Below are positions 1 through 26,051 of a stretch of DNA of 26,051 nucleotides, one piece after another. The stretch is taken from the IMG/VR virus record IMGVR_UViG_3300015186_000011, positions 1 through 26,051 of that record; one strand, 5' to 3'. The translations under genes and the position numbers were made by a program. The notes under the pieces were generated by a model. The model saw only the letters and a list, made by a program, of their open reading frames with translations. It had not been told where the DNA came from and did no database searches. How positions within the stretch are numbered: the stretch's first letter is position 1; each line of letters begins with the position of its first letter. This stretch comes from a virus (taxonomy: Duplodnaviria; Heunggongvirae; Uroviricota; Caudoviricetes).

Positions 1-1148
1 GAAGATGGATTAGAAACCACACCACCACTAACATCCATATTAGAAACACAATCTACAGTATATTTTTTATTTCCTACACCGTACATCAGGAATGTGGTCC
101 CTGTGGTAATATCAGGAGCAAATGTTGCAGTATATCCAGAGCCCCATTTGCCCACACCAAGACCAATTATCCCACCACCAGAAACAGGTGTTAACGTATC
201 CGTTATTACATACGCATTATCAGTACCATAAATAACCTTTCCTGTGTTAATGGCAGCTTGCCACGCGGCCCAGTCTATTGACTGAGATAATGAGTCAACA
301 AAAGGATATAAGGATTTTGCTTCAGAAATTGAAGAAAACCTCTCAGATAATGGATGATATTTCCCATCCCCAATTGCTCCGAATTGTTTTACATTTAAGA
401 AAAGAGCATTGTTTTCATGCTGAGTTATAGTTACAGCCCCGGCAAATGGCTGCCTTACACCAATTAATGCATCACCTTTTCCTTCTCCTGCGCTAGATAA
501 TTGCAGAAGAACATCTGCGGCACTGCCAGAAGGCACAGGTACACCTATAGGTTTACCATTGACGATACCAATGACAGTTTCTTCCAGTAAATGAACTGGA
601 GGAAGTGGTTCAATAAAATTATCTGGAACCCGTAATGTCCTGTTAATATTCACATTAACAATATTATCAACATAATTCTTTGTAGCTGCATCTTGAGGCT
701 TGGAAGGATCGCGCAAATTGCGGATGTAATTATTCAAAGCATCGTAATAGTTTGCCACAAATGATGGCTTGCGCAGCGCCAGGCTAAACCAACTGCGGAC
801 TTGCTGTATCAGCATCGTCAGCTTATCTAACGCGTCTTCATGCACCTCAGCGAAAAACTTTCCCTGATTTCGCAGATCAGTTTCCTGCGTAACCGGTAGC
901 TCTCGTGATATAGAAATCTGATAACCGTTAGCTAACGCCTTCGACAGAATTACATTACCGCCATTATATCCACCAGCCCCAGTGACAGTGTAATCAGTAT
1001 CAAGAGCCAGCACAGCGATATTTTCGTCAAGGTCAACCACCTGTACTGCCAGATCAGATTCCTTGAAAACCCTAAAGGTATACGGGAATGATGTCGTAAC
1101 GCCGTTACCGGTGTATTCGTTGTGGTCAACTTCGGTTGAGACCGTCAT
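1..1148 (-). CDS. Tailspike protein, C-terminal end cut by the left window edge; conserved N-terminal particle-binding domain followed by a beta-helix depolymerase-like body
   Basis: Absent from the ORF track because it is open at the window edge. ATG at 1148-1146 with GGAGA at 1156-1160. Hand translation MTVSTEVDHNEYTGNGVTTSFPYTFRVFKESDL...LRDPSKPQDAATKNYVDN matches, from memory, the N-terminus of epsilon15 gp20-type tailspikes. Further on, FGAIGDGKYHPLS resembles pectate-lyase-fold tailspikes. Confidence 0.85.
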   Translation of the reverse strand, partial: MTVSTEVDHNEYTGNGVTTSFPYTFRVFKESDLAVQVVDLDENIAVLALDTDYTVTGAGGYNGGNVILSKALANGYQISISRELPVTQETDLRNQGKFFAEVHEDALDKLTMLIQQVRSWFSLALRKPSFVANYYDALNNYIRNLRDPSKPQDAATKNYVDNIVNVNINRTLRVPDNFIEPLPPVHLLEETVIGIVNGKPIGVPVPSGSAADVLLQLSSAGEGKGDALIGVRQPFAGAVTITQHENNALFLNVKQFGAIGDGKYHPLSERFSSISEAKSLYPFVDSLSQSIDWAAWQAAINTGKVIYGTDNAYVITDTLTPVSGGGIIGLGVGKWGSGYTATFAPDITTGTTFLMYGVGNKKYTVDCVSNMDVSGGVVSNPS

Positions 1149-1201
1149 GTTAAATCTCCAGATAGTCGCAGCACCCGTTGCGCCGCATATCCGGTTATTC
1201 T

Positions 1202-1267
1202 ATTACCTGAAAAACCACATATGGATAGACAACCCATAAATACGAACAGATATTACCTTTCAGGTGA
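1202..1267. promoter_or_regulatory. Intergenic control module, copy 1: ATTACC-N5-AACCACATATG (1202-1223) plus dyad TTACC-N5-GGTGA (1253-1267) overlapping a TAGACA-17-GATATT promoter-like element
   Basis: Lies between the tailspike start (1148, minus) and the plus-strand accessory genes. The same two motifs recur at 21199-21276 upstream of the portal operon. -35 at 1226-1231, -10 at 1249-1254 (plus strand). Confidence 0.45.
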
Positions 1268-1300
1268 TTCGCAAAACGTGCTGGATAGCAAACAAATTAT

Positions 1301-1329
1301 TTGATACTGTATAAACATACAGTTATTGC
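1301..1329 (+). promoter_or_regulatory. SOS-regulated promoter: TTGATA-17-TATTGC with a LexA box filling the spacer
   Basis: TACTGTATAAACATACAGTT at 1305-1324 is CTGT-N8-ACAG and matches 17/20 of the LexA consensus TACTGTATATATATACAGTA. It sits 20 nt upstream of the ATG at 1344. Confidence 0.7.
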
Positions 1330-1343
1330 ATGGAGAAGATAAG

Positions 1344-1601
1344 ATGCAGCAGTATCACTATCCACTGGAAGACGGATTTACCGAAAGGATTCACACGCCG
1401 GGAGGCGTCAGATCACTAGTGGAGGGATCGCACTTGATGAAATTACTCCGGGATCTCGATAAGGATGGATTTAATGTCGATGGCCCACTTGCCGAACTGA
1501 CTGCACTGATTAACTACGTCACCAGCTCACAGATGTCTATGCAGGATCTGCAAACACATCTCGACTATTGTGCCGAACAATTACGAAAGCAAACCAGATA
1601 A
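1344..1601 (+). CDS. 85-aa stand-alone homologue of the C-terminal domain shared by the two antirepressors; candidate SOS-inducible antirepressor or modulator
   Basis: ATG at 1344 with GGAG at 1332-1335 (the track's TTG start at 1326 has no RBS). The sequence YHYPLEDGFTERIHTPGGV..LMKLL..L.KDGFNV.G..AELT....Y......L.D.QTH..Y aligns by eye at ~35-40% identity with the last ~80 aa of ORFs 1915-2607 and 3858-4802. Confidence 0.65.
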   Translation: MQQYHYPLEDGFTERIHTPGGVRSLVEGSHLMKLLRDLDKDGFNVDGPLAELTALINYVTSSQMSMQDLQTHLDYCAEQLRKQTR

Positions 1602-1639
1602 GGTTTGCAATTACCAAGCGGAGTGCTTATATTTACCTT

Positions 1640-1762
1640 TGCGGTAAATTTACATCGCACTCCTCTTGTGCCATAGTAATCGAGCACTGGCAAAATCCAG
1701 TGCCGGGATTGGTCTCCCGGATTACTACAGAGGCACATATGCCGCATAAGCGGTTTTTTTAT
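1640..1762 (+). ncRNA. Candidate ~120-nt sRNA, or a structured 3'UTR of the upstream gene
   Basis: Promoter-like TTGCAA (1604-1609)-18-TATATT (1628-1633). Dyad TTACC-N5-GGTAA at 1633-1647. Hairpins GCACTGG/CCAGTGC (1684-1703) and CGGGA/TCCCG (1704-1719). Weak terminator CCGC-ataa-GCGG plus T7 at 1742-1760. Only implausible ORFs overlap it. Confidence 0.3.
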
Positions 1763-1914
1763 GTGTAAAGCGCACCTATTCTATGGTGGGCTGTGTGGGG
1801 GCACCGAAAGGTGCGCCGGGTTCCTTTGTAGCCGGTAAGACCAACTCTGCACAGTTCACCACCATCTGATTGGTCTCAGCGGTGGTGATTAACCTAACTA
1901 CAAAGGTGATCGCC

Positions 1915-2607
1915 ATGAATACCAAACCTTCCATCTTTTCCTTTGAGTCATCCTGCCAGATCCGTATGTTCATGATTGACGGAGAACCTTGGTTTGTCAC
2001 CAAAGATGTGTGCAATGCTTTGAATATTGATGTTACACAAGCGAGAAAACTTGATAAAAAAGGCTGGAACAAAAAGGGGCTGTATTCAATACAGACCCCT
2101 GGTGGAATACAAGAACTATCCATCGTTTCAGAATCAGGTCTCTACATCCTTATTCTGCGTTGCAAAGAGGCAATGACTGAGGGAACGAGAGCATTCAGAT
2201 TTCTTGAATGGGTTACAGGTGAGGTTCTTCCTCAGATCCGCCGCACCGGAAGTTACATTAAAAACTCGCTCCCGCAGGAAGAACGCATAAAGATGGTTGC
2301 CGACCAGGTAGCCAACGCCACGGCGTCAGCAGTGATGCAGGCGATGAAGATAGAGAACAAAACCTACAGTGCCCCACTGAAGCCCGGCTACCGCAGCCTG
2401 ATTCATTCGCCGTCTGGTGTTCTCGGCCTGACGGAGAACTCACTGCTGATGAATTTGCTGAACAAGTTACAGGAAGACGGGCACGATGTATCGGGCGCGG
2501 CAGCGGAGCTGACCACCATGTTCTGCTACATCGTCGGTGTGAGCAAATGCCTGCGTGATATCCAGACGCACGCGGAGTACATCAATGACAAGGCAGGGTT
2601 CTTCTGA
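1915..2607 (+). CDS. BRO-N domain antirepressor-like protein (230 aa) with the shared C-terminal domain
   Basis: ATG at 1915 preceded by AAGGTG. The N-terminus SIFSFESSCQIRMFMIDGEPWFVTKDVCNALNI...GGIQELSIVSESGLYILILRC...AFRFLEWVTGEVLPQIRRTGSY is the classic Bro-N pattern. The C-terminal 78 aa are nearly identical to those of the Ant homologue. Confidence 0.85.
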   Translation: MNTKPSIFSFESSCQIRMFMIDGEPWFVTKDVCNALNIDVTQARKLDKKGWNKKGLYSIQTPGGIQELSIVSESGLYILILRCKEAMTEGTRAFRFLEWVTGEVLPQIRRTGSYIKNSLPQEERIKMVADQVANATASAVMQAMKIENKTYSAPLKPGYRSLIHSPSGVLGLTENSLLMNLLNKLQEDGHDVSGAAAELTTMFCYIVGVSKCLRDIQTHAEYINDKAGFF

Positions 2608-2630
2608 CGGGCGGCGGCACATGGATGTGC
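2374..2630. repeat. Left arm of a 257-bp inverted repeat (partner 3835-4091)
   Basis: By-eye alignment with the reverse complement of 3835-4091 shows about 11 mismatches and no indels. It covers the last ~78 codons, the stop and a GGCACA-n4-TGTGC hairpin. Nearly all differences are synonymous (one K/Q change). Confidence 0.9.
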
Positions 2631-2692
2631 CTACAATTATCAATAATTGTTTACACTCGTTGCAGTTAAAAGCATTATACTCATGTTTAAAA

Positions 2693-2707
2693 TTACCCGA
2701 TTGGTAA
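2693..2707. promoter_or_regulatory. TTACC-N5-GGTAA dyad (site E) upstream of the cassette genes
   Basis: TTACCcgattGGTAA lies 22 nt before the ATG at 2729. A possible TTTACA (2650-2655)-17-CATTAT promoter lies upstream. Confidence 0.4.
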
Positions 2708-2728
2708 AGTCGATTGGTTGAGGTTCAT

Positions 2729-3055
2729 ATGAGCAGAAGATATGTCAAGGAGCTGGCTATAGAGTCTGGCACCCCTTTGGGTATCGTTCCTGGCTCCAAC
2801 TATGCCAAGGCTTTAAACCGAGACTCTGTCGTCAAAGTTATATCAAGAGACATGAATATGGTCGGAGACGATCTCAGACGGTCAGAAAATCGTGTTTATG
2901 CTGAATATATAGTAAAGAACGGAAAAAAAATTGCAGCGCCTGCTGGCGGAAAATGGGCAATAGTGACAGGGAAAAACTCAAATGCAAGAGGAAAACCAGA
3001 AGCTAAAGGAATGTCCTTCGACAAATATGCAAAAATCTATTGGGCAACCAAGTGA
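2729..3055 (+). CDS. Hypothetical 108-aa basic protein, first gene of the cassette
   Basis: ATG at 2729 with GAGGT 5 nt upstream (the track's start at 2714 lacks an RBS). I recognise no family. The C-terminus is Lys-rich. Confidence 0.55.
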   Translation: MSRRYVKELAIESGTPLGIVPGSNYAKALNRDSVVKVISRDMNMVGDDLRRSENRVYAEYIVKNGKKIAAPAGGKWAIVTGKNSNARGKPEAKGMSFDKYAKIYWATK

Positions 3056-3530
3056 TAACGAAGAAACTGAGTTCGAGGAAGTTGAGGAAGGGCTAAGTAA
3101 CGAGATCATTCAACACCCAGATGCCTTCACAAGAGTTCTTGATCGCCCTGAAATTCAGGAGATAGTTGTCGCTCACCATGCGTTTCAGGGTCCGCTTCCT
3201 CCCCCCTATCTGCTTCGCGGGTATCAGGATATTTTACCTGATGCCCCCGAACGCATCTTCCAGCTGACGGAGAAGGAGTTTGCTCACCGCCAGAAAATGG
3301 AGGAAAAGGCACTTGACGGGGCTATTAATAGAGATAAACGTGGGCAGTGGTTTGGCCTGAGTGCAACTATTTTTACAGTAGCTTGTGCAACATTATTAGG
3401 TTTAACAGGTCATGAAGTTCTAGCTGGCACAGTGATCGGTACAGTTGTTGCAGTGGCTGGTATTTTTGTTCTCAGACAAAAACCGAGCTTAAAGAAGAAC
3501 GCTGAAGATAAAACACCAGAAGAAGAGTAA
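2982..3530 (+). CDS. DUF2335-like membrane protein (start ambiguous: 2982 or 3027)
   Basis: An acidic N-terminus is followed by HHAFQGPLPPPYLLRGYQDILPDAPERIFQLTEKEFAHRQKME and two C-terminal TM helices. From memory this is the DUF2335 signature. It overlaps the upstream ORF in another frame. Confidence 0.7.
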   Translation: MQEENQKLKECPSTNMQKSIGQPSDNEETEFEEVEEGLSNEIIQHPDAFTRVLDRPEIQEIVVAHHAFQGPLPPPYLLRGYQDILPDAPERIFQLTEKEFAHRQKMEEKALDGAINRDKRGQWFGLSATIFTVACATLLGLTGHEVLAGTVIGTVVAVAGIFVLRQKPSLKKNAEDKTPEEE

Positions 3531-3551
3531 GCCCGCGACGCGGGCTTTTTT
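3531..3551 (+). terminator. Rho-independent terminator
   Basis: GCCCG-cgacg-CGGGC followed by TTTTTT, immediately after the stop codon at 3528-3530. Confidence 0.85.
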
Positions 3552-3623
3552 GTGGGCGAAACAAAAGTCAGTGCTACACTCATTGACGCCACATTGAGGT
3601 GGTTTATAGATGGAAATTTCACA

Positions 3624-3785
3624 ATGAAAAAAGCATTTGCTGCACTGTTCGTTTTGTTGTCTCTGGTAGCTTCAACTCAGGCCTTTGCCGGTCGTTGTCA
3701 GCACGACAGCGACACTGCTGCTGACGGCTCCCGCTGCGGTGGGCGTTCTGCGGATTCCCGCCCGGGCGGCGGTGGCATTCGTTAA
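3624..3785 (+). CDS. Small secreted peptide (53 aa) with a signal peptide
   Basis: MKKAFAALFVLLSLVASTQAFA|GRCQHDSD...: a typical Sec signal with an AFA-G cleavage site. The mature ~31 aa carries 2 Cys and a Gly-rich tail. TTGACG (3583-3588)-16-TATAGA lies upstream. The track's ORF start at 3552 is unlikely. Confidence 0.5.
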   Translation: MKKAFAALFVLLSLVASTQAFAGRCQHDSDTAADGSRCGGRSADSRPGGGGIR

Positions 3786-3790
3786 AAACA

Positions 3791-3808
3791 AGGCCGCGAA
3801 AGCGGCCT
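3791..3808. terminator. GNRA-loop hairpin terminator between convergent genes; the U-tract is on the minus-strand (ant) side
   Basis: AGGCCGC-gaaa-GCGGCCT. The minus-strand transcript would continue as UUGUUUUUA. There is no U-tract on the plus strand. Confidence 0.7.
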
Positions 3809-3820
3809 GTGACATGTCAC
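3809..3820. repeat. 12-bp perfect palindrome GTGACATGTCAC (site 1 of 3)
   Basis: Exact copies occur at 22255-22266 and 24520-24531. This one abuts the terminator hairpin at 3791-3808. Confidence 0.9.
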
Positions 3821-3834
3821 GATAGTTTCGTTTT

Positions 3835-4091
3835 GCACATCCCTGTGCCGCCGCCCGTCAGAAGAACCCTGCCTTGTCGTTGATGTACTCCGCGTGCGTC
3901 TGGATATCACGCAGGCATTTGCTCACACCAACGATGTAACAGAACATGGTGGTCAGCTCCGCCGCCGCGCCCGATACATCGTGCCCGTCTTCCTGTAACT
4001 GGTTCAGCAGATTCATCAGCAGTGAGTTCTCCGTCAGACCGAGAACACCAGACGGAGAATGAATCAGACTGCGGTAGCCGGGCTTCAATGG
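3835..4091. repeat. Right arm of the 257-bp inverted repeat (partner 2374-2630)
   Basis: See the left arm. It covers the 3' end of the ant homologue plus ~23 nt beyond its stop. Confidence 0.9.
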
Positions 4092-4802
4092 ATAACCATA
4101 ACATTTTGTCTGTGTTTTAATTGCCTCACGAAGCGCATCTAACATCTTGACTGCCACTTCATCATTCTCTGATGCAGATCCAGCAGGGAGATACTCCCCT
4201 TCAAGCGGAACCCGAGCAACAAGAGACAACGCTTCGGCAAATTGATCTTCACCAATTTCTTTGTACGAACAGCCAAAATGAGATTTCAGTGACGACCACA
4301 TGGTGATCATCGCCTTAGCCTGTTTTTCTTTTGGCAGAGACTGACCGCGACTCATGACGAGTTGTTTAATGGCTTCCTGCTGTTCAGTTGTTATTTTACC
4401 CGGCAACGCCTTTTTAGCTTTGCGTGGGTTAACCACATGGCCTTTAGTCCAGTACTCGTAGAGCACATCGTCACACTCTTCCTGATACTGGATTACCTTG
4501 TCGCGGATTTCAGGGCGGACTTTGTTAGGGCTGATGGTTTGCAGCCAACCTGCAAGTTTGCGTAAAGCAAGACAGATAACCAGACGACGCTGAGTATCAC
4601 CGGGGAGCTGAATGGTCATTTCGACCATGCAGCTCTTAAAGCGTTGTTGCAACTTGCGGAACTGCGTTTTCCAGTCCAGCCCCATACCTTCAACGACTGG
4701 TTTCATTGGGGTGTATGGTTCGCCGTTATGATTGACAACATAAAGCTCTGCGCCGTGGAATGGCACGTTGATAGTAGATACCGCTGTTGCTATACTCGTC
4801 AT
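3858..4802 (-). CDS. ant: Antirepressor, P22 Ant-type N-terminal domain (314 aa)
   Basis: VPFHGAELYVVNHNGEPYTPMKPVVEGMGLDWKTQFRKL...LRKLAGWL fits the P22_AR_N pattern from memory. It sits directly downstream of an Arc-like gene and opposite an Mnt-like gene, as in P22 immI. Confidence 0.85.
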   Translation of the reverse strand: MTSIATAVSTINVPFHGAELYVVNHNGEPYTPMKPVVEGMGLDWKTQFRKLQQRFKSCMVEMTIQLPGDTQRRLVICLALRKLAGWLQTISPNKVRPEIRDKVIQYQEECDDVLYEYWTKGHVVNPRKAKKALPGKITTEQQEAIKQLVMSRGQSLPKEKQAKAMITMWSSLKSHFGCSYKEIGEDQFAEALSLVARVPLEGEYLPAGSASENDEVAVKMLDALREAIKTQTKCYGYPLKPGYRSLIHSPSGVLGLTENSLLMNLLNQLQEDGHDVSGAAAELTTMFCYIVGVSKCLRDIQTHAEYINDKAGFF

Positions 4803-4877
4803 GTCGTTAATTCCTATACGTAGTTTTACGATACTGAAGCCCTGACGGTCTGGCCACCGTGGGGCTTCGCTGTTTTA
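4803..4877 (+). ncRNA. sar-like antisense RNA (~70 nt) covering the ant RBS and the arc-ant spacer
   Basis: A strong promoter, TTGATA (4768-4773)-17-TATACT (4791-4796), lies inside the first ant codons and points the other way. Predicted TSS is ~4803. A terminator hairpin at 4836-4868 is followed by GCTGTTTTA. Geometry and size mirror P22 sar. Confidence 0.5.
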
Positions 4878-5042
4878 TGCCACGCTATTCTTCTCACCAG
4901 TGAGTCCATACACTTTCCTCAGCTGATAGATAATCTCTGTATTGAACTTTCGGCATTCTTTTTCGCCATTTCTTTCAATAGCTAACTTCACATCGTCCGG
5001 AAAACGAACTCGTCGTTGACACATCTCTTTTGCTTTTTGCAT
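4875..5042 (-). CDS. arc: Arc-like ribbon-helix-helix repressor (55 aa)
   Basis: ATG at 5042 with AAGGAG 7 nt upstream (the track's start at 5063 lacks an RBS). RVRFPDDVKLAIERNGEKECRKFNTEIIYQLRKVYG parallels P22 Arc (FNLRWPREVLDLVRKVAEENGRSVNSEIYQRVMESF). Confidence 0.75.
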   Translation of the reverse strand: MQKAKEMCQRRVRFPDDVKLAIERNGEKECRKFNTEIIYQLRKVYGLTGEKNSVA

Positions 5043-5132
5043 TTCATATCTCCTTAGCCCCACCGTGGGGCAAAATAATTGTCACACCGTGCGTCATTGA
5101 TGTCAAGCACACGGTGAGGCATACTTCAATCA
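5043..5132. promoter_or_regulatory. Divergent overlapping promoters with RHH operators (Pant-like / Pmnt-like)
   Basis: Minus strand: TTGACA (5106-5101)-17-GACAAT (5083-5078). Plus strand: TTGATG (5097-5102)-17-CATACT (5120-5125). A 15-bp palindrome GCCCCAC-C-GTGGGGC sits at 5057-5071, at the predicted +1 of the ant promoter. CACCGTG (5085-5091) and CACGGTG (5110-5116) each lie in a promoter spacer. Confidence 0.6.
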
Positions 5133-5162
5133 TTGCAAGTAACTCAATATTTGGTGAAGAAC

Positions 5163-5594
5163 ATGAGCAGAGAAGATCCACAACTAAGGATCAGACTTCC
5201 CGTTGAAGTAAAAGAAAAAATAGAAATTTCTGCAAAAGCCAATAAGCGATCAATGAACGCTGAAATAGTACAACGTCTTGACACCAGCTTTCTGAAAGAT
5301 ATTCATGAAGATGACGTAATTTCTGCTTATGAAGCAAAAATTATTGCAAACAATGCACGACATGAAATATCAAATATTATTTTCAAAAGAACCTTTAATG
5401 AAATTAATAAGAAAATAACACTTGGACATACAAGTTTTTATATAAACCTTAATGACCTTGAACTGGAATCACTTGCAGATAATGATTACCAGATCATCTT
5501 TGAAAAAACATTTAATAAGCTCAATGAACTAGGTTACATCATCTGTGAAAACTCATGGGATGCAGATGGTTTTGGAATTGAAATACCTGAATAG
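5163..5594 (+). CDS. mnt: Mnt-like RHH repressor with an extra AT-rich C-terminal domain (143 aa)
   Basis: MSREDPQLRIRLPVEVKEKIEISAKANKRSMNAEIVQRL aligns with P22 Mnt MARDDPHFNFRMPMEVREKLKFRAEANGRSMNSELLQIV (from memory). The ATG at 5163 follows GGTGA. P22 Mnt is only 83 aa, so the last ~90 aa are additional. Confidence 0.8.
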   Translation: MSREDPQLRIRLPVEVKEKIEISAKANKRSMNAEIVQRLDTSFLKDIHEDDVISAYEAKIIANNARHEISNIIFKRTFNEINKKITLGHTSFYINLNDLELESLADNDYQIIFEKTFNKLNELGYIICENSWDADGFGIEIPE

Positions 5595-5605
5595 GAAGAA
5601 CAAAA

Positions 5606-5632
5606 GGCGTGTACATATTACACGTCTTTAAT
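5606..5632 (+). terminator. Hairpin terminator after the mnt-like gene
   Basis: GGCGTGTA-catat-TACACGTC (8 bp including one GU pair) followed by TTTAAT. Confidence 0.55.
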
Positions 5633-5684
5633 ACAATTGAAAAACGCCACATTACTGATGTATGTTACAACAAGGAGCGATATT

Positions 5685-6248
5685 TTGAAAACCATATCTA
5701 TATTAAAGGTTGCATTAGGCGTCGCTATTATTTTGACTCTCTCAATATTGTTTTATTTTTACCACAAAAAAACTGCTATTGCTCTTGATGGTCACGCGGC
5801 AAACTCATTTTTCTCAGAGTACATAGTGCCGCTATCAGGAAGCGGTATAACAAATAAATATACTGACTATGACATCAAATATGGAATTGATGATGGGGAG
5901 ACTATTGTATTACATGTAATCATTAAAAACCTAATGACAGTAAATAAAAATACAGACTTCAACGATAAAAATACAATACATCACAACAACAGCAAAACAT
6001 TAATTTCTTATAGTAGCAACATCTATACGGATAAATACCTAAAATACATATCAGAAGATACAATAAAAGAAACCCGCGAAAAGTTAAAAAACATATATTG
6101 TGCATCCGGCAGTTTTCACAAATTATCGCCGCAAGAGCGTTTATTCTACGAAGCAAGAAAACAACGTAAGTCAATAATATTACATTATTATGCTGATTCA
6201 GGGGAGTCACTCATATTTAATATTGGGGTTTCCCCTGAATCATGCTAA
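5685..6248 (+). CDS. AT-rich N-terminally anchored membrane protein (187 aa from TTG 5685; 196 aa from ATG 5658); SieA-position moron
   Basis: AAGGAG at 5672-5677 lies 7 nt before TTG 5685, giving MKTISILKVALGVAIILTLSILFYFYHKK (a signal anchor). The ATG at 5658 and the TTG at 5637 have no RBS. The region is visibly low in GC compared with its flanks. I recognise no family. Confidence 0.6.
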   Translation: MKTISILKVALGVAIILTLSILFYFYHKKTAIALDGHAANSFFSEYIVPLSGSGITNKYTDYDIKYGIDDGETIVLHVIIKNLMTVNKNTDFNDKNTIHHNNSKTLISYSSNIYTDKYLKYISEDTIKETREKLKNIYCASGSFHKLSPQERLFYEARKQRKSIILHYYADSGESLIFNIGVSPESC

Positions 6249-6259
6249 AGGTGTTTAAC

Positions 6260-9200
6260 TCACCGCATCACCGGATCCACCTGGTTTATTAGTGGCGCAA
6301 TCCAGAACAGGTTATTGCCGGGTATCAGGGTTCGGACATTATGCACAATACGATCACCGGCATCACCATTCAACACTCCTGCGGTCACATCAATGATGCT
6401 ATCCGCAAGACCAAATGACGGTCCGAATAGAGATCCTACGAATCCACGACTGGCATACCTAGACTGTGTGCCAGTGCCAAATAAAGCCCCCAGCCCAACA
6501 GCACCACCAGTAGCCTTTTCAGCCATGTTGTTATATTCCATCAATGGCCCAAGAATACCGGATCTATCTATACCCTCAAGCACCAGCTTCTCTGGTGACC
6601 AGTCAACATTTTTCCCTTTCGATGCTTCTTTAAGCGCATAGACCAGTGAGCCAAGAGCAATCTGAAATGCAGTGCCATAATAAAATTGCGCAGTTCCTTC
6701 CTGTAACCCACCAAGTAGCGCACGGTTGTATGAAGCCGTTGTGAATGATTTAAACTGAAATATCGTTCGCCCCATTGGAGTACTCGCCCATAAAGGTGTG
6801 TCACCAATACCGGGGGTGATGATAGTGTTATTAACGTCTTTCAGAACCGCTGACTGGAATACTCCGGCAACGTACTGATCGTCCCATTTATCAAAGTTAC
6901 CAATGTGCCATCCATCAATTACCTCACCATGTTTCTCGAACTCACTGCGAATACGCGCAGCCATATTGTCGTTGATACCGAGTTTTGCCATGCGACGTGC
7001 AGAAAACGCACCAGACAAAATACCGTCTGACGTGAGCATTCCGTTCATGGATTTGTTTATGTCATTAAATCGATCCATGAGTGTCAGCTTGCCGAAGGCA
7101 TCAGTAATTCGCTCCATTCCTGCTTCGACTGCTGTTGTCCTGGAAGAACTGTCAACAAGATCACCAATTGCACGAGAACGTGAATGTAGTACAGTTTCCA
7201 ATCCAATCCCCATCTTCAACATCTCTTCTTTGCTGGCCTTAAATGCCGGTGATTGGGATATCTGAGAAGCATAGCCTTTCATGGTGTTACGGAAACCATT
7301 AACCATAACCCCTCTGGCCAGATCTGGAATAGCTGATACTGTCATTCCACCGAGTTTGGTCGTGAAGTTCACATCCCGCAGAAAAGCGCCAGCACGAACA
7401 AAAAACGAAGACGGGTCATCAGGCATACCATATGTACCAACAAGACGATCGCGTAATGCTGTTATGTCTCTGAGATCATTTGCTCTTGATTTTGAAAGTC
7501 TGGACTGTTCTTTCCGTAATTCCTTTTCGTACTTTCGCATTAATGAATCGAGTTTACCCTGAGGAACAACTTCACCATTGCTCTCATAACGTGCTTTCAG
7601 ATTTGCCACACTTTCGTCATATTTCGCCTTTATTTTTTCAGGCACTTCCCGTAACAGACTGTCATATTCGTCCTCAATTAATTGCAGACGCTCAGTCATA
7701 GTTCGTTTGCCAAATGTTCTCGTCAACTCAATTTCTGCTGCCGCTTCACGGATATGACGTTGCAGCACGTAATTCACATCACTTTCAAGATAATCCCTGA
7801 TAAGACTATCAGGAACATTTAATGTTCTTTCTTTCGTACTACCTGCGGCTTTTACAGAAAATACGCTGACAAAATCCTGTGGAACCTTAGCACCAGTAAT
7901 TTTATTAATTACGATATCCGCTGCAATTTCAGCATCCTCAGGATCCAGTGTTTTATTGCCTCTCGACCACCAGTCAACCAAAATACGTCGAAATTTATCG
8001 CGTTCACTGATTATTTTTCCAACTTTATATATACGTGGAAAATAGCTTGCCTGGCCTAATGCTTTCAGTTCTTCATCTGGCGGTAATAAACCAAGCTTTT
8101 GCATTTCAACCTTCACCCGATTTAATACAGTTCGCATCGCCTGCGCCGTTTCCTGAACAACAGGATTAGCATGCACATCACCGCTTCGCATAGCATTCCC
8201 AACCTGCTGACGAAATGAATCAAAACTCATGTCGCCACCATCAGCTTTATACTTTGCGTATGCCTGTTTATTTCCGACAACAACAGCAGCTTCTTCACGC
8301 TGCCATCCACGTGTACGGGTTTCTACAGCTACCGGTGTTTCAATCCCCCTTTCATTTCCTTTAAGGGTGAAATTATTTTCGGCTAACTCCAGCGTTGTTT
8401 TTCGCACTGTCTTGGACGGAGACTCCATTAACCTTGTCAAAGGAGTAAGATAGCTCCCTGCTTTCCATGCAGCCTTTCCAACCCACCCACCGGAAACAGG
8501 GGTTAAATCATCCAGAGTCGCTGTATCAATTTTCATAGCACCAACACTACCACCATCAGAAAGCGAAGCGGCAGCCCTGTCAGTCGCTGATGTAATGCTC
8601 ATATTATCAAGAGCATCAGCAACCTCACGCGTGGCTGCAGCCCGGACGGATGGCGAAAGCGCAACACCAGCACTGGCAAACACGCCGCTCATCATCGCAC
8701 CCGCTGCAACGTGAGCGGCACTTTCACCCCATGAGCGTGTTATTTGCTGATTATTCAGCACAACCTCGCTTAATGCTGTACCGGCAGCACCAATCGCAAT
8801 CTGTGAGCCAATACGCGCCAGTGCCCCTCCTTGAGCACCGGGGATAAACATTGACGCAACAGTAACCGGATCCATTCCCGCAGCAATACTGGCAAGAGTT
8901 CCAACTACGCCAGCATCAGACAATAAACGTCTGTCTTCATTTTCATCATCTATCTGCTGCTTAATCCACGCCGTTTCCTCTGGCGATCGGGAATCTGCAA
9001 ATTTCGCCCCCCAGTATTCATAACCGTGCAACTCATTTTTATCAGCATATGGGTTATAACCTTCGACCGGTTCAAACTGTCTGGCTGGTCGGAAAAAACC
9101 AGCCAGAATATTGTTCTGTCGCATTGCAGCCCCCCATACGGAAGGCTCCGGTGGCAATGGCTCAGGATTAGCCCCTTCCGGAAGGGCAACATCAAACCCA

Positions 9201-9274
9201 GTTTGTTCCGGCAAAACATTACCTGACGGGATCAGTCCGTTATTAAGATCTTCAGCTTGTGCATAAACTGGCAT
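6260..9274 (-). CDS. Large internal virion / DNA-ejection protein (1004 aa)
   Basis: It is the last big gene of the tail/ejection block. Its start overlaps the upstream stop (TAATG at 9276-9272). The N-terminal third has Gly/Ala-rich hydrophobic segments (VGTLASIAAGM..., IAIGAAGTALSEVV, AAHVAAGAMMSGVFASAGVAL) and a central coiled-coil region. Confidence 0.8.
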   Translation of the reverse strand: MPVYAQAEDLNNGLIPSGNVLPEQTGFDVALPEGANPEPLPPEPSVWGAAMRQNNILAGFFRPARQFEPVEGYNPYADKNELHGYEYWGAKFADSRSPEETAWIKQQIDDENEDRRLLSDAGVVGTLASIAAGMDPVTVASMFIPGAQGGALARIGSQIAIGAAGTALSEVVLNNQQITRSWGESAAHVAAGAMMSGVFASAGVALSPSVRAAATREVADALDNMSITSATDRAAASLSDGGSVGAMKIDTATLDDLTPVSGGWVGKAAWKAGSYLTPLTRLMESPSKTVRKTTLELAENNFTLKGNERGIETPVAVETRTRGWQREEAAVVVGNKQAYAKYKADGGDMSFDSFRQQVGNAMRSGDVHANPVVQETAQAMRTVLNRVKVEMQKLGLLPPDEELKALGQASYFPRIYKVGKIISERDKFRRILVDWWSRGNKTLDPEDAEIAADIVINKITGAKVPQDFVSVFSVKAAGSTKERTLNVPDSLIRDYLESDVNYVLQRHIREAAAEIELTRTFGKRTMTERLQLIEDEYDSLLREVPEKIKAKYDESVANLKARYESNGEVVPQGKLDSLMRKYEKELRKEQSRLSKSRANDLRDITALRDRLVGTYGMPDDPSSFFVRAGAFLRDVNFTTKLGGMTVSAIPDLARGVMVNGFRNTMKGYASQISQSPAFKASKEEMLKMGIGLETVLHSRSRAIGDLVDSSSRTTAVEAGMERITDAFGKLTLMDRFNDINKSMNGMLTSDGILSGAFSARRMAKLGINDNMAARIRSEFEKHGEVIDGWHIGNFDKWDDQYVAGVFQSAVLKDVNNTIITPGIGDTPLWASTPMGRTIFQFKSFTTASYNRALLGGLQEGTAQFYYGTAFQIALGSLVYALKEASKGKNVDWSPEKLVLEGIDRSGILGPLMEYNNMAEKATGGAVGLGALFGTGTQSRYASRGFVGSLFGPSFGLADSIIDVTAGVLNGDAGDRIVHNVRTLIPGNNLFWIAPLINQVDPVMR

Positions 9275-11991
9275 TATTTAGATCCCCACGAAAAGTAATC
9301 TTTAAATTTGTCCATACGTTCGTTATGCAGGCGCTGATACTGCTCATCCAGAGCGCGATGCTTGTCTTTGAAGTTTCGTATAGCCTGTCCACGCATAATT
9401 TCTTCCTGCTCGTACTGCTCCCATTCCTGCTGCATTTTCTTATAAGGTTCCCAATCTTCTAGTGATGGTTCCCAACGCATAGGACGCCCATGTTTGTTAT
9501 AAAACGGCTGGACCCGATCGATGCCATTTTCATCCTTAGTTCTTACCATAATGGCGTAATCACCATTACGAGGTGTTAACACGTCAGGGGTTATGAATAA
9601 TTCTCCATTAATACGACTCTCAGGGGTTTTTGTCTCAACTACAGGAGCATTACCTGACGTGATCCCAAGCAACGTCGGACTGGTTGTTATAATCTCTTTG
9701 CGCTCACCGTACATCAGCCGTTCTTTTTCAGCTTTCCACTGCGCCGCCTGCCAGCCTGACGGCCCATATTGATAAAGCGCCTCCGGTGCATATTTCATAA
9801 ACTGCGCTTCTCCGTTAACCTCGCTGATACTCCAGGTGCGGGCTATCTGCTGGTTGGTCATTTGCTTCGCTACGTCAGCGTTACCACCAGCAACGCGGTA
9901 GTTAATGTCATACAGCGTCTGATAGTCATTACGGAATCTAGCTGCTTCCGGCGTCTGGTCATCCGCAGACGGATCCCAACGGAACCACTGCGCCATATTG
10001 CTGACAGCAGAATTCATCGCCTTGCTGCGATCATTTTTGTACTCTTTTGAACTCTGCGTTGATGCCAATTGAGCTTTAAGAGCATCGGTCTGGTTGTACG
10101 TAAGGTTCTGCGCCTGCTCGATAGCCGCATCAGCAGACATGCCAGAATCAGTTAGTTGCTTAACAGTCAGATAAAAACCCTGCATATCCTTCGGCATATT
10201 TCCAATAGATGCATTGTCTGTTTCATATAACCGACTAAACAGTTCCGCCGCATTTTTAACCACTTCCTGATTGCTGGATCGGGATACTGCTGAAAGCTGC
10301 GTGATGACCTGCGAAGGCATTATGCCAGTCTGAGCCACAAGCCGAACAACCCCATCATGAGTGGAGGCATCATTAATACGAAAGTTCTGCGCCATTTCTG
10401 TGTAATCAGCAGCTTTCTGCATTGACTTGTTGCTTGGGTCTAATTTTTCACCTATTGTCAGCGCCTCATTGAATCTGCGTGAATCCCGTTGCGCCTGAAT
10501 TGCTTCATTTGATCTCTGAAGCAATGCAGACAATTTTCCGTAAGCATCGAGTTTTAACGCATAGTGAGGATCGTTAACCTCAGGCTTCACTTTCTGCATT
10601 TCTTCTTGCTGCTGAGAAGGAGGCAAATACTGAATTGCCTGGAATATTCTCGCGTTATCAATCGCTATATCCAGTTGATTGATTATTTTATCTGCGTTTT
10701 TTCCATACCCCCTGATGATGGTCTCCTGAGCCGGTATATAATCTGGAACCTCACCGTTATATAGCTGTGCCATGGTGTTATTAATAGCTGGCTCAAGCTG
10801 TTCTAATATTAACTTCCTTTGCTTTTCTATCTGACTATTAGCAAGGTTATCTATTTGATAAATAGTCAGCGGATCCATTCCAGTTTTATTTTTTCTATAT
10901 CGGGAAAGCCACCCTTGTGTTTCTGATGGAAGATTTCGGATAAATTCTTCTTCTGATATTTCACCTTTACGTGGATCACCGACTTTGGCGATCAGTTTAT
11001 CCACGTTACCCATCCCCCAGTTATATGCTGCTCCGGTCAATATTTCGGAACCGTACTTACCATACAGTTGATTTACATAGTCACTGGCGAGCATTTCATG
11101 CTGTTGTTCGTCCGTAGGGTTGTATTCAACGCCACGCTTGGCCGCCAGTTCTTTTCCTGTGCCCGGCATTAACTGGTATTTCCCCTGTGCTCTCTCTCCA
11201 GAAGATGTTATCGGTCCCTCAAGAAGACTACCATCAGGATTAAAATGTCGATCACCTGATTCAACAAGGCGTATGGCACGCATGTCCATGCCTCCAGAAT
11301 CATTTTTCTGAAACAGACCATTTAGCCATCCTTCTGGATTGGCAGCGGCATAATTCTTCGCCCGCATTTCTGTGGCACTGCGATCATCACTTTCTATTTC
11401 TTCCAGAATGCGTTCTTGTGACCATCCCCTGGCAGCTCCATATCTGGCAATGGCTACCATTCTGGAATTTCGGGCTAAGGTGGCAGTTTGCGGGTCATTC
11501 CAGGCATCCGCTTCATTTTGTATCCATAATTTTCTCGTTGCCTGATATTGCTCATCTTCATAGGCATTTGTCTGCCCTATCTCATGTCTGAGAACTCCAG
11601 TACTGAACTGAATTTTCTGTGTTCTGGCTTGTTGCAAAAACATATTTCTTGCTGCTTCATCAGTCAATGAAGCAGCTATTTCTTCCACATCCTGATCAAA
11701 TCCAGATATGTACTCTTGCCCCTTACCAATCGCATTTTTGCCTTGTTGTGCATAAAAACCGGTTTGAGGGTTATAAAGACGTTCATTGCTGCGCTGATTA
11801 AGCTGAAGGATGGCATCCTGAGACAATGCAACATTCGCTTTCTGCCTGGCTTCACCATATGCCACCGCATACTGATCTGCGACATTCGCCAGCACCTGAC
11901 CTGCTTGAGGAACATCGAAGGTCTGAAAACCACCGGTTTGCACACCACGACTTTGCACCTGACGTCCGGATATTGTTGGTACGACTGGCAT
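9274..11991 (-). CDS. Internal virion protein with an SLT lytic-transglycosylase domain (905 aa)
   Basis: True start is ATG 11991 (MPVVPTISGRQ) with GGAGG upstream and a TAATG overlap with the preceding gene; the track's start at 12066 is an artefactual extension. SLT motifs: LVESGDRHF, GKYQLMPGTG, TGAAYNWGMGNV (~nt 10730-11290). Confidence 0.9.
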   Translation of the reverse strand: MPVVPTISGRQVQSRGVQTGGFQTFDVPQAGQVLANVADQYAVAYGEARQKANVALSQDAILQLNQRSNERLYNPQTGFYAQQGKNAIGKGQEYISGFDQDVEEIAASLTDEAARNMFLQQARTQKIQFSTGVLRHEIGQTNAYEDEQYQATRKLWIQNEADAWNDPQTATLARNSRMVAIARYGAARGWSQERILEEIESDDRSATEMRAKNYAAANPEGWLNGLFQKNDSGGMDMRAIRLVESGDRHFNPDGSLLEGPITSSGERAQGKYQLMPGTGKELAAKRGVEYNPTDEQQHEMLASDYVNQLYGKYGSEILTGAAYNWGMGNVDKLIAKVGDPRKGEISEEEFIRNLPSETQGWLSRYRKNKTGMDPLTIYQIDNLANSQIEKQRKLILEQLEPAINNTMAQLYNGEVPDYIPAQETIIRGYGKNADKIINQLDIAIDNARIFQAIQYLPPSQQQEEMQKVKPEVNDPHYALKLDAYGKLSALLQRSNEAIQAQRDSRRFNEALTIGEKLDPSNKSMQKAADYTEMAQNFRINDASTHDGVVRLVAQTGIMPSQVITQLSAVSRSSNQEVVKNAAELFSRLYETDNASIGNMPKDMQGFYLTVKQLTDSGMSADAAIEQAQNLTYNQTDALKAQLASTQSSKEYKNDRSKAMNSAVSNMAQWFRWDPSADDQTPEAARFRNDYQTLYDINYRVAGGNADVAKQMTNQQIARTWSISEVNGEAQFMKYAPEALYQYGPSGWQAAQWKAEKERLMYGERKEIITTSPTLLGITSGNAPVVETKTPESRINGELFITPDVLTPRNGDYAIMVRTKDENGIDRVQPFYNKHGRPMRWEPSLEDWEPYKKMQQEWEQYEQEEIMRGQAIRNFKDKHRALDEQYQRLHNERMDKFKDYFSWGSK

Positions 11992-12536
11992 TATAATCCT
12001 CCGGGTAATCTGGTTCCTGCTGCTGCCCCGATTGGCGCAGGAGTGCTTTGAGTAAACGGACTCCACGTCCCACCAAACATCTGGTACGCACCGTATGCCT
12101 TCAGAGGCGCAGTGAGCAATGTTGTTGCTGCTCCCACATTCCCCTGTTTACGGGCTGAACTGGCTTCTGCTTTATAGTTGGCAGCCTGAACCTGATAACC
12201 GTAAGCCTCGCGTTGCGCGTTATTCACCGTCGTCAGCGAATCAAGAGCGCCAAACTGGGCAGTGTCGCCAAATATATCCAGCGCGTTACCGGTAGATAAA
12301 TCGGCGCCGGTCGCCCCCATTGTCGCCGCTTGAGTACCAAGCCGCTGTCGGGTCTCTCTGCGCCGTTGCTCAGCTTCAGCGTTACCTCTGTTTATTGCAT
12401 CATTTGCCTGAGCAGTGGCTATATCTGCGTTCGCTTCTGCAACCTTCGAGGCATACTTTCCCTGTTGGTACTGGGTGTATGCCTGAATGCCACTCATGGC
12501 GAGCATTGCGCCACCAGCAATAACCGGATCGCACAT
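11991..12536 (-). CDS. Small virion/ejection-module protein (181 aa), Ala/Gln-rich with a hydrophobic N-terminus
   Basis: Translationally coupled at both ends (TAATG at 12538-12534 and at 11993-11989). The composition is typical of podovirus internal core proteins. The specific family is not recognised. Confidence 0.7.
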   Translation of the reverse strand: MCDPVIAGGAMLAMSGIQAYTQYQQGKYASKVAEANADIATAQANDAINRGNAEAEQRRRETRQRLGTQAATMGATGADLSTGNALDIFGDTAQFGALDSLTTVNNAQREAYGYQVQAANYKAEASSARKQGNVGAATTLLTAPLKAYGAYQMFGGTWSPFTQSTPAPIGAAAGTRLPGGL

Positions 12537-13000
12537 TATTTTCTCTCCATGTGAAATCTGTGGAAATTAAGACCAAGAGCACCATAAGGCGCGGCTTCTT
12601 CAAGCCTGAATCCAAGCCAGTGCAGCCATGCTTTGGCAACATGGTTTCGCTCGTCGACGTAGTTTTCCAGGCGCGGATAAACTGCCAGCATCTGCTGCAA
12701 TACAGGTCGGCAGTGGCGAAGAAATGTCTTCTGATATTTTTCAATACGGCTGGTTCCTACCAGCCAGGGTGTACCATTGCCACCGATCATTGACGCCGGA
12801 GATACACCAAACATGGTTACCAGTTCTCCGTTCGCGAACCCTGACCAGGCCATAGTCGCAGTGCGAAGACCAACACGCAGCGCATCTTCGGTAGTCATCA
12901 GCGATACCGCATACAGTTCGTCAATATCAACCTGACGAACATCCGGCAAAATCATCTGAAGATGCTCTTCGGTGGCGGGAATAATTCGAACATCGATCAT
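12536..13000 (-). CDS. Conserved tail/virion-module protein of unknown function (154 aa)
   Basis: A complete ORF coupled to its neighbours (TGATG at 13002-12998). It lies between the nozzle and the internal proteins. Confidence 0.7.
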   Translation of the reverse strand: MIDVRIIPATEEHLQMILPDVRQVDIDELYAVSLMTTEDALRVGLRTATMAWSGFANGELVTMFGVSPASMIGGNGTPWLVGTSRIEKYQKTFLRHCRPVLQQMLAVYPRLENYVDERNHVAKAWLHWLGFRLEEAAPYGALGLNFHRFHMERK

Positions 13001-15465
13001 CAGAATCCCCCAACAGTAAGACGAGGAATAACGGCAAGAACAGACAGCGGCAACGGGTCAAGCTGACGGATTCTTACACGTCCGTTTTTGCCCCAGTTAC
13101 TGTCCAGTTTCACTTCTACTTTTCCGGTAGCGTCATCAACAGGATCATCGTAGAACTCGAATTCACGCTGTGGATATTCGTACCATTTACCGCCGGGCGT
13201 AGTCGCCCAGATGCCACGACTGGCATTCACAACCAGAGTAACGGACGGGATCACCTGTTTTTTGTCCAGCAGCGTTTCCTGTCCGTTAATGTTGATATCC
13301 AGTGTTTCGAATTCAGCAGTTATTGGCAGGCCGATGTGCACTACAGCCCCAGGTGATTCCAGCGTGACGGCACCTCCGGAAACCACTTTCTGTGGTTCCA
13401 CGTTCGCATCAGAGAGAATGTTTACGGTCTGGCCTTCAAGATGAGACAGGCCTCCAAATGTCCGGCGCGCCATCTGCCAGTTCGTGGTGGCCACATTCCT
13501 GAGGGATGGCGGGACGTTCCTGTTAGCACGAACCACTACAGCGGTATTGCTGGTTACAGAAATAATGTCGCAACGTAATTCTTTTGACACTTCAGTATCA
13601 GGATCAGTTCCGGTATAAGGGAACTGTAGTTGCGCGCCGACATCACTACTGGTGAAGTACGCACCACCAGAAACACTGATTGTATATTCCGCACGGTAAT
13701 CCCATTCACCAGAACCACCAGTGATGGTCATCGTTCTGTCAGACGTATTTCTTCCATCATAGCTAAGGCCAGAATCAACAAAGAAAGCATCTTCATCGCT
13801 GGTAAATAAACGGCTGGACAGTCGCTCTATGTATCTCACTGTTTGCCCGTTAACGGTTCGGTTAACGACGAAATACACCGCATCTTCATTGCCTTCGCTG
13901 ATACTGCATGTGCTTTCATATTTTCCGGTACTGGATTGTGGTGCCCATGCAAAAACCTGCTGATCACGCAAATAGGTCATCACCAGTAATTTACCGTCAT
14001 CACGAATGCAGAAGGCGCTGGAGTAAGGGACAATCGAGAAGCACCAGTCAACAATGCTGTGCTTCTGAAAAAGATGATTGGCAAGGATGGTCAGGTCGTT
14101 CCCCTGATAGCCGTCAACATCGAATGAGTAGGCCAGATCACGGACAACACTGCCTTTCTCCTGGACGAACAGAGCAATATTCGCCACGGCAATTGGTGGG
14201 ACATTGCTCGAGCCATTTGATCCCTGAGAGCTGAATGCAAATGATGATGGGGTAAGCACTTTGTTCTGGTCGCCAGTGATGACGTACTCACCTCCGGAAG
14301 TCAGCGCCACCAGCGAACCAACATCAATCAGGTGACGGATCTCATTAACCTGACGCCCGGCATAGGTGTAGATAATTCTGTCGTCATCCTGCGTAGGATT
14401 GCTTTTGCCAAAATCCTTATAATCCCCGGTACGGCTGGCCCAGATAGTCTGAGGGAACGCAGTCGATGCGGCGAAGTAAAGGCGTTGTTGATAATAAACA
14501 ACAGTGCCAGGATAACCGTTAATACTGTTCCAGGCATATTTAGCCCATTTATAGCTGGCATTATCCTCGCCAACTACCTGCGAAGGGATATAGGAAATCA
14601 CCTCGGCAGTTGCAGTAGTTCCATTTGCAGCAGAGATACGGGCAATGCCAAAACCACTGTGCAGATACTCCCACTCAATGCCGGTATCATCATCACCGGA
14701 TCCGCCCCAGCCATCCCATGATGTGCCTTCTGTATGCGAAGGGCGCAAAGTGCCTGTTTTGCCTGCTGTAACGGCGCGATAGTAGTTACTGTCTGCACGG
14801 CGAATATCGCCAATCGACGTACTCTTACTGGTTTCCCATACCGGCACAGAATCCACTGCAGGCTGTTCCAGATAGAACAATTTGCCTACCTGCTCCGCGC
14901 CAAAAATTGAGGCGCTTGCCGTTAACGTAATTGTCCCAGTGCTGGCGCTGGCATAAACCGTCACTGACTCGTCAATATTGATATCTTCAAATGGCCCGTT
15001 CTTCGTTACCACATCAACCAGTTGCCAGTTGTCATGCGCATAGCGGCGCAACTCTTTCGGCGGGTATGCCGGATGAACCAGCGTAAGCACGTCTGCGCTT
15101 TGCGTGAATTTAATTCGGAACAGATCGGCTTCAGTATATGGCGTGGCAATTTCATAAATAACATTGCTGCTGTTCAGCACCAACGCACCATCTTTGATAA
15201 CGCGCATGTACTGGTGTCCGAACTCCAGAGCATAAGTCTGAACCGTCGAGAACTGGAACGGGATCAGGCGGCATTTCCGATTTGGGTATTTGGCGGCACC
15301 GACAAAACGCGTACCAGGTCGATTCTCAACGCCGCCATACTGCCGCACGATAAAGTTATCGCACTTGCGCAATGCCACCTGGTACTTCGCCATGTCGATA
15401 CGACCGTACAACGACGGTCCAATCTCACCACCGGCAAAGCTGGGCTGGATCCAACTGATAGCCAT
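13000..15465 (-). CDS. Tail nozzle/hub protein (tail tubular protein B-like, 821 aa)
   Basis: The N-terminus MAISWIQPSFAGGEIGPSLYGRIDMAKYQVALRKCDNFIVRQYGGVENRPGTRF is the pattern I associate with podovirus nozzle proteins. The size (~90 kDa) and the position after the adaptor fit. Confidence 0.75.
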   Translation of the reverse strand: MAISWIQPSFAGGEIGPSLYGRIDMAKYQVALRKCDNFIVRQYGGVENRPGTRFVGAAKYPNRKCRLIPFQFSTVQTYALEFGHQYMRVIKDGALVLNSSNVIYEIATPYTEADLFRIKFTQSADVLTLVHPAYPPKELRRYAHDNWQLVDVVTKNGPFEDINIDESVTVYASASTGTITLTASASIFGAEQVGKLFYLEQPAVDSVPVWETSKSTSIGDIRRADSNYYRAVTAGKTGTLRPSHTEGTSWDGWGGSGDDDTGIEWEYLHSGFGIARISAANGTTATAEVISYIPSQVVGEDNASYKWAKYAWNSINGYPGTVVYYQQRLYFAASTAFPQTIWASRTGDYKDFGKSNPTQDDDRIIYTYAGRQVNEIRHLIDVGSLVALTSGGEYVITGDQNKVLTPSSFAFSSQGSNGSSNVPPIAVANIALFVQEKGSVVRDLAYSFDVDGYQGNDLTILANHLFQKHSIVDWCFSIVPYSSAFCIRDDGKLLVMTYLRDQQVFAWAPQSSTGKYESTCSISEGNEDAVYFVVNRTVNGQTVRYIERLSSRLFTSDEDAFFVDSGLSYDGRNTSDRTMTITGGSGEWDYRAEYTISVSGGAYFTSSDVGAQLQFPYTGTDPDTEVSKELRCDIISVTSNTAVVVRANRNVPPSLRNVATTNWQMARRTFGGLSHLEGQTVNILSDANVEPQKVVSGGAVTLESPGAVVHIGLPITAEFETLDININGQETLLDKKQVIPSVTLVVNASRGIWATTPGGKWYEYPQREFEFYDDPVDDATGKVEVKLDSNWGKNGRVRIRQLDPLPLSVLAVIPRLTVGGF

Positions 15466-16070
15466 CAGGACAACCTCGCAATGGTAAACTCGTCAACCGG
15501 TGGCTGTGGTTCCTGTGATTCATTCTGGCTATGCGAGCCAGCACTAAGAATCACGCGATTGTACATATTGAGGGCAAACGTACCGAGGTCTGCATTCCCA
15601 GTCAGCGCCATGTTAATAGCTGCCGCAAGACGCCAGGCCAACGCCTCCATAAAAATGGCATCAAACATGTTCACATCTGAAACGCGAGAGACATACTTGA
15701 GCCATGCCTGCGGCTGGTCTGTGTAGATCAACTTTCCTGTTCCGTCGGTGTCTGCACCAACTTCGTACTGAACGCGCATTGCTGCTGTTGGATTGCGAAC
15801 ACCGGGAAGCATGATTTCAGTGATGCGCAGGCAATCAGACGGGTACTGATACGCATACGCCCAGTCAGGCGGTGGATTGCTCGTATCTGCAAGCGCCACG
15901 CGTTTGGTAGCAAAGTTCCAGTCAAAATCAGAAAGCACAGCATCACGACAGGCATCGAAATGCAGGGAACACTCCCCCGCCTCTTTGCTGGCCTCAGTCA
16001 GGCTATTGATGCTGCGACTGTTGCCGATATTCGACAGCGCGCGGTTGCAGATCTCGACAACAGAAGCCAT
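15465..16070 (-). CDS. Tail adaptor (tail tubular protein A-like, 201 aa)
   Basis: ATG at 16070 in a TGATG overlap (the track's GTG at 16073 is less likely). MASVVEICNRALSNIGNSRSINSL...DFDWNFATKRVAL matches the usual N-terminal pattern of podovirus adaptors. Confidence 0.7.
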   Translation of the reverse strand: MASVVEICNRALSNIGNSRSINSLTEASKEAGECSLHFDACRDAVLSDFDWNFATKRVALADTSNPPPDWAYAYQYPSDCLRITEIMLPGVRNPTAAMRVQYEVGADTDGTGKLIYTDQPQAWLKYVSRVSDVNMFDAIFMEALAWRLAAAINMALTGNADLGTFALNMYNRVILSAGSHSQNESQEPQPPVDEFTIARLS

Positions 16071-16393
16071 CACTCACCCCCGTTACCGTAAAGGGTTTCA
16101 GCAGCGGATTTATCCGGCTCGCCGGTTGCAGGTGCGATCGCCATGTCGGTGATCTGCAGGTCTGCGCTACGGTTAACGCCGTCATCAGTTTCGCGGGCAG
16201 ACAGTCCGCGAATTACCGCCTTAGCAGTAATCATCACTTCGGTTCCTACACCCTGCGGTTGCGCCTTGAGCTTATTCAGCGTGTCATTGTTCAACGTGAT
16301 GCAAAGCCCCCATGGATATTCGTCGCGGTTTTTGGTTTCTCCGCTCTCGTCCTGGTAGCTGTCGGTGCCGGTTTTGAGGTTGACCAGTTCCAT
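16070..16393 (-). CDS. Small head/neck-module protein (107 aa)
   Basis: ATG at 16393 lies 5 nt after AGGAG (the track's GTG at 16399 abuts the RBS). The stop overlaps the adaptor start. Confidence 0.65.
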   Translation of the reverse strand: MELVNLKTGTDSYQDESGETKNRDEYPWGLCITLNNDTLNKLKAQPQGVGTEVMITAKAVIRGLSARETDDGVNRSADLQITDMAIAPATGEPDKSAAETLYGNGGE

Positions 16394-16402
16394 ATACACT
16401 CC

Positions 16403-16427
16403 TGCAATAAAGGGGCCGAAGCCCCTT
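16403..16427 (-). terminator. Intra-operon terminator/attenuator after the capsid gene block
   Basis: Minus strand: AAGGGGC-uucg-GCCCCUU followed by UAUU. It lies between the stop at 16444 and the next RBS. Confidence 0.6.
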
Positions 16428-16443
16428 GTCTGATACGCGAGGC

Positions 16444-16779
16444 TTACACGCCCAGTTCTTTGCGCTTATCTGCGATTTTCTCGCGAAGCGTTTCGGCTTT
16501 GGCGTTATGGTGCGGCTTCTCGTTAAAGAGCAGTTCATACTCTTCGCGGATCTTATCCAGATCGCCATCTTCGGCTGCATCGTTGATGGGTTTGGCACTG
16601 GTTACGGTTTCTGCTGCTTTACCTGTAACCTTTGCTTTCGCCGCCTTCGCTGCATCGTTGATGGGCTCCAGTGCACTACCTGGCTCGCCGTCGTATTCAA
16701 TTTCAGAGCCCTCCGGCCACAGGTTATTGTGGATATGAGAGAGGCGCAGAACGCGGTACTTCGGTTTCTCACCTGACAT
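16444..16779 (-). CDS. Small capsid-associated protein (111 aa), decoration/staple candidate
   Basis: RBS GGGGA 5 nt before the ATG at 16779. It lies within the capsid block, and its size matches the ~12 kDa epsilon15 capsid staple protein as I recall it. The assignment among the three small ORFs is uncertain. Confidence 0.65.
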   Translation of the reverse strand: MSGEKPKYRVLRLSHIHNNLWPEGSEIEYDGEPGSALEPINDAAKAAKAKVTGKAAETVTSAKPINDAAEDGDLDKIREEYELLFNEKPHHNAKAETLREKIADKRKELGV

Positions 16780-16789
16780 CGATATCCCC

Positions 16790-17227
16790 TTAGCCGGTTA
16801 CTTTGGAGCGGATCGGATACGGCGTATTTGCATCAACATCCAGGTTAATGCCGGAAGTGAATTTGCCGGCCGTTAGTGGGCCAGTTGCGACGGAGTAGTT
16901 AACACGCAGATATCGCTGAACACCGGCAGGCACCTTTGCAGAAACAACTCGTTTACCTGCTGTCAGGGTAGCCTTTGCCAGTGCGCCACTATCATAAATA
17001 GTGGACCATGAGCTGTTATTCTCACTCGTCTGCAACTGGATGTTTACAGTTGCCTCACCACTTGCCGTGGCGGCTTCGTTAACCAGCGCCCAAAACTCAA
17101 GCGGGTAACCCACGCCGATATCGCGACGATTTCCATCAATTGGACCTAGATCGATTACGTCAGTAGAAGCCGCGGTATCAGTTACCGCCTGTGCTTCGGA
17201 GAACATCAACAGTTTGTCGGTGATCAT
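16790..17227 (-). CDS. Capsid decoration/cement-like protein (145 aa)
   Basis: It follows the major capsid gene directly. RBS GGAGA is present. The composition is beta-rich and Thr/Ser/Ala-rich. The function is inferred from position. Confidence 0.65.
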   Translation of the reverse strand: MITDKLLMFSEAQAVTDTAASTDVIDLGPIDGNRRDIGVGYPLEFWALVNEAATASGEATVNIQLQTSENNSSWSTIYDSGALAKATLTAGKRVVSAKVPAGVQRYLRVNYSVATGPLTAGKFTSGINLDVDANTPYPIRSKVTG

Positions 17228-17278
17228 CTTCTTTCTCCATTAGTGGGTCTGTTACGACCCACTGGTTAATAACAGGCG

Positions 17279-18271
17279 TTACACCACACGGGCTTCTGTT
17301 TCCAGAAGCGCATCAGTTTCACGGATTGGTACACCACGGAATGAAGTCCACCACTCGCCTTCTGTCTCTTTTACGCTGATCGCCAGAGATGTTTTCTCCA
17401 GAGATTGCAGATCAAGAGCCTGGCCTACAGTGCGGTTCATGTAGAACACCGGGCGACCCATTCCACGGTTTGGAATGCGATGCAGTGCTTTAACCATCAA
17501 CTTCGCAATATTTGCGGCAGAGGAAGGTTCTGAAAGATTGCTGACATCGATGTTTGCAATGCGAACAACATAACGCCAGTCACGCAGAGCAAGTCCGTTG
17601 TCCCATTTGTAATGGGTGCGATAGCCTTCGTACTTGCCGCCATTAGCATCTTCCAGTGTCACCTGGCCTTTATCTTCCATCTGGATGCCAGCCTTCTGCC
17701 CTTTCGGGAAGATGCCATGCACGGTGTTTTCGCCCCACACCACTAACCAGATTGAGGTGTTATCTGTACCCGTGCCACCAGCATCAATGATGTTCTGAGC
17801 ATTACCTGCAGACAGGCTGGAATAGCGGGAGGACAGTCCCATAAACTGCTGAGGGTTAACGCTGGAATCACCATAAAACAGCGTCTGCGCCATCTGCTGA
17901 TTCATCGCTTCAATAAATGCGCGGTCTTCAGACAGGCGGAATTCGGCGGTATTGCCGTTCAGATCAGCCAGTGACTTATCGACTTCAGCATAGGTTTCCA
18001 GCATGCCAACGGAATCGGTTACCTGCACTGTGGTTGATTTGCTTGGCTGTACGCCATAGTTCAGCAAACGCCAGGTAGCTGAAGGTAAACCAGAACGAAT
18101 GGTGGTTCGGTGTCCGGTAGGAAGGTTCCCTTCGACAAAAGGCATATCCTGAAGGATCGGGTTAGTTTGACCGAGAAGCTCGATAATCTTATCGACTTTC
18201 CCGTTTGGATCGACGCGCTTACCCCAGTCAGCCAGCGTTAGCGCAGTTAAGCCTTTAACAGCCATTGTCAT
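17279..18271 (-). CDS. Major capsid protein (330 aa; alternative start ATG 18265)
   Basis: Size ~36.8 kDa. It follows the scaffold gene and is followed by a hairpin (17240-17262). The GAGAGGAA RBS is only 2 nt from ATG 18271 but 8 nt from ATG 18265. Confidence 0.85.
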   Translation of the reverse strand: MTMAVKGLTALTLADWGKRVDPNGKVDKIIELLGQTNPILQDMPFVEGNLPTGHRTTIRSGLPSATWRLLNYGVQPSKSTTVQVTDSVGMLETYAEVDKSLADLNGNTAEFRLSEDRAFIEAMNQQMAQTLFYGDSSVNPQQFMGLSSRYSSLSAGNAQNIIDAGGTGTDNTSIWLVVWGENTVHGIFPKGQKAGIQMEDKGQVTLEDANGGKYEGYRTHYKWDNGLALRDWRYVVRIANIDVSNLSEPSSAANIAKLMVKALHRIPNRGMGRPVFYMNRTVGQALDLQSLEKTSLAISVKETEGEWWTSFRGVPIRETDALLETEARVV

Positions 18272-18279
18272 TTCCTCTC

Positions 18280-18975
18280 TTATTTGCCATAGAGCACTTC
18301 GGCCGCACTACGCTGGCCTTCATTACCACCGGTGACCATGCCATCTTCAGACATCGCCTTTCCGATTTTCACGAACGTTTTGACCAGATCAGGGTGATTA
18401 CCCAGCCCGGTGGTGTTCAGATATTCTTTGAGTTCAGGTGTCCCGAACTGGTCAAGCGCACGCTGTGCGGCGCTAAGGTTAGAAATCAACTTGTCGCCAC
18501 CGATTTCTTTGTCAGCTTTTACATCAGCAGCCCACTGCTCGGTTGTTTTCTGCCAGGCTTCTGCCTGGCGCTGCTGCACACCTGCCAGAATCTTCGGATA
18601 AGCATCAACCAGCTTTTGCGCTTGCTCGTTGGTCAGGTTAAGTTCTCGCGCCACCGGCTCGAATTCCTTCAACGCTTCTGTATCCAGCTCTACGCCTTCG
18701 GCAGCCTGAAACTCGTACTTCTCAGGCGCACCCTCTGGTTTATCGCCGTCCTTTTTTTCATCCTGCTTATCGTTTTCAGGCTTTTTGTCATCAGCAGGTT
18801 TATCGCCATCAGCAACAGGTTGTGGCTTATCACCTTCCGATTGTGATGGATCACCAACTGGAGCAGGGTTATCACCTGCAGGCGCTGACGGTTCTGACGC
18901 AGCCGGAGCTGCTCCACCATCGACTGGTTGCTCATTGCAAAGACGGCGATACAGCAAACGCTCAAATAAATTCAT
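18280..18975 (-). CDS. Scaffolding protein (231 aa)
   Basis: ATG at 18975 lies 5 nt after AGGAG (the track's GTG at 18981 overlaps the RBS). An acidic, Pro/Ala/Lys-rich low-complexity N-terminal half is followed by a helical C-terminal half. It lies between portal and capsid. Confidence 0.75.
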   Translation of the reverse strand: MNLFERLLYRRLCNEQPVDGGAAPAASEPSAPAGDNPAPVGDPSQSEGDKPQPVADGDKPADDKKPENDKQDEKKDGDKPEGAPEKYEFQAAEGVELDTEALKEFEPVARELNLTNEQAQKLVDAYPKILAGVQQRQAEAWQKTTEQWAADVKADKEIGGDKLISNLSAAQRALDQFGTPELKEYLNTTGLGNHPDLVKTFVKIGKAMSEDGMVTGGNEGQRSAAEVLYGK

Positions 18976-18977
18976 GA

Positions 18978-19274
18978 TCACTCCTGTTCACTGGCCTCTT
19001 TGGCCATCTTCAAATACTGTTCAGGGCAATGCGCCATAACGCGCTGAAACAGTTCCAGCGCCAGATTGCGTTGCCCCTCATTAAATGCCATTGCCATAGC
19101 GTCCATCGGTGAGATAGCGGAAAACACACGGCCTTTCTCCAGCACCGACCAGACAACGCGACGCCCCTGTTCACTGCTCATGACAAAGCGAATGTCATCA
19201 ATTTCACGCTGTGCCATGTCACGTTGTTTACGGGCGTTTTCTTCTTTCAGTTGATCATCTTCGTAATCTGTCAT
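18978..19274 (-). CDS. Small conserved head-module protein (98 aa)
   Basis: ATGA overlap with the portal stop (19274-19271). Charged helical protein of unknown function. Confidence 0.7.
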   Translation of the reverse strand: MTDYEDDQLKEENARKQRDMAQREIDDIRFVMSSEQGRRVVWSVLEKGRVFSAISPMDAMAMAFNEGQRNLALELFQRVMAHCPEQYLKMAKEASEQE

Positions 19275-20950
19275 TGTGATTGCCCACCCTGACCACTAAC
19301 TGCATTCGCCATAGCTGACAAAACACTCGGATCCGAAGTTTTAGCTTCGCTTAGCGTCTTGGCGCCCTGTGCCGCCGCCATTCCCATCGCCATCATTTGT
19401 TGCTGCTGTTGCTGCTGTGCCCGTTGCTGGCGAGCCTGCTCAACCTGTTCCTGCGGAACAATGACGGTTGGAGACACTCCGGACATATCAGCGAATGCAT
19501 CGATCGCCTGATCAACGTTGAGTTTGTCGAGAGCTTCTGGTTTCGCTTGCGCAAGTTGACCAATGAAGTTGACCGTAGACGCCAGACTGGACAGGCCGAT
19601 AGACTTCTGCGCCTGAGCCATGACGGAAATGTATTCGACCTTCAGGGGCATACCTTCCATCGCGTCAGGCGGTGGCGGCAGCATGTTTTTACGCACCATC
19701 ATCGAGAAAGCGCGGTCAATGAGAGGATTAAGACATTCGTCGTTCAGACGCTCCAGAACCGGCCCCAACATCAGAAGTTTTTCTTCTTTCATTTCGATCA
19801 CCGCTTCAACAGGCATCGAGCGGGTATTGATGTTCTGCAACATCATGAACAGATCGACAAAGTAGGCGCTGTTAATGATTTGACGAGTGTCCTGAATGTC
19901 TGCCACCAAATCTGCTGTACTGGGGTTAACCAGATAAGCAGGCCTGAAGCCATCCTGACCAGTAATCTGATCGATATACGTGATGTCGCCAGGAAGAAGG
20001 GAGGCGCGCTGATTCTTGAGGGAAGTCGGAGCAACCATCGGCGGATTGGTGGCTTTATCAATCAACTGCGACTTGCGCTTCTGGAGAAGCTGCAATGCCT
20101 TAACAGGTCCAAGCGCCAGCATACCCGGGCATGATGATCCATAAACATCTTCGCCATTAACTTCCCAGCGCGGAGCCATAATTGGAAACTCATCAAATCC
20201 GGACTCACGCAACAACTTGTCGTTATCGCCACCAACCTCGTAATAAACCGATTTGAATGGCTTGTTCTTGCTATCCAGCTTCGATGTATCGCGGTCAATG
20301 TTCGGGTAAACCGAATGCATCACGTCAATCCACTTCTCGTAGTTGCCGCTTTCCCACATGCTTTTTACGGATTCGCTGACGTTATTTAGCCCGAACTCCT
20401 GAACAAGCTGACGAACAGTCATAGAGAACTTGCGAAAACAGGTGTCAACACTGCCACGAGGTGAGTTAGCCAGGTAGTAACTGCCTATCGGGAATGGCAT
20501 TGTGCGAATGATGTCCTCGTCATCCTCCAGCACTGCCATTGCACCAGTGCTGTATGTGCCGAGGCTTCCGTATAACTGCGGAAGAGACTGGTAGAGATTC
20601 GACTTATTGAACATATCGTTCATGCGGTTCTGAACTGCCTCAAGCCACAACTTAACAGGGCCATAATCCATCATTTCAGGATCTGGCGTAGCCAGGCGAA
20701 ACCACGGACGCGCGGGGCTTGTGATGCCTGACATCATGCCGCTGGCGAGAGTGCGCGCCGCCATAGTCCCGGTCGAATCAATAATGCGTGTATTGCGCCG
20801 ATCGTTACGGTTGGCCTCAGAAGTCAGAAAGCGGGAACCACGCGGGTTGATGTAATCACTCAACTCGCGCCAGTGCGGCTCGAACGACTGACGCTCGCTT
20901 TCAAGTTGTGCGAACTGTTTGTTCAATCGCTCTTTAGTTGTTTCCGCCAT
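19271..20950 (-). CDS. Portal protein (559 aa)
   Basis: Size ~62 kDa and position upstream of scaffold/capsid. The C-terminal tail is Gln-rich. RBS GGAG lies 8 nt before the ATG at 20950. Confidence 0.85.
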   Translation of the reverse strand: MAETTKERLNKQFAQLESERQSFEPHWRELSDYINPRGSRFLTSEANRNDRRNTRIIDSTGTMAARTLASGMMSGITSPARPWFRLATPDPEMMDYGPVKLWLEAVQNRMNDMFNKSNLYQSLPQLYGSLGTYSTGAMAVLEDDEDIIRTMPFPIGSYYLANSPRGSVDTCFRKFSMTVRQLVQEFGLNNVSESVKSMWESGNYEKWIDVMHSVYPNIDRDTSKLDSKNKPFKSVYYEVGGDNDKLLRESGFDEFPIMAPRWEVNGEDVYGSSCPGMLALGPVKALQLLQKRKSQLIDKATNPPMVAPTSLKNQRASLLPGDITYIDQITGQDGFRPAYLVNPSTADLVADIQDTRQIINSAYFVDLFMMLQNINTRSMPVEAVIEMKEEKLLMLGPVLERLNDECLNPLIDRAFSMMVRKNMLPPPPDAMEGMPLKVEYISVMAQAQKSIGLSSLASTVNFIGQLAQAKPEALDKLNVDQAIDAFADMSGVSPTVIVPQEQVEQARQQRAQQQQQQQMMAMGMAAAQGAKTLSEAKTSDPSVLSAMANAVSGQGGQSQ

Positions 20951-20964
20951 TTCAATGACTCCGG

Positions 20965-21171
20965 TTACTGACCAAGCAGCGTTTTACCGCTGGTATTAGC
21001 GGTTGATGTGTCGCCCTGAGAACCGGTAAGCAGCGTAGAACTACGACCAGCAGCAGCGCGACGGCGACGTGTTTCTTCGTCGCGGGCATCAACAACGGCG
21101 GCATCCTGCTCCTGTGGTGCTGCCTGAACTTCTGGTGTTGCAGGCACTGATGGTGAGCTACCCATGCACAT
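20965..21171 (-). CDS. Small basic/Ser-Thr-rich protein (68 aa) preceding the portal
   Basis: ATG at 21171 with GGAGTCATTGAT upstream, almost the same initiation region as the portal. The RRRRAAAGRSSTLLTG motif looks like small conserved podovirus proteins I have seen. The overlapping 79-aa frame looks random. Confidence 0.5.
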   Translation of the reverse strand: MCMGSSPSVPATPEVQAAPQEQDAAVVDARDEETRRRRAAAGRSSTLLTGSQGDTSTANTSGKTLLGQ

Positions 21172-21198
21172 ATCAATGACTCCGTACGCAATTAAATT

Positions 21199-21276
21199 AT
21201 TACCAATTTAACCACATATGATTTATTTATCGTAGAAGGTTGACATTTGACGCGTGAATTATTACCTTTCAGGTAA
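21199..21276. promoter_or_regulatory. Intergenic control module, copy 2: ATTACC-N5-AACCACATATG (21199-21220), TTGACA (21240-21245), perfect dyad TTACC-tttca-GGTAA (21262-21276)
   Basis: Same motif pair and order as 1202-1267. It lies between the divergent portal operon (minus) and the RNA locus (plus). Confidence 0.5.
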
Positions 21277-21286
21277 CTAAAGAGCT

Positions 21287-21593
21287 CATTCCGGCTACTA
21301 ACCTGACTGGCTTGTCGTTAAATTGAACAGGTGGAGTGAGATTTTATTTTGAGCAGTACGGCGTATGGCACATGCGCCGATAGCGGTCTGGATACGTTTA
21401 AGGGGCACCCTCCCTTGCTCGGGCAAACGAACCAGGTAGCCGGAATGTGCAAGTCGAGCGGTTTTATTCCGCGCACGGGGATTCACCATCCCGGCGATTC
21501 GGTGTGACGCCTCGGAAGAGACGAGGGTACAACGATGAGAGCATTTATGGAGCCGCGACAAAGTGTGGCGCCTTAACAGGCTAAGTGCTCTCA
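21287..21593 (+). ncRNA. Unclassified, highly structured RNA candidate forming the 5' leader of the tRNA transcript
   Basis: No credible ORF. A 12-bp perfect helix pairs 21287-21298 with 21436-21447. Hairpins at 21359-21379, 21417-21424 (C-UCGG-G), 21458-21472, 21478-21492 and 21510-21526. A 9-bp helix pairs 21536-21544 with 21585-21593 and ends 5 nt before the tRNA. The ends are approximate. Confidence 0.5.
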
Positions 21594-21598
21594 GCGTT

Positions 21599-21675
21599 GT
21601 GGCATTAGCTCAGTTGGACAGAGCAACCGCCTTCTAAGCGGTTGGTCGCAGGTTCGAATCCTGCATGCCACGCCA
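21599..21675 (+). tRNA. tRNA-Arg (anticodon UCU, reads AGA), CCA encoded
   Basis: Hand-folded cloverleaf: acceptor GTGGCAT/ATGCCAC, D arm GCTC-AGTTGGAC-AGAGC, anticodon arm ACCGC-CTTCTAA-GCGGT, variable loop TGGTC, T arm GCAGG-TTCGAAT-CCTGC, discriminator G, CCA. Confidence 0.95.
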
Positions 21676-21718
21676 GAATCACGCCTAAGGACCGTGATAC
21701 CAGAAGTTCCAGGTGCTT

Positions 21719-21760
21719 GGCGGTGATGGTTTCCCTTGAAGGACTATCACCGCCCTTTTT
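21719..21760 (+). terminator. Rho-independent terminator T1 after the tRNA
   Basis: GGCGGTGAT (21719-21727) pairs with ATCACCGCC (21746-21754), with an inner TCC/GGA extension, followed by CTTTTT. Confidence 0.75.
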
Positions 21761-21838
21761 ACAGCAGGACGCCATTGCGATGACTTCATGCTGTAAACCC
21801 GTACAGCCACGGAAGGCAGAACTCATTGCTTCCAGTTC

Positions 21839-21862
21839 GCCCGGTTCGCCGGGCATTTTTTT
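21839..21862 (+). terminator. Rho-independent terminator T2, 16 nt upstream of the next start codon
   Basis: GCCCGG-ttcg-CCGGGC followed by A and T7. Confidence 0.85.
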
Positions 21863-21878
21863 AAGGTGAGATTAGACT

Positions 21879-22250
21879 ATGAGTGACAAAGACATTGAAT
21901 CTGAAATTCAGGCTAAAGGTTTAGCCGCGCCGCGCGTTACGCCAGACCATATCGAGAGCATTATTGCTCAGGAGGCATATTTCACAGCAGAAGATGGTGT
22001 CTTTGGCGTAGCCATAAAAGCGAAACATACTGGCGGAGAGGTAAACTACCAGCCGCACGAATCACTTTCTCTGCTGACTTTCTGCGTTCTGGTGCTGCGC
22101 AACGGCTTCACCGTCACCGGAGAGAGCGCCTGTGCAAGCCCGGAAAACTTTGATGCGGAAATTGGTCGGAAGATTGCCCGGCAGAATGCTGTAAACAAAA
22201 TCTGGATGCTTGAAGGTTACTTGCTGAAGCAGAAGTTAAGCGAGCAATAA
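21879..22250 (+). CDS. Gp49 / Sf6 gp66 family phage protein (123 aa), function unknown
   Basis: LTFCVLVLRNGFTVTGESACASPENFDAEIGRKIARQNAVNKIWMLEGYLLKQKL is the family signature as I remember it (Phage_gp49_66). RBS GGTGAG lies 8 nt upstream. Confidence 0.8.
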   Translation: MSDKDIESEIQAKGLAAPRVTPDHIESIIAQEAYFTAEDGVFGVAIKAKHTGGEVNYQPHESLSLLTFCVLVLRNGFTVTGESACASPENFDAEIGRKIARQNAVNKIWMLEGYLLKQKLSEQ

Positions 22251-22254
22251 CACC

Positions 22255-22266
22255 GTGACATGTCAC
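22255..22266. repeat. 12-bp palindrome GTGACATGTCAC (site 2 of 3)
   Basis: An exact copy, 4 nt after the stop of the Gp49-like gene and 4 nt before the terminator hairpin. Confidence 0.9.
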
Positions 22267-22270
22267 AAAC

Positions 22271-22297
22271 AGCCAGCCGATGAGCTGGCTTTGTTTT
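22271..22297. terminator. Bidirectional terminator between the Gp49-like gene and TerL
   Basis: AGCCAGC-cgatga-GCTGGCT with AAAC upstream and TTGTTTT downstream. Confidence 0.8.
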
Positions 22298-22340
22298 ATC
22301 CTCACCAGAGGATATCTCCGTCATTATCCCCGCTAACGGA

Positions 22341-23816
22341 TTAAGCATAGGGATCGTAATCTGTAATGGCCTTGCCTTGCTGGTTCTGCTGCCCGGGAAT
22401 TCGCAGACGCTTAGACACAGGGAACGCAAACGTCAGCAGTAGCGCATCGCCTTTACCCGGCGAACGCCCAAGCCGCTCCTTGATATCTTCCTTCGGTTCG
22501 ATAACGATTTTACCGTCCACTCGAACTTTGTACTCTGCCGCCGACAGGTCGTCCGCTGTTTCCTGGTCATCCAGCATGCCGCCCAGCCTCAGCCATGTCT
22601 TGCATGAGTTGAACATCTCCCCACGCTTGTTGAGCATCTGCGGGTCAGTAGACGCGCCACCGAACGGAACAAGTTGCCATGTGCGCCCCCAACCGTCACC
22701 GATTGACTTCAGCCCGGTACCGTAACCGAAGTCGATGAACACCGCGTCAGCCTGATACTGGTCTTCAAAGTCAGCGATACGCTTTGCCATAATCAGATCG
22801 TCAGTGGTCTTGTTGCCGGTCCACAGCACCTTACTGTGCAGCCCCTGCCGCAGATATATCACCGCGTCATCAACACCGGAGTATGCCGGGTCAACGCCGA
22901 TTATCACCGGAGCATGTGCAACCTGCGCAGCGGTGACCACCCGTTTCATTGCCTCGTCAGTAAGTCCGGTAGGGATAAACTGCAATTCAGATGCATCCGG
23001 GAATATGCCGCGCACACGGATTTTAACGAAGTCGCTATCTTCCCCGTAGTCATCAACCCATTTCTGCAACTGCTGTTTGTTAGTGCCTTCCACCGTCCGG
23101 CTGTCAATCTGCGCAGTTTTCCAGCGGTGTTTATATTTGCGGAAACATTCGCGGAAACGTCCGGTATTACGCGTCGGGTTTCCGAACGCCACCCAGATAA
23201 TCTCAGTGTCTTCGTCCGTTAGCGCACCCTCGGCAACTTCCCACACCAGATCCGCAATGTTCGACGCTTCATCGAATACCACAATGATGCGTTTGCGCTC
23301 GTTGTGTAGTCCGGCGAATGCCTCAGTGTTGTGCTCAGACCAGGGGATTGCGTCAGCTCGCCACCGCTTGTCGTGTCCAGGATCATTGCTGTACATCGCG
23401 GTAGCGGTACAGGTAAACCAGTCTTTCGTGATAGCAAGGTTCGACCACTTGATAATTTCCGGCCAGGTCTTCGTTCGTAGCTGGTTGTCGGTGTTGGCGG
23501 TCACCACAACCTTACAATCCTCGCAAGTGGACATGCCCCAGTTGATCAGCATTGAGATGAATGCGGATTTACCAATACCGTGACCAGAAGCACGTGCCAG
23601 CATAAGCGGCTGATATCGCGTCTCTGGATTCTGCAGGTGATCACGTATCTCTCGGAACGCATCAGCCTGCCATTGACGTGGGCCGGTAGCATGTGCCAGT
23701 TCAGTCCCCTCTTCCCCCCACGGGAACGCATAGAGGGCATAGCCAAGCGGATCGTGAGTGAACCCTGCAATATCCTCGATCAACTGCTCTTCAGGAGATA
23801 ACGCTGTATCTGTCAC
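22341..23816 (-). CDS. terL: Terminase large subunit (491 aa)
   Basis: Walker A-like ARASGHGIGKSAF and Walker B IIVVFDEASN. A C-terminal RNaseH-like nuclease region (IIGVDPAYSGVDDAVIY). GTG start in a GTGA overlap with TerS. Confidence 0.95.
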   Translation of the reverse strand: MTDTALSPEEQLIEDIAGFTHDPLGYALYAFPWGEEGTELAHATGPRQWQADAFREIRDHLQNPETRYQPLMLARASGHGIGKSAFISMLINWGMSTCEDCKVVVTANTDNQLRTKTWPEIIKWSNLAITKDWFTCTATAMYSNDPGHDKRWRADAIPWSEHNTEAFAGLHNERKRIIVVFDEASNIADLVWEVAEGALTDEDTEIIWVAFGNPTRNTGRFRECFRKYKHRWKTAQIDSRTVEGTNKQQLQKWVDDYGEDSDFVKIRVRGIFPDASELQFIPTGLTDEAMKRVVTAAQVAHAPVIIGVDPAYSGVDDAVIYLRQGLHSKVLWTGNKTTDDLIMAKRIADFEDQYQADAVFIDFGYGTGLKSIGDGWGRTWQLVPFGGASTDPQMLNKRGEMFNSCKTWLRLGGMLDDQETADDLSAAEYKVRVDGKIVIEPKEDIKERLGRSPGKGDALLLTFAFPVSKRLRIPGQQNQQGKAITDYDPYA

Positions 23817-24409
23817 TGATTACCATCCTGACGTTCTTTGAGTCGCTTCCTGGCTGCCGCTATGCGATCAGCAATTGTCACATTCACATTAACATCCAGG
23901 CGTTCTTTGAATGCGTTGACGTCGACGTGCTTACCAATCAGTTCGAGGTTCTTCACCTTGTCAGGCCATTTAATTTTTTTGAGGATTGTCTCTATCGAAT
24001 CCTCGTTCATGTTCATGATGGTCGATGACAGATCAAAGCCACTAAGCGTAGTGCGCCAGATTTTCGGCCACTCGCGGATTGGCTTAAGGCTCCCATCGTC
24101 GTTGAGGATATCAATCACGTCCATCTGGTCGATCTCCACCAGGCGCATGAGAACGTAATCGGCACTGACGCGCATTCGTTTGTTGCGCTCCTCCATCAAC
24201 TCGGCAATCCGTTTTTGAATGCGTTCATCGCGCATCATGACACTGGCTTTAACTGCCGCTGTATTTGGGGAGAATCCTGCGTTAATCGCTGCCTGAGTCT
24301 GGTTTTCAGGCGTTTTGATGTATGACTGGCAATAAGCCTCCTGCATTGCGGTTAGTGGCTTAAATTGCGTTGATTTGCGTTTATAGGTTTTAGGTTCAGC
24401 AGGCATCAT
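23813..24409 (-). CDS. terS: Terminase small subunit (198 aa)
   Basis: LTAMQEAYCQSYIKTPENQTQAAINAGFSPNTAAVKASVMMRDERIQKRI is a Terminase_2-type HTH region. The start is set at ATGATG 24409/24406 after GGTGG, because the track's upstream extension runs through a terminator hairpin. Confidence 0.85.
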   Translation of the reverse strand: MMPAEPKTYKRKSTQFKPLTAMQEAYCQSYIKTPENQTQAAINAGFSPNTAAVKASVMMRDERIQKRIAELMEERNKRMRVSADYVLMRLVEIDQMDVIDILNDDGSLKPIREWPKIWRTTLSGFDLSSTIMNMNEDSIETILKKIKWPDKVKNLELIGKHVDVNAFKERLDVNVNVTIADRIAAARKRLKERQDGNQ

Positions 24410-24426
24410 AACCACCCTGGTAATTG

Positions 24427-24441
24427 TTACCGTTGTGGTAA
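24427..24441. promoter_or_regulatory. TTACC-N5-GGTAA dyad (site D) in the terS leader, within alternating GGTAA/TTACC repeats (24419-24447)
   Basis: GGTAA-ttg-TTACC-gttgt-GGTAA-tag-TACC lies between the terminator at 24453-24478 and the terS RBS. Confidence 0.4.
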
Positions 24442-24452
24442 TAGTACCATGC

Positions 24453-24478
24453 AAAATAAAGCCGCCATAGTTGGCGGC
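24453..24478 (-). terminator. Rho-independent terminator immediately upstream of terS
   Basis: Minus strand: GCCGCCA-acua-UGGCGGC followed by UUUAUUUU. Confidence 0.85.
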
Positions 24479-24519
24479 AGTATTCAAAACCCATCAAATT
24501 CATCATGCATAATCTACTC

Positions 24520-24531
24520 GTGACATGTCAC
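24520..24531. repeat. 12-bp palindrome GTGACATGTCAC (site 3 of 3)
   Basis: An exact copy that overlaps the stop codon of the 112-aa gene. It lies in the 17-nt spacer of a weak minus-strand promoter-like pair, TTAATA (24539-24534) / TAGATT (24516-24511). Confidence 0.9.
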
Positions 24532-24866
24532 ACTATTAATTTAGTTTCATGCCAGCCTTTAGTCACCCAGCATTGCGAGTCACCATTACACGGGCATGAA
24601 TTAACGGGAACTTTCTCGCCGCACTTACCGCAACGTTTTCTGCTAATCGATTTTATACGCCCGCGCACGCGTGCATCATCCTGGCGGATCAGTAACGCTA
24701 TATACTCCCCAAATTCGTAAGGCGCACGCCCGGGGCGACGCGTGGCACAGTTACGCTCCAGCATTTCCTGCTCCTGCTTATCCAGCACCAGTTCAATTTT
24801 GCGCTCACCGGCGGCGGACTGCCGAGCGCGCTGCGCGGCTTTGCGTTCTGCGGGGGATTTAGCCAC
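24528..24866 (-). CDS. 112-aa basic protein with a C-terminal Cys-rich (zinc-ribbon-like) motif; possible regulator
   Basis: GTG at 24866 lies 8 nt after TGGAG (the track's GTG at 24875 is too close to the RBS). The C-terminus is RKRCGKCGEKVPVNSCPCNGDSQC and the N-terminus SPAERKAAQRARQ is Arg-rich. It is the last gene before the late operon. Confidence 0.65.
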   Translation of the reverse strand: MAKSPAERKAAQRARQSAAGERKIELVLDKQEQEMLERNCATRRPGRAPYEFGEYIALLIRQDDARVRGRIKSISRKRCGKCGEKVPVNSCPCNGDSQCWVTKGWHETKLIV

Positions 24867-24981
24867 GAATCGCACTCCACGCCAGATTGATTAATGACTC
24901 CCAGGTAATATAAACCCGGATACCAGCAGCCAGGCCGAAACCAATCACCATGGCATAAAGCAGAGCGTTGCACTTGTTCAT
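24859..24981 (-). CDS. Unlisted 40-aa hydrophobic mini-protein
   Basis: Hand translation: MNKCNALLYAMVIGFGLAAGIRVYITWESLINLAWSAIRG. ATG at 24981 in a TGATG overlap with the upstream stop, with AGGAGG 5 nt upstream. It falls below the track's length cut-off. Confidence 0.45.
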   Translation of the reverse strand: MNKCNALLYAMVIGFGLAAGIRVYITWESLINLAWSAIRG

Positions 24982-25907
24982 CACTTCACCTCCTGCGGCG
25001 GTTCTGGTAGCGGCATCCAGTGAGTTACGTCATCCAAGATATTTCCTGATAAATACGTGAAAGCTCTATATTTTTTGTAATCAATTGGATTTACAACCCA
25101 GTTCCAATATGCGGCCACGATTTCACCTTGACTAAATGCCAGTAACATTTTGGTGTCTTCCGGCATTCGATCACTACAGCTTATCCAACCATCCGGAGTT
25201 GCCGGAGTTGGTCCATCGAATTCGGGCATGTCAGGACCTTTTCTGATAGCTTTAGCCACCTCCAGCGGGTCATCGTAAAGCCAGTCGCCAGTTTGTGGGT
25301 GATTTGCTTCTGCAAGCTGCGCAGCCCATTCAAGACCATCTTTTTGACCTTGGAGATAATCAAGCGGCAACTCTTCATGATTACTTGCAGGTTCGGCACT
25401 ATGAAGCATGGCAGCGTGGCAGGCATCCTCTACGCCTTTAACTGCATCTGCGCAGTAGTTATAGCGATTGCATTCCACTAACTTCTGCTTGAGATTTTCA
25501 ATTGCTTGCGCGACATCATCCTGTATTTCCGGAACTGGCGGAACGGCTGTCTGCTGCTCTCGAACGTCATTAGTCGCTATCGGTTCTGCTGCCAACTGAC
25601 TGGCATATTTGTTAATGGTAACGATAAGCTCTTGCTCGGCCTCATCCAGACAATCACCGATACCTCGCCTGTCACCGTCAAAATCATCGAAATCGGCACG
25701 AATCTTGGCAACCTCCCGGATTGCGGACAACACTTCACCAGGAATAAGCCGAGAGTTGCCAGATAGTGCATTCTGCTCCAGCGATGCCAGAGCAATTCGT
25801 GCCAGTTCTTCCGCTTCTTCTGCTGGCAGTACAACGTTGCTACCAGGTCCGTATGTTTCGCGCCACTGCTGGATTGTCAGCAGGCGTTCTTTGGTAATAG
25901 TGATCAT
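24981..25907 (-). CDS. DUF551-domain protein (308 aa), nin-region type
   Basis: The C-terminus DGWISCSDRMPEDTKMLLAF...THWMPLPEPP is the DUF551 pattern common in lambdoid early-right regions. The N-terminal part is unassigned. Confidence 0.75.
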   Translation of the reverse strand: MITITKERLLTIQQWRETYGPGSNVVLPAEEAEELARIALASLEQNALSGNSRLIPGEVLSAIREVAKIRADFDDFDGDRRGIGDCLDEAEQELIVTINKYASQLAAEPIATNDVREQQTAVPPVPEIQDDVAQAIENLKQKLVECNRYNYCADAVKGVEDACHAAMLHSAEPASNHEELPLDYLQGQKDGLEWAAQLAEANHPQTGDWLYDDPLEVAKAIRKGPDMPEFDGPTPATPDGWISCSDRMPEDTKMLLAFSQGEIVAAYWNWVVNPIDYKKYRAFTYLSGNILDDVTHWMPLPEPPQEVK

Positions 25908-26050
25908 GCTGCGTTTCCTTCTTTCTTATTAACAATTACACCGTCATATATTTCATTAAGGTGCCCTCTCAACTCCATGCGCCTTAATGCAGATAACATG
26001 TAATCGCATTCAACCTGCTTATTTCCAGTAAATGGCTTATCGTCAGGATT
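25904..26050 (-). CDS. 3' end of an upstream early-region gene (partial, 48 codons in the window)
   Basis: An open frame runs from the window edge: ...NPDDKPFTGNKQVECDYMLSALRRMELRGHLNEIYDGVIVNKKEGNAA. It ends in an ATGA overlap with the next start (25907-25904). Confidence 0.45.
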   Translation of the reverse strand, partial: NPDDKPFTGNKQVECDYMLSALRRMELRGHLNEIYDGVIVNKKEGNAA

Positions 26051-26051
26051 A

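Follow-up and report, generated by a model that had tools for sequence, protein, structure and literature searches.

The dyads of the form TTACC-N5-GGTAA in the window, that is, the whole 26,051-nt stretch of DNA analysed here, are very probably (probability about 0.88) DNA operators of the main lysogeny repressor Rep, of the epsilon15 gp38 / SPC32H Rep family. The window belongs to an epsilon15/phiV10-like podophage (Uetakevirus). The evidence consists of the enrichment of the dyads, their intergenic placement, their conservation at orthologous positions, their flanking of rep, a prior annotation, and the homology of Rep and its antirepressor Ant to a crystallised pair. The operator class is already known, being annotated as repressor-binding in the epsilon15 RefSeq record, and two of the window sites, C and E, only extend the known Rep regulon by acquired cassettes.

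Scanning the window, we found perfect copies at 1633-1647, 2693-2707, 21262-21276 and 24427-24441, exactly where an earlier note on this DNA had placed them; its chance estimate of 0.02-0.03 for a perfect dyad agrees with 26051/4^10. The 100 dinucleotide-preserving shuffles contained 0 perfect copies. When up to one mismatch was allowed, six sites were found compared to 0.39 expected, namely the four perfect ones (C, E, A and D) and the one-mismatch sites B and D'. All five sites of the earlier list were recovered, and the sixth, D' (24409-24423), had been missing from it. Under the gene model of the window, with 8.2% non-coding DNA, all 6 sites were intergenic and all 16 matches with two mismatches were coding, so the claim that no dyad lies within a coding region was upheld. 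A mechanically listed open reading frame (23813-24487) encloses site D; because this frame also reads across a terminator, and the terS start is annotated past the dyads in both TL-2011b and epsilon15, site D was counted as intergenic. The dyads are real and far above chance expectation.

De novo ranking of 5-mer dyads in eight Uetakevirus sequences from E. coli, Salmonella, Enterobacter and Klebsiella placed TTACC-N5-GGTAA at the top in all eight. Each complete related genome carried 8-11 perfect copies, and the sites with up to one mismatch were almost exclusively intergenic in TL-2011b (14/14), epsilon15 (14/15) and BUCT554 (13/14), with P = 1e-11 to 1e-16 against 6-17% non-coding DNA. Two of the checks proposed in the earlier note thus favoured the motif, which is conserved at orthologous positions across related Uetakeviruses and, in these three genomes, intergenic beyond random expectation. 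The half-sites were invariant across orthologs, and the spacers differed. In the consensus of 70 sites, the flanking A was present in 64% and the central base was A or T in 96%; the window sites, with T or A at the centre of their spacers, fit the same 15-17 bp palindrome (A)TTACC-N5-GGTAA(T) with an A/T-rich spacer.

In the relatives, most transcription units other than rep have a dyad in front, among them the early-left, replication-distal, lysis, int, terS and structural units. Dyads flanked rep in all complete relatives, one of which is a prophage with about 97% identity to the window: dyads lie on the two sides at 5172, 5234 and 5946, 5994 in TL-2011b, at 31953, 32015 and 32727, 32775 in phiV10, and at 13311, 13373 and 14085, 14133 in prophage MSB1_8B, and SPC32H rep has three on each side. 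The earlier note had proposed a regulator coordinating the accessory plus-strand units; this distribution points instead to a genome-wide master repressor, and the suggested reach to the late operon is supported by site D in front of terS. The early-left promoter of TL-2011b, TTGACA-17-AATCAT joined directly to TACC, has its -10 fused to the dyad as at the window sites. The nin-like promoter of TL-2011b shows the same fusion, and both promoters carry an auxiliary operator 62 bp upstream, a pairing kept in 7/7 genomes. All 40 phage records with a Rep homologue were Uetakevirus-like, the same dyad was found in every genome examined, and no heteroimmune relative with a different operator was found among the genomes examined.

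The prior annotation comes from the epsilon15 RefSeq record (NC_004775.2), in which seven features labelled 'protein_bind, repressor, lysogeny' coincide with the palindrome ATTACC-N5-GGTAAT. Among them, 12-27, 2931-2947 and 19895-19911 are orthologous to sites D, A and B of the window, respectively. Compared to these seven marked features, our scan of epsilon15 found 11 perfect dyads and 15 with up to one mismatch, and the unmarked ones include those in the rep-gp39 interval and ahead of the lysis genes. Sites C and E have no ortholog in epsilon15 because their modules are absent from it, and they are conserved in E. coli, Enterobacter and Klebsiella relatives.

Rep is a protein of about 195 aa with two helix-turn-helix domains. 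The TL-2011b protein matches SPC32H Rep (PDB 5D50_A) with E = 6.6e-42, and the 85-aa product of the window gene ant (1344..1601, plus strand) matches 5D50 chain E, 'Anti-repressor protein', with E = 4e-47; chains A and E are the co-crystallised Rep and Ant. The E. coli and Salmonella Rep proteins are about 42% identical, with the NLVNRW segment of the N-terminal domain invariant. The rep gene of the window phage, as judged from relatives about 97% identical, would lie outside the 26-kb window, consistent with the earlier note, which had found no gene for the regulator there. The only candidate binders encoded in the window, an Arc-domain protein, an arc-like protein and a 115-aa gp49-like protein, were rejected, as the way the motif is distributed favours rep. 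That Rep reads this exact dyad sequence is suggested by the RefSeq annotation, by site location and by homology. The SPC32H Rep-Ant switch is said to have been solved structurally by Kim et al. in 2016 (PDB 5D50/5D4Z). Secondary accounts of work on SPC32H describe Rep as a tetramer that presents two DNA-binding units, binds palindromic sites and is disassembled by Ant. The expectation of an operator for a dimeric regulator therefore stands as far as a protein operator is concerned, although Rep is reported as a tetramer rather than a simple dimer. Overexpression of the homologous repressor of phage ZX5 lowered the holin and endolysin transcripts by more than 99.9% (PMC9782041); we looked for an operator definition in that paper and for an operator sequence in other papers citing SPC32H, and none is given.

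Site B (TTACCTTTCAGGTGA, 1253..1267), with one mismatch in its GGTGA arm, lies between ant and the minus-strand tail-fibre gene (ATG at 1147), and its orthologs are perfect dyads in epsilon15, Tyrion, 65FD, BUCT554 and prophage MSB1_8B. Overlapping site B is a predicted promoter, TAGACA-17-GATATT (1226-1254), whose conservation does not extend to the Salmonella phages; the E. coli phages have a -10-like hexamer fused to the dyad here. Between site B and ant we found a LexA box (TACTGTATAAACATACAGT, 1305..1323), a perfect match with 0.02 expected, which is conserved in 7 relatives together with a neighbouring -35-like TGGATA (1282-1287). SPC32H ant was reportedly placed under LexA control by Kim and Ryu in 2013. 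On the other side of site B, a second 'late box' upstream of the tail-fibre gene (1202..1222, minus strand) is centred 50 bp from the centre of the site, a spacing kept in 8/8 sequences.

Site C (TTACCTTTGCGGTAA, 1633..1647), a perfect dyad, is associated with two predicted promoters of the antirepressor unit that comprises isrK, C4 and a Bro-N gene. The first of them, P1 (TTGCAA-17-TATATT, 1605..1633, plus strand), shares the final T of its -10 with the first T of the site, which is centred near +1 of P1. At this position, a TTGnnn -35 at 17-18 bp from a dyad-fused TAnnAT was found in 5/6 aligned sequences (phiV10 left out), and the spacer sequence differs among them. The second, P2 (TTTACA-17-(TG)CATAGT, 1649..1677, plus strand), has its predicted start at the isrK 5' end (1684), 6 relatives carry its extended -10 block CTTGTGCCATAGT unchanged, and site C lies at about -44 of this promoter. 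Both RNAs scored above the Rfam gathering score on the plus strand, isrK at 1684-1760 with 74.7 bits and the C4 antisense RNA at 1779-1866 with 78.6 bits. The antirepressor gene that follows (1915-2607) contains a Bro-N domain (Pfam, E = 1.7e-13), and C-terminal residues 149-222 of its product are 42% identical to the small Ant (E = 6e-20). Site C was found wherever Uetakeviruses carry this module, with orthologs at 20497 in phiV10, 21393 in Tyrion, 34160 in Kp4865-1, 42611 in MSB1_8B and 34385 in TL-2011b. The homology that isrK-C4 shares with non-Uetakevirus phages begins only at the 5' end of isrK, which makes the promoter carrying site C lineage-specific.

Site E (TTACCCGATTGGTAA, 2693..2707), also perfect, stands in front of a cassette (2729-3530) encoding a 108-aa open reading frame and a DUF2335 membrane protein, and a predicted promoter-like element, TTAAAA-16-TAAAAT (2666..2693, plus strand), is fused to it. 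The site is identical in prophage MSB1_8B (41551). TL-2011b carries a non-homologous promoter and cassette at this position, yet its -10 (TACTAT) is again fused to a perfect dyad.

In the late region, site A (TTACCTTTCAGGTAA, 21262..21276), a perfect dyad, lies where two units diverge, the gp3/portal structural operon on the minus strand and a tRNA-Arg unit on the plus strand. Reading the sequence, we found a promoter-like element toward the tRNA-Arg / gp49_66 unit, TTGACA-17-TACCTT (21240..21268, plus strand), with its -10 inside the site, and TTGACA at 17 bp from TACCYT was kept in 7/7 aligned relatives. An Rfam search of the ~300-nt leader between site A and tRNA-Arg returned only the tRNA. 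In the other direction, conservation toward gp3 starts exactly at operator A, and a 'late box' upstream of gp3 (ATATGTGGTT-N5-GGTAAT, 21199..21219, minus strand), which contains one Rep half-site, is centred exactly 62 bp from the centre of site A, a distance of 62 bp in 8/8 sequences. Site D (TTACCGTTGTGGTAA, 24427..24441), perfect as well, lies downstream of a terminator (24478->24461) and upstream of terS, fused to the extended -10 TGGTACTAT (minus strand, 24449->24441), and the arrangement TGnTAnTAT-TTACC was conserved in 8/8 sequences. The promoter scan, with its criteria, called no promoter at site A or site D. Site D' (TAACCACCCTGGTAA, 24409..24423), at a distance of 18 bp from D, spans the ribosome-binding site of terS and adjoins its ATG start codon; a second one-mismatch dyad 18-20 bp from the first was found at this position in 6/7 relatives scanned and was absent from Kp4865-1.

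The fusion of a -10-like hexamer to the dyad at C, E and D, and at B in the E. coli phages, like that at the early leftward promoter, suggests promoter occlusion. As most dyads begin on the last base of the -10, Rep sitting on them would mask the -10/+1 region and keep RNA polymerase out. We infer the transcription start sites, Rep binding at each window site and occlusion itself. In the prophage state, Rep would occupy (A)TTACC-N5-GGTAA(T), blocking P1 of the isrK-C4-BroN antirepressor unit at site C, the cassette promoter at site E, and at site D the extended -10 promoter that would drive terS and the late operon, where D' lies across the ribosome-binding site of terS. At site B, Rep would occlude the -10/+1 region in the E. 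coli phages, and at site A the left arm would form the -10 of the conserved promoter toward the tRNA-Arg unit. Nearly every transcription unit, including the genes of Rep's own antagonists, would in this way be locked directly. Upon SOS induction, LexA would leave the box at 1305-1323, Ant would be made and would strip Rep from the DNA, and all units would open together.

Simple occlusion fails to account for the relation of sites A and B to the elements facing the late genes and ant, as the dyad lies 57-81 bp upstream of the most conserved promoter-like elements in these directions, and neither the promoter scan nor manual reading found a canonical sigma-70 promoter toward gp3 or the tail-fibre gene downstream of A and B. 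The earlier description of the dyads as lying at 5' ends, on -10-like hexamers, is generally correct, and the promoter controlled at A and B is less clear than it assumed. A bolder model, which we consider rather unlikely, makes Rep a direct genome-wide lock that acts by bridging sites at fixed phase. Every tetramer would link one strong operator with a partner site at a distance of 62, 50 or 48 bp. The half-site-bearing late boxes before the structural and tail-fibre operons could be such partners, and the late genes would be silenced directly without a regulatory cascade. At site C, Rep would shut P1 and, sitting at -44 of P2, might stimulate synthesis of the isrK and C4 RNAs, comparable to the activation of PRM by lambda CI at OR2; these RNAs would keep the second antirepressor untranslated in lysogens.

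Apart from Rep, the dyads could be read mainly by another protein, such as a host factor, the 115-aa regulator encoded upstream of terS (24528-24875) or the small Cro-like protein whose gene diverges from rep, and we regard this as improbable. In lambdoid phages, Cro and CI share operators; the dyads adjoin the Cro-like gene too, and the gene at 24528-24875, assigned to PHROG 536 'transcriptional regulator', lies just upstream of site D. The dyads, however, bracket rep, and the epsilon15 RefSeq record labels them repressor sites; a Cro-like protein may share the dyads with Rep, which would supplement rather than displace the Rep model. The identity of the motif across four host genera is also explicable by a conserved host factor, but in 49 kb of E. 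coli chromosome plus prophage, 15/16 dyad sites lie within the prophage, which argues against a general host regulon.

Action in RNA, as 5-bp leader hairpins for processing, stability or translation, is still less probable, and the RNA-level alternative of the earlier note is disfavoured. A hairpin is possible at every site in either transcript, D' overlaps the terS ribosome-binding site, which it could sequester, and RNase III sites are annotated in nearby leaders of the epsilon15 RefSeq record. These hairpins are weak (-1.7 to -6.8 kcal/mol), and several sites coincide with the predicted +1, precede it or occupy the -62 auxiliary positions, and would stay untranscribed. Compensatory pairing with free sequence, the mark of a structured RNA, was not seen: the stem sequence does not vary among 70 sites from 8 genomes, single uncompensated variants outnumber compensated ones by 42 to 7, and no intergenic compensatory variant was found in this set and its variants. 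The two compensated variants from the window are coding, and the other five fall within annotated genes by their coordinates. Mismatches gather at the outer half-site positions and never at position 3, as protein contacts predict. Chance clustering or a functionless mobile repeat, for which the AT-rich intergenic context alone speaks, was rejected as virtually impossible on the basis of the shuffles without perfect sites, the top-ranked dyad in relatives, the intergenic enrichment, and orthologous positions kept across genera with variable spacers and phasing fixed at 62/50/48/18 bp.

With the dyads read as Rep operators, Rep appears to control nearly every transcription unit directly. Its operators precede both likely antagonists, the LexA-gated Ant and the isrK/C4-gated BroN-Ant fusion, and new cassettes bring or gain a -10-fused operator. 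As a discovery this has little weight, the palindrome being annotated in epsilon15 and the Rep-Ant switch reportedly solved in SPC32H. Uetakevirus prophages are common in E. coli (42 of 5426 complete genomes carry at least 80% of the window), and the dyad aids their annotation, since it reliably marks where transcription units of these phages begin. At least one gene start can be corrected with it, as the phiV10 terS coding sequence as annotated includes the operators.

The window also has a Mnt/Arc-type module resembling P22 immI, with a P22_AR_N Ant (3858-4802), a sar RNA (4804-4871), an arc-like gene (4875-5063) and an Arc-domain protein (5133-5594). This module contained no TTACC-N5-GGTAA with up to one mismatch, and it appears to be self-contained and outside the Rep regulon. 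The likeness to C1 of P1/P7 is functional only: one master repressor acts on a dozen or more operators dispersed before many units. To our knowledge, C1 is unrelated to Rep, and its operators are asymmetric 17-mers, unlike the symmetric window dyads. The P1 immI operon c4-icd-ant is controlled at Op51, and the window phage has a similar C4-antisense-RNA/antirepressor operon with tandem promoters; it differs from P1 in integrating at guaA and in its lambdoid-looking early region. With lambda CI at OL/OR, the system shares 17-bp twofold-symmetric sites on promoters at both sides of the repressor gene, pairing of sites at fixed phasing, and an oligomeric repressor capable of bridging. Lambda operators are confined to the immunity region and the late genes are reached via an antitermination cascade, whereas Uetakevirus operators also lie directly at late, lysis, int and accessory units, and inactivation, according to secondary accounts, is by antirepressor and not by RecA-stimulated cleavage. 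The closest likeness in the comparison is to epsilon15/SPC32H, which have this palindrome in matching places (ahead of terS and of gp3, and in the gap separating ant from the tail-fibre gene), homologous repressor and antirepressor families, and a LexA box in front of ant; compared to epsilon15, the window phage has extra putatively Rep-controlled units, isrK-C4-BroN at site C and the cassette at site E.

The sequenced stretch belongs to a temperate podophage of the epsilon15/phiV10-like genus Uetakevirus. Across most of the sequence it shares 96-97% identity with the Escherichia phages TL-2011b, EC.W1-9, ZX5 and phiV10, whose records run in the reverse orientation, and at least 80% of it is present as prophage in 42 complete E. 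coli genomes. Using relatives together with Rfam and Pfam matches, we built a gene model with an 8.2% non-coding share, in which the late genes, from terS through the tail fibre, lie on the minus strand.

By pattern search, we found the perfect dyad TTACC-N5-GGTAA at 1633, 2693, 21262 and 24427 (sites C, E, A and D), the same four sites as in the earlier note, and none in 100 dinucleotide-preserving shuffles of the window. With up to one mismatch there were six dyads against 0.39 expected, adding site B at 1253, which the earlier note had also reported, and D' at 24409-24423, which it had not listed. In our gene model all six were intergenic, as that note had held for its sites, and all 16 two-mismatch matches were coding. 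The enrichment extends to the complete relatives, where the note had proposed to look for it: each genome carries 14-19 dyads with up to one mismatch against fewer than one expected, and in three genomes whose non-coding share is 6-17%, 14 of 14, 14 of 15 and 13 of 14 were intergenic (P = 1e-11 to 1e-16). In 49 kb of chromosome around prophage MSB1_8B, 15 of 16 dyads fell within the prophage. When every 5-mer dyad with a spacer of 0-12 was counted de novo, TTACC-N5-GGTAA ranked first in eight of eight sequences, which were phages of E. coli, Salmonella, Enterobacter and Klebsiella.

The epsilon15 RefSeq record carries seven 'protein_bind / repressor / lysogeny' features whose sequences are (A)TTACC-N5-GGTAA(T). 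Among them are the orthologs of site D (12-27, upstream of terS), site A (2931-2947, upstream of gp3) and site B (19895-19911, flanked by gp19/ant and the tail-fibre gene), so that these sites are conserved at orthologous positions. Dyads also lie on both sides of the repressor gene in TL-2011b (gp10; 5172, 5234 / 5946, 5994), phiV10 (p40; 31953, 32015 / 32727, 32775) and MSB1_8B, the closest complete relative (13311, 13373 / 14085, 14133), and three per side bracket rep in SPC32H. The E. coli relatives encode a repressor homologous to SPC32H Rep (5D50_A, E = 6.6e-42), which secondary accounts describe as a tetramer on palindromic sites that is taken apart by tetrameric Ant. In phage ZX5, transcripts of holin and endolysin fell by more than 99.9% when the homologous repressor was overexpressed (PMC9782041). 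On this evidence, we assign the window dyads as predicted members of the Rep operator set already known in epsilon15-like phages. The earlier note was thus right to see an operator whose regulator is encoded beyond the window, since rep lies outside the 26-kb stretch, but its dedicated coordinator of accessory units is replaced by the master repressor acting genome-wide, as the dyads bracketing rep in relatives suggest. A Cro-like protein may share the dyads with Rep. The E. coli-type and Salmonella-type Reps are only 42% identical, yet their half-sites are identical; the Rep segment NLVNRW (residues 36-41) is invariant in the alignment, and Ant of the window is about 87% identical to that of SPC32H, so these phages may be cross-immune at the operator level. 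A search for a heteroimmune Rep variant showing repressor/operator co-variation found none in the collections searched.

The dyads among orthologs of site C keep their half-sites while the spacers change (TTTGC, TTTTC, GCAAA, CACAG, AAAAT), and those of site B behave likewise. Past about 2655, the promoters and cassettes of TL-2011b and the window are non-homologous, and each has a perfect -10-fused dyad. Across eight genomes, 70 dyads were perfect and 42 variants had a single mismatch; 31 of these 42 mismatches were at outer positions 1-2 and none at position 3. Only seven compensated variants were found, the window pair being coding and the other five lying within annotated genes when coordinates were compared with gene tables. 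These results are evidence for selection on the DNA sequence of the dyads; a role at the RNA level is disfavoured by the low stability of the hairpins (-1.7 to -6.8 kcal/mol).

In the TL-2011b early-left promoter (TTGACA-17-AATCAT), the -10 and the dyad share one base, the final T of the former and the first T of the latter, which centres the operator near +1; another operator stands 62 bp upstream of this one. The nin-like promoter has the same layout of fused dyad and second operator, and the 62-bp pairing at both loci is kept in 7/7 complete genomes; the right-hand rep-proximal sites are 48 bp apart in E. coli and Enterobacter phages and 17 + 30 bp apart in Salmonella phages. Fused -10 elements were also found in the window at site C (TATATT/TACC, with TTGCAA at 17 bp in a promoter scan), site E (TAAAAT/TACC), site D (TGGTACTAT/TACC, an extended -10 conserved in 8/8 sequences) and, in E. 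coli phages only, site B (GATATT/ACC, TAGACA at 17 bp). For site C, leaving out phiV10, an equivalent -35 and fused -10 are readable in five of six aligned sequences with unrelated spacers. Site D stands immediately past a terminator and 18 bp ahead of D', which overlies the terS ribosome-binding site. Given this fused geometry, sites C, E and D are read as putative classical occlusion operators. The phiV10 terS CDS (41-715; window ORF 23813-24487) is annotated with an upstream start, so that it encloses both operators, and sits just past a terminator; terS of TL-2011b and epsilon15 begins after the dyads, and the phiV10 start is probably mis-annotated.

At site A, a perfect TTGACA stands 17 bp from TACCTT within the dyad and faces the variable tRNA-Arg/gp49_66 unit, an arrangement kept in seven relatives, and conservation toward gp3 begins exactly at the operator; we read it as a likely operator inside a divergent control region. 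About 320 nt (21277-21598), apparently non-coding with short ORFs only, separate this operator and promoter from tRNA-Arg (21599-21675, Rfam). The first ~90 nt of this leader align closely with TL-2011b and phiV10, no Rfam match was found in it, and in epsilon15 the matching region has an annotated RNase III site. Site B is placed between the tail-fibre leader and the ant promoter (conserved TGGATA-17-TACTGT). On the late-gene side, the most strongly conserved elements lie about 57-81 bp downstream of A and B, so repression there is not explained by occlusion alone. Upstream of the gp3/portal operon (21199-21219, minus strand) and of the tail-fibre gene (1202-1222, minus strand) lies a 'late box', ATATGTGGTT-N5-GGTAAT(A), that is conserved and includes one Rep half-site. 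The window and seven complete genomes each carry exactly two copies, and in 8/8 sequences the box centres are 62 bp from operator A and 50 bp from operator B. The constant spacing and the half-site hint at a Rep tetramer that might connect the strong operator with the late box, which may itself be a late promoter/activator site or a secondary half-operator.

The antirepressor Ant, of the SPC32H type (match to PDB 5D50 chain E, E = 4e-47), is encoded at 1344-1601. About 45 bp downstream of Rep operator B lies a perfect LexA box, TACTGTATAAACATACAGT (1305-1323), which is kept in seven relatives and overlaps the -10-like hexamer TACTGT in the promoter of ant, so ant appears to be LexA-gated. Downstream of isrK (1684-1760) and the C4 antisense RNA (1779-1866), both Rfam matches, lies a Bro-N gene (1915-2607), whose C-terminal domain (74 residues, 149-222) is 42% identical to small SPC32H-type Ant (E = 6e-20); its product is probably another antirepressor directed at Rep, controlled both by isrK/C4 RNA and by Rep. 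Two predicted tandem promoters precede isrK (1605-1677): P1 is fused to operator C, and the fully conserved P2 (TTTACA-17-TGcCATAGT) has its predicted start at the isrK 5' end, with site C adjoining its -35, centred at about -44; Rep might either repress or stimulate P2 from there. Homology of the isrK-C4 module to Stx phages and APSE-1 starts at the isrK 5' end, so the site-C promoter is specific to the lineage of this phage. With a complete P22-like immI module (3858-5594), the phage has three antirepressor-type modules. This third one comprises a P22_AR_N Ant (3858-4802, minus strand), sar RNA (4804-4871, Rfam), an arc-like gene (4875-5063, minus strand) and a divergent gene for a 153-aa Arc-domain protein (5133-5594), and no Rep dyad was found within it.

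The slot 3' of the Bro-N gene (2655-3530) is a cassette-exchange point, holding a 108-aa ORF and a DUF2335 protein in the window and MSB1_8B (41203-43702), and a small ORF and a YafO-family toxin in TL-2011b (33093-33347); MSB1_8B has an extra YafO cassette elsewhere. Each exchanged cassette has its own Rep dyad 5' of it, which is unusual because morons are normally expressed in the lysogen.

A second palindrome, GTGACATGTCAC, has three perfect copies in the window against 0.07 expected, all at 3' ends or convergent gene junctions: 3809-3820, after the DUF2335 cassette and facing the P22-type ant; 22255-22266, after gp49_66 and facing terL; and 24520-24531, at the stop of a gp49-like regulator, immediately ahead of the terminator and the predicted terS promoter. 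A one-mismatch copy lies at 19211-19222, and epsilon15 (2142, 19517, 39612) and other relatives also carry the palindrome at corresponding places.

Sites C and E extend predicted Rep control to acquired modules. The Rep system resembles P1 C1 in its dispersed operators, one of them at a C4-ant operon, and lambda CI in its paired, phased operators around the repressor gene, and is a member of neither family. The layout of the tandem isrK promoters and operator C is similar to P51a/P51b of the P1 immI operon and to lambda CI-OR2/PRM.

Follow-up and report, generated by a model that had tools for sequence, protein, structure and literature searches.

A putative SPC32H-type antirepressor gene with a predicted LexA operator, and two larger proteins carrying the same module, in an epsilon15/phiV10-like phage of Escherichia coli

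In phage 186 and in the Gifsy prophages, small antirepressors (Tum, or p95, and GfoA/GfhA, respectively) are repressed by LexA and act by inactivating a repressor that is itself non-cleavable. Larger antirepressors are found under other controls: in the immI region of P1, the C4 antisense RNA controls ant, and Op51, an operator of the primary repressor, is located at the cassette promoter, while the Ant protein of P22 immI (mnt-arc-ant, sar) is classically a trans-acting anti-immunity factor. The closest described counterpart of the locus analysed here is the Ant/Rep/LexA switch of phage SPC32H (PDB 5D50), which has been characterised experimentally; according to PMC9638917, an Ant tetramer takes up two dimers of Rep, and the tetramer of Rep is thereby broken. 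The earlier note on this DNA did not name the SPC32H system. Meanwhile, a BRO-N protein, ORF4, is treated as the only antirepressor of phage vB_EcoP_ZX5 by Li et al. 2022 (PMC9782041), who mention neither a small LexA-controlled gene, nor LexA, nor SPC32H. In their experiment, overexpression of GST-tagged full-length ORF4 lowered lysogens from 1e9 to 1e6 (about 1000-fold) and repressor mRNA by 75% (PMC9782041).

Here we describe a related locus in a phage sequence of 26 kb (26,051 nucleotides), referred to below as the window. Sequence comparison supports the assignment of positions 1301-1601 to the ant gene and LexA operator of a temperate, epsilon15/phiV10-like E. coli podophage (Uetakevirus), the gene being an orthologue of SPC32H ant. 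The SPC32H-type LexA-Ant switch is already known, and this core interpretation brings nothing new; the sole new point is that the module, which would bind the repressor there too, also forms part of two larger putative antirepressors nearby, each under a different control.

The ant gene and its orthologues

The 85-aa open reading frame marked in the earlier note is real: as read from the sequence, it extends on the plus strand from an ATG at 1344 to a stop at 1601, and a Shine-Dalgarno element, GGAG, is located at 1332-1335, eight nt 5′ of the ATG. This element is kept in 15 of 16 orthologous loci, the exception being Erwinia, which has GGAA. The product, a stand-alone antirepressor that represents the A-type module, is homologous over its full length to SPC32H Ant (SPC32H_020), with 88% identity, and matches PDB 5D50 chain E (E=4e-47) and PHROG 450 (E=9e-48). 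Across 35 phage records the protein identity ranges from 58 to 100%, and the small Ant of ZX5 is identical (100%) to that of the window. In a Pfam scan, the module falls into no family; its sole match, DUF724, is below threshold (E=0.004) and was dismissed as noise. A scan of genome contigs for ant yielded 8 loci, among them a Nitrosomonas match with 30% identity and without a LexA box.

The gene neighbourhood points to the same orthology. The 5′ part of a tailspike gene occupies positions 1-1147 on the minus strand, its start at 1147, and the small gene is divergent from it, as is the stand-alone gene of about 86 aa that typifies SPC32H-type Ant. The order of tailspike followed by divergent ant is common to SPC32H, phiV10, epsilon15, Tyrion and Klebsiella phages. 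The window thus resembles SPC32H in its 85/86-aa protein, in the place of the gene, in phage genus, in the position and arms of the LexA box and in a Rep-operator palindrome upstream. It differs from SPC32H in its host, which is E. coli, and in the repressor of its closest relatives, which is 42% identical to SPC32H Rep; moreover, SPC32H lacks a downstream cassette and fused paralogues, its ant gene being followed directly by virion genes.

The earlier suggestion of a LexA-controlled small antirepressor is accordingly borne out through orthology to the SPC32H Ant/Rep system (88% identity, PDB 5D50). The precedents then offered, 186 Tum and the Gifsy prophages, hold as functional analogues only, and the window shares with this type a LexA box located within a small antirepressor's promoter; homology to Tum was rejected, with a BLASTP match of E=0.06 over 46 aa and no Tum/DinI family match in Pfam or PHROGs. 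Phage 186 and the Gifsy prophages belong to other phage families, and the window Ant would work like Tum without being a member of its family.

The LexA box, the candidate promoters and the operator-like palindromes

The SOS box proposed in the earlier note, TACTGTATAAACATACAGTT, is located at 1305-1324, ends 19 nt 5′ of the 85-aa open reading frame and matches the LexA consensus at 17 of 20 positions. It is the sole site in the 26-kb window with three or fewer mismatches from the 20-nt consensus (0 expected from 100 shuffles), and it is also one of two CTGT-N8-ACAG sites, against 0.28 expected. The position of the box is the same across 16 orthologous loci from at least nine genera; its CTGT/ACAG arms are invariant in 11 of the 16, the left arm is ATGT in the other five, and the central 8 nt drift. 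The homologous SPC32H box, at the matching position, is the one mutated in SPC32N, the clear-plaque sibling of SPC32H: direct sequence comparison reveals a change of ACAG to AAAG inside it. This mutation is said, in 2013 work by Kim and Ryu, to make Ant expression constitutive. The review PMC7380047 lists Kim & Ryu with other studies that demonstrate SOS/LexA-dependent synthesis of antirepressors by Salmonella prophages. Together, these comparisons support LexA control of ant, at the level of sequence.

Any plausible ant promoter overlaps the LexA box, and in this respect the SPC32H-type arrangement is present with either of two candidates. The preferred one, on the plus strand at 1282-1310, comprises TGGATA (1282-1287), a 17-nt spacer and TACTGT (1305-1310), so that the predicted -10 element coincides with the left arm of the box. 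Both hexamers are located in blocks conserved among all orthologues, while the sequence of the spacer drifts. The p95 gene of phage 186 offers a parallel: its annotated -10 is TACTGT, the left arm of its own LexA box, TACTGTATGTTTATACAGTA, which is identical to the epsilon15 box and also serves as the -10. The earlier note had instead placed the promoter at 1301-1329 (plus strand), pairing TTGATA (1301-1306) with TATTGC (1324-1329). The letters and the 17-nt spacing are present, but the -10 is weak, since TATTGC has 3 of the 6 bases of TATAAT, the last T not among them; a consensus promoter scan passes no candidate ant promoter, this pair included; and the expected start, at about 1336, lies downstream of the Shine-Dalgarno element and would remove that conserved sequence. 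For these reasons TGGATA-17-TACTGT fits better, and the earlier assignment of hexamers is probably off.

Two palindromes that resemble Rep operators flank the gene. The first, ATTACCTTTCAGGTGAT, is located 5′ of ant at 1252-1268 and follows the motif ATTACC-N5-GGTAAT; its half-sites are invariant across 9 phages, and the homologous site is annotated as repressor-binding in the epsilon15 record. The second, at 1632-1648, abuts the -35 element of the candidate isrK promoter described below, and phiV10, ZX5, Tyrion and Klebsiella phages have an equivalent between ant and the next plus-strand cassette. The motif ATTACC-N5-GGTAAT occurs in 7 copies in the window, against 0.75 expected; in SPC32H and TL-2011b its copies are concentrated near rep.

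A module shared by three proteins

The proposal that one module of about 80 aa recurs in three proteins within 3.5 kb is confirmed by alignment. The small protein aligns end to end, at 39-40% identity, with the last 80 or so residues of a 230-aa BRO-N protein and of a 314-aa P22_AR_N protein, and the three-way alignment has 32 invariant columns. The fused modules belong to a subfamily of their own, the B-type, which has 13 invariant columns in common with the A-type. In a sequence search the fused module matches 5D50 chain E with E=6e-15, while an AlphaFold2 monomer model of it (pLDDT 81), which is small and all-helical and represents one subunit of an obligate oligomer, retrieved nothing at E<=0.001, not even 5D50, when compared with the PDB using Foldseek. 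More widely, the module is joined to five N-terminal domain families: AntA, pRha, ORF6N, Bro-N and P22_AR_N. These fusions were detected by exhaustive profile search, whereas a word-indexed search with the small Ant as query reached no further than close stand-alone relatives, none with a Pfam annotation. B-type modules also stand alone, as 95-aa proteins, in Raoultella and Klebsiella islands that resemble P4 satellites, outside epsilon15-like prophages and without a LexA box; no Rep homologue is found within 10 kb on either side of these loci.

The first fusion (1915-2607, plus strand, 230 aa) contains Pfam Bro-N at aa 16-106 and, in its C-terminal 83 aa, the B-type module. Its product is 80% identical overall to ZX5 ORF4, annotated 'anti-repressor', with one residue different in the module. 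The second fusion (3858-4802, minus strand, 314 aa) contains the P22_AR_N domain typical of P22 Ant at aa 12-123 (PF10547, E=3e-45), and a Pfam scan of this protein finds no P22_AR_C. In the homologues from CUS-3 and Stx phages, P22_AR_C is located at aa 207-279; the window protein has the Ant module there, which takes the place of P22_AR_C from about residue 204. Residues 1-203 are nearly free of mismatches to CUS-3 Ant, and the Ant of the Stx phages is more divergent before about residue 90. The two B-type copies are part of an inverted repeat of 292 nt with 91% identity, its left arm, which carries the module of the BRO-N protein, at 2339-2630 and its right arm at 3835-4126. Across 78 core codons, the fused copies differ by 10 synonymous changes and 1 non-synonymous change, and both are under purifying selection.

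Each copy of the module appears, from sequence, to be under its own control: LexA for ant, isrK/C4 RNAs and a Rep-operator-like site for the BRO-N fusion, and Mnt/Arc/sar for the P22_AR_N fusion. Upstream of the BRO-N gene, a promoter-like TTTACA-17-CATAGT with a TG element (1649-1677, plus strand) has its predicted start at about 1684, which is position 1 of the isrK model. The isrK-family sRNA with its terminator (1684-1760, plus strand; Rfam RF01394, 74.7 bits, gathering score 50) is followed by a C4 antisense RNA of the P1/P7 immI type in the same orientation as the BRO-N gene (1779-1866, plus strand; RF01695, 78.6 bits, gathering score 45). As in P1/P7, the RNA has a complementary target at the antirepressor gene: the C4 loop CCTTTGTAG (1823-1831) could pair over 9 bp with CTACAAAGG (1898-1906), which overlaps the Shine-Dalgarno element of that gene. 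The placement of isrK and C4 directly 5′ of a BRO-N antirepressor gene recalls both P1/P7 immI and Gifsy-1 isrK-anrP, and the Rep-operator-like site at the cassette promoter corresponds to Op51 in P1. Unlike in P1/P7, no icd-like ORF is seen, and the antirepressor has the epsilon15-type module as its C-terminal domain. ZX5 shares the BRO-N::module protein and the small Ant with the window and differs in lacking the P22-type cassette.

The surroundings of the 314-aa protein correspond to P22 immI. A sar antisense RNA (4804-4871, plus strand; RF00262, 44.8 bits, gathering score 43), whose predicted start at about 4804 follows a promoter-like TTGATA-17-TATACT at 4768-4796, is antisense to the arc-ant junction. 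An Arc-like ribbon-helix-helix repressor gene (4875-5042, minus strand; PHROG 228 'Arc-like repressor', E=3e-5) is located 5′ of the P22-type ant gene in a shared operon, with a promoter-like minus-strand site, TTGACA-17-GACAAT, at 5106-5078; its counterpart TL-2011b gp41 is also annotated 'Arc-like repressor'. A divergent Mnt-like repressor gene with an Arc-family N-terminal domain (5163-5594, plus strand; PF03869, E=1e-14) completes the set. The difference from P22 is the replacement of P22_AR_C by the epsilon15-type Ant module, and from this replacement we infer that the presumed target is an epsilon15-type Rep rather than a lambdoid C2/CI.

Repressor targeting and its implications

In the best overall explanation, which we regard as very probable on the comparative sequence evidence, the locus is an SPC32H-type LexA/Ant/Rep switch, and the module would be the Rep-targeting part of both fusions. 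By analogy with SPC32H, host LexA at 1305-1324 would keep ant silent in the lysogen because the box overlaps the core promoter. DNA damage would activate RecA, LexA would cleave itself, and Ant would be made; Ant, a tetramer in SPC32H, would then bind the non-cleavable HTH repressor Rep of the phage, whose tetramer would be split into dimers and freed from the ATTACC-N5-GGTAAT operators, so that lytic genes would be turned on. The BRO-N fusion would be governed by the Rep-operator-like site, the isrK sRNA and the C4 RNA pairing with its ribosome-binding site, following the logic of P1 immI, while the P22_AR_N fusion would be governed by the full P22-type immI set, mnt, arc and sar, among which it lies. 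Recombination may have put the resident module in place of P22_AR_C, so that an antirepressor acquired from elsewhere would now target the repressor of this phage itself. That one repressor-targeting module thereby serves three independent inputs (SOS/LexA; a repressor operator with isrK/C4; Mnt/Arc/sar), the third through the P22_AR_C swap, is a tentative proposal that we consider possible but doubtful.

The repressor partner itself is not encoded in the window: a search of the 26 kb found no Rep homologue, and the immunity region lies outside. Because Rep is absent from the window, its type is deduced from TL-2011b (gp10), ZX5 (ORF21) and similar phages. A Rep homologue (SPC32H-type, HTH, about 195-198 aa) is present in all 35 phage records that carry the module, and the module in 35 of 36 Rep-bearing records; these records represent one phage lineage, so that shared ancestry confounds the association, and a hypergeometric P was given no weight, given the phylogenetic non-independence of the records. 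Ant identity is 88% between phages with Reps that share only 42%, which simple co-evolution would not predict. The earlier idea that one repressor-binding warhead is combined with alternative N-terminal domains gains indirect support from Rep co-occurrence, the P22_AR_C swap, the five fusion families, purifying selection and the ZX5 overexpression result, and we take the B-type module to be the likely repressor-targeting part of both larger proteins.

The fused modules, a separate subfamily, share only 39-40% identity with the small Ant of the same genome, so that Rep binding may not be conserved in them. An alternative of this kind, which we judge unlikely, holds that they keep only the Ant fold or tetramerisation and either do not bind the Rep of this phage or bind another variant, such as the repressors of heteroimmune epsilon15-like prophages; the larger proteins would then be weapons of anti-immunity or cross-induction instead of additional triggers of self-induction. 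Such a role would suit the strong divergence of Rep among lineages, the anti-immunity function of P22 Ant and the stand-alone B-type copies in satellites with no Rep homologue nearby; however, overexpression of the ZX5 BRO-N fusion drove ZX5 itself towards the lytic cycle (PMC9782041), the phage database contains no module without a Rep homologue, and the columns invariant across both subfamilies also count against it. Considerably less probable is the alternative raised in the earlier note, in which the 85-aa protein acts mainly on its paralogues, modulating the BRO-N and P22_AR_N fusions, here through mixed tetramers. The helical core is common to all three proteins and SPC32H Ant is a tetramer, but most phages with a small Ant (SPC32H, epsilon15, PAS61, BUCT554, BUCT711) have no fused paralogue and Ant is still their induction switch, and proteins with 60% sequence divergence may not form hetero-oligomers efficiently. 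Finally, a chance LexA-like palindrome before an ORF that is not a regulated gene, as the silent promoter scan might suggest, is effectively refuted by the comparative data, given that none of the shuffles yields such a site, that box position and contact bases are kept across genera, and that the protein is conserved among phages and has a homologue of solved structure.

Under the preferred reading, a Rep-targeting module in an SPC32H-type switch, the SPC32H mechanism extends to phiV10/TL-2011b-like prophages of E. coli, some of them from EHEC and APEC strains, and SOS-inducing antibiotics would therefore be expected to induce these prophages via Ant and not through repressor cleavage. The locus also offers a handle on an old question, namely which part of the widespread antirepressors of the BRO-N and P22 Ant type is responsible for recognising the repressor, and what purpose their N-terminal domains serve: a module for which the repressor complex is solved is found, all within 3.5 kb, as a stand-alone protein, fused to BRO-N and swapped for P22_AR_C. 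If one module does serve three independent inputs, as tentatively proposed above, the C-terminal domain would be the specificity-determining warhead in BRO-N, P22_AR_N, AntA, pRha and ORF6N antirepressors, the KilA-N-like N-terminal domain would be unnecessary for repressor binding, and the locus would amount to a natural dissection. P4 epsilon derepresses the helper phage P2; by extension, the P4-like satellites of Raoultella and Klebsiella could derepress epsilon15-like helper prophages with their stand-alone module.

Small antirepressor and its probably LexA-controlled promoter

A temperate E. coli podophage of the epsilon15/phiV10-like group (Uetakevirus) is the source of the window, which covers the virion (late) half of its genome. 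The minus strand encodes the 5′ part of the tailspike at 1-1147, and genes for terminase, portal and virion proteins fill 6260-24487 on that strand. For region 1150-6300, the nearest sequenced relative is TL-2011b, a phage of an EHEC strain from an O103:H25 outbreak (98% identity over 76% of the region). Of 5426 complete E. coli genomes, 6 contain similar prophage segments that span at least 80% of this region. The earlier note had placed a LexA box upstream of an 85-aa ORF, and both are borne out: TACTGTATAAACATACAGTT (1305-1324) matches the 20-nt LexA consensus with at most three mismatches, as no other site in the window does, 100 shuffles yielded no such site, and the ORF, ant, runs on the plus strand from ATG at 1344 to a stop at 1601, with GGAG eight nucleotides 5′ of the ATG. 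The box is also one of two CTGT-N8-ACAG sites in the window (0.28 expected). The other, CTGTAAACCCGTACAG (21791-21806), lies just downstream of tRNA-Arg(tct) (21599-21675) and 73 nt upstream of a Phage_gp49_66-family ORF (21879-22250); its GC-rich centre makes it doubtful as a LexA site.

The operator was compared in 16 loci orthologous to this one, drawn from Escherichia, Salmonella, Enterobacter, Citrobacter, Erwinia, Pseudocitrobacter, Scandinavium, Superficieibacter and Klebsiella, in which a LexA-type palindrome keeps a constant distance to codon 2 (-42 to -45). Eleven of these loci have CTGT and ACAG unchanged while the middle eight bases vary (ATAAACAT, ATGTTTAT, GTATTTAT, ACATATAT and others); the left arm is ATGT in three Klebsiella phages, in one locus of a Klebsiella pneumoniae genome and in Superficieibacter. 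Judged from the alignment, fixed arms with a drifting centre are the pattern expected of a constrained LexA site. Direct comparison of the SPC32H and SPC32N records reveals an ACAG-to-AAAG change in the right arm of the homologous box; Kim and Ryu reportedly described SPC32N in 2013 as SPC32H carrying a LexA-site point mutation that renders Ant constitutive.

The TTGATA/TATTGC promoter proposed earlier does overlap the box, but TATTGC is a poor -10 (3/6, without the final T) missing from the consensus scan, and a start about 7 nt past it would lie downstream of the conserved Shine-Dalgarno sequence. TGGATA (1282-1287) and TACTGT (1305-1310), 17 nt apart, form conserved blocks with conserved spacing in the ortholog alignment. 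In coliphage 186, TACTGT is likewise annotated as the -10 of the SOS promoter p95 and forms the left arm of a LexA box (TACTGTATGTTTATACAGTA) identical to that of epsilon15. We therefore prefer TGGATA/TACTGT as the probable ant promoter, which also keeps the Shine-Dalgarno sequence within the transcript; the box and the core promoter overlap under either candidate.

Small Ant shares 88% identity with SPC32H Ant (locus tag SPC32H_020, product name "anti-repressor protein") and with PDB 5D50 chain E (E=4e-47), and ant is divergent from the tailspike gene, a synteny shared with SPC32H, phiV10, epsilon15, Tyrion, BUCT554 and Klebsiella phages. In this phage group, the lytic switch that has been characterised is SPC32H Ant. 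[quoted passage not shown] In a summary of the structural work (PMC9638917), Ant, a tetramer, binds two Rep dimers and breaks up the DNA-binding Rep tetramer. Tum of coliphage 186, invoked earlier as a precedent, resembles small Ant in mechanism but is not homologous in sequence (BLASTP E=0.06); the correct family is SPC32H Ant. The LexA-Ant feature is thus real and its core reading correct, and it is ordinary because that reading is already established for a close ortholog.

An antirepressor module in several contexts

As the earlier note had proposed, small Ant can be aligned over its full length with the last ~80 residues of the BRO-N fusion (230 aa, 1915-2607, plus strand) and the P22_AR_N fusion (314 aa, 3858-4802, minus strand), with 39-40% identity and 32 invariant columns. 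When 1.84 billion representatives were searched exhaustively with a profile, only 63 clusters of this module emerged, mostly stand-alone proteins of ~80-95 aa; in longer members it is C-terminal, following an AntA, Bro-N, Phage_pRha or ORF6N domain, to which the window adds P22_AR_N. Two types are distinguished: A, the small LexA-wired Ant, and B, the fused copies and some stand-alone proteins of 95-97 aa.

Several observations bear on the module as the repressor-targeting part. The P22_AR_N fusion matches the Ants of CUS-3 (at almost every residue) and of Stx phages (closely) through residue 203, after which those proteins carry P22_AR_C (207-279) and the window protein carries the Ant module; the breakpoint in DNA is near 4193, where Stx-phage megablast matches start. 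In phage vB_EcoP_ZX5, small Ant is 100% identical to the window's, and the BRO-N fusion, ORF4, is 80% identical overall with a single residue different in the module. With ORF4 overexpressed, lysogens fell from 1e9 to 1e6 and repressor mRNA dropped by 75% (PMC9782041); the paper mentions neither the small gene, LexA nor SPC32H. Of 50,697 phage records, 35 have the module and 36 an SPC32H Rep homolog, and every module record is among the latter, a co-occurrence that is suggestive of a Rep-targeting role but confounded by common descent.

Selection bears on the same question: both fused modules lie in an inverted repeat (2339-2630 / 3835-4126; 292 nt, 91% identity), and they differ at 10 synonymous and 1 non-synonymous positions over 78 core codons, so purifying selection has kept both since duplication. 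The repeat extends ~23 nt beyond both stop codons. Three small ORFs lie in the 1.2-kb segment that it flanks, and recombination between its arms would invert this segment and leave both proteins unaltered. The antirepressor genes are interspersed with and flanked by cargo ORFs: PHROG 10654 (108 aa, 2729-3055), a DUF2335 membrane protein (182 aa, 2982-3530) that shares 74 nt with it, a membrane or secreted peptide of 53 aa (3624-3785) and PHROG 8033 (203 aa, 5637-6248). TL-2011b instead has a YafO-family toxin at the corresponding place.

Elsewhere, a stand-alone 95-aa B-type gene (10001-10288) occurs in Raoultella and metagenome loci (L025-L027) and in Klebsiella (L022-L024), with no LexA box and no Rep homolog within 10 kb on either side. 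It sits at the edge of a P4-like satellite island in L025-L027 (Bro-N, Phage_ASH, DUF927/Toprim primase, SSB; AlpA at the far end in L026) and within only a short remnant in L022-L024 (AlpA, HicA toxin, Rap1a), and may be a satellite-encoded helper-derepression factor. In an E. coli phiV10-like prophage (L028, 10001-10294), a 97-aa stand-alone B-type module adjoins int at the end of the early-left operon, a fourth genomic context in the same phage lineage. In the type phage phiV10 itself (L002, 6765-7444), the BRO-N fusion is divided between p23 (194 aa) and p22 (29 aa), and since the module matches in two pieces, it is a frameshift or pseudogene.

Predicted control of the fusions and Rep-operator-like sites

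The window scan found no LexA box at either fusion gene. Directly upstream of the BRO-N gene, Rfam identifies isrK sRNA (1684-1760) and C4 antisense RNA (1779-1866), and the predicted start of a promoter-like TTTACA-17-CATAGT (1649-1677) is the first isrK base. The C4 loop, CCTTTGTAG at 1823-1831, is complementary in sequence to CTACAAAGG at 1898-1906, a stretch that overlaps the Shine-Dalgarno sequence of the BRO-N gene; P1/P7 immI has the same arrangement. The P22_AR_N fusion is accompanied by an Arc-like gene (4875-5042, minus strand), a divergent Mnt-like gene (5163-5594) and sar RNA (4804-4871), whose 5′ end agrees with a predicted promoter (4768-4796); the full set has its counterpart in P22 immI.

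In SPC32H and TL-2011b, copies of the palindrome ATTACC-N5-GGTAAT are concentrated around rep, and a copy upstream of epsilon15 gp19 is annotated as a repressor site. Seven occur in the window (0.75 expected), among them sites upstream of ant (1252-1268), abutting the isrK -35 (1632-1648) and upstream of the next plus-strand ORF (2692-2708), and others at 11993-12009, 21261-21277 and 24408-24442. The copy just past ant, before the next cassette, is also present in phiV10, ZX5, Tyrion and Klebsiella phages. Plausibly, small Ant made during the SOS response would remove Rep and so also unlock the Rep-guarded cassette with the BRO-N fusion, in a feed-forward manner.

Several of these palindromes stand at the start of plus-strand "moron" cassettes opposing the late operon. 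Element 21187-21277 has the same composite order as the region between ant and the tailspike gene: a TATTACC half-site, AACCACATATG and a full palindrome. At 1190-1230, the blocks ATTCTATTACC and AAACC.TATATG.AT are invariant in nine phages; on the minus strand they read as TAGAAT with a -35-like hexamer 17 nt upstream (consensus TTCATA; window TCCATA), which could be a dedicated tailspike promoter overlapping a Rep half-site.

Rep divergence and antirepressor modularity

The 26-kb window contains no Rep homolog, and Rep would be encoded outside it. Rep of the closest relatives shares only 42% identity with SPC32H Rep (54% in residues 1-70, 40% in 92-198), while small Ant is 88% identical between E. 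coli and Salmonella phages, an asymmetry that is unexpected for a tightly co-evolving binder and target; the Reps of relatives considered here are those at L011, 1007-1591, and L010, 9740-10336. B-type modules are only ~40% identical to the A-type of the same genome. The A- and B-types may bind different surfaces of Rep, or different Rep variants. A less likely alternative in keeping with this is that the large BRO-N and P22_AR_N fusions act on heteroimmune prophages. As far as our searches show, the literature searched does not describe the module sharing, the P22_AR_C replacement or the three separate circuits. Together these constitute a modest extension of the established system and a handy natural experiment on antirepressor modularity.

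Follow-up and report, generated by a model that had tools for sequence, protein, structure and literature searches.

A shared antirepressor domain and an accessory-gene cassette between inverted repeats in an epsilon15-like E. coli prophage

In the window (the whole stretch of viral DNA that was analysed, 26,051 nt), a three-gene cassette is bracketed by a 257-bp inverted repeat made from the 3' ends of two antirepressor genes, which raises the question of whether the repeat serves to invert the cassette and what the enclosed genes do for the phage. A sequence-only reading had proposed both inversion or mobilisation through the arms and an exclusion or defence role for the cassette. The window represents an E. 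coli prophage of the epsilon15/phiV10/TL-2011b type. The joint explanation that we favour, and hold to be probable while well short of secure, is that domain sharing produced the repeat, that the repeat encloses a slot for accessory cassettes under repressor control, and that the locus is a recombination hotspot and not a switch.

Antirepressors and the origin of the repeat

The antirepressor genes, the repeat arms and the associated regulators are arranged as follows.

1307-1322, plus strand: CTGTATAAACATACAG, a LexA box that precedes the free-standing Ant gene and matches CTGT-N8-ACAG perfectly
1344-1601, plus strand: free-standing Ant (85 aa), orthologue of SPC32H Ant and third, diverged copy of the arm domain
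1684-1760, plus strand: isrK-like RNA (Rfam RF01394, 74.7 bits; gathering score 50)
1779-1866, plus strand: C4 antisense RNA (Rfam RF01695, 78.6 bits; gathering score 45)
1915-2607, plus strand: BRO-N-headed antirepressor with a C-terminal SPC32H-Ant-type domain (Pfam Bro-N, E 1.7e-13)
2374-2630, plus strand: left arm, the 3' end of the BRO-N antirepressor gene (77 codons and the stop) plus the next 23 nt
2616-2631, plus strand: small hairpin GGCAC-ATGGAT-GTGCC directly 3' of the BRO-N antirepressor stop codon, lacking a U run (read from the sequence)
3835-4091, minus strand: right arm, the 3' end of the P22_AR_N-headed antirepressor gene
3858-4802, minus strand: P22_AR_N-headed antirepressor with the same C-terminal SPC32H-Ant-type domain (Pfam P22_AR_N, E 2.9e-45)
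4804-4871, plus strand: sar antisense RNA opposite the arc-ant junction (Rfam RF00262, 44.8 bits; gathering score 43)
4875-5042, minus strand: Arc-like small repressor (phrog_228, E 3.4e-5; annotated as an Arc-like repressor in TL-2011b)
5163-5594, plus strand: Mnt/Arc-family ribbon-helix-helix repressor, divergent from arc-ant (Pfam Arc, E 1.1e-14)

Re-alignment reproduced the repeat as first described: the arms are reverse complements over 257 nt with 11 mismatches and no indels (96% identical), and a repeat search lengthened them to 292 nt at 91% (2339-2630 and 3835-4126). Ten of the 11 mismatches fell in the 77 shared codons, where nine are synonymous and one exchanges K and Q, which bears out the purifying selection that had been proposed for both arms; the remaining one lay in the 23 nt 3' of the stop codon. 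Pfam also recovered the two antirepressor types flanking the cassette, Bro-N on the plus strand and P22_AR_N on the minus strand. Since these two genes are convergent, their common 3' ends make the 257-bp inverted repeat, which is a by-product of domain sharing by two facing antirepressor genes. An assembly artefact as the origin of the repeat was ruled out, the repeat being seen in several complete genomes. Just past the BRO-N antirepressor stop codon, the pairing of the 2616-2631 hairpin is preserved in diverged loci through an A:T to G:C change.

The shared segment matched the antirepressor of the Salmonella Uetakevirus SPC32H, for which a Rep-Ant antirepression system is known (PDB 5D4Z and 5D50; PMC9638917 and PMC9986798). 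All three copies in the window matched chain 5d50_E, namely residues 149-225 of the BRO-N antirepressor (E 1.3e-13), residues 233-309 of the P22_AR_N antirepressor (E 7.5e-14) and the free-standing Ant (E 4.1e-47), which also matched phrog_450 (E 9e-48) and shows about 43% identity with the arm domain. The 3858-4802 product had no Pfam match beyond P22_AR_N, so no P22_AR_C, and its C-terminus matches 5D50 instead. An SPC32H-type Ant would be expected to bind Rep and dissociate the Rep tetramer. The arms encode an SPC32H-type Ant domain, which is predicted to bind Rep. The rep gene itself lies outside the window; in TL-2011b, the complete relative closest to it, a Rep homologue is present (42% identity, E 5e-53).

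Each copy has its own putative control. A box identical to the LexA box also lies upstream of ant in SPC32H. The isrK-like and C4 RNAs, 5' of the BRO-N antirepressor on the same strand as in P1-type immI and isrK loci, form a predicted P1 immI-type leader; the match to the a1/b1 target RNA scored below the Rfam gathering score (37.9 vs 46.7). The third copy stands in a P22 immI setting, with mnt/arc ribbon-helix-helix genes, a sar RNA and a P22_AR_N antirepressor. Across relatives, four heads were found joined to the same Ant tail (BRO-N, P22_AR_N, ORF6N and AntA), and overexpression of the ZX5 orthologue of the BRO-N antirepressor lowered lysogeny (PMC9782041). The Ant fold of the arms (PDB 5D50), the third domain copy and the three RNA regulators are points beyond the sequence-only reading.

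We infer that three antirepressor genes end in, or consist of, one Rep-binding domain of the SPC32H Ant fold, and that control would pass through the LexA box for the free-standing copy, the isrK/C4 leader for the BRO-N copy and the mnt-arc-sar module for the P22_AR_N copy. If this is true, one small prophage routes three signals into a single repressor-binding domain: the SOS response via LexA, an antisense-RNA switch and a P22-type Mnt/Arc/sar circuit.

The cassette, its putative operator and its variable cargo

Between the arms, and at the head of the BRO-N antirepressor unit, the following features were located.

1633-1647, unstranded: operator dyad TTACCTTTGCGGTAA adjoining the -10 of a promoter-like site (1604-1633) that heads the isrK/C4/BRO-N antirepressor unit
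2633-2650, unstranded: ACAATTATCAATAATTGT, a perfect palindrome of 18 bp that is unique in the window and lies at the -35 edge of the cassette promoter
2666-2693, plus strand: cassette promoter-like site TTAAAA-16-TAAAAT, a consensus match
2693-2707: operator dyad TTACCCGATTGGTAA (TTACC-N5-GGTAA) overlapping the -10 and start of the cassette promoter
2729-3055, plus strand: p108, a basic protein of 108 aa (pI 10.0; phrog_10654), constant partner of DUF2335
2982-3530, plus strand: DUF2335 inner-membrane protein (PF10097, E 1.6e-15); an alternative start at 3027 is possible
3529-3553, plus strand: intrinsic terminator with a T run, 3' of the DUF2335 gene
3624-3785, plus strand: p53, a secreted peptide of 53 aa with a signal peptide and two Cys in the mature part (phrog_14503)
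3783-3820, minus strand: backbone terminator module at the end of the P22-type antirepressor gene, with palindrome GTGACATGTCAC (3809-3820), a GGCCGC hairpin (3791-3808) and a T run

The gene content first reported (a basic 108-aa protein, a DUF2335 protein with two transmembrane helices and a 53-aa signal-peptide protein with two Cys) was re-derived from the ORFs and Pfam, and both the dyad at 2693-2707 and the palindrome at 3809-3820 were found again. Of the two terminators assigned to the cassette, the one after the DUF2335 gene is real, being called on the plus strand at 3529-3547 with a T run; however, the T run of the 3791-3808 hairpin is on the minus strand, and this terminator ends the P22-type antirepressor gene instead. 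The late operon of SPC32H ends in the same palindrome-terminator module.

The dyad occurs six times in the window, against 0.39 expected, and 18 times in SPC32H, against 0.53 expected, including three sites between rep and cro and another three directly 3' of rep; TL-2011b has the same pattern beside its Rep homologue. In the cassette, in the C4-ant unit and in the YafO-carrying cassettes of relatives, the dyad adjoins the -10, with promoters called by consensus match only (9 of 12). In four diverged upstream classes of the cassette, the half-sites are kept and the spacers differ, and the 18-bp palindrome is conserved in a class where p108 identity is only 70%. Across about 45 genes at about 35 loci, the Ant-domain stop codon is usually followed by an operator within 31-92 nt or by a terminator, in most cases the backbone palindrome-terminator; three diverged loci had neither in the 170 nt read past the stop codon. 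The dyad appears to be a phage-wide operator, assigned to Rep by site distribution only.

With the dyad overlapping its -10, the cassette is probably repressed in lysogens. We infer that Rep (or Cro) binds the operator and silences the cassette in the lysogen, and that the cassette would come on together with the antirepressors upon Rep inactivation or fresh infection. More generally, a promoter after the Ant-domain stop codon, with a TTACC-N5-GGTAA operator, would drive the next module.

The dyad might instead be the cassette's own autoregulatory operator, bound for example by p108, with the pair forming a toxin-antitoxin-like addiction module independent of the phage repressor. The dyad does accompany the trio into a lambdoid context and into a further locus, L042, p108 is small and basic with a gene that overlaps the downstream gene as antitoxin genes do, and in relatives the slot holds YafO toxin pairs. 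However, the YafO cassettes carry the same dyad behind unrelated upstream genes, and SPC32H, which lacks p108 and the cassette, has its 18 sites concentrated around rep; this occurrence with unrelated cargo and in a cassette-free phage speaks against a cassette-owned dyad. In addition, the promoter of a distant p108-DUF2335 pair lacks the dyad and carries another inverted repeat instead. We therefore consider an autoregulatory dyad very unlikely.

The proposed role as an exclusion or defence moron expressed from the prophage, in which the membrane protein and peptide would block incoming phages, has several points in its favour. P22-like phages keep sieA in the interval from the ejection genes to the tail fibre gene, which is also the position of the cassette, and the cassette has its own promoter-like site and terminator. 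PHROGs places DUF2335 and the 53-aa peptide in the category 'moron', the contents of the slot vary and include toxin-type cargo in relatives, and the p53 gene has a separate promoter-like sequence without the operator. However, the phage-wide operator adjoins the cassette -10 and overlaps the promoter start, implying repression in the lysogen; on this point the earlier proposal is not supported. No cargo matched PADLOC 2023 profiles significantly (three window proteins and ten alternative cargo proteins), so that a defence role is not indicated, and a ZX5 lysogen with the cassette was unchanged in growth, stress response, biofilm and virulence (PMC9782041). We regard a lysogen-expressed exclusion or defence moron as unlikely.

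The cassette is better described as cargo of a variable slot, probably under repressor control. At 28 of the 32 E. coli-type loci surveyed, an Ant-domain gene immediately precedes p108 and DUF2335, the other four loci being contigs that start inside the cassette or give no usable upstream match. The full trio recurs in a lambdoid prophage downstream of the Q gene (L039, where the dyad is also present), which agrees with the proposal of a mobile unit. A comparison of relatives, which the earlier reading had suggested as a check, found the cargo replaced between the same arms by YafO pairs, a 55+146-aa pair or a 210-aa gene, with at least five cargo types between the same flanks. The locus combines a promoter-like site and terminator of its own with variable cargo between conserved flanks, as hotspots and moron sites do.

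Conservation at the protein level, on which the earlier proposal also depended, was found: the p108-DUF2335 pair is kept at 35-44% identity in unrelated contexts. Distant p108 homologues are always followed directly by a DUF2335 gene, and the two genes overlap by 1-74 nt across distant lineages, so that a small upstream gene overlapping its downstream neighbour is kept as a pair, as in toxin-antitoxin layouts. The p108 family is narrow, with about six small-protein clusters as real relatives in a full HMMER scan; large repetitive proteins from that scan were compositional matches on inspection. The DUF2335 cluster alone occurs on at least 1000 contigs. Its Pfam match in the window is above gathering (57.2 bits vs a cut-off of 25), with an acidic N-terminal part and a GPLPPP..HR..RGQ core in the alignment and two hydrophobic segments at about 123-142 and 145-165, predicted to be transmembrane helices. 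In the distant lambdoid copy of p53, the mature part is conserved and the signal peptide has diverged.

Pfam and PDB sequence searches gave no homology of DUF2335 to any known toxin, the PDB searches with p108 and DUF2335 returned chance-level matches only, and no cargo protein matched NCBIfam. AF2 models of p108 (pLDDT 41.8) and of DUF2335 (all-helical, pLDDT 59, pTM 0.23) were too poor for fold searches. A 'DUF2335 phospholipase' listed among T6SS effectors in papers was judged a slip for DUF2235 and irrelevant here.

In our model, the interior would be one slot of a modular accessory-gene hotspot, laid out as a promoter-operator, the p108-DUF2335 pair with its terminator, and a separate secreted-peptide gene. 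The basic p108 and the membrane DUF2335 may work as a pair, perhaps like the toxin-antitoxin-type replacements in relatives; if so, the pair would act at the membrane early in the lytic cycle, either helping to take over the host or excluding a second phage. If the model is true, interchangeable two-gene cargo is placed behind each antirepressor under the operator of the same repressor. It also nominates p108 and DUF2335, a widespread uncharacterised pair, for functional tests along with the conserved secreted peptide.

Recombination across the arms

In the arms, 100 of 300 site pairs failed the four-gamete test, the distance between arms was equal within and between genomes (9.3 vs 9.1), and the homology had sharp edges. 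These patterns point to free recombination of arm alleles, both from gene to gene and from genome to genome. Since the within-genome distance equals that between genomes, concerted evolution was rejected for the two arms of one genome.

Programmed or frequent inversion is a rival reading, in which the arms would be crossover sites and flipping would have a phenotype, serving for phase variation or shuffling. The arms are long, with 96% identity, both reading frames survive recombination across them as the sequence-only reading had stated, and RecT and exonuclease VIII are encoded in relatives. A single complete genome, MS 196-1, looks inverted and has the junctions that inversion predicts, with a BRO-N arm on the terminator side and an ORF6N arm on the promoter side. 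In an ambiguous draft contig, a P22N arm is joined to a YafO cassette through a chimeric arm.

However, in complete E. coli genomes the canonical junction was seen 27 times and the two tested types of inverted junction never, in searches covering two cargo types, which runs counter to the idea of an invertible cassette; 10 of 11 viral or metagenome contigs were also canonical. The MS 196-1 layout was found in one genome and its un-inverted counterpart in none, and the draft contig ends within its second arm, the signature of an assembly tangle. As first noted, the window has no invertase: no recombinase domain was found in the ORFs at 1344-6248 or in ten large structural ORFs, and the remaining genes are structural and syntenic with SPC32H. 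Short crossover sites were not found, and the arms simply code for a protein domain of known structure. Because the cassette has its own promoter, flipping would alter little. We judge programmed or frequent inversion to be highly improbable, and the locus is a recombination hotspot, not a switch. Inversion across the arms would be possible, harmless and rare, without a designed role.

A more ambitious alternative would make the trio a repressor-gated conflict system (exclusion or abortive), firing on repressor inactivation, and the Ant segment a dedicated swap or flip site used by the RecT and exonuclease that Uetakevirus-like prophages encode. We offer this as speculation with a slim chance of being right. 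In the hotspot reading, the Ant-coding segment would serve as a homology stretch for the exchange of heads, tails and cargo between phages. That reading removes the more exciting idea of an invertible switch and, if true, provides a testable picture of antirepressor head, tail and cargo shuffling in E. coli prophages.

Comparison with known systems

SPC32H is the closest parallel, and its Rep-Ant antirepression was reportedly described by Kim and Ryu in 2013 and by Kim et al. in 2016. The window shares with it the orthologous free-standing 85-aa Ant with a LexA box, the fold encoded by the arms, the position between the late operon and the tail fibre gene, and the distribution of operator dyads. 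However, SPC32H has neither fusions nor cassette, whereas the window has BRO-N and P22_AR_N fusions, each with its own control system, and relatives add ORF6N and AntA.

The window resembles P22 immI in its divergent Mnt-like/Arc-like pair, its P22_AR_N head and its sar RNA where arc and ant meet, but an SPC32H-type domain stands in for the C-terminal part of Ant and P22_AR_C is not matched. The isrK-like and C4 RNAs 5' of a BRO-N-type antirepressor, on the coding strand, resemble P1/P7 immI (C4-icd-ant) and Gifsy-1 isrK-anrP (PMC4825925); unlike in those systems, the window promoter carries a phage operator dyad.

The inverted repeats inside coding sequence, across which inversion would swap C-terminal parts, recall the G segment of Mu and the C segment of P1. 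Those systems have Gin and Cin, whereas the window has no invertase and one orientation dominates public genomes. Moreover, the 257-bp arms are near-identical, so that a swap changes one residue at most, unlike in the Mu and P1 segments. The alternative slot cargo resembles YafNO in having a YafO_toxin domain downstream of a small overlapping gene, but the window cassette lacks a YafO domain and the upstream partners are unrelated to YafN.

Temperate phages keep accessory and defence genes at hotspots, such as those of P2/P4 and the lambdoid Q-S morons. Like these, the window has variable cargo with its own promoter and terminator between conserved flanks, and the same trio occurs at the lambdoid Q-lysis moron site. 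Unlike these, its cargo matches no known defence family, its cargo promoters carry the putative operator of the master repressor, and its conserved flank codes for a protein domain and is used in both orientations.

Antirepressor genes and the domain encoded by the repeat arms

E. coli prophages and phages belonging to the epsilon15/phiV10/TL-2011b group (Uetakevirus) match the region. A minus-strand tail fibre gene occupies the left end of the window with its 5' part, and from 6260 rightwards come genes for ejection, tail, capsid, portal, and terminase proteins, likewise on the minus strand. This layout on both sides places the antirepressor and cassette region between the tail fibre gene and the late operon's end. 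The segment 5101-6300 has a low GC content (31-36%) and holds a Mnt-like gene and a 203-aa ORF (5637-6248). For this ORF, Pfam gave no match and PADLOC a weak TIR-like (ThsB) one (E 0.006); it may be a second, separate moron.

An inverted repeat formed by the 3' ends of two convergent antirepressor genes, as described in the sequence-only reading, was confirmed. The arms (2374-2630 and 3835-4091) are 257 nt each with 11 mismatches and no indels, and with a weaker extension the pair reaches 292 nt at 91%. Ten of the mismatches fall in the 77 shared codons and one in the 23 nt past the stop codon. Since nine of the ten codon differences are synonymous and the other is a K/Q exchange, both copies are under purifying selection, in line with that reading, which had also correctly located the three ORFs, the dyad, the palindrome, and the first terminator. 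A hairpin at 2616-2631 lies right behind the antirepressor stop codon and is not followed by a U run; its stem is preserved in diverged loci via a compensatory A:T to G:C change.

Both arms match the anti-repressor of phage SPC32H (PDB 5D50 chain E; E 1.3e-13 and 7.5e-14). Two papers describe SPC32H Ant as a tetramer that binds two dimers of the repressor Rep and takes apart its DNA-binding tetramer (PMC9638917; PMC9986798). Because both arms match a protein described as a disruptor of the Rep tetramer, their predicted product is the effector domain of the antirepressors, and not arbitrary 3' ends. A third copy of the domain, a free-standing 85-aa orthologue of SPC32H Ant, is encoded at 1344-1601 (5D50_E match, E 4e-47). 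It is preceded by a perfect LexA box, and an identical box lies upstream of SPC32H ant. Each of the three Ant-domain genes has separate control.

Antirepressor fusion genes and control elements in the window
1307-1322, LexA box controlling the free-standing Ant
1684-1760, isrK-like RNA upstream of the BRO-N antirepressor (Rfam, above gathering score)
1779-1866, C4 antisense RNA upstream of the BRO-N antirepressor (Rfam, above gathering score)
1915-2607, plus strand, BRO-N antirepressor gene (Bro-N domain)
3858-4802, minus strand, P22-type antirepressor gene (P22_AR_N domain)
4804-4871, sar RNA antisense to the arc-ant junction of the P22_AR_N fusion (Rfam, above gathering score)

The P22_AR_N fusion is also accompanied by an Arc-like gene and a divergent Mnt-like gene. 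An a1/b1 C4-target match in the window was below Rfam gathering. In relatives, the same Ant-type tail is also found on ORF6N and AntA heads. Phage ZX5 has this arm and cassette too, and overexpression of its BRO-N fusion led to thousand-fold lower lysogeny (PMC9782041).

A putative repressor operator at the cassette promoter

The dyad TTACC-N5-GGTAA was far more frequent than expected by chance in each of three genomes. Six copies in the window (1253, 1633, 2693, 21262, 24409, 24427), versus 0.39 expected, are spread over the prophage at promoter-proximal positions. SPC32H has 18 versus 0.53 expected, with three of them in the rep-cro gap and another three immediately downstream of rep. TL-2011b has ten, laid out likewise around its Rep homologue. 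Within the window, dyads occur upstream of the free-standing ant, the tRNA/moron unit, and the small terminase gene, as well as at the promoter of the isrK/C4/BRO-N unit and at the cassette. This distribution of sites suggests that the dyad is the operator of Rep (and Cro), and that the cassette would be repressed in the lysogen. The tRNA/moron unit (21599-22250) comprises tRNA-Arg(tct) and an N4 gp49/Sf6 gp66-family gene on the opposite strand within the structural region, downstream of a promoter-like site bearing the operator.

At the cassette, the dyad starts at the final -10 base of a promoter-like site (2666-2693), a layout repeated at the C4 unit and in YafO cassettes that relatives carry. 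Upstream of p108, the 108-aa first gene of the cassette, the half-sites are retained with differing spacers in four diverged sequence versions. Moreover, read-through from the C4-controlled unit into the cassette is likely from the sequence, as no terminator was found between the BRO-N gene and p108. A perfect 18-bp palindrome, ACAATTATCAATAATTGT, lies at 2633-2650 between the arm end and the cassette -35; it occurs once in the window and is conserved in one diverged class of relatives.

The cassette had been proposed as an exclusion or defence module. The dyad at its promoter suggests control by the phage repressor, which speaks against constitutive lysogenic expression and for a role on derepression or early in infection. 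That this role is membrane-directed host takeover or exclusion is only a guess. The terminators assigned to the cassette held in part: the first stood, and the hairpin at 3791-3808, whose T run is on the minus strand, is the terminator of the P22-type ant gene and not of the cassette. Together with the adjacent palindrome it forms a module that also closes the late operon of SPC32H. This 12-bp palindrome, GTGACATGTCAC, is present at 3809, 22255, and 24520, and at 19211 with one mismatch; it recurs where transcription units end and directly before the small terminase gene, and in syntenic places in SPC32H.

Exchange and proposed inversion at the arms

The edges of the arm homology are sharp, running from the PLKPGY codons to 23 nt past the stop codon, and past this second edge lies either a promoter side or a terminator side. 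Among 24 arm copies with 25 biallelic informative sites, the four-gamete test was failed by 100 of 300 site pairs, and the mean arm distance was equal within one genome (9.3) and between genomes (9.1). The arms are therefore drawn from one freely recombining pool. Conversion within a genome as the process keeping its two arms alike is ruled out by the same equality.

Recombination between the arms had also been proposed to invert the cassette. A synthetic inverted window used as query retrieved one complete genome, MS 196-1, versus three for the native arrangement. MS 196-1 has its BRO-N arm running into exactly the terminator-side sequence seen after the P22-type arm of the window, and the p108 promoter side attached to an ORF6N arm. 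A single inversion between the arms is the simplest explanation of this arrangement, which was unique among the genomes compared; its un-inverted form was not found among them.

Junction-specific searches found the P22_AR_N arm followed by the palindrome-terminator in 27 complete genomes, and followed by the p108 promoter or by the TL-2011b YafO cassette in none. Ten of 11 viral or metagenome contigs were likewise canonical. The exception, a draft contig (IMGVR_UViG_2740892230_000001), has a P22-type arm joined to the YafO cassette, inverted relative to TL-2011b. With a chimeric arm, and a second arm cut off after 37 nt by the contig end, it may be either a true crossover or an assembly mis-join. 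Given 27 canonical complete genomes versus none with the two inverted junction types tested, and the canonical contigs, inversion would be rare, if it occurs at all, and there is no sign of an invertible switch. Flipping would also be of little consequence, since only one residue distinguishes the arms and the cassette carries a promoter of its own. The inverted repeat is more simply explained as a by-product of a shared domain: two convergent antirepressor genes would share the Rep-binding domain, and its coding segment would double as a homologous exchange point.

A variable cargo slot behind Ant-domain genes

The cassette consists of p108 (2729..3055), a DUF2335 gene (2982..3530), and a gene for a 53-aa peptide (3624..3785). 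A search with the DUF2335 protein yielded 32 viral contigs, 26 of them closely related and of E. coli type. Where these 26 extend far enough in the upstream direction, p108 and DUF2335 are, with few exceptions, located directly 3' of an Ant-domain gene, which is free-standing, BRO-N-fused, or ORF6N-fused. The p108 family is very small (19 matches among 1.8 billion representatives, ~six clusters of them real) and is marked by a conserved N-terminal motif and a C-terminal FDKYAxLYWATK. Its distant members (35-44% identity) lie immediately upstream of a DUF2335 gene and overlap it, and a short overlapping ORF with part of the N-terminal motif also precedes DUF2335 genes that are more distant still. 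One lambdoid prophage carries the whole trio between the Q antiterminator and lysis genes, likewise with the dyad upstream; in its 53-aa peptide the signal peptide has drifted and the mature part is conserved. Pfam, NCBIfam, PADLOC, and PDB sequence searches of the cassette proteins returned nothing beyond DUF2335, and AF2 models of p108 and the DUF2335 protein were poor.

Different cargo was found between the same flanks in relatives.

Alternative cargo of the slot
TL-2011b, 59-aa gene and YafO-family toxin
Relatives, a different 108-aa gene and another YafO toxin
Relatives, 55-aa and 146-aa pair
Relatives, 210-aa gene
Relatives, two cassettes in tandem

None of the alternative cargo proteins matched a known defence family. 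The cassette is a genuine mobile unit lying in a variable immunity-region slot. A 10-nt string, CGGGCGGCGG, occurs past the Ant stop codon (2608-2617) and at the 3' end of the 53-aa gene (3763-3772); in MS 196-1 (locus L004, 5849-6016) it is the joint between the copy of that gene (now 55 aa) and a second cargo cassette.

Across all loci compared, one of two elements usually comes after the stop codon of an Ant-domain gene: an operator-bearing promoter at a distance of 31-92 nt, or a terminator, which is mostly the palindrome-terminator. Neither was present within 170 nt past the stop in three diverged loci. In ETEC1749 (locus L046, 4544-4640 and 6020-6120), the same promoter-operator lies behind both convergent antirepressor genes, so the inverted repeat there reaches ~90 bp past the arms. 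Each copy drives a different cargo pair, and the pairs face each other and meet at a common terminator.

In Salmonella phage SPC32H, the interval between late operon and tail fibre gene contains just a 46-aa membrane protein and the 86-aa ant gene; in the window it has expanded to ~5 kb. Neither the three-input antirepressor design nor the Rep-operated cargo slots seem to have been reported before, and both are variations on known themes.

Follow-up and report, generated by a model that had tools for sequence, protein, structure and literature searches.

The immI region of phage P22 is the textbook case of control by RHH repressors, overlapping promoters and antisense RNA, and it is usually viewed as a peculiarity of P22-like phages. 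A second point of reference is the Rep–Ant pair of SPC32H, in which Ant is a free-standing 86-aa protein; PDB 5D50 is, judging by its molecule names, SPC32H Ant in complex with the SPC32H repressor Rep, and Kim and Ryu are reported to have placed SPC32H ant under LexA control in 2013. A third is the ‘ant moron’, an insert with its own expression that separates the ejection genes from the tailspike gene, varies greatly and often carries immI genes; Villafane et al. (2008, PMC2629481) sorted it into ten types in sixteen genomes, and its description has been limited to P22-like phages.

We find a comparable insert in an epsilon15-like podovirus. The stretch of DNA analysed (the window, 26,051 nucleotides) comes from a TL-2011b-like (phiV10/epsilon15-type) E. 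coli prophage and shares 99.8% identity with TL-2011b over positions 3700–5800. Three genes make up the coding part of the module:

3858–4802, minus strand: ant, a chimeric antirepressor gene of 314 aa (ORF call; Pfam, BLASTP and PDB matches)
4875–5042, minus strand: arc-like gene of 55 aa, predicted RHH repressor and first gene of the Pant operon (BLASTP, phrog and hhalign)
5163–5594, plus strand: long mnt-like gene of 143 aa (ORF call; BLASTP, PDB and Pfam matches)

The mnt-like gene diverges from the arc-like gene and ant as in the annotated P22 record, which agrees with the gene order and orientation given in an earlier, sequence-only reading of this DNA. In epsilon15 and phiV10, the interval from the last internal-virion gene to the tailspike gene has no immI module, and the module is counted here as an insertion. 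P22 immI also lies between ejection genes and tailspike and is oriented as here with respect to the late operon. The earlier placement of the unit between these two landmarks thus holds as to site but not as to adjacency: other genes, about 2.7 kb in all, separate ant from the tailspike gene. The intact module occurs in 36 of 5426 complete E. coli genomes, and both of the two contexts inspected were epsilon15-like. The literature searched yielded no description of immI in TL-2011b or any other epsilon15-like phage. We judge, with a probability of roughly 0.7, that the region is an immI-type antirepressor cassette, homologous to that of P22, which entered a phiV10/epsilon15-like prophage at the variable ejection-gene/tailspike site.

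The kinship with P22 proposed for the three proteins is borne out by BLASTP for Mnt and Ant and less firmly for the Arc-like protein. The Mnt-like protein shares 32% identity with its P22 counterpart across 88 aa (E = 3e-14) and also matches PDB 1mnt (3.5e-7) and the Pfam Arc family (PF03869; 1.1e-14, 54.5 bits against a cutoff of 20.4). It has 143 aa and an extra alpha/beta domain, whereas P22 Mnt has 83 aa, and its predicted parts are as follows:

Mnt-like residues 1–46: RHH domain
Mnt-like residues 55–86: long helix
Mnt-like residues 91–140: alpha/beta domain, fold family unknown

Judged by these searches, the Arc-like protein is the weakest of the four parts of the module in its homology to P22. 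Its gene starts with ATG at 5042, preceded by AAGGAG, and the product is 33% identical to P22 Arc (E = 5e-5, BLASTP), matches phrog_228 ‘Arc-like repressor’ (3.4e-5) and agrees with P22 Arc in position, length (55 versus 53 aa) and N-terminal pattern. Comparison with the RHH domain of long Mnt by hhalign gave a probability of 83% (E = 8.6e-6), the hhalign probabilities as a whole spanning 60–83%, and the score against Pfam Arc was 12.8 bits, under the cutoff of 20.4. A single-sequence search against PDB sequences returned TALE-repeat noise only, a profile search of PDB gave Arc at a non-significant E of 0.06–0.13, and a single-sequence AlphaFold2 model is unreliable (pLDDT 60). A homologue of 55–58 aa is present in 18 of 18 related loci. 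The Mnt-like and Arc-like proteins have in common a Q-x-R/K-x-R strand face, in contrast to P22, where Mnt has H-N-R and Arc Q-N-R.

Between the divergent genes lie two predicted promoters and three candidate operators:

5078–5106, minus strand: Pant-like promoter, TTGACA (5106–5101), 17-nt spacer, GACAAT (5083–5078), scan score 10/12
5097–5125, plus strand: Pmnt candidate, TTGATG (5097–5102), 17-nt spacer, CATACT (5120–5125), score 8/12
5057–5071, unstranded: O1, candidate operator, palindrome GCCCCAC-C-GTGGGGC covering about +1 to +15 of Pant
5080–5096, unstranded: O2, candidate operator, TGTCACACCGTGCGTCA, which overlaps the -10 and spacer of Pant and has the same sequence in 16 of 18 loci
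5105–5121, unstranded: O3, candidate operator, AAGCACACGGTGAGGCA, within the spacer of Pmnt and shared by 18 of 18 loci

The earlier reading had set the palindrome at the Pant +1 and recognized in it the core of the P22 mnt operator. Alignment with the annotated operator supports this: the core CCACGGTGG lines up with it, and in P22 the operator is likewise just 3′ of the Pant -10; GCCCCACGGTGGGGC aligns with P22 operator sequence GGTCCACGGTGGACC at an equal distance from the -10. By position and sequence, O1 is the presumptive counterpart of the P22 mnt operator. O2 occupies the position of Oarc, so that a further operator in the Pant spacer is another likeness to P22. The operator set differs, however, as the window has three CACNGTG sites and P22 has Omnt and a TAGA-type Oarc. 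The central CACNGTG of O1 is kept in 16 of 18 loci and degenerate in two Proteus loci. O3 has the form CCCCAC-N-GTGGGGCA in relatives, with C, G or A as the central base, and is always 25 bp from O2 (18 loci). Together with Pant, Pmnt and the sar promoter described below, the three dyad-symmetric operators are conserved across 18 loci from more than 10 genera, while their central base varies freely.

All four CACNGTG sites that had been pointed out exist, at 4855, 5061, 5085 and 5110, except that the second spans 5061–5067 rather than 5062–5068. The cluster is non-random: four copies fall within 262 bp, a number reached in 0 of 3000 Markov-1 simulations (33 of 3000 reach three). The longer form CCACSGTGG has just two occurrences in the window, where 0.12 would be expected. 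Assigning operators to proteins by covariation with the strand residues was too weak and was rejected; the two loci in which O2 varies are also those in which the Mnt N-terminus does, a coincidence with a chance probability of about 0.04 that phylogeny confounds.

Pant has a TG before its -10, and its TTGACAT aligns with the P22 Pant -35 and is conserved in related loci. The Pmnt candidate was not among the promoters listed by the scan, but 18 related loci keep both its hexamers and the 17-bp spacing, usually with CATAAT as the -10, and diverge in the 5′ UTR beyond it. The two promoters had been read as back-to-back with overlapping -35 elements, and in the window they are, with starts about 61 bp apart. 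As a resemblance to P22 this part of the reading fails. In the P22 record, Pant (14793–14821, plus strand) and Pmnt (14798–14826, minus strand) interdigitate, the -35 of one lying over the -10 of the other. An interdigitated Pmnt of P22 type was considered for the window and rejected, as the corresponding hexamers, AAATAA and ATTGAT, are poor and the hexamers of the P22 Pmnt are absent.

The fourth part of the module is a predicted antisense RNA:

4768–4796, plus strand: Psar-like promoter, TTGATA-17-TATACT, with TG before the -10 (promoter scan, 10/12)
4804–4871, plus strand: sar-like antisense RNA (Rfam RF00262, model positions 1–68 of 68)

The scan thus recovers the antisense promoter proposed within the first ant codons, placing it inside codons 3–12; the TGCTAnAnT of its -10 can be aligned with the Psar region of P22 and recurs in most of the related loci. 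The RF00262 match reaches 44.8 bits (gathering score 43; E = 3.3e-7), and P22 itself scores 97.8. The predicted fold has two hairpins, with the shape of P22 sar, and the hairpin claimed at 4836–4868 forms as described. The loop of the 5′ hairpin holds an anti-Shine–Dalgarno UCCU (4812–4815); the 3′ hairpin, at 4835–4869, is followed by GCTGTTTT, with a T-run at 4873–4876. From its promoter within ant, the RNA is predicted to be antisense to the ant ribosome-binding site, as sar is in P22, and its basal stem shows covariation across 18 sequences. The upper stem of the terminator differs from that of P22 sar and in the window holds CCACCGTGGGGC, the exact operator 12-mer, at 4854–4865. The CACNGTG within it was considered as a fourth operator and rejected, being lacking as CACNGTG in 17 of 17 related loci; Salmonella loci have CCACCGTTGGGC at this place. 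Because the copy lies in a freely covarying upper stem, we treat it as lineage-specific or coincidental. The recurrence of the motif, which had been taken to embrace promoters and terminator alike, is therefore conserved for O1–O3 at the promoters and not for the terminator copy.

These features could also belong to an inactive remnant carried by the prophage. Decayed genes are frequent in the ant morons of P22-like phages (PMC2629481), and in the TL-2011b sequence a 1-bp insertion at a GG/GGG run (window 5188–5189) shifts the mnt frame at codon 9–10. All three ORFs are, however, intact both in the window and in the inspected E. coli genomes. Moreover, conservation across genera, with compensatory changes, extends to operators, promoters and the sar hairpin, and the DNA-reading N-terminus of Mnt is invariant across 40 homologues. 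We consider decay the least probable of the explanations weighed here.

The antirepressor is a chimera. Residues 12–123 form a P22_AR_N domain (PF10547; 2.9e-45, 153.6 bits), as in P22 Ant, and residues 1–214 are 39% identical to P22 Ant (E = 1e-42, BLASTP), the similarity extending through the middle region to about residue 214. At the C-terminus, where the P22 system has P22_AR_C (PF10548), Pfam gave no match to that domain at E up to 0.1; residues 233–309 instead match PDB 5d50_E ‘Anti-repressor protein’ (E = 7.5e-14, phmmer). The swapped C-terminal domain proposed for Ant is thus confirmed, and a probable donor in the same genome emerges from two further features:

3876–4106, minus strand: SPC32H/epsilon15-type Ant domain within ant, presumed Rep-binding effector (alignment, tblastn)
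3835–4126, unstranded: inverted-repeat arm of 292 nt, 91% complementary to its partner arm at 2339–2630 (repeat search)

A domain of the SPC32H type is present in every epsilon15-like phage (tblastn), and the window has three copies. The copy in the chimera aligns without gaps with SPC32H Ant, epsilon15 gp19 and the window’s two other Ant domains, 28 of 86 columns being invariant. In SPC32H the domain stands alone, whereas the chimera joins it to an N-terminal part of P22 type and places it under predicted Mnt/Arc/sar control. Its closest counterpart is the C-terminus of a resident Bro-N antirepressor, which is 93% identical; the ends of the Bro-N::Ant and ant genes are 83% identical over 101 aa by tblastn. 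The partner arm of the inverted repeat is the 3′ end of the Bro-N::Ant gene, and the repeat is the apparent footprint of the C-terminal domain exchange. Identity of 93% together with a 292-nt inverted repeat argues for recent, selected capture of a resident effector domain.

The near-identical phage TL-2011b encodes the cognate Rep of SPC32H type, as its gp10, the gene for which lies outside the window and was seen in TL-2011b only, matches the Rep chain 5d50_A over its full length (E = 6.6e-42). Binding of Rep by the chimeric C-terminus is plausible and is put no higher because the identity of the domain with SPC32H Ant, as with the small Ant of the window, is only about 36–39%. The gene for this small Ant is near-identical to SPC32H ant (E = 4e-47), occupies the equivalent position and diverges from the tailspike gene; just upstream is a LexA box (1305–1323) that matches the consensus perfectly.

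The N-terminal part of Ant appears to have a different history. The DNA for residues of about 77–203 is 90.6% identical to the ant of many Stx1 and Stx2 phages, and positions 4193–4868, from the ant start to about residue 203 together with the sar region, are 85.7% identical to CUS-3. Recent exchange with P22-like or Stx phages looks confined to this 5′ segment of ant. Such matches would also fit an Ant that acts mainly in trans, through its P22-type N-terminal and middle part, on the lambdoid repressors of other prophages such as Stx phages in the same EHEC host, the C-terminus being secondary. P22 Ant inactivates several lambdoid repressors and cross-talk between prophage antirepressors is documented (mentioned in PMC7380047). 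However, the near-identity of the C-terminus to that of the resident Bro-N::Ant and the inverted repeat that joins them speak against a secondary role for this domain, as does SPC32H, in which the 86-aa domain alone is the whole antirepressor. We regard a mainly trans-acting Ant as unlikely, and both kinds of target could be served by the same protein.

The homology to P22 invites the simpler explanation that immI was moved directly and recently from P22 or a P22-like phage, and a transplant of this kind was what the title of the sequence-only reading had implied. Gene order, orientation relative to the late operon and type of site are those of P22, and the stretch resembling CUS-3, a P22-like phage, takes in the sar region. 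By contrast, Mnt and Arc are only 32% and 33% identical to the P22 proteins, the promoter geometry and operator number are unlike those of P22, and only the 5′ segment of ant looks recently exchanged. The closest Mnt and Arc-like relatives, at 58–76% identity, sit in siphovirus-type prophages of Salmonella, Enterobacter, Yersinia, Citrobacter and others, some within tail operons. These relatives belong to a cassette that encodes a ‘long Mnt’ of 142–150 aa and an Arc-like protein of 55 aa, in most cases together with a sar-like element, and that carries varying antirepressors; it is found in the late operons of several prophage types. The antirepressors differ in their N-terminal domains (Bro-N, P22_AR_N or KilA-N) and in the presence or absence of P22_AR_C. 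By sequence relationship, then, the nearest relatives of the module are this widespread Enterobacterales cassette and not P22. The insertion into an epsilon15-like phage stands, its P22 source gives way to a distinct long-Mnt lineage at 58–69% identity, and a direct transplant is very improbable.

Returning to the acquired immI-type cassette as the favoured reading, we propose that in the lysogen long Mnt made from Pmnt would bind O1, given the homology of this site with Omnt, and probably the other two operators, and thereby keep Pant shut. After infection or loss of Mnt, arc and ant would be transcribed from Pant, and the Arc-like protein would feed back on the operators. Pairing of the sar RNA with the ribosome-binding site and start region of ant would mean that Ant is made only as a pulse. 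Ant, having captured its SPC32H-type C-terminus by recombination with the resident Bro-N::Ant gene, would use this domain to neutralize the phage’s own Rep. Under Mnt/Arc/sar control it could thus provide an SOS-independent route of antirepression beside the native small ant with its LexA box. A second induction or anti-immunity route of this sort in epsilon15-like prophages would bear on prophage stability in pathogens.

The conserved loci point to a relative of the P22 switch that circulates as a cassette, with an operator layout unlike that of P22, among unrelated prophages of EHEC-associated E. coli, Salmonella, Enterobacter, Yersinia pestis and other Enterobacterales. The domain exchange suggests that an antirepressor can be re-aimed at another repressor family, and the locus is a natural setting in which to ask what encodes the specificity of an antirepressor. 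We extend this tentatively, at somewhat less than even odds, to a broader proposal. The long-Mnt/Arc-like/sar unit would be portable across unrelated temperate phages of podovirus and siphovirus types in more than 10 enterobacterial genera and retargeted by swaps of effector domain, one of them caught in the window. The conserved 90-aa C-terminus of Mnt would be an oligomerization or signal-sensing domain coupling the three evenly spaced operators, giving a switch logic unlike that of P22. Current annotation of the locus has gaps: sar is unannotated, the Arc-like protein is ‘hypothetical’ in PGAP, and mnt is labelled ‘hypothetical’ in TL-2011b because of the frameshift.

One further gene adjoins the module:

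5637–6248, plus strand: orf203, an AT-rich ORF of 203 aa, 3′ of mnt, with an N-terminal hydrophobic helix-like stretch in its translation

It stands where P22 has orf59a and sieA downstream of mnt. We considered it as an analogue of SieA and rejected this, finding no similarity to P22 SieA. The gene was not found 3′ of mnt in other cassette loci, PADLOC returned only a weak TIR-like match (0.0063), and its one family match is to phrog_8033, of unknown function. We place orf203 as a neighbour of the predicted switch and a candidate member only. GC content over 5101–6300 is 31–36%; the mnt gene, whose 143-aa product and AT-rich C-terminal extension had been noted earlier, and the ORF that follows it are therefore both AT-rich.

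The immI-like module is real, and its interpretation, as refined here, is supported; we infer all of its mechanistic steps from homology and conservation. The kind of switch is well known and what is new is the variant form, whose chief interest lies in cassette portability, a three-operator back-to-back layout and a domain capture that would retarget the antirepressor. We compared the module with the immunity I region of P22 (immI: mnt, Pmnt-Pant, arc, sar and ant; reference sequence and annotated features from NC_002371). A sequence-only reading had proposed a complete P22-type switch, and an ORF check found its three genes as described:

3858-4802, minus strand: ant, a 314-aa ORF
ATG at 5042: real start of the arc-like ORF, 55 aa, with AAGGAG 7 nt upstream
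5163-5594, plus strand: mnt-like ORF, 143 aa

The anticipated similarity to the P22 proteins is clear for Mnt and for Ant residues 1-214 and weakest for the Arc-like protein. P22 Mnt is 32% identical to the Mnt-like protein over 88 aa (E 3e-14), which also matches Pfam Arc (1.1e-14) and PDB 1mnt (3.5e-7). P22 Ant aligns with residues 1-214 at 39% identity (E 1e-42; P22_AR_N 2.9e-45); past residue 214 there is no similarity to P22 Ant and the P22_AR_C domain is absent. The Arc-like protein matches Arc by BLASTP at E 5e-5 and phrog_228 ('Arc-like repressor') at 3.4e-5, falls below threshold against Pfam Arc, and scores 83% by hhalign to the ribbon-helix-helix (RHH) domain of long Mnt and 60% to P22 Arc.

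The sar-like RNA postulated earlier is backed by a full-length match to the Rfam sar family (RF00262) at 4804-4871 on the plus strand (44.8 bits, gathering score 43; E 3.3e-7), and is predicted to fold as P22 sar does, with a 5' hairpin displaying the anti-Shine-Dalgarno sequence, then a GC-rich 3' hairpin and a short run of T. When the control-region DNA is aligned with that of P22, the -35 of Pant, the operator core CCACGGTGG directly after the -10, the sar terminator (both arms), and the start of ant with the -10 of Psar all fall in register. For ant, the ATG at 4802 is consistent with the P22 Ant N terminus and with the ribosome-binding site covered by sar. In two E. coli chromosomes (L045 and L046), PGAP starts ant later, giving 300 aa, and calls the Arc-like gene a 'hypothetical protein'; sar is annotated in none of the records inspected.

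A search with the 143-aa Mnt matched 260 proteins, the best 120 of which were listed. Among the matches listed, full-length relatives (142-150 aa, 58-69% identical end to end) come from Citrobacter, Enterobacter, Salmonella, Klebsiella, Yersinia (including Y. pestis), Proteus, Xenorhabdus and others. In every context examined, a long mnt accompanies a divergent gene for a 55-58-aa Arc-like protein (58-76% identical to that of the window) and an antirepressor, which may consist of Bro-N plus P22_AR_C, Bro-N alone, P22_AR_N with or without P22_AR_C, or KilA-N. Siphovirus-type prophages carry these related cassettes within their tail or late operons. The sar family recurs at Enterobacter loci (59.4 bits) and, just under threshold, at one Salmonella locus (41.5 bits); none was found at the Y. 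pestis locus at E up to 0.01. Because the same unit recurs in all contexts examined while the antirepressor varies, the window module appears to belong to a family of portable cassettes, with P22 immI as a more distant, short-Mnt relative. The homology implied by the label 'P22-type' stands, with the qualification that the nearest relatives are long-Mnt cassettes, not P22.

A P22-like prophage of E. coli APEC20/16 (L047; NZ_CP127297, 3595424-3600602) carries a variant of immI in which mnt is followed by a ClpP-like protease gene and arc is separated from ant by a ClpX C4 zinc-finger gene; over the ant 5' end and sar region, this variant and the window share 88% identity. Y. pestis chromosomes (L013-L015, L021) carry a long-mnt, arc-like and Bro-N antirepressor cassette within a lambda-like tail cluster, flanked by gpI/gpJ and gpK/gpL homologues and near IS200-type transposase genes and two STnc490 RNA copies; the cassette protein is found on 557 contigs.

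Promoters and candidate operators are arranged as follows:

4768-4796: Psar, TTGATA-17-TATACT, 10 of 12 consensus positions, TG before the -10
5106-5078: Pant, TTGACA-17-GACAAT, 10 of 12 consensus positions, TG before the -10
5097-5125: candidate Pmnt, TTGATG-17-CATACT, 8 of 12 only
At the Pant start: O1, consensus GCCCCAC-N-GTG(A/G)GGC, degenerate only in two Proteus loci of 18
Overlapping the Pant -10 and spacer: O2, TGTCACACCGTGCGTCA, identical in 16 of 18 loci
In the Pmnt spacer: O3, CCCCAC-N-GTGGGGCA, found in all 18 loci

A consensus scan independently listed the two promoters that had been called strong, Psar and Pant. It did not list Pmnt, but the weak call is rescued by conservation across the 18 loci, where the hexamers (TTG-M-W-G and CATAAT or CATACT) and the 17-bp spacing are kept and the adjacent 5' UTR is not. 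The back-to-back geometry is as proposed, although it had been counted as a P22 likeness, whereas Pant and Pmnt of P22 interdigitate.

The reported 15-bp palindrome, hairpin and CACNGTG copies are all present, the second copy lying at 5061-5067 and not at 5062-5068. Four copies fall within 262 bp, a number reached in none of 3000 Markov simulations, and the window has two occurrences of CCACSGTGG where 0.12 would be expected. Across the 18 loci, three of the motifs are positionally constant (O2-O3 at 25 bp, O1-O2 at 24-27 bp) and their central base is C, G or A, a freedom that fits a protein site with dyad symmetry. The Mnt N terminus, MSREDPQ-R-IR-P, does not vary in 40 homologues, and the recognition strands of the Mnt-like and Arc-like proteins both read Q-x-R/K-x-R, a common predicted face that fits the common CACNGTG core. 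From positional homology, we infer that O1 is probably the counterpart of Omnt, and O2 that of Oarc.

The fourth CACNGTG, in the sar terminator, is probably not an operator: it is unique to this lineage and lies in an upper stem that varies freely with compensatory changes. An exact 12-mer, CCACCGTGGGGC, occurs both in O1 (5060-5071) and in this upper stem (4854-4865). The terminator copy is not kept in related cassettes, Salmonella loci having a one-mismatch version; either chance or an auxiliary operator specific to this lineage could account for it.

Escherichia phage TL-2011b (NC_019445), which came from an EHEC O103:H25 outbreak strain and is a podovirus of the phiV10/epsilon15-like type, aligns with about 90% of the window at 97% identity and with positions 3700-5800 at 99.8%. 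The original TL-2011b paper, which spends only a few sentences on the phage, says nothing of an immunity module. The module lies between these genes:

About 25.9 kb down to 6260, minus strand: morphogenesis genes
Start near 1148, continuing past the window's left end, minus strand: tailspike

Its orientation relative to the late operon is that of P22, and about 2.7 kb of other genes separate ant from the tailspike. The corresponding stretch, from the last internal-virion genes to the tailspike, has only gp18, a terminator and gp19 in epsilon15; phiV10 has there a pair of small ORFs (gp21 and gp22), a Bro-N gene and a gp19 homologue. In both phages it lacks mnt, arc and a P22-type ant. By this comparison, the module is evidently an insertion into an epsilon15-like genome. 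The arc-mnt region is present at at least 97% identity in 36 of 5426 complete E. coli genomes, and both carriers inspected show the epsilon15-like context again.

In the Ant C terminus, described earlier as swapped, residues 233-309 match PDB 5D50 chain E, 'Anti-repressor protein' (E 7.5e-14). We take 5D50 to be the Rep-Ant (repressor-antirepressor) complex of the epsilon15-like Salmonella phage SPC32H. By tblastn, every epsilon15-like phage has this domain, whether as a free-standing 86-aa protein (SPC32H ant), as gp19 (epsilon15) or at the C terminus of a Bro-N protein (phiV10-like phages). The window carries it three times, in the immI Ant and in two further genes:

1305-1323: perfect LexA box, TACTGTATAAACATACAGT, 21 nt upstream of small ant
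1344-1601, plus strand: small ant, near-identical to SPC32H Ant (E 4e-47 to 5d50_E)
1915-2607: Bro-N::Ant

The perfect LexA box before an SPC32H-like ant points to a native antirepressor, marked by a consensus SOS box, besides the immI one. Bro-N::Ant and the immI Ant share 93% protein identity over the last 84 aa, and the 3' ends of their genes form a 292-nt inverted repeat (2339-2630 / 3835-4126; 91% complementary). The 5D50 repressor chain has a full-length homologue in TL-2011b gp10 (E 6.6e-42). On the simplest reading, recombination would have joined the resident Rep-binding domain to an incoming P22-type Ant, and antirepression of an unrelated repressor would now be under Mnt/Arc/sar control. 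Enclosed by the two arms is a 1.2-kb run of small moron-like genes (phrog_10654, a DUF2335 membrane protein and a 54-aa membrane-associated protein), which such a repeat could cause to invert.

At mnt codons 9-10 (window 5186-5190; TL-2011b about 7490), an additional G in the published sequence of TL-2011b (CTAAGGGATC versus CTAAGGATC) shifts the mnt reading frame, and RefSeq accordingly has just a 113-aa 'hypothetical protein' starting at an internal ATG. The 143-aa mnt is intact in the window and in the complete E. coli genomes inspected; the extra G may be an error made in sequencing a homopolymer, or it may mark a genuine mnt-null allele in a phage recovered as free particles.

GC content falls to 31-36% over mnt and the ORF directly 3' of it, an AT-rich 203-aa frame (5637-6248, plus strand) situated where P22 has orf59a and sieA. 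This frame belongs to phrog_8033 (unknown function), is not similar to SieA, and has only a weak PADLOC match (TIR-like/ThsB, E 0.0063). Its translation begins with a hydrophobic, helix-like N-terminal stretch. A role as a moron for defence or superinfection exclusion is possible.

What the first reader, a model, noticed from the sequence alone, without database searches (positions are those of the whole stretch)
5163..6248. AT-rich island: extended Mnt plus an unrecognised membrane-anchored protein in the SieA position
From roughly 5300 to 6248 the sequence is visibly much more AT-rich than the flanking structural genes, which suggests recent horizontal acquisition.

It encodes the C-terminal extension of the Mnt homologue. 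After a hairpin terminator (5606-5632) and a possible TTGAAA-18-TATGTT promoter, it encodes a 187-aa protein with a single N-terminal TM anchor (MKTISILKVALGVAIILTLSILFYFY) and an Asn/Lys/Tyr-rich body that I cannot assign.

In P22 the equivalent slot, opposite-strand and next to mnt, holds the superinfection-exclusion gene sieA. The gene converges on the 1004-aa late gene with only 11 nt between the stops (6249-6259) and no terminator. Late transcription would therefore run antisense through it.
Basis: partly seen in the sequence, partly recalled or inferred. Interest (0 to 1): 0.5.

Follow-up and report, generated by a model that had tools for sequence, protein, structure and literature searches.

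The report
Periplasmic prophage protein in the sieA slot
A sharply AT-rich 1.1-kb island in an E. coli podovirus prophage carries a lengthened Mnt repressor and a stand-alone gene for an uncharacterised periplasmic protein that sits where phage P22 keeps its superinfection-exclusion gene sieA, so it is a testable candidate for a new way of blocking phage DNA injection.

Summary
Bases 5163-6248 have 32.4% GC, against 49.4% (sd 3.1) for the rest of the window. This is the lowest-GC stretch in the window.

The window is a prophage almost identical to Escherichia phage TL-2011b. It has a complete P22-type immI module: ant, sar RNA, arc and mnt. The Mnt homologue aligns with all of P22 Mnt and then has about 57 extra residues.

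The 187-aa ORF starts at TTG 5685, after an AAGGAG ribosome-binding site. It occupies the position of P22 sieA, but it is not a SieA homologue. It has one N-terminal anchor, lacks the SieA motif and shows no sequence similarity.

It belongs to a small unnamed family found in E. coli, Providencia, Proteus and metagenomes (28-45% identity), with two conserved cysteines. In all 10 contexts examined the gene converges on the 3' end of the last giant internal-virion (ejection) protein gene, even though the two genes recombine independently.

Best reading (confidence about 0.4): a prophage moron whose periplasmic domain blocks DNA ejection by related phages. The function is untested.

The parts
3858..4802 (-). 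ant (antirepressor, 314 aa), part of the immI module
   Evidence: Pfam P22_AR_N E 2.9e-45; PHROG 524 anti-repressor Ant.
4804..4871 (+). sar antisense RNA homologue, between arc and ant
   Evidence: Rfam RF00262 sar: 44.8 bits against a gathering score of 43, E 3.3e-7, full length 1-68 of 68.
4875..5042 (-). arc (55 aa by the PGAP start; the mechanical ORF extends to GTG 5063)
   Evidence: BLASTP to P22 Arc: 33% identity, E 5e-5, starting at the internal Met. PGAP and RefSeq both annotate a 168-bp CDS.
5043..5162 (.). Divergent control region (Pant/Pmnt equivalent) with repeated CACCGTG/CACGGTG half-sites
   Evidence: Strand - promoter-like TTGACA-17-GACAAT at 5106..5078. Inverted repeats at 5057-5067 / 5080-5091 / 5110-5121 and the palindrome 5054-5074. 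That these are operators is inferred.
5163..5594 (+). Extended Mnt homologue (143 aa): ribbon-helix-helix 1-46, Mnt-like region to about 86, extra tail 87-143
   Evidence: PHROG 1388 matches full length. Comparison of alleles gives 7 synonymous and 2 non-synonymous codon differences. The tail has relatives only in E. coli and one metagenome protein at 54% identity.
5603..5629 (+). 11-bp hairpin after mnt, a possible mnt terminator
   Evidence: RNA fold. The scan calls a terminator-like site only on the - strand. An A-to-G change in alleles keeps the pair as G-U.
5610..5666 (+). Two overlapping promoter-like sites (TGTACA-16-TACAAT at 5610-5637; TTGAAA-18-TATGTT at 5637-5666)
   Evidence: not above chance. 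In alleles L005 and L007 the first site becomes TGTGCA-16-TATAAT and the second loses its -10 element.
5672..5677 (+). Shine-Dalgarno AAGGAG, 7 nt before the TTG start
   Evidence: Read directly from the sequence.
5685..6248 (+). ORF187: N-terminal signal-anchor (about residues 4-27) plus a periplasmic domain (about residues 30-187) with conserved Cys139 and Cys187
6249..6259 (.). 11-nt spacer between the two convergent stop codons
6260..9274 (-). Last and largest internal virion (ejection) protein gene, 1004 aa; conserved neighbour of the ORF187 family
   Evidence: PHROG 342 'internal virion protein' E 6e-210. Same adjacency in 10 of 10 contexts.
6270..6285 (+). Weak hairpin plus T-rich tail inside the 3' end of the late gene; a possible end of the ORF187 transcript
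   Evidence: It lies within the 35-nt segment that 39 other E. coli genomes share.

Best explanation
The island is the mnt side of a P22-type immI immunity module, followed by a self-contained moron.

ORF187 is translated from TTG 5685. A single N-terminal signal-anchor inserts it in the inner membrane. It exposes a disulfide-stabilised alpha/beta domain of about 155 aa to the periplasm, and that domain has the PA3611/AspS (pilotin-type) fold.

Most likely the prophage expresses it and it acts as a superinfection-exclusion factor. It would be a non-homologous analogue of P22 SieA. The periplasmic domain would bind a segment of the incoming ejection-protein conduit (the giant internal virion proteins). 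That binding would stop assembly or function of the trans-envelope DNA channel of the same and related podoviruses.

Shown: gene structure, family, conserved cysteines, conserved slot.
Predicted: the fold.
Inferred: periplasmic location.
Inferred and untested: expression in the lysogen, the binding target and the exclusion phenotype.
For: (1) The layout is the same as P22 gene 16 / sieA / mnt / arc / ant. mnt, arc, ant and sar are all homologous to their P22 counterparts.

(2) P22 SieA acts on ejection proteins gp16 and gp20, and sieA always lies next to gene 16 (PMC10883804).

(3) The ORF187 family converges on the last internal-virion-protein gene in 10 of 10 contexts (the window and L009, L012-L015, L018-L021; in L018 the short contig cuts the convergent neighbour, and for L021 the neighbours were not read). 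This includes T7-order genomes that have no immI, where it is the only opposite-strand gene among the late genes.

(4) The adjacency survives independent recombination of the two genes. Family versus neighbouring-protein identity is 78% versus 44% for L009/L015 and 29% versus 67% for L012/L013.

(5) Periplasmic location: homologues have positively charged N-termini or classical cleavable signal peptides. Two cysteines are invariant or nearly so. A fusion variant ends in a second TM helix followed by TRTKKKH, which fits an N-in / loop-out / C-in topology.

(7) Moron features: lowest GC in the window. Terminator and promoter-like sites lie upstream, with hairpins downstream in homologous loci. 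The gene is present in some related E. coli prophages and absent from others, and the slot can hold other small membrane proteins instead.

(8) The gene is coding and under constraint: 6-8 synonymous against 7 non-synonymous codon differences between alleles, and a 21-nt in-frame deletion allele.

(9) One variant (P0021) fuses the domain to a copy of the conserved N-terminal segment of the internal virion protein (E 1e-11 to 1e-12).
Against: There is no expression or phenotype data.

The protein has no sequence or fold relation to any known exclusion protein.

The fold match is to predicted coordinates only. It is non-significant by Foldseek E-value (0.37 and 0.41) and by profile comparison with E. 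coli YghG (hhalign probability 0.5%).

Related prophages fill the slot with unrelated genes. The position alone could therefore simply mark a permissive insertion site.

The residues after the TM helix in the window protein (HKK) are themselves basic, so topology rests mainly on the family.

The fusion variant occurs in one contig only and was not found in the species-representative genomes.

Promoter calls are at chance level.
Confidence: 0.4

Rival explanations
1. ORF187 is a lysogenic-conversion moron that has nothing to do with phage exclusion. Its periplasmic pilotin-fold domain would bind a host envelope component (for example a secretin or another outer-membrane assembly client), or it would act as an immunity or protective factor against periplasm-acting toxins. 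Either would change host fitness.
For: The closest folds are PA3611 and the T2SS pilotin AspS, whose known role is secretin binding (PMC3542185). E. coli carries the cognate T2SS-beta with YghG. The gene has moron architecture and low GC. Other unrelated small membrane proteins occupy the same slot in related prophages. There is one weak Imm42 hit in one family member (E 0.0044).
Against: This does not explain why the family is always next to the ejection-protein gene in very different phage backbones and hosts. It also does not explain the fusion with an internal-virion-protein segment. The protein has no lipobox, unlike true pilotins. No profile-level similarity to YghG was found.
Confidence: 0.3
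2. The protein serves the phage's own infection or lytic cycle. It might protect the newly infected or lysing cell from the virion's own transglycosylase and ejection proteins, or it might help handle these proteins. Under this reading it is not a prophage-expressed defence.
For: The gene is strictly linked to the ejectosome gene cluster, including in T7-order genomes with no visible immunity module (L012, L020). The middle internal virion protein carries an SLT domain that acts in the periplasm.
Confidence: 0.12
3. The ORF is a true member of the P22 SieA family that has diverged beyond recognition.
For: Same genomic slot and orientation. Known SieA types share only about 25% identity with one another (PMC10883804).
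Against: There is no alignment. The ORF has one TM segment where SieA has several. The conserved cytoplasmic motif FxRYPxEAxxFNK is absent. Most of the protein is a periplasmic alpha/beta domain.
Confidence: 0.02
4. The protein is irrelevant. Either the ORF is spurious, or what matters is convergent antisense transcription into the 3' end of the late gene.
For: Only an 11-nt gap with no strong terminator separates the convergent genes in the window. In L019 the two genes overlap by 29 nt.
Against: There is a protein family with invariant Tyr, Pro, Cys and other positions at 28-45% identity. A strong Shine-Dalgarno sequence precedes the start. An in-frame indel allele exists. A confident fold prediction was obtained from a 15-sequence alignment. 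Providencia and Proteus loci have a GC-rich hairpin between the genes, which would stop antisense read-through.
Confidence: 0.05

Closest known systems
P22 SieA (superinfection exclusion A; Leavitt et al. 2024, mBio, PMC10883804)
   Same: Both are in a prophage of a short-tailed phage. Both lie directly downstream of, and convergent with, the last ejection-protein gene, on the mnt side of immI. Both are small membrane proteins apparently with their own promoter. The gene is present in only some relatives. Its sequence types are not congruent with the neighbouring ejection-protein types.
   Different: There is no sequence similarity. SieA is a polytopic inner-membrane protein with a conserved cytoplasmic motif. 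ORF187 has a single anchor and a large periplasmic alpha/beta domain with a disulfide. The host phage has T7-type giant internal virion proteins, not P22 gp7/gp20/gp16. The function of ORF187 is untested.
AspS (GspS-beta / YghG) T2SS pilotin and P. aeruginosa PA3611 (PDB 4ftf, 5zdh, 3npd)
   Different: No sequence-profile similarity is detectable. ORF187 is tethered by a TM anchor. Its E. coli clade carries an Asn/Lys-rich insert of about 29 residues. It is encoded in a prophage next to ejection-protein genes, not in a T2SS operon.
Periplasm-acting exclusion proteins of other phages (T4 Imm and Sp, HK97 gp15, T5 Llp, phi80/N15 Cor). These are cited from general knowledge and were not tested here.
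   Same: The concept is the same: a small phage-encoded envelope protein blocks DNA entry or the receptor or lysozyme step of a superinfecting phage.
   Different: These families and folds are unrelated. No hit to any of them appeared in the PHROG, PADLOC or viral-structure searches.
P22 Mnt repressor
   Same: The N-terminal ribbon-helix-helix domain and the following Mnt-like region align over the whole of P22 Mnt (31% identity, E 2e-13). The gene is arranged divergently from arc-ant, with sar RNA present.
   Different: The protein has about 57 extra C-terminal residues of unknown role (143 aa against 82-83 aa). This tail is not related to P22 orf59a, and the extended form is rare.

Membership tests
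P22 SieA family | Detectable sequence similarity to SieA type A, B or C | tested here: not met
   BLASTP against P22 SieA gives a best E of 0.15 over a hydrophobic stretch only. Types B and C were not compared directly.
P22 SieA family | Polytopic inner-membrane protein (several TM helices) | tested here: not met
   ORF187 has a single hydrophobic segment at residues 1-28. The P22 SieA sequence shows several (PMC10883804).
P22 SieA family | Conserved motif FxRYPxEAxxFNK near the C-terminus | tested here: not met
   The motif is absent from ORF187 and from the family consensus. It is defined in PMC10883804.
P22 SieA family | Located between the last ejection-protein gene and the tailspike gene, next to immI | tested here: met
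P22 SieA family | Blocks DNA injection by related phages | not testable with these tools
   Needs plating-efficiency, potassium-efflux and DNA-entry assays.
AspS / PA3611 fold family | alpha1-beta1-beta2-beta3-alpha2-alpha3-beta4-beta5-alpha4 domain | tested here: met
AspS / PA3611 fold family | Conserved disulfide between helix alpha2 and the C-terminal helix alpha4 | tested here: inconclusive
   Cys139 is invariant and Cys187 is present in at least 90% of sequences, at topologically equivalent places. The Cys-Cys distance in the model and actual bond formation could not be checked.
AspS / PA3611 fold family | Sequence or profile similarity to AspS/YghG | tested here: not met
   hhalign of A2 against E. 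coli YghG gives probability 0.5%. A profile search of PDB sequences does not return 3npd or 4ftf.
AspS / PA3611 fold family | Lipoprotein signal and T2SS operon context (pilotin proper) | tested here: not met
   No lipobox in any family member. The context is always a prophage.
Phage moron (independent accessory transcription unit) | Nucleotide composition distinct from the flanking phage genes | tested here: met
Phage moron (independent accessory transcription unit) | Own promoter and terminator | tested here: inconclusive
   There is a hairpin upstream and there are promoter-like hexamers, but these are at chance frequency. In L009, L012 and L020 the upstream gene is divergent, so a separate promoter is required there. 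Terminator hairpins lie downstream in L009 and L015.
Phage moron (independent accessory transcription unit) | Present in some and absent from other closely related phages | tested here: met
   36 E. coli genomes carry the island. 39 others match only about 35 nt at the 3' end of the 1004-aa gene. The two of these examined (L003, L004) and phage EC.W1-9 hold different slot contents.
Phage moron (independent accessory transcription unit) | Expressed from the repressed prophage | not testable with these tools
   Needs RNA-seq or 5'-RACE of a lysogen.
P22-type immI module (for the mnt part) | Mnt-type ribbon-helix-helix repressor divergent from arc-ant, with sar antisense RNA | tested here: met
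i-spanin (Rz-type) | N-terminal TM plus periplasmic coiled coil, paired with an o-spanin lipoprotein in the lysis cassette | tested here: not met
   The predicted domain is alpha/beta, not a coiled coil. The gene is far from the lysis genes. TL-2011b already has Bcep176-type spanins (PMC6139136).

The most novel reading that the evidence does not exclude
The ORF187 family is a previously unrecognised class of superinfection-exclusion proteins. A periplasmic, disulfide-locked pilotin-fold domain would capture a conserved segment of the giant internal virion protein as it crosses the periplasm. That would jam the ejectosome of T7-core-type temperate podoviruses. Candidate target segments are the N-terminal EGYNP...SPEET motif that one variant carries as a fused copy, or the C-terminal membrane-inserting region. 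This would be a second, structurally unrelated solution to the problem solved by P22 SieA, evolved in the same genomic slot.
Probability: 0.25. Interest if true: 0.7.

Novelty: new variant of a known kind. Interest (0 to 1): 0.45.

Why it matters
[quoted passage not shown] How it recognises very diverse ejection proteins is still unclear.

ORF187 belongs to an unrelated protein family that holds the same slot next to the ejection-protein genes in a different podovirus lineage. Its soluble periplasmic domain should be easy to purify and crystallise. That would give a tractable handle on how the trans-periplasmic DNA conduit can be blocked.

It would also name an ORFan family (PHROG 8033) present in STEC, ExPEC, Proteus and Providencia prophages. 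This is relevant to phage-therapy host range.

If the function turns out to be something else, the family is still a new phage-borne use of the AspS/PA3611 fold.

Tried and rejected
- Word-indexed protein search with ORF187 returned only hits above 95% identity. The exhaustive HMMER search was needed to find the family.
- Pfam, NCBIfam and PADLOC gave nothing for ORF187 or its homologues. A ThsB/TIR hit (E 0.0054) lies in the Asn/Lys-rich insert and is not shared by homologues, so I rejected it as chance.
- A profile search of PDB sequences gave iota-carbonic anhydrase (whole-sequence E 1.2e-4). It is built from three repeats that are each non-significant, and neither fold search supports it, so I rejected it.
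- A single-sequence AF2 model was too poor to use (pLDDT 59.9).
- The BFVD viral structure library gave no significant match. The afdb50 library was unavailable.
- hhalign of the family profile against E. coli YghG was not significant.
- The Mnt tail is not a fused P22 orf59a.
- ORF187 does not resemble the 175-aa protein that occupies the slot in strain MS196-1.
- A related-locus scan with the family alignment failed because no stretch was conserved enough. The scan with the fusion variant found only one non-fused Proteus cibi locus.
- Literature searches found nothing on this protein or on periplasmic exclusion of internal virion proteins.
- The i-spanin idea was rejected.
Full report
**What the window is.** Bases 4800-6400 match Escherichia phage TL-2011b (NC_019445) at 99.9% identity. 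The same 1.2-kb island is present at 97-100% identity in 36 of 5426 complete E. coli genomes, always chromosomal and in one copy. The surrounding genes are those of a short-tailed phage with T7-type core proteins. These are a T7 gp14-family protein, a 930-aa SLT-domain protein and a 1004-aa internal virion protein.

Region 5163-6248 has 32.4% GC. All windows of the same size elsewhere in the 26 kb average 49.4% (sd 3.1), and none falls below 41.7%.

The stops of ORF187 (TAA, 6246-6248) and of the 1004-aa gene (6260-6262) are 11 nt apart. The hairpin is at 5603-5629, with an 11-bp stem. Its + strand U-tract is weak, and the scan flags it as terminator-like only on the - strand.

The TTGAAA-18-TATGTT promoter exists at 5637-5666. 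Promoter-like hits here are no more frequent than in shuffled sequence. Two divergent alleles (L005, L007) carry a 4-nt insertion that ruins its -10 element. The neighbouring site TGTACA-16-TACAAT becomes TGTGCA-16-TATAAT in those alleles.

That same insertion puts the upstream ATG 5658 out of frame. The start is therefore TTG 5685, 7 nt after AAGGAG, as PGAP also calls it.

**The immI module.** The whole P22 immI arrangement is present.
- ant has a P22_AR_N domain (E 2.9e-45).
- An Rfam sar RNA lies at 4804-4871, above the gathering score.
- arc is 33% identical to P22 Arc.
- A divergent control region carries repeated CACCGTG half-sites and a TTGACA-17-GACAAT promoter-like site pointing towards arc.
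- The Mnt homologue follows on the other strand.

This Mnt homologue's best solved relative is P22 Mnt. It aligns with the entire 82-residue P22 protein (31% identity, E 2e-13). About 57 further residues are left over.

The tail does not correspond to P22 orf59a. It has no Pfam domain. It has relatives only in E. coli and in one metagenomic protein at 54% identity. Between alleles the gene shows 7 synonymous and 2 non-synonymous codon differences. 'Extended Mnt' is therefore correct, but the role of the tail is unknown.

The annotated P22 genome shows the order 16 -> <- sieA <- orf59a <- mnt / arc -> ant -> 9, with a promoter for sieA and a terminator after mnt. ORF187 occupies exactly the sieA position and orientation.

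**ORF187 is a real gene of a small, unnamed family.** It has no Pfam, NCBIfam or PADLOC match, and PHROG 8033 is 'unknown function'. The word-indexed search saw only near-identical proteins.

An exhaustive HMMER scan of 1.84 billion representatives found 16 proteins, and a profile search added more. Members are 150-230 aa and 28-45% identical to ORF187. They come from E. coli, Providencia, Proteus and metagenomes.

The alignment shows invariant Tyr46, Pro49, Tyr62, Ile74, Leu134, Tyr138 and Cys139, and near-invariant Cys187. Alleles differ by 6-8 synonymous and 7 non-synonymous codons. One allele has a 21-nt in-frame deletion in the Asn/Lys-rich insert. Both facts fit a coding sequence under moderate constraint.

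**Topology.** There is one hydrophobic segment, at the N-terminus. Homologues have basic N-termini. Several have textbook cleavable signal peptides, such as MKKTLLILLLSSPLATFA/AT. None has a lipobox. Together with the conserved cysteine pair, this indicates a periplasmic domain that is either tethered to the inner membrane or released. This is an inference; no topology experiment exists.

**Fold.** With the 15-sequence alignment, AlphaFold2 gave pLDDT 77.8 and pTM 0.69. Low confidence was confined to the TM region and the clade-specific insert at residues 84-121.

The AspS paper describes an alpha1-beta1-3-alpha2-alpha3-beta4-5-alpha4 domain. A conserved disulfide ties helix alpha2 to helix alpha4 in both AspS and PA3611 (PMC3542185). 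In ORF187, Cys139 closes the alpha2-like helix (residues 124-138) and Cys187 is at the C-terminus, so the pair is topologically equivalent.

Profile comparison with E. coli YghG is not significant. This is therefore fold-level resemblance, not demonstrated homology. No viral structure matched.

**It is not SieA.** P22 SieA is polytopic. It shows no similarity to ORF187. The family-defining motif FxRYPxEAxxFNK (PMC10883804) is absent.

**Conserved genomic linkage.** This is the strongest new evidence. Ten contexts were examined:
- the window;
- Providencia (L009-L011);
- Proteus (L015, L021);
- genome assemblies L019 and L020;
- metagenomic contigs L012, L013, L014 and L018.

In every one the family gene points towards, and ends 3-35 nt from or overlaps, the 3' end of the last and largest internal virion protein gene of 937-1133 aa. 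In the short contig L018 that convergent neighbour is cut by the contig end, and for L021 the neighbouring genes were not read. The C-terminal read-through tails of P0004, P0012 and P0014 are antisense translations of that gene end. They extend the pattern.

L012 and L020 have no immI module. There the family gene is the lone opposite-strand gene between the core-protein genes and the terminase and tail genes. The link is therefore to the ejection-protein gene, not to mnt.

The two genes nevertheless recombine independently. L009 and L015 share 78% identity in the family protein but 44% in the neighbour. L012 and L013 share 29% and 67%. The 2024 study reports the same non-congruence for SieA types and P22 ejection proteins.

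In every locus the family gene has lower GC than its neighbours, for example 28.5% against 40% in Proteus. Low GC is thus a lasting trait rather than a sign of recent arrival.

Where the upstream gene is divergent (L009, L012, L020), a dedicated promoter is required. L014 shows a clear terminator followed by a TTGAAC-17-TACCAT site. L009 and L015 have a GC-rich hairpin between the convergent genes.

Related E. coli prophages and phage EC.W1-9 fill the slot differently. One of them holds an unrelated 175-aa protein that also has an N-terminal TM helix. The site is therefore also a general cargo slot.

**A lead from one variant.** P0021 (L013) lacks the stop codon through a 1-nt difference relative to Proteus L015. 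It continues into about 100 extra residues. These contain a copy of the conserved N-terminal EGYNP...SPEET...IK..ID segment of the internal virion protein. The copy is 38% identical to its own neighbour (E 1e-12) and 50% identical to the window's protein at residues 66-111 (E 1e-11). A TM helix and a basic tail follow.

No in-frame start codon precedes the copied segment, so it can only be made as a fusion. The predicted topology is N-in, periplasmic loop, C-in, which agrees with a periplasmic family domain. This suggests a functional connection to the ejection protein. However, it is a single contig and was not found among species-representative genomes.

**Most likely mechanism.** P22 SieA blocks DNA injection, and escape mutations map to the ejection proteins gp16 and gp20. 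The best-supported reading is that ORF187 is a prophage-expressed moron whose periplasmic pilotin-fold domain binds part of the incoming ejectosome and excludes related podoviruses. I put this at about 0.4.

The main rival, at about 0.3, is a lysogenic-conversion function aimed at a host envelope component. The AspS-like fold suggests this. A role in the phage's own cycle (about 0.12) fits poorly with the opposite-strand placement and with the gene's patchy presence. An irrelevant ORF (about 0.05) and a hidden SieA homologue (about 0.02) are largely excluded.

**Novelty.** The island as a sequence is already in databases, annotated 'hypothetical'. Four things are new here: the family, its periplasmic AspS/PA3611-like fold, its strict linkage to the ejection-protein gene, and its status as a non-homologous occupant of the sieA slot. 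That makes it a new variant of a known kind (a prophage accessory or exclusion gene), of moderate interest until a phenotype is shown.

Noticed in passing
window 4804-4871 (+): A homologue of the P22 sar antisense RNA (Rfam RF00262: 44.8 bits, gathering score 43) lies between arc and ant. The whole P22 immI regulatory circuit therefore exists in this non-P22-like podovirus prophage.
   Followed up: partly
L013:2958-3752 (protein P0021): One family member is fused to a diverged copy of the N-terminal EGYNP...SPEET segment of the neighbouring internal virion protein, followed by a C-terminal TM helix. Compared with Proteus L015, a 1-nt difference removes the stop codon and about 290 extra bp are present. 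Seen in one contig only.
   Followed up: partly
window 5187-5189, compared with L001 (NC_019445) about 8388-8391: The deposited TL-2011b genome has an extra G (GG to GGG) in codon 8-9 of mnt. This frameshifts the repressor, so the record annotates only a 113-aa remnant. The window and the other prophages examined have the intact 143-aa gene. The extra G is either a sequencing error or an mnt-defective phage isolate.
   Followed up: partly
window 6264-6300: The last about 35 nt of the 1004-aa gene, which include a small hairpin at 6270-6285, are 100% conserved in 39 further E. coli genomes whose slot contents differ. In an ST131 prophage (L003:6001-6035) the segment lies in an intergenic region. 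It looks like a recombination boundary.
   Followed up: no
L004:5448-5975 (+), L003:5680-5976 (-): Related E. coli prophages carry other small membrane proteins in the same slot: a 175-aa protein with an N-terminal TM helix in the same orientation, and a 98-aa Gly-rich membrane protein. Both have low GC (35% and 38%) and are unrelated to ORF187.
   Followed up: partly
window 5043-5125 and 4848-4868: The motif CCACCGTGGGG / CACGGTG recurs three times in the arc-mnt control region and once in the hairpin downstream of arc, which is probably the sar terminator. These are candidate Arc/Mnt operators.
   Followed up: no
window 5937-5975 (ORF187 residues about 85-97): The E. coli clade, together with P0006 and P0007, has an Asn/Lys-rich insert of about 29 residues that the rest of the family lacks. 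One allele (P0001) has lost 7 residues of it, between short direct repeats. The model has low confidence in this region.
   Followed up: no
window 1870-3800, compared with L001, L002, L005-L007: The stretch between ant and the tailspike gene is a mosaic of opposite-strand cargo that differs between otherwise near-identical prophages. It includes Bro-N proteins, a YafO-family toxin, DUF2335, DUF4760 and a 53-aa membrane protein.
   Followed up: no

What the first reader, a model, noticed from the sequence alone, without database searches (positions are those of the whole stretch)
21192..21878. Opposite-strand RNA locus (large ORF-free structured RNA + tRNA-Arg(UCU) + tandem terminators) splitting terminase from portal
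TerL (ends at 22341) and the portal operon (starts at 21171) are separated by ~1.15 kb read from the other strand. Region 21192-21598 has no credible ORF; the only frame is an Arg/His-rich 87-aa antisense one. It is nevertheless dense in complementary segments.

- A perfect 12-bp long-range helix pairs CATTCCGGCTAC (21287-21298) with GTAGCCGGAATG (21436-21447). I estimate roughly 0.005 such pairs by chance in 400 nt.
- That helix encloses hairpins at 21359-21379 and 21417-21424 (a C-UCGG-G tetraloop).
- Further hairpins follow at 21458-21472, 21478-21492 and 21510-21526.
- A 9-bp helix pairs 21536-21544 with 21585-21593 and ends 5 nt before the tRNA (21599-21675).
- After the tRNA come hairpin 21678-21698, terminator 21719-21760, two more hairpins, and a second terminator with a UUCG loop at 21839-21862.

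The tRNA therefore looks embedded in a ~600-nt multi-domain transcript. RNase P cleavage would release its ~310-nt 5' part.

I cannot match this RNA to tmRNA, RNase P RNA, 6S RNA, group I/II introns, retron msr-msd (no RT in the window) or ToxI-like repeats. Large tRNA-linked prophage RNAs of unknown function (the GOLLD/ROOL class) are a precedent. Possible functions such as a regulator, a decoy against tRNA-targeting defence, or a processing scaffold are pure speculation.
Basis: partly seen in the sequence, partly recalled or inferred. Interest (0 to 1): 0.8.

Follow-up and report, generated by a model that had tools for sequence, protein, structure and literature searches.

The report
Unannotated structured phage RNA beside tRNA
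The gap between the terminase and portal genes of this E. coli prophage encodes a strongly conserved, intricately folded non-coding RNA joined to a tRNA; the same RNA occurs, unannotated, in phage P1, Shiga-toxin phages and about a third of complete E. coli genomes, and its function is unknown.

Summary
The finding is real, but its boundaries and central helix need revision. The window is a phiV10/epsilon15-like prophage.

**What is there**
- A repressor-controlled promoter lies at 21240-21276 on the + strand.
- It is followed by a ~245-nt structured RNA core (21359-21600), tRNA-Arg(UCU) at 21599-21675, and two hairpin-plus-terminator modules ending at 21862.
- The core has helices P1, P2 and P5, an H-type pseudoknot (P4a/P4b), a long helix P6, and an invariant single-stranded 19-mer.

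**Evidence**
- On 53 diverse homologues, 97.5% of cells pair and 12 of 27 pairs show compensatory changes; no shuffle reached this.
- No reading frame is conserved.
- Rfam 15 has no match, and no searchable paper contains its sequences.
- The core occurs in 1839 of 5426 complete E. coli genomes and in P1/P7, Stx2 phages and other phages.

**Contexts**
- A stand-alone unit in epsilon15-like phages.
- The first thing after P_L in lambdoid phages with no N gene.
- Between trnI and ban in P1.

- The 12-bp long-range helix exists but is confined to the phiV10 lineage.
- The last module carries a RyhB-like seed.

**Best reading**
An early-lytic multi-RNA transcript cut at tRNA boundaries, releasing a trans-acting RNA of unknown function. 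Processing and function are inferred.

The parts
21240..21276 (+). Putative promoter and operator. The -35 is TTGACA (21240-45), followed by a 17-nt spacer and -10 TACCTT (21263-68). The palindrome TTACCTTTCAGGTAA (21262-76) overlaps the -10.
   Evidence: Read from the sequence. The strict promoter scan did not call it. The palindrome TTACC-N5-GGTAA occurs 6 times in the window against 0.39 expected. The ATTGAC start of the -35 and most of the palindrome are conserved in phiV10, the Klebsiella phage and SPN1S.
21280..21345 (+). P0, an optional upstream helix (about 21280-88 with 21337-45). Tentative.
   Evidence: A P6-like helix is clearer in Klebsiella phage ST512-KPC3phi13.3 and absent in SPN1S. 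The 12-mer occurs only in the phiV10 lineage, and all its variants remain G.U-compatible.
21359..21379 (+). P1 hairpin: 9 bp with a GCA loop.
   Evidence: 97% of cells paired. G-C changes to A-U in 24 of 53 sequences, and a G-C to C-G change is also seen.
21386..21437 (+). P2: closing helix 21386-90/21433-37 around a variable apical domain, which includes the C-UCGG-G hairpin at 21417-24.
   Evidence: 99.6% paired, with C-G to U-A in 12 sequences and G-C to A-U in 3. The invariant G.U and U.G pairs fix the strand as +. The apical part varies in length.
21435..21453 (+). Invariant 19-mer GGUAGCCGGAAUGUGCAAG, mostly single-stranded.
   Evidence: It is exact in all 13 phage records found by BLAST independently of it, including ones whose core is only 69-80% identical. 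It is also exact in more than 120 IMG/VR contigs and 22 enterobacterial genomes.
21456..21477 (+). P3: variable hairpin (GCGG-UUUUAUU-CCGC in the window).
   Evidence: Its sequence and length differ between lineages.
21478..21504 (+). H-type pseudoknot. P4a is 21478-81/21489-92. P4b pairs CACC (21484-87, in the P4a loop) with GGUG (21501-04).
   Evidence: P4a has 3 of 4 pairs with changes on both sides. In P4b, C-G changes to A-U in 5 sequences. Both helices are 99% paired.
21510..21526 (+). P5 hairpin: 5 bp with the conserved loop GAAGAGA.
   Evidence: 4 of 5 pairs have changes on both sides (CCUCG/CGAGG, CCUGG/CCAGG, GCCGG/CCGGC).
21529..21600 (+). P6: a long helix (21529-43 with 21586-21600) closing a variable apical insert. 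Its last two pairs overlap tRNA positions 1-2, so it abuts the RNase P site.
   Evidence: It has 17 positions, is 94% canonical in 19 distinct variants, and 12 positions show changes on both sides. It is absent in P1 itself.
21599..21675 (+). tRNA-Arg(UCU) with an encoded CCA. It occupies a slot that other members fill with a folded domain closed by GUGGUG...CACCAC.
21678..21698 (+). H8 hairpin (AUCACG/CGUGAU with loop CCUAAGGAC).
   Evidence: The sequence is nearly invariant in 17 epsilon15-like loci. Variants seen by eye: ATCGCAGGAACGCGAT in L022, ATCACGTAGCCAGCGTGGT in L013/L107.
21719..21760 (+). T1: a long GC-rich hairpin plus a U-run. It looks like a terminator but is internal to the unit and absent in some members.
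   Evidence: Two inner stem pairs covary: the innermost in 5 of 17 sequences, its neighbour in 1 of 17.
21758..21797 (+). H9: UUUACAGCA (including the T1 U-run) pairs with UGCUGUAAA.
   Evidence: RNAalifold helix, with A-U to G-C changes in 7 of 17 sequences.
21811..21837 (+). H10 (GGAAG/CUUCC) and the RyhB-like seed CAUUGCUUCCAGUU (21824-37).
   Evidence: The motif is present in 35 of 54 epsilon15-like loci and in none of the lambdoid or P1 loci.
21839..21862 (+). T2: a strong intrinsic terminator (GCCCGG-UUCG-CCGGGC, then A and U7) that ends the RNA unit.
   Evidence: The stem covaries (GG/CC to AC/GU variants) in 7-8 of 17 sequences.
21879..22250 (+). Gp49/Sf6-gp66-family ORF. It is neighbouring cargo, not part of the RNA.
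   Evidence: It follows T2 in only 14 of about 54 epsilon15-like loci.

Best explanation
The locus is a compact operon of non-coding RNAs in a temperate phage. It is switched on when the prophage repressor leaves its operator.

**Proposed steps**
- One + strand transcript starts near 21276.
- It contains a previously undescribed, highly structured RNA (core 21359-21600), then tRNA-Arg(UCU), then two small hairpin-plus-terminator modules. The last module has a RyhB-like seed.
- Host tRNA-processing enzymes cut the transcript: RNase P at 21598/21599, and RNase E plus 3' trimming after 21675.
- This releases the structured 5' RNA (about 245-325 nt), the mature tRNA and the 3' sRNA-like pieces.
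- The released core RNA acts in trans during early lytic growth. It probably binds a conserved macromolecule, most likely of the host, through its pseudoknotted junction and its invariant single-stranded 19-mer.

**Shown**
- The conserved fold, the strand, and the absence of coding.
- The genomic contexts, the operator-overlapped promoter motif and the terminators.

**Inferred**
- That there is a single transcript, and its start site.
- The processing steps.
- Action in trans.
- The binding partner, which is unknown.
For: **Structure**
- Covariation on 53 diverse sequences gives 97.5% of cells paired, and 12 of 27 pairs have changes on both sides. None of 500 shuffles reached this, and shifted registers collapse to 25-53% paired.
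- P6 covaries at 12 of 17 positions.
- Invariant G.U pairs fix the + strand.
- No reading frame is conserved.

**Selection on unpaired bases**
- The 19-mer is exact in 13 independently found phages whose cores are only 69-80% identical.

**The RNA itself is the product**
- In about 40 of 54 epsilon15-like loci nothing co-oriented follows T2, and the unit runs head-on into TerL.
- The core occurs in four unrelated phage backbones with unrelated neighbouring genes.

**Early, repressor-controlled expression**
- In the window, an operator palindrome that is 15-fold over-represented overlaps the -10.
- In lambdoid members the core sits directly after the cI terminator and an 11/12 sigma-70 promoter, which is the P_L position.
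- In P1 it lies inside the C1-controlled ban operon.

**Punctuation by tRNAs**
- P6 ends at tRNA position +1 in the window.
- In P1-type loci a tRNA-Ile ends 18 nt before P1.
- Where there is no tRNA, a folded domain closed by GUGGUG/CACCAC fills the slot. Its two hairpin loops are complementary (GCUGAU/AUCAGC), with one compensatory variant, GCUAAU/AUUAGC.
Against: - No transcript data could be consulted. The promoter is weak by consensus and was not called by the scan.
- Processing is not shown. A helix abutting position -1 is unusual for an RNase P substrate.
- In lambdoid phages and P1 the RNA sits in the leader of protein-coding operons, so a role in cis fits those two contexts equally well.
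- The tRNA-like nature of the slot domain is weak: it has no conserved CCA end, and ARAGORN does not call it.
- No binding partner or target was identified.
- Searches for complementarity to rRNA and for CsrA-type motifs were negative.
Confidence: 0.5

Rival explanations
1. The core is a cis-acting leader that makes RNA polymerase resistant to terminators. It would be a functional analogue of the HK022 put RNA, letting transcription pass T1/T2 (and the equivalent hairpins in lambdoid phages) into downstream early genes.
For: - In about 75 lambdoid loci the RNA is the first element after the cI terminator and the P_L-like promoter. Unrelated early-left gene sets lie 450-1200 nt further on, and none of the first ORFs examined looks like N.
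- A published analysis of this phage type (LLS, whose Q protein is closest to that of phage 2H10) found no N homologue and suggested put-like RNA antitermination (PMC12315714).
- Terminator-like hairpins sit between the core and the first gene.
- In the window the Gp49-family gene has no promoter of its own after T2.
- In P1 the core lies in the ban leader.
Against: - There is no sequence or structural similarity to putL or putR. The model R1 finds nothing in HK022.
- The core is 170-245 nt with five or more helices, against about 70 nt and two stems for put (PMC9378689).
- Only one copy exists per genome, with none in the P_R operon.
- In most epsilon15-like loci the unit ends at T2 with nothing to read into except antisense TerL.
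- It also sits at a genome end after the lysis genes in Klebsiella phage SopranoGao.
Confidence: 0.2
2. The conserved RNA and the tRNA (or its mimic) function together as one uncleaved large RNA. It would be an 'ornate' RNA of the GOLLD/ROOL kind and might assemble into higher-order particles.
For: - The slot after P6 is always filled by a folded domain, either a tRNA or a helix-closed mimic. P6 would stack directly on its closing helix.
- The unit totals about 590 nt in the window and 700-1300 nt elsewhere.
- GOLLD and ROOL are likewise phage-linked and lie next to tRNAs (PMC5737381), and they form RNA-only multimers (PMC12286853).
Against: - P1 keeps only P1-P5, without P6 or the slot domain.
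- Everything 3' of P5 is mosaic and variable.
- There is no GOLLD or ROOL model hit at E<=10.
- A real tRNA with an encoded CCA is most simply explained as a tRNA that is matured.
Confidence: 0.15
3. The conserved stretch has no function of its own. It is a structured 5' leader or spacer that hitch-hikes with tRNA genes and terminators as mosaic phage DNA.
For: - Its position next to tRNAs.
- The module boundaries are mosaic.
- Its thermodynamic z-score is only -2.6, similar to that of the opposite strand.
Against: - The unpaired 19-mer, the junction nucleotides and the P5 loop are invariant across backbones that otherwise share no similarity. Stems change by compensation.
- About 60% of loci have no tRNA at all.
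- It is retained in 1839 of 5426 E. coli genomes.
Confidence: 0.05

Closest known systems
GOLLD and ROOL RNAs (large 'ornate' bacterial and phage RNAs)
   Same: - It is found in phages and prophages and is often directly beside tRNA genes, probably co-transcribed with them.
- It has multi-helix architecture with a pseudoknot and a few absolutely conserved unpaired nucleotides.
- Its function is unknown (PMC5737381).
   Different: - There is no match to either covariance model, even at E<=10.
- The conserved core is smaller: about 170-245 nt, against 581 nt or more.
- The hosts are Enterobacterales (plus Stenotrophomonas phages) rather than Lactobacillales, rumen or lake lineages.
- The 3' two-thirds is modular and variable.
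- Multimer formation was not tested.
HK022 put RNA (cis-acting antiterminator in an N-less lambdoid phage)
   Same: In lambdoid members it is the first transcribed element after P_L in phages with no recognisable N gene, and terminator-like hairpins follow it (PMC12315714).
   Different: - There is no sequence or fold similarity.
- It is three times larger and has a pseudoknot.
- There is a single copy per genome, with no P_R copy.
- It also occurs as a stand-alone, terminated unit in podoviruses and in P1.
tRNA-punctuated non-coding transcripts (my own knowledge: tRNA 3'ETS-leuZ sponge RNA in E. coli; MALAT1/mascRNA; the mitochondrial tRNA punctuation model)
   Same: A tRNA or tRNA-like fold sits at the junction between non-coding RNA segments, so tRNA-processing enzymes would define their ends.
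   Different: Here the flanking RNA is itself a large conserved fold, and the tRNA can lie on either side of it or be replaced. Processing has not been shown.
RyhB sRNA (applies only to the 3' module, 21811-21862)
   Same: - The conserved RyhB core CAUUGCUUCCAGU (13 nt) is matched at 21824-36, 12 nt of it without a gap in the pairwise alignment.
- It is placed just before a terminator with a U-tail.
- RyhB is the top Rfam family in two divergent loci.
- The pairwise alignment to E. coli ryhB beats all 2000 shuffles.
   Different: - Scores of 16.5 and 19.4 bits are far below the gathering score of 55.
- It lacks one CAUUGCU repeat and the 5' half of RyhB.
- It is phage-borne, and I did not look for a Fur-regulated promoter.
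- It is present only in epsilon15-like members.

Membership tests
tRNA (Rfam RF00005), for 21599-21675 | Cloverleaf match above the gathering score, with an anticodon call | tested here: met
   73.3 bits against a gathering score of 29. ARAGORN calls tRNA-Arg(tct).
GOLLD / ROOL | Match to the family covariance model | tested here: not met
   cmscan of 21100-22400 at E<=10 lists only tRNA and chance-level hits. There are also no hits at gathering score in 14 other loci.
GOLLD / ROOL | Located in a phage or prophage and adjacent to tRNA genes | tested here: met
   All loci whose context could be read lie in phage or prophage DNA. A tRNA is directly adjacent in about 40% of loci.
GOLLD / ROOL | Conserved RNA of more than 500 nt with several multistem junctions and pseudoknots | tested here: inconclusive
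   The conserved core is 170-245 nt with one pseudoknot. The whole unit is 590 nt or more, but its 3' part is variable.
GOLLD / ROOL | Forms homo-oligomeric RNA-only assemblies | not testable with these tools
   This needs SEC-MALS or cryo-EM of the transcript.
HK022-type put RNA | An RNA of about 70 nt with two stem-loops, similar in sequence to putL/putR | tested here: not met
   The putL and putR regions were extracted from HK022 and I saw no similarity on inspection; only putR against putL was BLASTed. Model R1 finds nothing in the HK022 immunity region. Size and fold differ.
HK022-type put RNA | One copy just downstream of P_L and a second in the P_R operon | tested here: not met
   The P_L-proximal copy is present in lambdoid members. 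Only one copy was found in the whole cdtI genome.
HK022-type put RNA | Confers terminator read-through in cis and depends on the RNA polymerase beta' zinc-binding domain | not testable with these tools
   This needs reporter assays.
RyhB (for 21811-21862) | Covariance model score at or above the gathering score | tested here: not met
   16.5 bits in the window and 19.4 bits in L144, against 55.
RyhB (for 21811-21862) | The conserved seed CAUUGCUUCCAGU directly upstream of a terminator with a U-tail | tested here: met
Riboswitch or other cis-regulatory leader of a specific gene | Consistent association with one downstream gene family | tested here: not met
   Downstream genes differ between loci or are absent.
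Protein-coding gene (the 87-aa antisense ORF and others) | A reading frame conserved among homologues | tested here: not met
   Anchor spacings fall in all classes mod 3, and open frames are spread evenly over the three frames.

The most novel reading that the evidence does not exclude
The P1-P5 pseudoknotted core with its invariant 19-mer is a new class of phage ribonucleic effector. It would be made first after prophage derepression and would directly reprogramme a core host machine. Candidates are RNA polymerase (a portable RNA substitute for protein N that can also act in trans) or a tRNA- or ribosome-linked enzyme or defence nuclease that it decoys. That would explain why unrelated temperate phages, including P1, Stx2 phages and epsilon15-like podoviruses, all place it under direct repressor control.
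Probability: 0.25. Interest if true: 0.9.

Novelty: new variant of a known kind. Interest (0 to 1): 0.8.

Why it matters
- A strongly conserved RNA with covariation-supported structure sits unannotated in some of the best-studied genetic systems: phage P1, between trnI and ban; Shiga-toxin phages of E. coli O157; and a third of complete E. coli genomes.
- Its placement as the first early transcript in lambdoid phages that have no N gene bears on an open question, namely how those phages manage early transcription.
- Its interchangeable tRNA or folded-domain slot gives a tractable E. coli model for the unexplained link between large phage RNAs and tRNAs, which so far rests on GOLLD and ROOL in hosts with poorer genetics.
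- All the needed tools exist in E. coli: P1 c1.100, RNase P temperature-sensitive strains and rpoC mutants. The function can therefore be tested directly.
- The RyhB-like 3' module raises the possibility that phages tamper with host iron-sparing regulation.

Tried and rejected
- **Known RNA family.** Rfam 15 at gathering score over the whole window and 14 further loci, and at E<=10 over 21100-22400, gave nothing except tRNA and sub-threshold RyhB.
- **Literature.** Two full-text searches for conserved sequence segments (11 strings in all) found no relevant paper. Keyword searches on phiV10/epsilon15 RNAs, prophage structured RNAs and phage RyhB found nothing on this element. The Pas sRNA preprint concerns other loci.
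- **Protein-coding on either strand.** Rejected.
- **Leader of a fixed downstream gene.** Rejected.
- **put homology and a second P_R copy.** Rejected.
- **CsrA sponge.** GGA-type motifs are not enriched: 11 observed against 10.5 expected.
- **Mimic of, or antisense to, rRNA.** One 13-nt sense identity to 23S rRNA (21500-12) and a 10-mer shared with 16S rRNA depend on window-specific bases. About 2 matches of 10 nt or more are expected by chance.
- **Target of the 19-mer within the phage.** The only complement of 10 nt or more is the lineage-specific 12-mer. None was found in phage cdtI.
- **A tRNA-type NCCA end on the slot domain.** Not conserved.
- **RNAalifold's alternative pairing.** It pairs the P1 loop (GGCACAU) with AUGUGC of the 19-mer. 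Both sides are invariant, so it can be neither supported nor excluded. The local P1 hairpin has the covariation.
- **Shared 8-mer GUAGCCGG with the window's C4 RNA.** I judged this to be chance.
Full report
**Setting.** The window is a phiV10/epsilon15-like (Uetakevirus) prophage of E. coli. The 707 bases 21172-21878 are 97.6% identical to phiV10 and up to 99.4% identical to prophages in complete E. coli genomes. TerL (22341-23816) and the portal operon (68-aa ORF 20965-21171, then portal 19271-20950) are on the - strand. Everything between them reads on the + strand.

**Checking the observation.**
- tRNA-Arg(UCU) at 21599-21675 is confirmed.
- Terminator-like hairpins with T-runs lie at 21719-21754, 21839-21854 and 22271-22290.
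- Rfam 15 finds nothing else in 21100-22400, even at E<=10.
- Elsewhere in the window Rfam finds isrK, C4 and sar RNAs.
- The segment 21356-21601 folds better than shuffles (z = -2.6), but so does its complement. Thermodynamics alone therefore decides nothing.

**The decisive lead.** BLAST showed that window 21358-21520 is about 80% identical to unannotated DNA in phage P1 and P7, between trnI (tRNA-Ile CAU) and ban. Window 21358-21605 also matches lambdoid phages cdtI, mEp460 and 2H10 just downstream of the cI repressor gene.
- An alignment of seven such phages showed blocks of absolute identity separated by variable hairpins, with visible compensatory changes.
It also retrieved 22 enterobacterial genomes and two chance hits in Firmicutes. 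This gave 123 distinct core sequences.
- All 13 phage records found by BLAST, independently of the 19-mer, carry it exactly, although their cores are only 69-80% identical to the window. Its invariance is therefore not an artefact of how the set was collected.

**Structure.** I tested the following structure on 53 representatives clustered below 93% identity (alignment A3).
- P1 is 21359-67/21371-79.
- P2 is 21386-90/21433-37.
- P4a is 21478-81/21489-92.
- P4b forms a pseudoknot: CACC 21484-87, in the P4a loop, pairs with GGUG 21501-04.
- P5 is 21510-14/21522-26.

The counts were as follows.

| Measure | Observed | Control |
|---|---|---|
| Cells forming standard pairs | 97.5% | 89.3% in shuffles |
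| Pairs with changes on both sides | 12 of 27 | - |
| Cells with changes on both sides | 109 | 24.8 expected |
| Shuffles reaching those three values or the covariation score | 0 of 500 | - |
| Pairing with the 3' partner shifted 1-3 columns | - | 25-53% |

Invariant G.U and U.G pairs in P2 and a near-invariant U.G in P1 would be A.C mismatches on the other strand. The RNA strand is therefore +.

It is 94% canonical in 19 distinct variants and has changes on both sides at 12 of 17 positions. I chose the register per sequence, which is a caveat.

The RNA is not coding. Spacings between conserved anchors fall in all classes mod 3, and stop-free antisense frames are spread 41/40/33 over the three frames.

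CATTCCGGCTAC (21287-98) is a perfect complement of 21436-47. A 12-mer complement of the 19-mer is expected only about 0.025 times per window.
- The upstream arm exists only in the phiV10 lineage, in 20 of 54 epsilon15-like loci.
- Its variants are CATTCCGGTTAC, CATTCCGGTTAT and CATTCTGGTTAC, all of which remain G.U-compatible.
- It is missing from Klebsiella and Salmonella relatives, from P1 and from all lambdoid members.
- It overlaps P2 and would mask the 19-mer.
- I read it as a lineage-specific add-on, possibly a mask acting in cis. It sits in an optional upstream helix P0 (about 21280-88/21337-45) and is not the scaffold of the fold.

**Anatomy of the whole unit in the window.**
- A -35 TTGACA (21240-45), a 17-nt spacer and a weak -10 TACCTT (21263-68) are overlapped by the palindrome TTACCTTTCAGGTAA.
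- This palindrome type occurs six times in the window against 0.39 expected. The other copies lie next to the isrK/C4/antirepressor region and upstream of the small terminase gene. It behaves like the operator of the phage repressor.
- After the core and the tRNA comes hairpin H8 (21678-98).
- T1 (21719-60) follows.
- H9 comes next. In it the T1 U-run pairs with UGUAAA (21758-66/21789-97).
- H10 carries the seed-like CAUUGCUUCCAGUU (21824-37).
- The unit ends with the strong terminator T2 (21839-62).
- These 3' elements are highly conserved among 17 diverse epsilon15-like loci. H9 and the T1 and T2 stems covary.

**Contexts.** A census of 152 loci gave the following.
- About 54-55 loci are in the epsilon15-like portal/TerL slot.
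  - The core is followed either by tRNA-Arg or by a folded domain closed by GUGGUG...CACCAC.
  - Only 14 carry a Gp49-like gene after T2. In the rest the unit simply ends, convergent with TerL.
- About 75 loci are lambdoid.
  - The core lies directly after the cI terminator and a near-consensus promoter. In cdtI this is TTGACA-16-CATAAT, an 11/12 match flanked by palindromes. This is the P_L position.
  - At least three unrelated early-left gene sets begin 450-1200 nt further on, and none of the first ORFs looks like N. No N gene is annotated in the whole cdtI genome or near the RNA in Stx2a_1447.
  - A recent analysis of this phage type likewise found no N homologue and proposed put-like antitermination (PMC12315714).
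- About 17 loci are P1-like. tRNA-Ile ends 18 nt before P1 and ban follows. P1 itself keeps only P1-P5.

Model R1 also finds complete cores (133-175 bits) in several other phages.
- mEp390 and a Stenotrophomonas phage, in both cases after the repressor gene.
- The Uetakeviruses Salmonella PAT1 and Enterobacter Tyrion, in the portal/terminase gap.
- Stx2a_1447, after the cI repressor gene.
- Klebsiella phage SopranoGao, after the lysis genes near a genome end.

The core occurs in 1839 of 5426 complete E. coli genomes: 1916 places on chromosomes and 554 on plasmids. In the 12 records listed, no annotated feature lies under the match. Only one copy is present per phage genome.

**How it most likely works.** All clearly readable contexts put the RNA under a repressor-controlled early promoter: P_L, the C1-controlled ban operon, and the operator in the window. 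It is thus likely to be made at the start of lytic growth.

Three observations indicate that the RNA itself is the selected product:
- it stands alone in most epsilon15-like phages;
- it moves between unrelated backbones with unrelated neighbours;
- its unpaired nucleotides are invariant.

tRNAs flank it on either side in different phages, and P6 ends exactly at tRNA position +1. I therefore infer that RNase P and the tRNA 3'-processing enzymes cut the primary transcript. That would release the structured 5' RNA, the tRNA and the 3' sRNA-like pieces.

The slot domain that replaces the tRNA has a closing helix and two hairpins whose loops are complementary (GCUGAU/AUCAGC). One compensatory variant, GCUAAU/AUUAGC, is known. 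This resembles an L-shaped tRNA mimic, but it lacks a conserved CCA end, so the point stays tentative.

What the released core binds is unknown. I estimate about 0.95 that this is a real structured RNA family and about 0.5 for the full processing and trans-acting model.

**Rivals.**
- *A put-like cis antiterminator.* It fits the lambdoid and P1 leaders and the internal terminators. It does not fit the stand-alone units, the single copy, or the lack of any similarity to put.
- *One uncleaved ornate RNA of the GOLLD/ROOL kind.* This remains possible, but P1 keeps only the core.
- *A functionless spacer.* This is contradicted by the conservation pattern.

**Comparison with known families.** The nearest in kind are GOLLD and ROOL, which are large, phage-linked, tRNA-adjacent and of unknown function (PMC5737381; PMC12286853). 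This RNA is not a member, because there is no model match.

The 3' module resembles RyhB in several respects:
- It matches the conserved RyhB core CAUUGCUUCCAGU (13 nt).
- RyhB is the top Rfam family in two divergent loci.
- The pairwise alignment to E. coli ryhB beats all 2000 shuffles.

At 16.5-19.4 bits against a gathering score of 55, however, it is not a RyhB member. It occurs only in epsilon15-like loci.

**Novelty and limits.** I found no Rfam family and no paper containing its sequences. Papers in subscription journals were not searchable. No expression data could be consulted. Most homologues were collected through the exact 19-mer, so variation in that segment, and the RNAalifold alternative pairing of the P1 loop with the 19-mer, could not be tested.

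Noticed in passing
window 21811-21862: The module just before terminator T2 carries CAUUGCUUCCAGUU. This matches the conserved RyhB core CAUUGCUUCCAGU (13 nt), and a GGAAG/CUUCC stem lies around it. RyhB is the top Rfam family here and in locus L144 (16.5 and 19.4 bits, far below the gathering score of 55). The motif is present in 35 of 54 epsilon15-like loci. It may be a phage-borne RyhB mimic.
   Followed up: partly
window 1253, 1633, 2693, 21262, 24409, 24427: The palindrome TTACC-N5-GGTAA occurs six times against 0.39 expected. Copies lie beside the isrK/C4/antirepressor region, on the RNA promoter and upstream of the small terminase gene. It is probably the operator set of the phage repressor.
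   Followed up: partly
window 1684-1866 and 4804-4871: Rfam finds isrK and C4 antisense RNAs next to each other (a P1 immI-like arrangement beside an antirepressor-type ORF) and a sar RNA. The same isrK-C4 pair is present in the lambdoid phages cdtI and mEp460, which also carry the new RNA.
   Followed up: no
L006 about 2737-2870, and many other loci (for example L056, L082, L135, L144): Where there is no tRNA, the slot after P6 holds a domain closed by GUGGUG/CACCAC. Its two hairpin loops are complementary (GCUGAU/AUCAGC), and L082 has the compensatory pair GCUAAU/AUUAGC. The insert between the hairpins varies in length; the whole domain spans 75-283 nt in the loci listed. It may be an L-shaped tRNA mimic.
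   Followed up: partly
L005 (SPN1S) about 2330-2360; L101 about 3730-3760; L074: Some variable inserts contain canonical T-arm sequences (GGTTCAATTCC or GGTTCGATTCC): inside the P6 apex in L005 and L101, and in the slot after P6 in L074. ARAGORN calls no tRNA there, so these look like tRNA remnants inside the RNA.
   Followed up: no
L002 (cdtI) 2960-3548; L153 (Stx2a_1447) 3348-4125: Lambdoid phages with this RNA have a 600-1300-nt non-coding leader between P_L and the first early-left gene, and no N gene is annotated there. The annotated antisense ORFs cdtI orf40 and mEp460_037 overlap this non-coding leader (mEp460_037 overlaps the RNA core itself) and are probably spurious.
   Followed up: partly
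window 21780-21869: A short ORF beginning MTSCCKP overlaps H9 to T2, and its first seven codons recur in relatives. The frame is broken by non-triplet indels downstream, so I judged it non-coding.
   Followed up: partly
window 21500-21512: There is a 13-nt sense identity (CGGTGTGACGCCT) with E. coli 23S rRNA near position 1822. It depends on a window-lineage base (G21509), and most family members have A there. I judged it to be chance.
   Followed up: yes

Follow-up and report, generated by a model that had tools for sequence, protein, structure and literature searches.

A conserved GTGAC-N2-GTCAC palindrome at gene ends of temperate phages, candidate recognition site of a small ribbon-helix-helix protein

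The palindrome GTGAC-N2-GTCAC is a real and strongly conserved cis-element of phage DNA, occurring in temperate phages of enteric bacteria and Vibrio, and apparently undescribed so far. Its best reading is that of a symmetric protein-binding site. The explanation we favor as a whole, to which we assign a probability of about 0.45, is that the palindrome is the recognition site of a 112-aa protein predicted to be of the ribbon-helix-helix (RHH) type and carrying a Cys cluster, and is paired, in the epsilon15-like lineage, with terminators to form a boundary. The element was analyzed starting from a DNA stretch of 26,051 nucleotides, hereafter the window, which is, as judged from its sequence, an epsilon15/phiV10-like podovirus (Uetakevirus) prophage whose late operon is encoded by the minus strand. 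The window is 97% and 96% identical at the DNA level to Escherichia phages TL-2011b and phiV10, respectively; for Salmonella phage epsilon15 the value is about 77%, over the common structural genes. Literature searches for the 12-mer or its variants retrieved no report in a phage context, just unrelated primer sequences. The motif is unannotated in the deposited records of the relatives examined, though those of phiV10 and epsilon15 do annotate the adjoining terminators.

Three palindromes at the ends of transcription units

Exactly three perfect copies of the 12-mer reside in the window, at the positions originally reported (3809, 22255 and 24520), and no further perfect copy was found. The relevant features, ordered by coordinates, are the following:

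3783-3808, minus strand: intrinsic terminator, formed by hairpin 3808-3791 and a T tract; abuts copy 1
3809-3820, no strand assigned: palindrome copy 1, GTGACATGTCAC, downstream of ant, at the end of the late (structural) operon
19211-19222, no strand assigned: near-copy GTGCCATGTCAC, one mismatch, within a head gene
22255-22266, no strand assigned: palindrome copy 2, GTGACATGTCAC, between the convergent terL (minus) and tRNA/Gp49-like unit (plus)
22271-22298, plus strand: intrinsic terminator of the Gp49-like gene, formed by hairpin 22271-22290 and a T tract
24427-24449, minus strand: extended -10-like element (TGgTACTAT) and CI-type Rep operator (TTACC-N5-GGTAA, 24427-24441), before terS
24453-24478, minus strand: intrinsic terminator closing the early-right operon, formed by hairpin 24478-24461 and a T tract
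24520-24531, no strand assigned: palindrome copy 3, GTGACATGTCAC, holding the TGA stop (24530-24528) of the 112-aa gene
24528-24866, minus strand: gene of the 112-aa protein (epsilon15 gp49 / phiV10 p55 / N15 gp46 family, PHROG 536), candidate palindrome binder

A chance origin of the three copies is ruled out, since GTGACATGTCAC was found in none of 100 dinucleotide-preserving shuffles of the window, and the rarity initially estimated is thus borne out. A scan tolerating mismatches adds the single near-copy GTGCCATGTCAC, which is found also in TL-2011b and phiV10, is missing in epsilon15 and Tyrion, and is probably incidental. When the 60-nt flanks of the three copies are compared pairwise in either orientation, identity ranges from 18 to 37%, the level of random sequences, and exact identity reaches at most 2 nt past the 12-mer. 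The copies, as had been claimed, therefore do not derive from a duplicated segment, and the same data dismiss a dispersed repeat or a mobile miniature element.

The initial annotation placed each copy between a stop codon and a rho-independent terminator, and coordinates and strands agree with this order at all three sites. Copy 1 comes after ant (3858-4802, minus strand), which encodes a P22_AR_N domain. Copy 2 starts 4 nt past the stop of the Gp49/Sf6-gp66-like gene (21879-22250, plus strand, PF13876) and ends 4 nt ahead of hairpin 22271-22290; read in the late direction, this hairpin has no T tract and is directly followed by the palindrome. At copy 1 as at copy 2, it is the hairpin side without the T tract that borders the palindrome. 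Terminator 24478-24461 is found 41 nt downstream of copy 3. The motif does not contribute to the terminator stems: in minimum-free-energy folds the terminators are separate hairpins, and the motif pairs only with itself.

All copies are transcribed just ahead of a terminator, and a palindrome yields the same RNA from either strand. Both features could suit an RNA element, be it a 3' UTR hairpin processed by RNase III or another enzyme, or affecting transcript stability, or an antitermination signal of the nut type for the arginine-rich N-terminus of the 112-aa protein, which carries a basic N-terminal helix. Yet the stem is just 4 bp long (-1.2 kcal/mol), far below the size of RNase III substrates (about 20 bp), and the RNase III-type processing hairpin earlier proposed must be abandoned. 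A 2-nt loop would keep positions 5 and 8 (C and G) from pairing, and yet these are invariant, while the central 2 nt vary; such a pattern is expected of a DNA dyad rather than of a hairpin. Moreover, no Rfam family matches at the motif, the predicted fold of the protein is a DNA-binding RHH, and SPN1S keeps all three sites with a protein devoid of the basic helix. An RNA role is highly improbable.

Known DNA sites do not account for the palindrome either. The consensus sequences of CRP and FNR are TGTGA-N6-TCACA and TTGAT-N4-ATCAA, respectively. The palindrome is off register by one base per half-site, the TGA being nearer to the dyad on each side, and CRP had been correctly set aside. CI-type repressor sites (ATTACC-N4-5-GGTAAT) are annotated in the epsilon15 record before terS, the head genes and the tailspike. 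The window hosts four TTACC-N5-GGTAA sites (1633-1647, 2693-2707, 21262-21276 and 24427-24441), a count reached in 0 of 100 shuffles, which precede terS and the head genes or are close to the antirepressor/tailspike region; the TGgTACTAT element before terS looks like a promoter, as inferred from its sequence. Because CI-type sites precede them, the late units have their own repressor-controlled starts, and the palindrome, different in sequence and separate from the Rep-type sites, is a different element. The LexA consensus is different as well, and the LexA boxes found beside copy 3 in some relatives belong to an inserted cassette. A genome terminus or pac site is rejected: the phiV10 record starts within the palindrome since the depositors cut at the end of gene 55, and the remaining copies are far from terS. 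Copy 3 could be taken for part of a promoter (GTGACA-17/18-TAAATT or CATGAT), but the hairpins next to copies 1 and 2 leave no room for a -10 element, and copy 3 is not at a fixed distance from the terS promoter, the window and epsilon15 differing by 17 bp in this respect.

Conservation, spacing and placement in other phages

Absence from relatives, or lack of a conserved position, had been regarded initially as an argument against the element; neither was observed. Phages epsilon15, SPN1S and Tyrion carry the identical 12-mer at all three orthologous positions, phiV10 has two exact copies and a one-mismatch copy (GTGACATGTTAC) spanning the record ends, TL-2011b two exact copies and a degenerate one. 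Overall DNA identity between the window and the epsilon15-like relatives having the same three sites is about 77-82%. Palindrome and terminator of copy 1 are kept in phiV10, epsilon15, Tyrion and SPN1S, and follow different last genes (ant, p21, gp18, gp19). At copy 2 the differing leftward genes all stop about 4-5 nt away. The analysis was extended to 13 prophage loci from other genera, among which Citrobacter, Klebsiella, Pantoea and Erwinia. The copy located after terL invariably has the structure hairpin, 4 nt, palindrome, GG (10 loci, several genera), and the gene beyond is variable. Variable also is what lies downstream of copy 3, either a terminator and terS, or a LexA-box promoter cassette, or another terminator. 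Two minor observations concern the same genomes. SPN1S carries a fourth copy with one mismatch (GTGACATGTCAT) at 26722, which holds the stop of the Rz-like last lysis gene. In some prophages the LexA-box cassette (TTGAC...TACTGT-N8-ACAGTA) directly follows the palindrome at the regulator stop (e.g., locus coordinates 10354-10420), and in one of them the first gene of the cassette starts like UmuD.

Aligned position by position, the three Uetakevirus sites exhibit a palindrome which is 100% conserved, one flank which is conserved, and another flank which is unrelated. The palindrome therefore sits exactly at mosaic junctions. The identity of the 12-mer at orthologous positions, next to a completely diverged flank, points to purifying selection. 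It could be argued that the palindrome is mainly a linker, where recombination exchanges accessory genes (morons) with no dedicated binding protein, and the junctions, as the variety of genes ending next to copies 1 and 2 or following copy 3, are what this predicts. On the other hand, 12 bp are very short for homologous exchange, both half-sites and the 2-bp spacing are strict and the center is freer, a signature of protein recognition, and the motif is common to phages otherwise non-homologous. N15 has three sites, one within repA, and all three are kept in Klebsiella phage KpLi5; no junction exists within repA. We consider a linker very unlikely. The recombination scar hypothesized at first was correct in locating the sites precisely at conserved/variable junctions, but perfect conservation across genera, and inside repA of N15 and KpLi5, favors a selected functional site over a scar.

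The general form of the motif was derived by counting GTGAC-Nk-GTCAC, for each k, in 689 kb of DNA from related, regulator-bearing phages. Sites with k=2 are 44, one site has k=3, and other spacings are missing, against 0.66 expected for each; the everted arrangement of the half-sites is at background level in the same DNA. The central dinucleotide is AT in 32 of the 44 k=2 sites, and varies in the remainder. Invariant half-sites, a fixed spacing and a freer center are, taken together, the signature of a symmetric DNA-binding protein.

Viral contigs were scanned for the exact TGTGACATGTCACA, and 41 independent flank contexts were distinguished among the matches listed. In 16 of these 41 contexts the site is deep inside a long ORF, vs 81% of random positions, and in 7 a terminator is found within 60 nt, vs 4.8% of random positions. 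The element is thus located preferentially at gene ends, and has terminators nearby more often than random positions do, but pairing with a terminator is not a defining trait. The link to terminators noticed at the beginning hence holds as a conserved trait of the epsilon15-like lineage, and elsewhere is limited to those 7 of the 41 contexts among the matches listed. Outside this lineage, sites are located within genes (ZF40, N15 repA), before the LexA-box promoter cassette, or 12-20 nt ahead of start codons, directly before ribosome-binding sites (N15 gene 47, terS of Vibrio phage K233). In K233, whose regulator is 33% identical to the 112-aa protein, GTGAC/N2 ties as the commonest 5-nt inverted repeat, with 3 sites. 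The same phage has a lone 13-bp site, GTGACACCGTCAC, at 19491, matching the host matS consensus.

An asymmetric variant, GTGACCGGACAC, is recurrent in Aeromonas phage 85AhydR10PP (19904, 44302 and 46954), where each copy is 13-16 nt upstream of a start codon, and one directly precedes the regulator homologue. It has been found also in two metagenomic relatives, at 3731 and 4359 in one, at 4599 in the other. P2-like phages, as Yersinia phage vB_YenM_42.18 and others, carry a perfect and a one-mismatch palindrome 33 bp apart, corresponding to about three helical turns; in vB_YenM_42.18 the pair (11675, 11708) is 3.4 kb from the regulator gene.

The 112-aa protein as candidate binder

The initial annotation overlooked the 112-aa gene ending in copy 3 as encoding the probable cognate DNA-binding protein. 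The protein belongs to PHROG 536, labelled "transcriptional regulator", and has no match in Pfam, NCBIfam and PDB sequence searches. Its family includes 712 protein clusters in public data, and is represented in 151 phage records. Members are found in Uetakeviruses, Pectobacterium myovirus ZF40, Pantoea phage AH07, N15 (gp46) and N15-like Klebsiella phages, P2-like Yersinia phages, and in Vibrio and Aeromonas phages. In an alignment of 46 sequences R8, C79 and C82 are invariant, and the Cys cluster is conserved. In the AlphaFold2 model (pLDDT 88.7), a basic helix at the N-terminus is followed by an extended segment (KIELVL), by two helices and by a Cys-rich knuckle. The protein is predicted to be an RHH DNA binder with a C-terminal Cys cluster, and a symmetric RHH dimer would suit a 12-bp dyad. 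The SPN1S regulator (38348-38656) lacks the basic N-terminal helix, and retains strand and Cys cluster. Profile matches to TraR/DksA-like zinc fingers reach E-values of 0.07-0.16 only, and fold searches against viral models and PADLOC returned nothing informative. Three distant homologues of the regulator reside in stretches of accessory genes, and adjoin predicted anti-defence genes (Acb2/Tad1 hairpin, Tad2-like, Sequestin).

Gene and site are linked. The site overlaps the regulator stop in the window, epsilon15, Tyrion, SPN1S, TL-2011b, N15, KpLi5 and AH07. In AH07 the regulator gene is beside xis/int, away from terS, and the site is still at its stop; in ZF40 the site is 3 nt past the stop, wholly outside the coding sequence. 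Among 13 loci in bacterial genomes, the site is at the regulator stop in 9, and within about 200 nt in two more; among distant homologues (29-40% identity), it is at the stop in 3 of the 8 looked up. The surroundings of the regulator-stop sites have nothing else in common across these phages. Consistently, when the ORFs ending at TGTGACATGTCACA in the matches listed are clustered, the PHROG 536 family is, in our reading of the clusters, the largest group of plausible protein-coding ones. From sequence linkage we lean towards the view that the 112-aa protein binds the palindrome.

A different binder, either a host factor or another phage protein, may be envisaged, the regulator gene merely tending to end at the site. 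From Vibrio to Escherichia phages the half-sites are invariant, while the regulators range from 100% down to 30% identity. In the three variant-site proteins, no residue change in the predicted DNA-reading strand clearly tracks with GTGACCGGACAC, as Arg is found at one predicted-strand position in two of them, and not in the third. Furthermore, phages with no detectable regulator homologue carry the palindrome, namely ST16-OXA48phi5.3, BUCT708 (2 sites) and Fels-1 (one). In Klebsiella phage ST16-OXA48phi5.3 the palindrome is at the stop of Cro (7537). This unrelated Cro-like gene ends in the palindrome TGA (...GTG TGA CATGTCAC), in the same frame as the regulator gene; the arrangement recurs in about 20 viral contigs among the matches listed. 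Half-sites changing in no way with the protein, and palindromes in regulator-less phages, are compatible with a conserved factor of the host, or with a protein provided in trans. Against this view, host MatP sites have a 3-bp spacer, seen in 1 of 45 phage sites, the literature search gave no factor for the consensus, and to our knowledge no E. coli factor has a GTGAC-N2-GTCAC consensus; in addition, the linkage to the regulator stop recurs in contexts which share nothing else. Exact palindromes are found within the Q antiterminator genes of Fels-1 (11161) and AH07 (34430), where the encoded residues are V-T-C-H, part of a CxxC zinc motif. Coding constraints may account for these copies, including the one in the regulator-less Fels-1. 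Another binder is, all considered, quite unlikely. Arc/Mnt-type proteins of the ant region are rejected as binders, since the palindrome is kept in phages lacking that region.

Possible mode of action and comparison with known systems

In the model proposed, the dimer of a small RHH protein ending in a Cys-rich knuckle would recognize GTGAC-N2-GTCAC. In the epsilon15-like lineage the three sites mark the 3' ends of the early-right operon, of the terminase unit facing the tRNA/Gp49-like unit, and of the structural operon. The protein, made from the end of the early operon, would then occupy the three sites, and act when bound as an orientation-independent boundary or roadblock, supplementing terminators that work in one direction. 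At copies 1 and 2, transcription coming from the side lacking the T tract would meet the hairpin, and then the bound protein. That binding blocks or insulates transcription is, on the sequence data, a doubtful part of the model. Operators at the 3' end of their own gene are atypical for RHH repressors, and an element serving only to assist terminators is at odds with the site in N15 repA and with those preceding ribosome-binding sites (N15 gene 47, K233 terS). In the late direction the terminator comes after copies 1 and 3, and a roadblock placed before it would be partly redundant. Of the protein roadblock or termination control site proposed at first, the protein site has become the best reading of the palindrome, while the pairing with terminators is not general.

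The system closest in sequence is MatP/matS, by which E. coli and Vibrio organize their Ter macrodomain. The E. coli matS consensus, GTGACRNYGTCAC, is 13 bp long and has the form GTGAC-N3-GTCAC (PMC6907758). The phage palindrome has identical inverted half-sites, and differs in the spacer alone, which is 2 and not 3 bp (44:1 in phage DNA, 3 of 3 in the window). As MatP is an RHH protein, and the phage protein is predicted to be one, and sites are in both cases few, dispersed, and often away from promoters, the phage pair possibly works, by analogy, like MatP/matS. The protein does not qualify as a member of the MatP family. The hhalign probability against E. coli MatP is 0.2, not significant, the MatP homologues gathered for the comparison being near-identical sequences only; PF06303 and PF17414 are not among the 25 families listed of the 32 hit in a scan of family members; the MatP N-terminal four-helix bundle and C-terminal coiled coil are missing, and a Cys knuckle is present instead. 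Differently from matS, the phage sites are at gene ends and next to terminators, one at the stop codon of the protein itself.

The likeness to matS raises the question of whether the pair marks or organizes phage DNA by bridging, condensation, tethering, or the exclusion of MukBEF-type condensins, rather than affecting transcription, terminators being close incidentally because both reside in non-coding gaps. Genomes with 1-3 sites placed kilobases apart, sites within genes (N15 and KpLi5 repA, ZF40) compatible with a function insensitive to position, and one site beside the gene of the protein, as in many centromere-type systems, would all be in keeping with an architectural role. The phages of the family infect Enterobacterales, Vibrio and Aeromonas, taxa known to carry MatP. 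In contrast, the protein lacks MatP homology and MatP domains, while gene interiors are strongly avoided and hairpins are found at a conserved 0-4 nt from the palindrome, which points to transcription; an architectural role is unlikely. Unlikely as well is a combined version, a phage-private, spacing-shifted MatP/matS, in which the RHH protein would load onto 1-3 sites, in cis thanks to the one contained in the end of its own gene, organize or bridge the genome or bar MukBEF, and in epsilon15-like phages would also make terminators two-way.

The recognition of a palindrome by the 112-aa protein would be reminiscent also of classical RHH pairs (P22 Arc, Mnt, CopG, MetJ, omega of pSM19035), in which small dimeric RHH proteins likewise bind short symmetric or repeated sites. 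Omega binds 7-bp heptads containing TCAC, and the centers of the palindrome half-sites are likewise 7 bp apart. In one Aeromonas phage the variant site immediately precedes the regulator gene, as is classical for autoregulation. However, the phage sites are mostly at the 3' end or stop codon of the regulator, and not at its promoter, are single and isolated rather than in arrays, and the protein has an extra Cys-rich C-terminal domain.

A likeness to lambda-type late control (Q/site/terminator, N/nut) is in the gene order, as the regulator is in the Q position, the last early gene before terS, and copy 3 is followed by a terminator and late genes. The protein has no Q-family match, and N15 and AH07 encode both the protein and their own Q; the late units here have their own Rep-controlled promoters; and at copies 1 and 2, located at operon ends with no room for a promoter, antitermination makes little sense. 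A Q-type antitermination module was thus rejected. KorA and KorB sites of RK2 are palindromes of 12-13 bp repeated over the plasmid, some far from promoters. The phage element resembles them in being a short perfect palindrome repeated a few times over a mobile genome, and differs in that other protein families are involved, no partition ATPase is linked, and the sites are at gene 3' ends.

If the pairing of protein and palindrome is confirmed, a widespread and unannotated regulator-site pair would be added to phages which include the models epsilon15, phiV10, SPN1S and N15. Its layout would be unusual, as the regulator gene contains the site at its 3' end, and one lineage has the site joined to terminators at every boundary between transcription units. 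It would provide a handle on how these podoviruses insulate early, packaging, structural and accessory (moron) units, and on why mosaic junctions fall precisely at the palindrome; given the half-sites identical to matS, it would also bear on whether phages copy host chromosome-organizing systems. In practice, the 12-mer may serve as a simple landmark to annotate module boundaries in these prophages.

Additional elements of the window were noted. Rfam searches identified the sar antisense RNA at 4804-4871 (plus strand), opposite the 5' end of ant and, further left, the C4 antisense RNA and isrK at 1779-1866 and 1684-1760, respectively (both plus strand). The prophage hence combines a P22 immI-like module with one for antirepressor control of the P1 c4 type. 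The gene at 5133-5594 (plus strand), whose 153-aa product has an Arc-like RHH domain, faces the arc/ant/sar unit, and occupies the position of Mnt in P22. Upstream of the Gp49-like gene, Rfam detects a tRNA gene (21599-21672, plus strand), which overlaps a mechanically called minus-strand ORF (21605-21856). The latter matches PHROG 4647 and is annotated as a coding sequence in relatives, and either the tRNA or the ORF annotation may be spurious.
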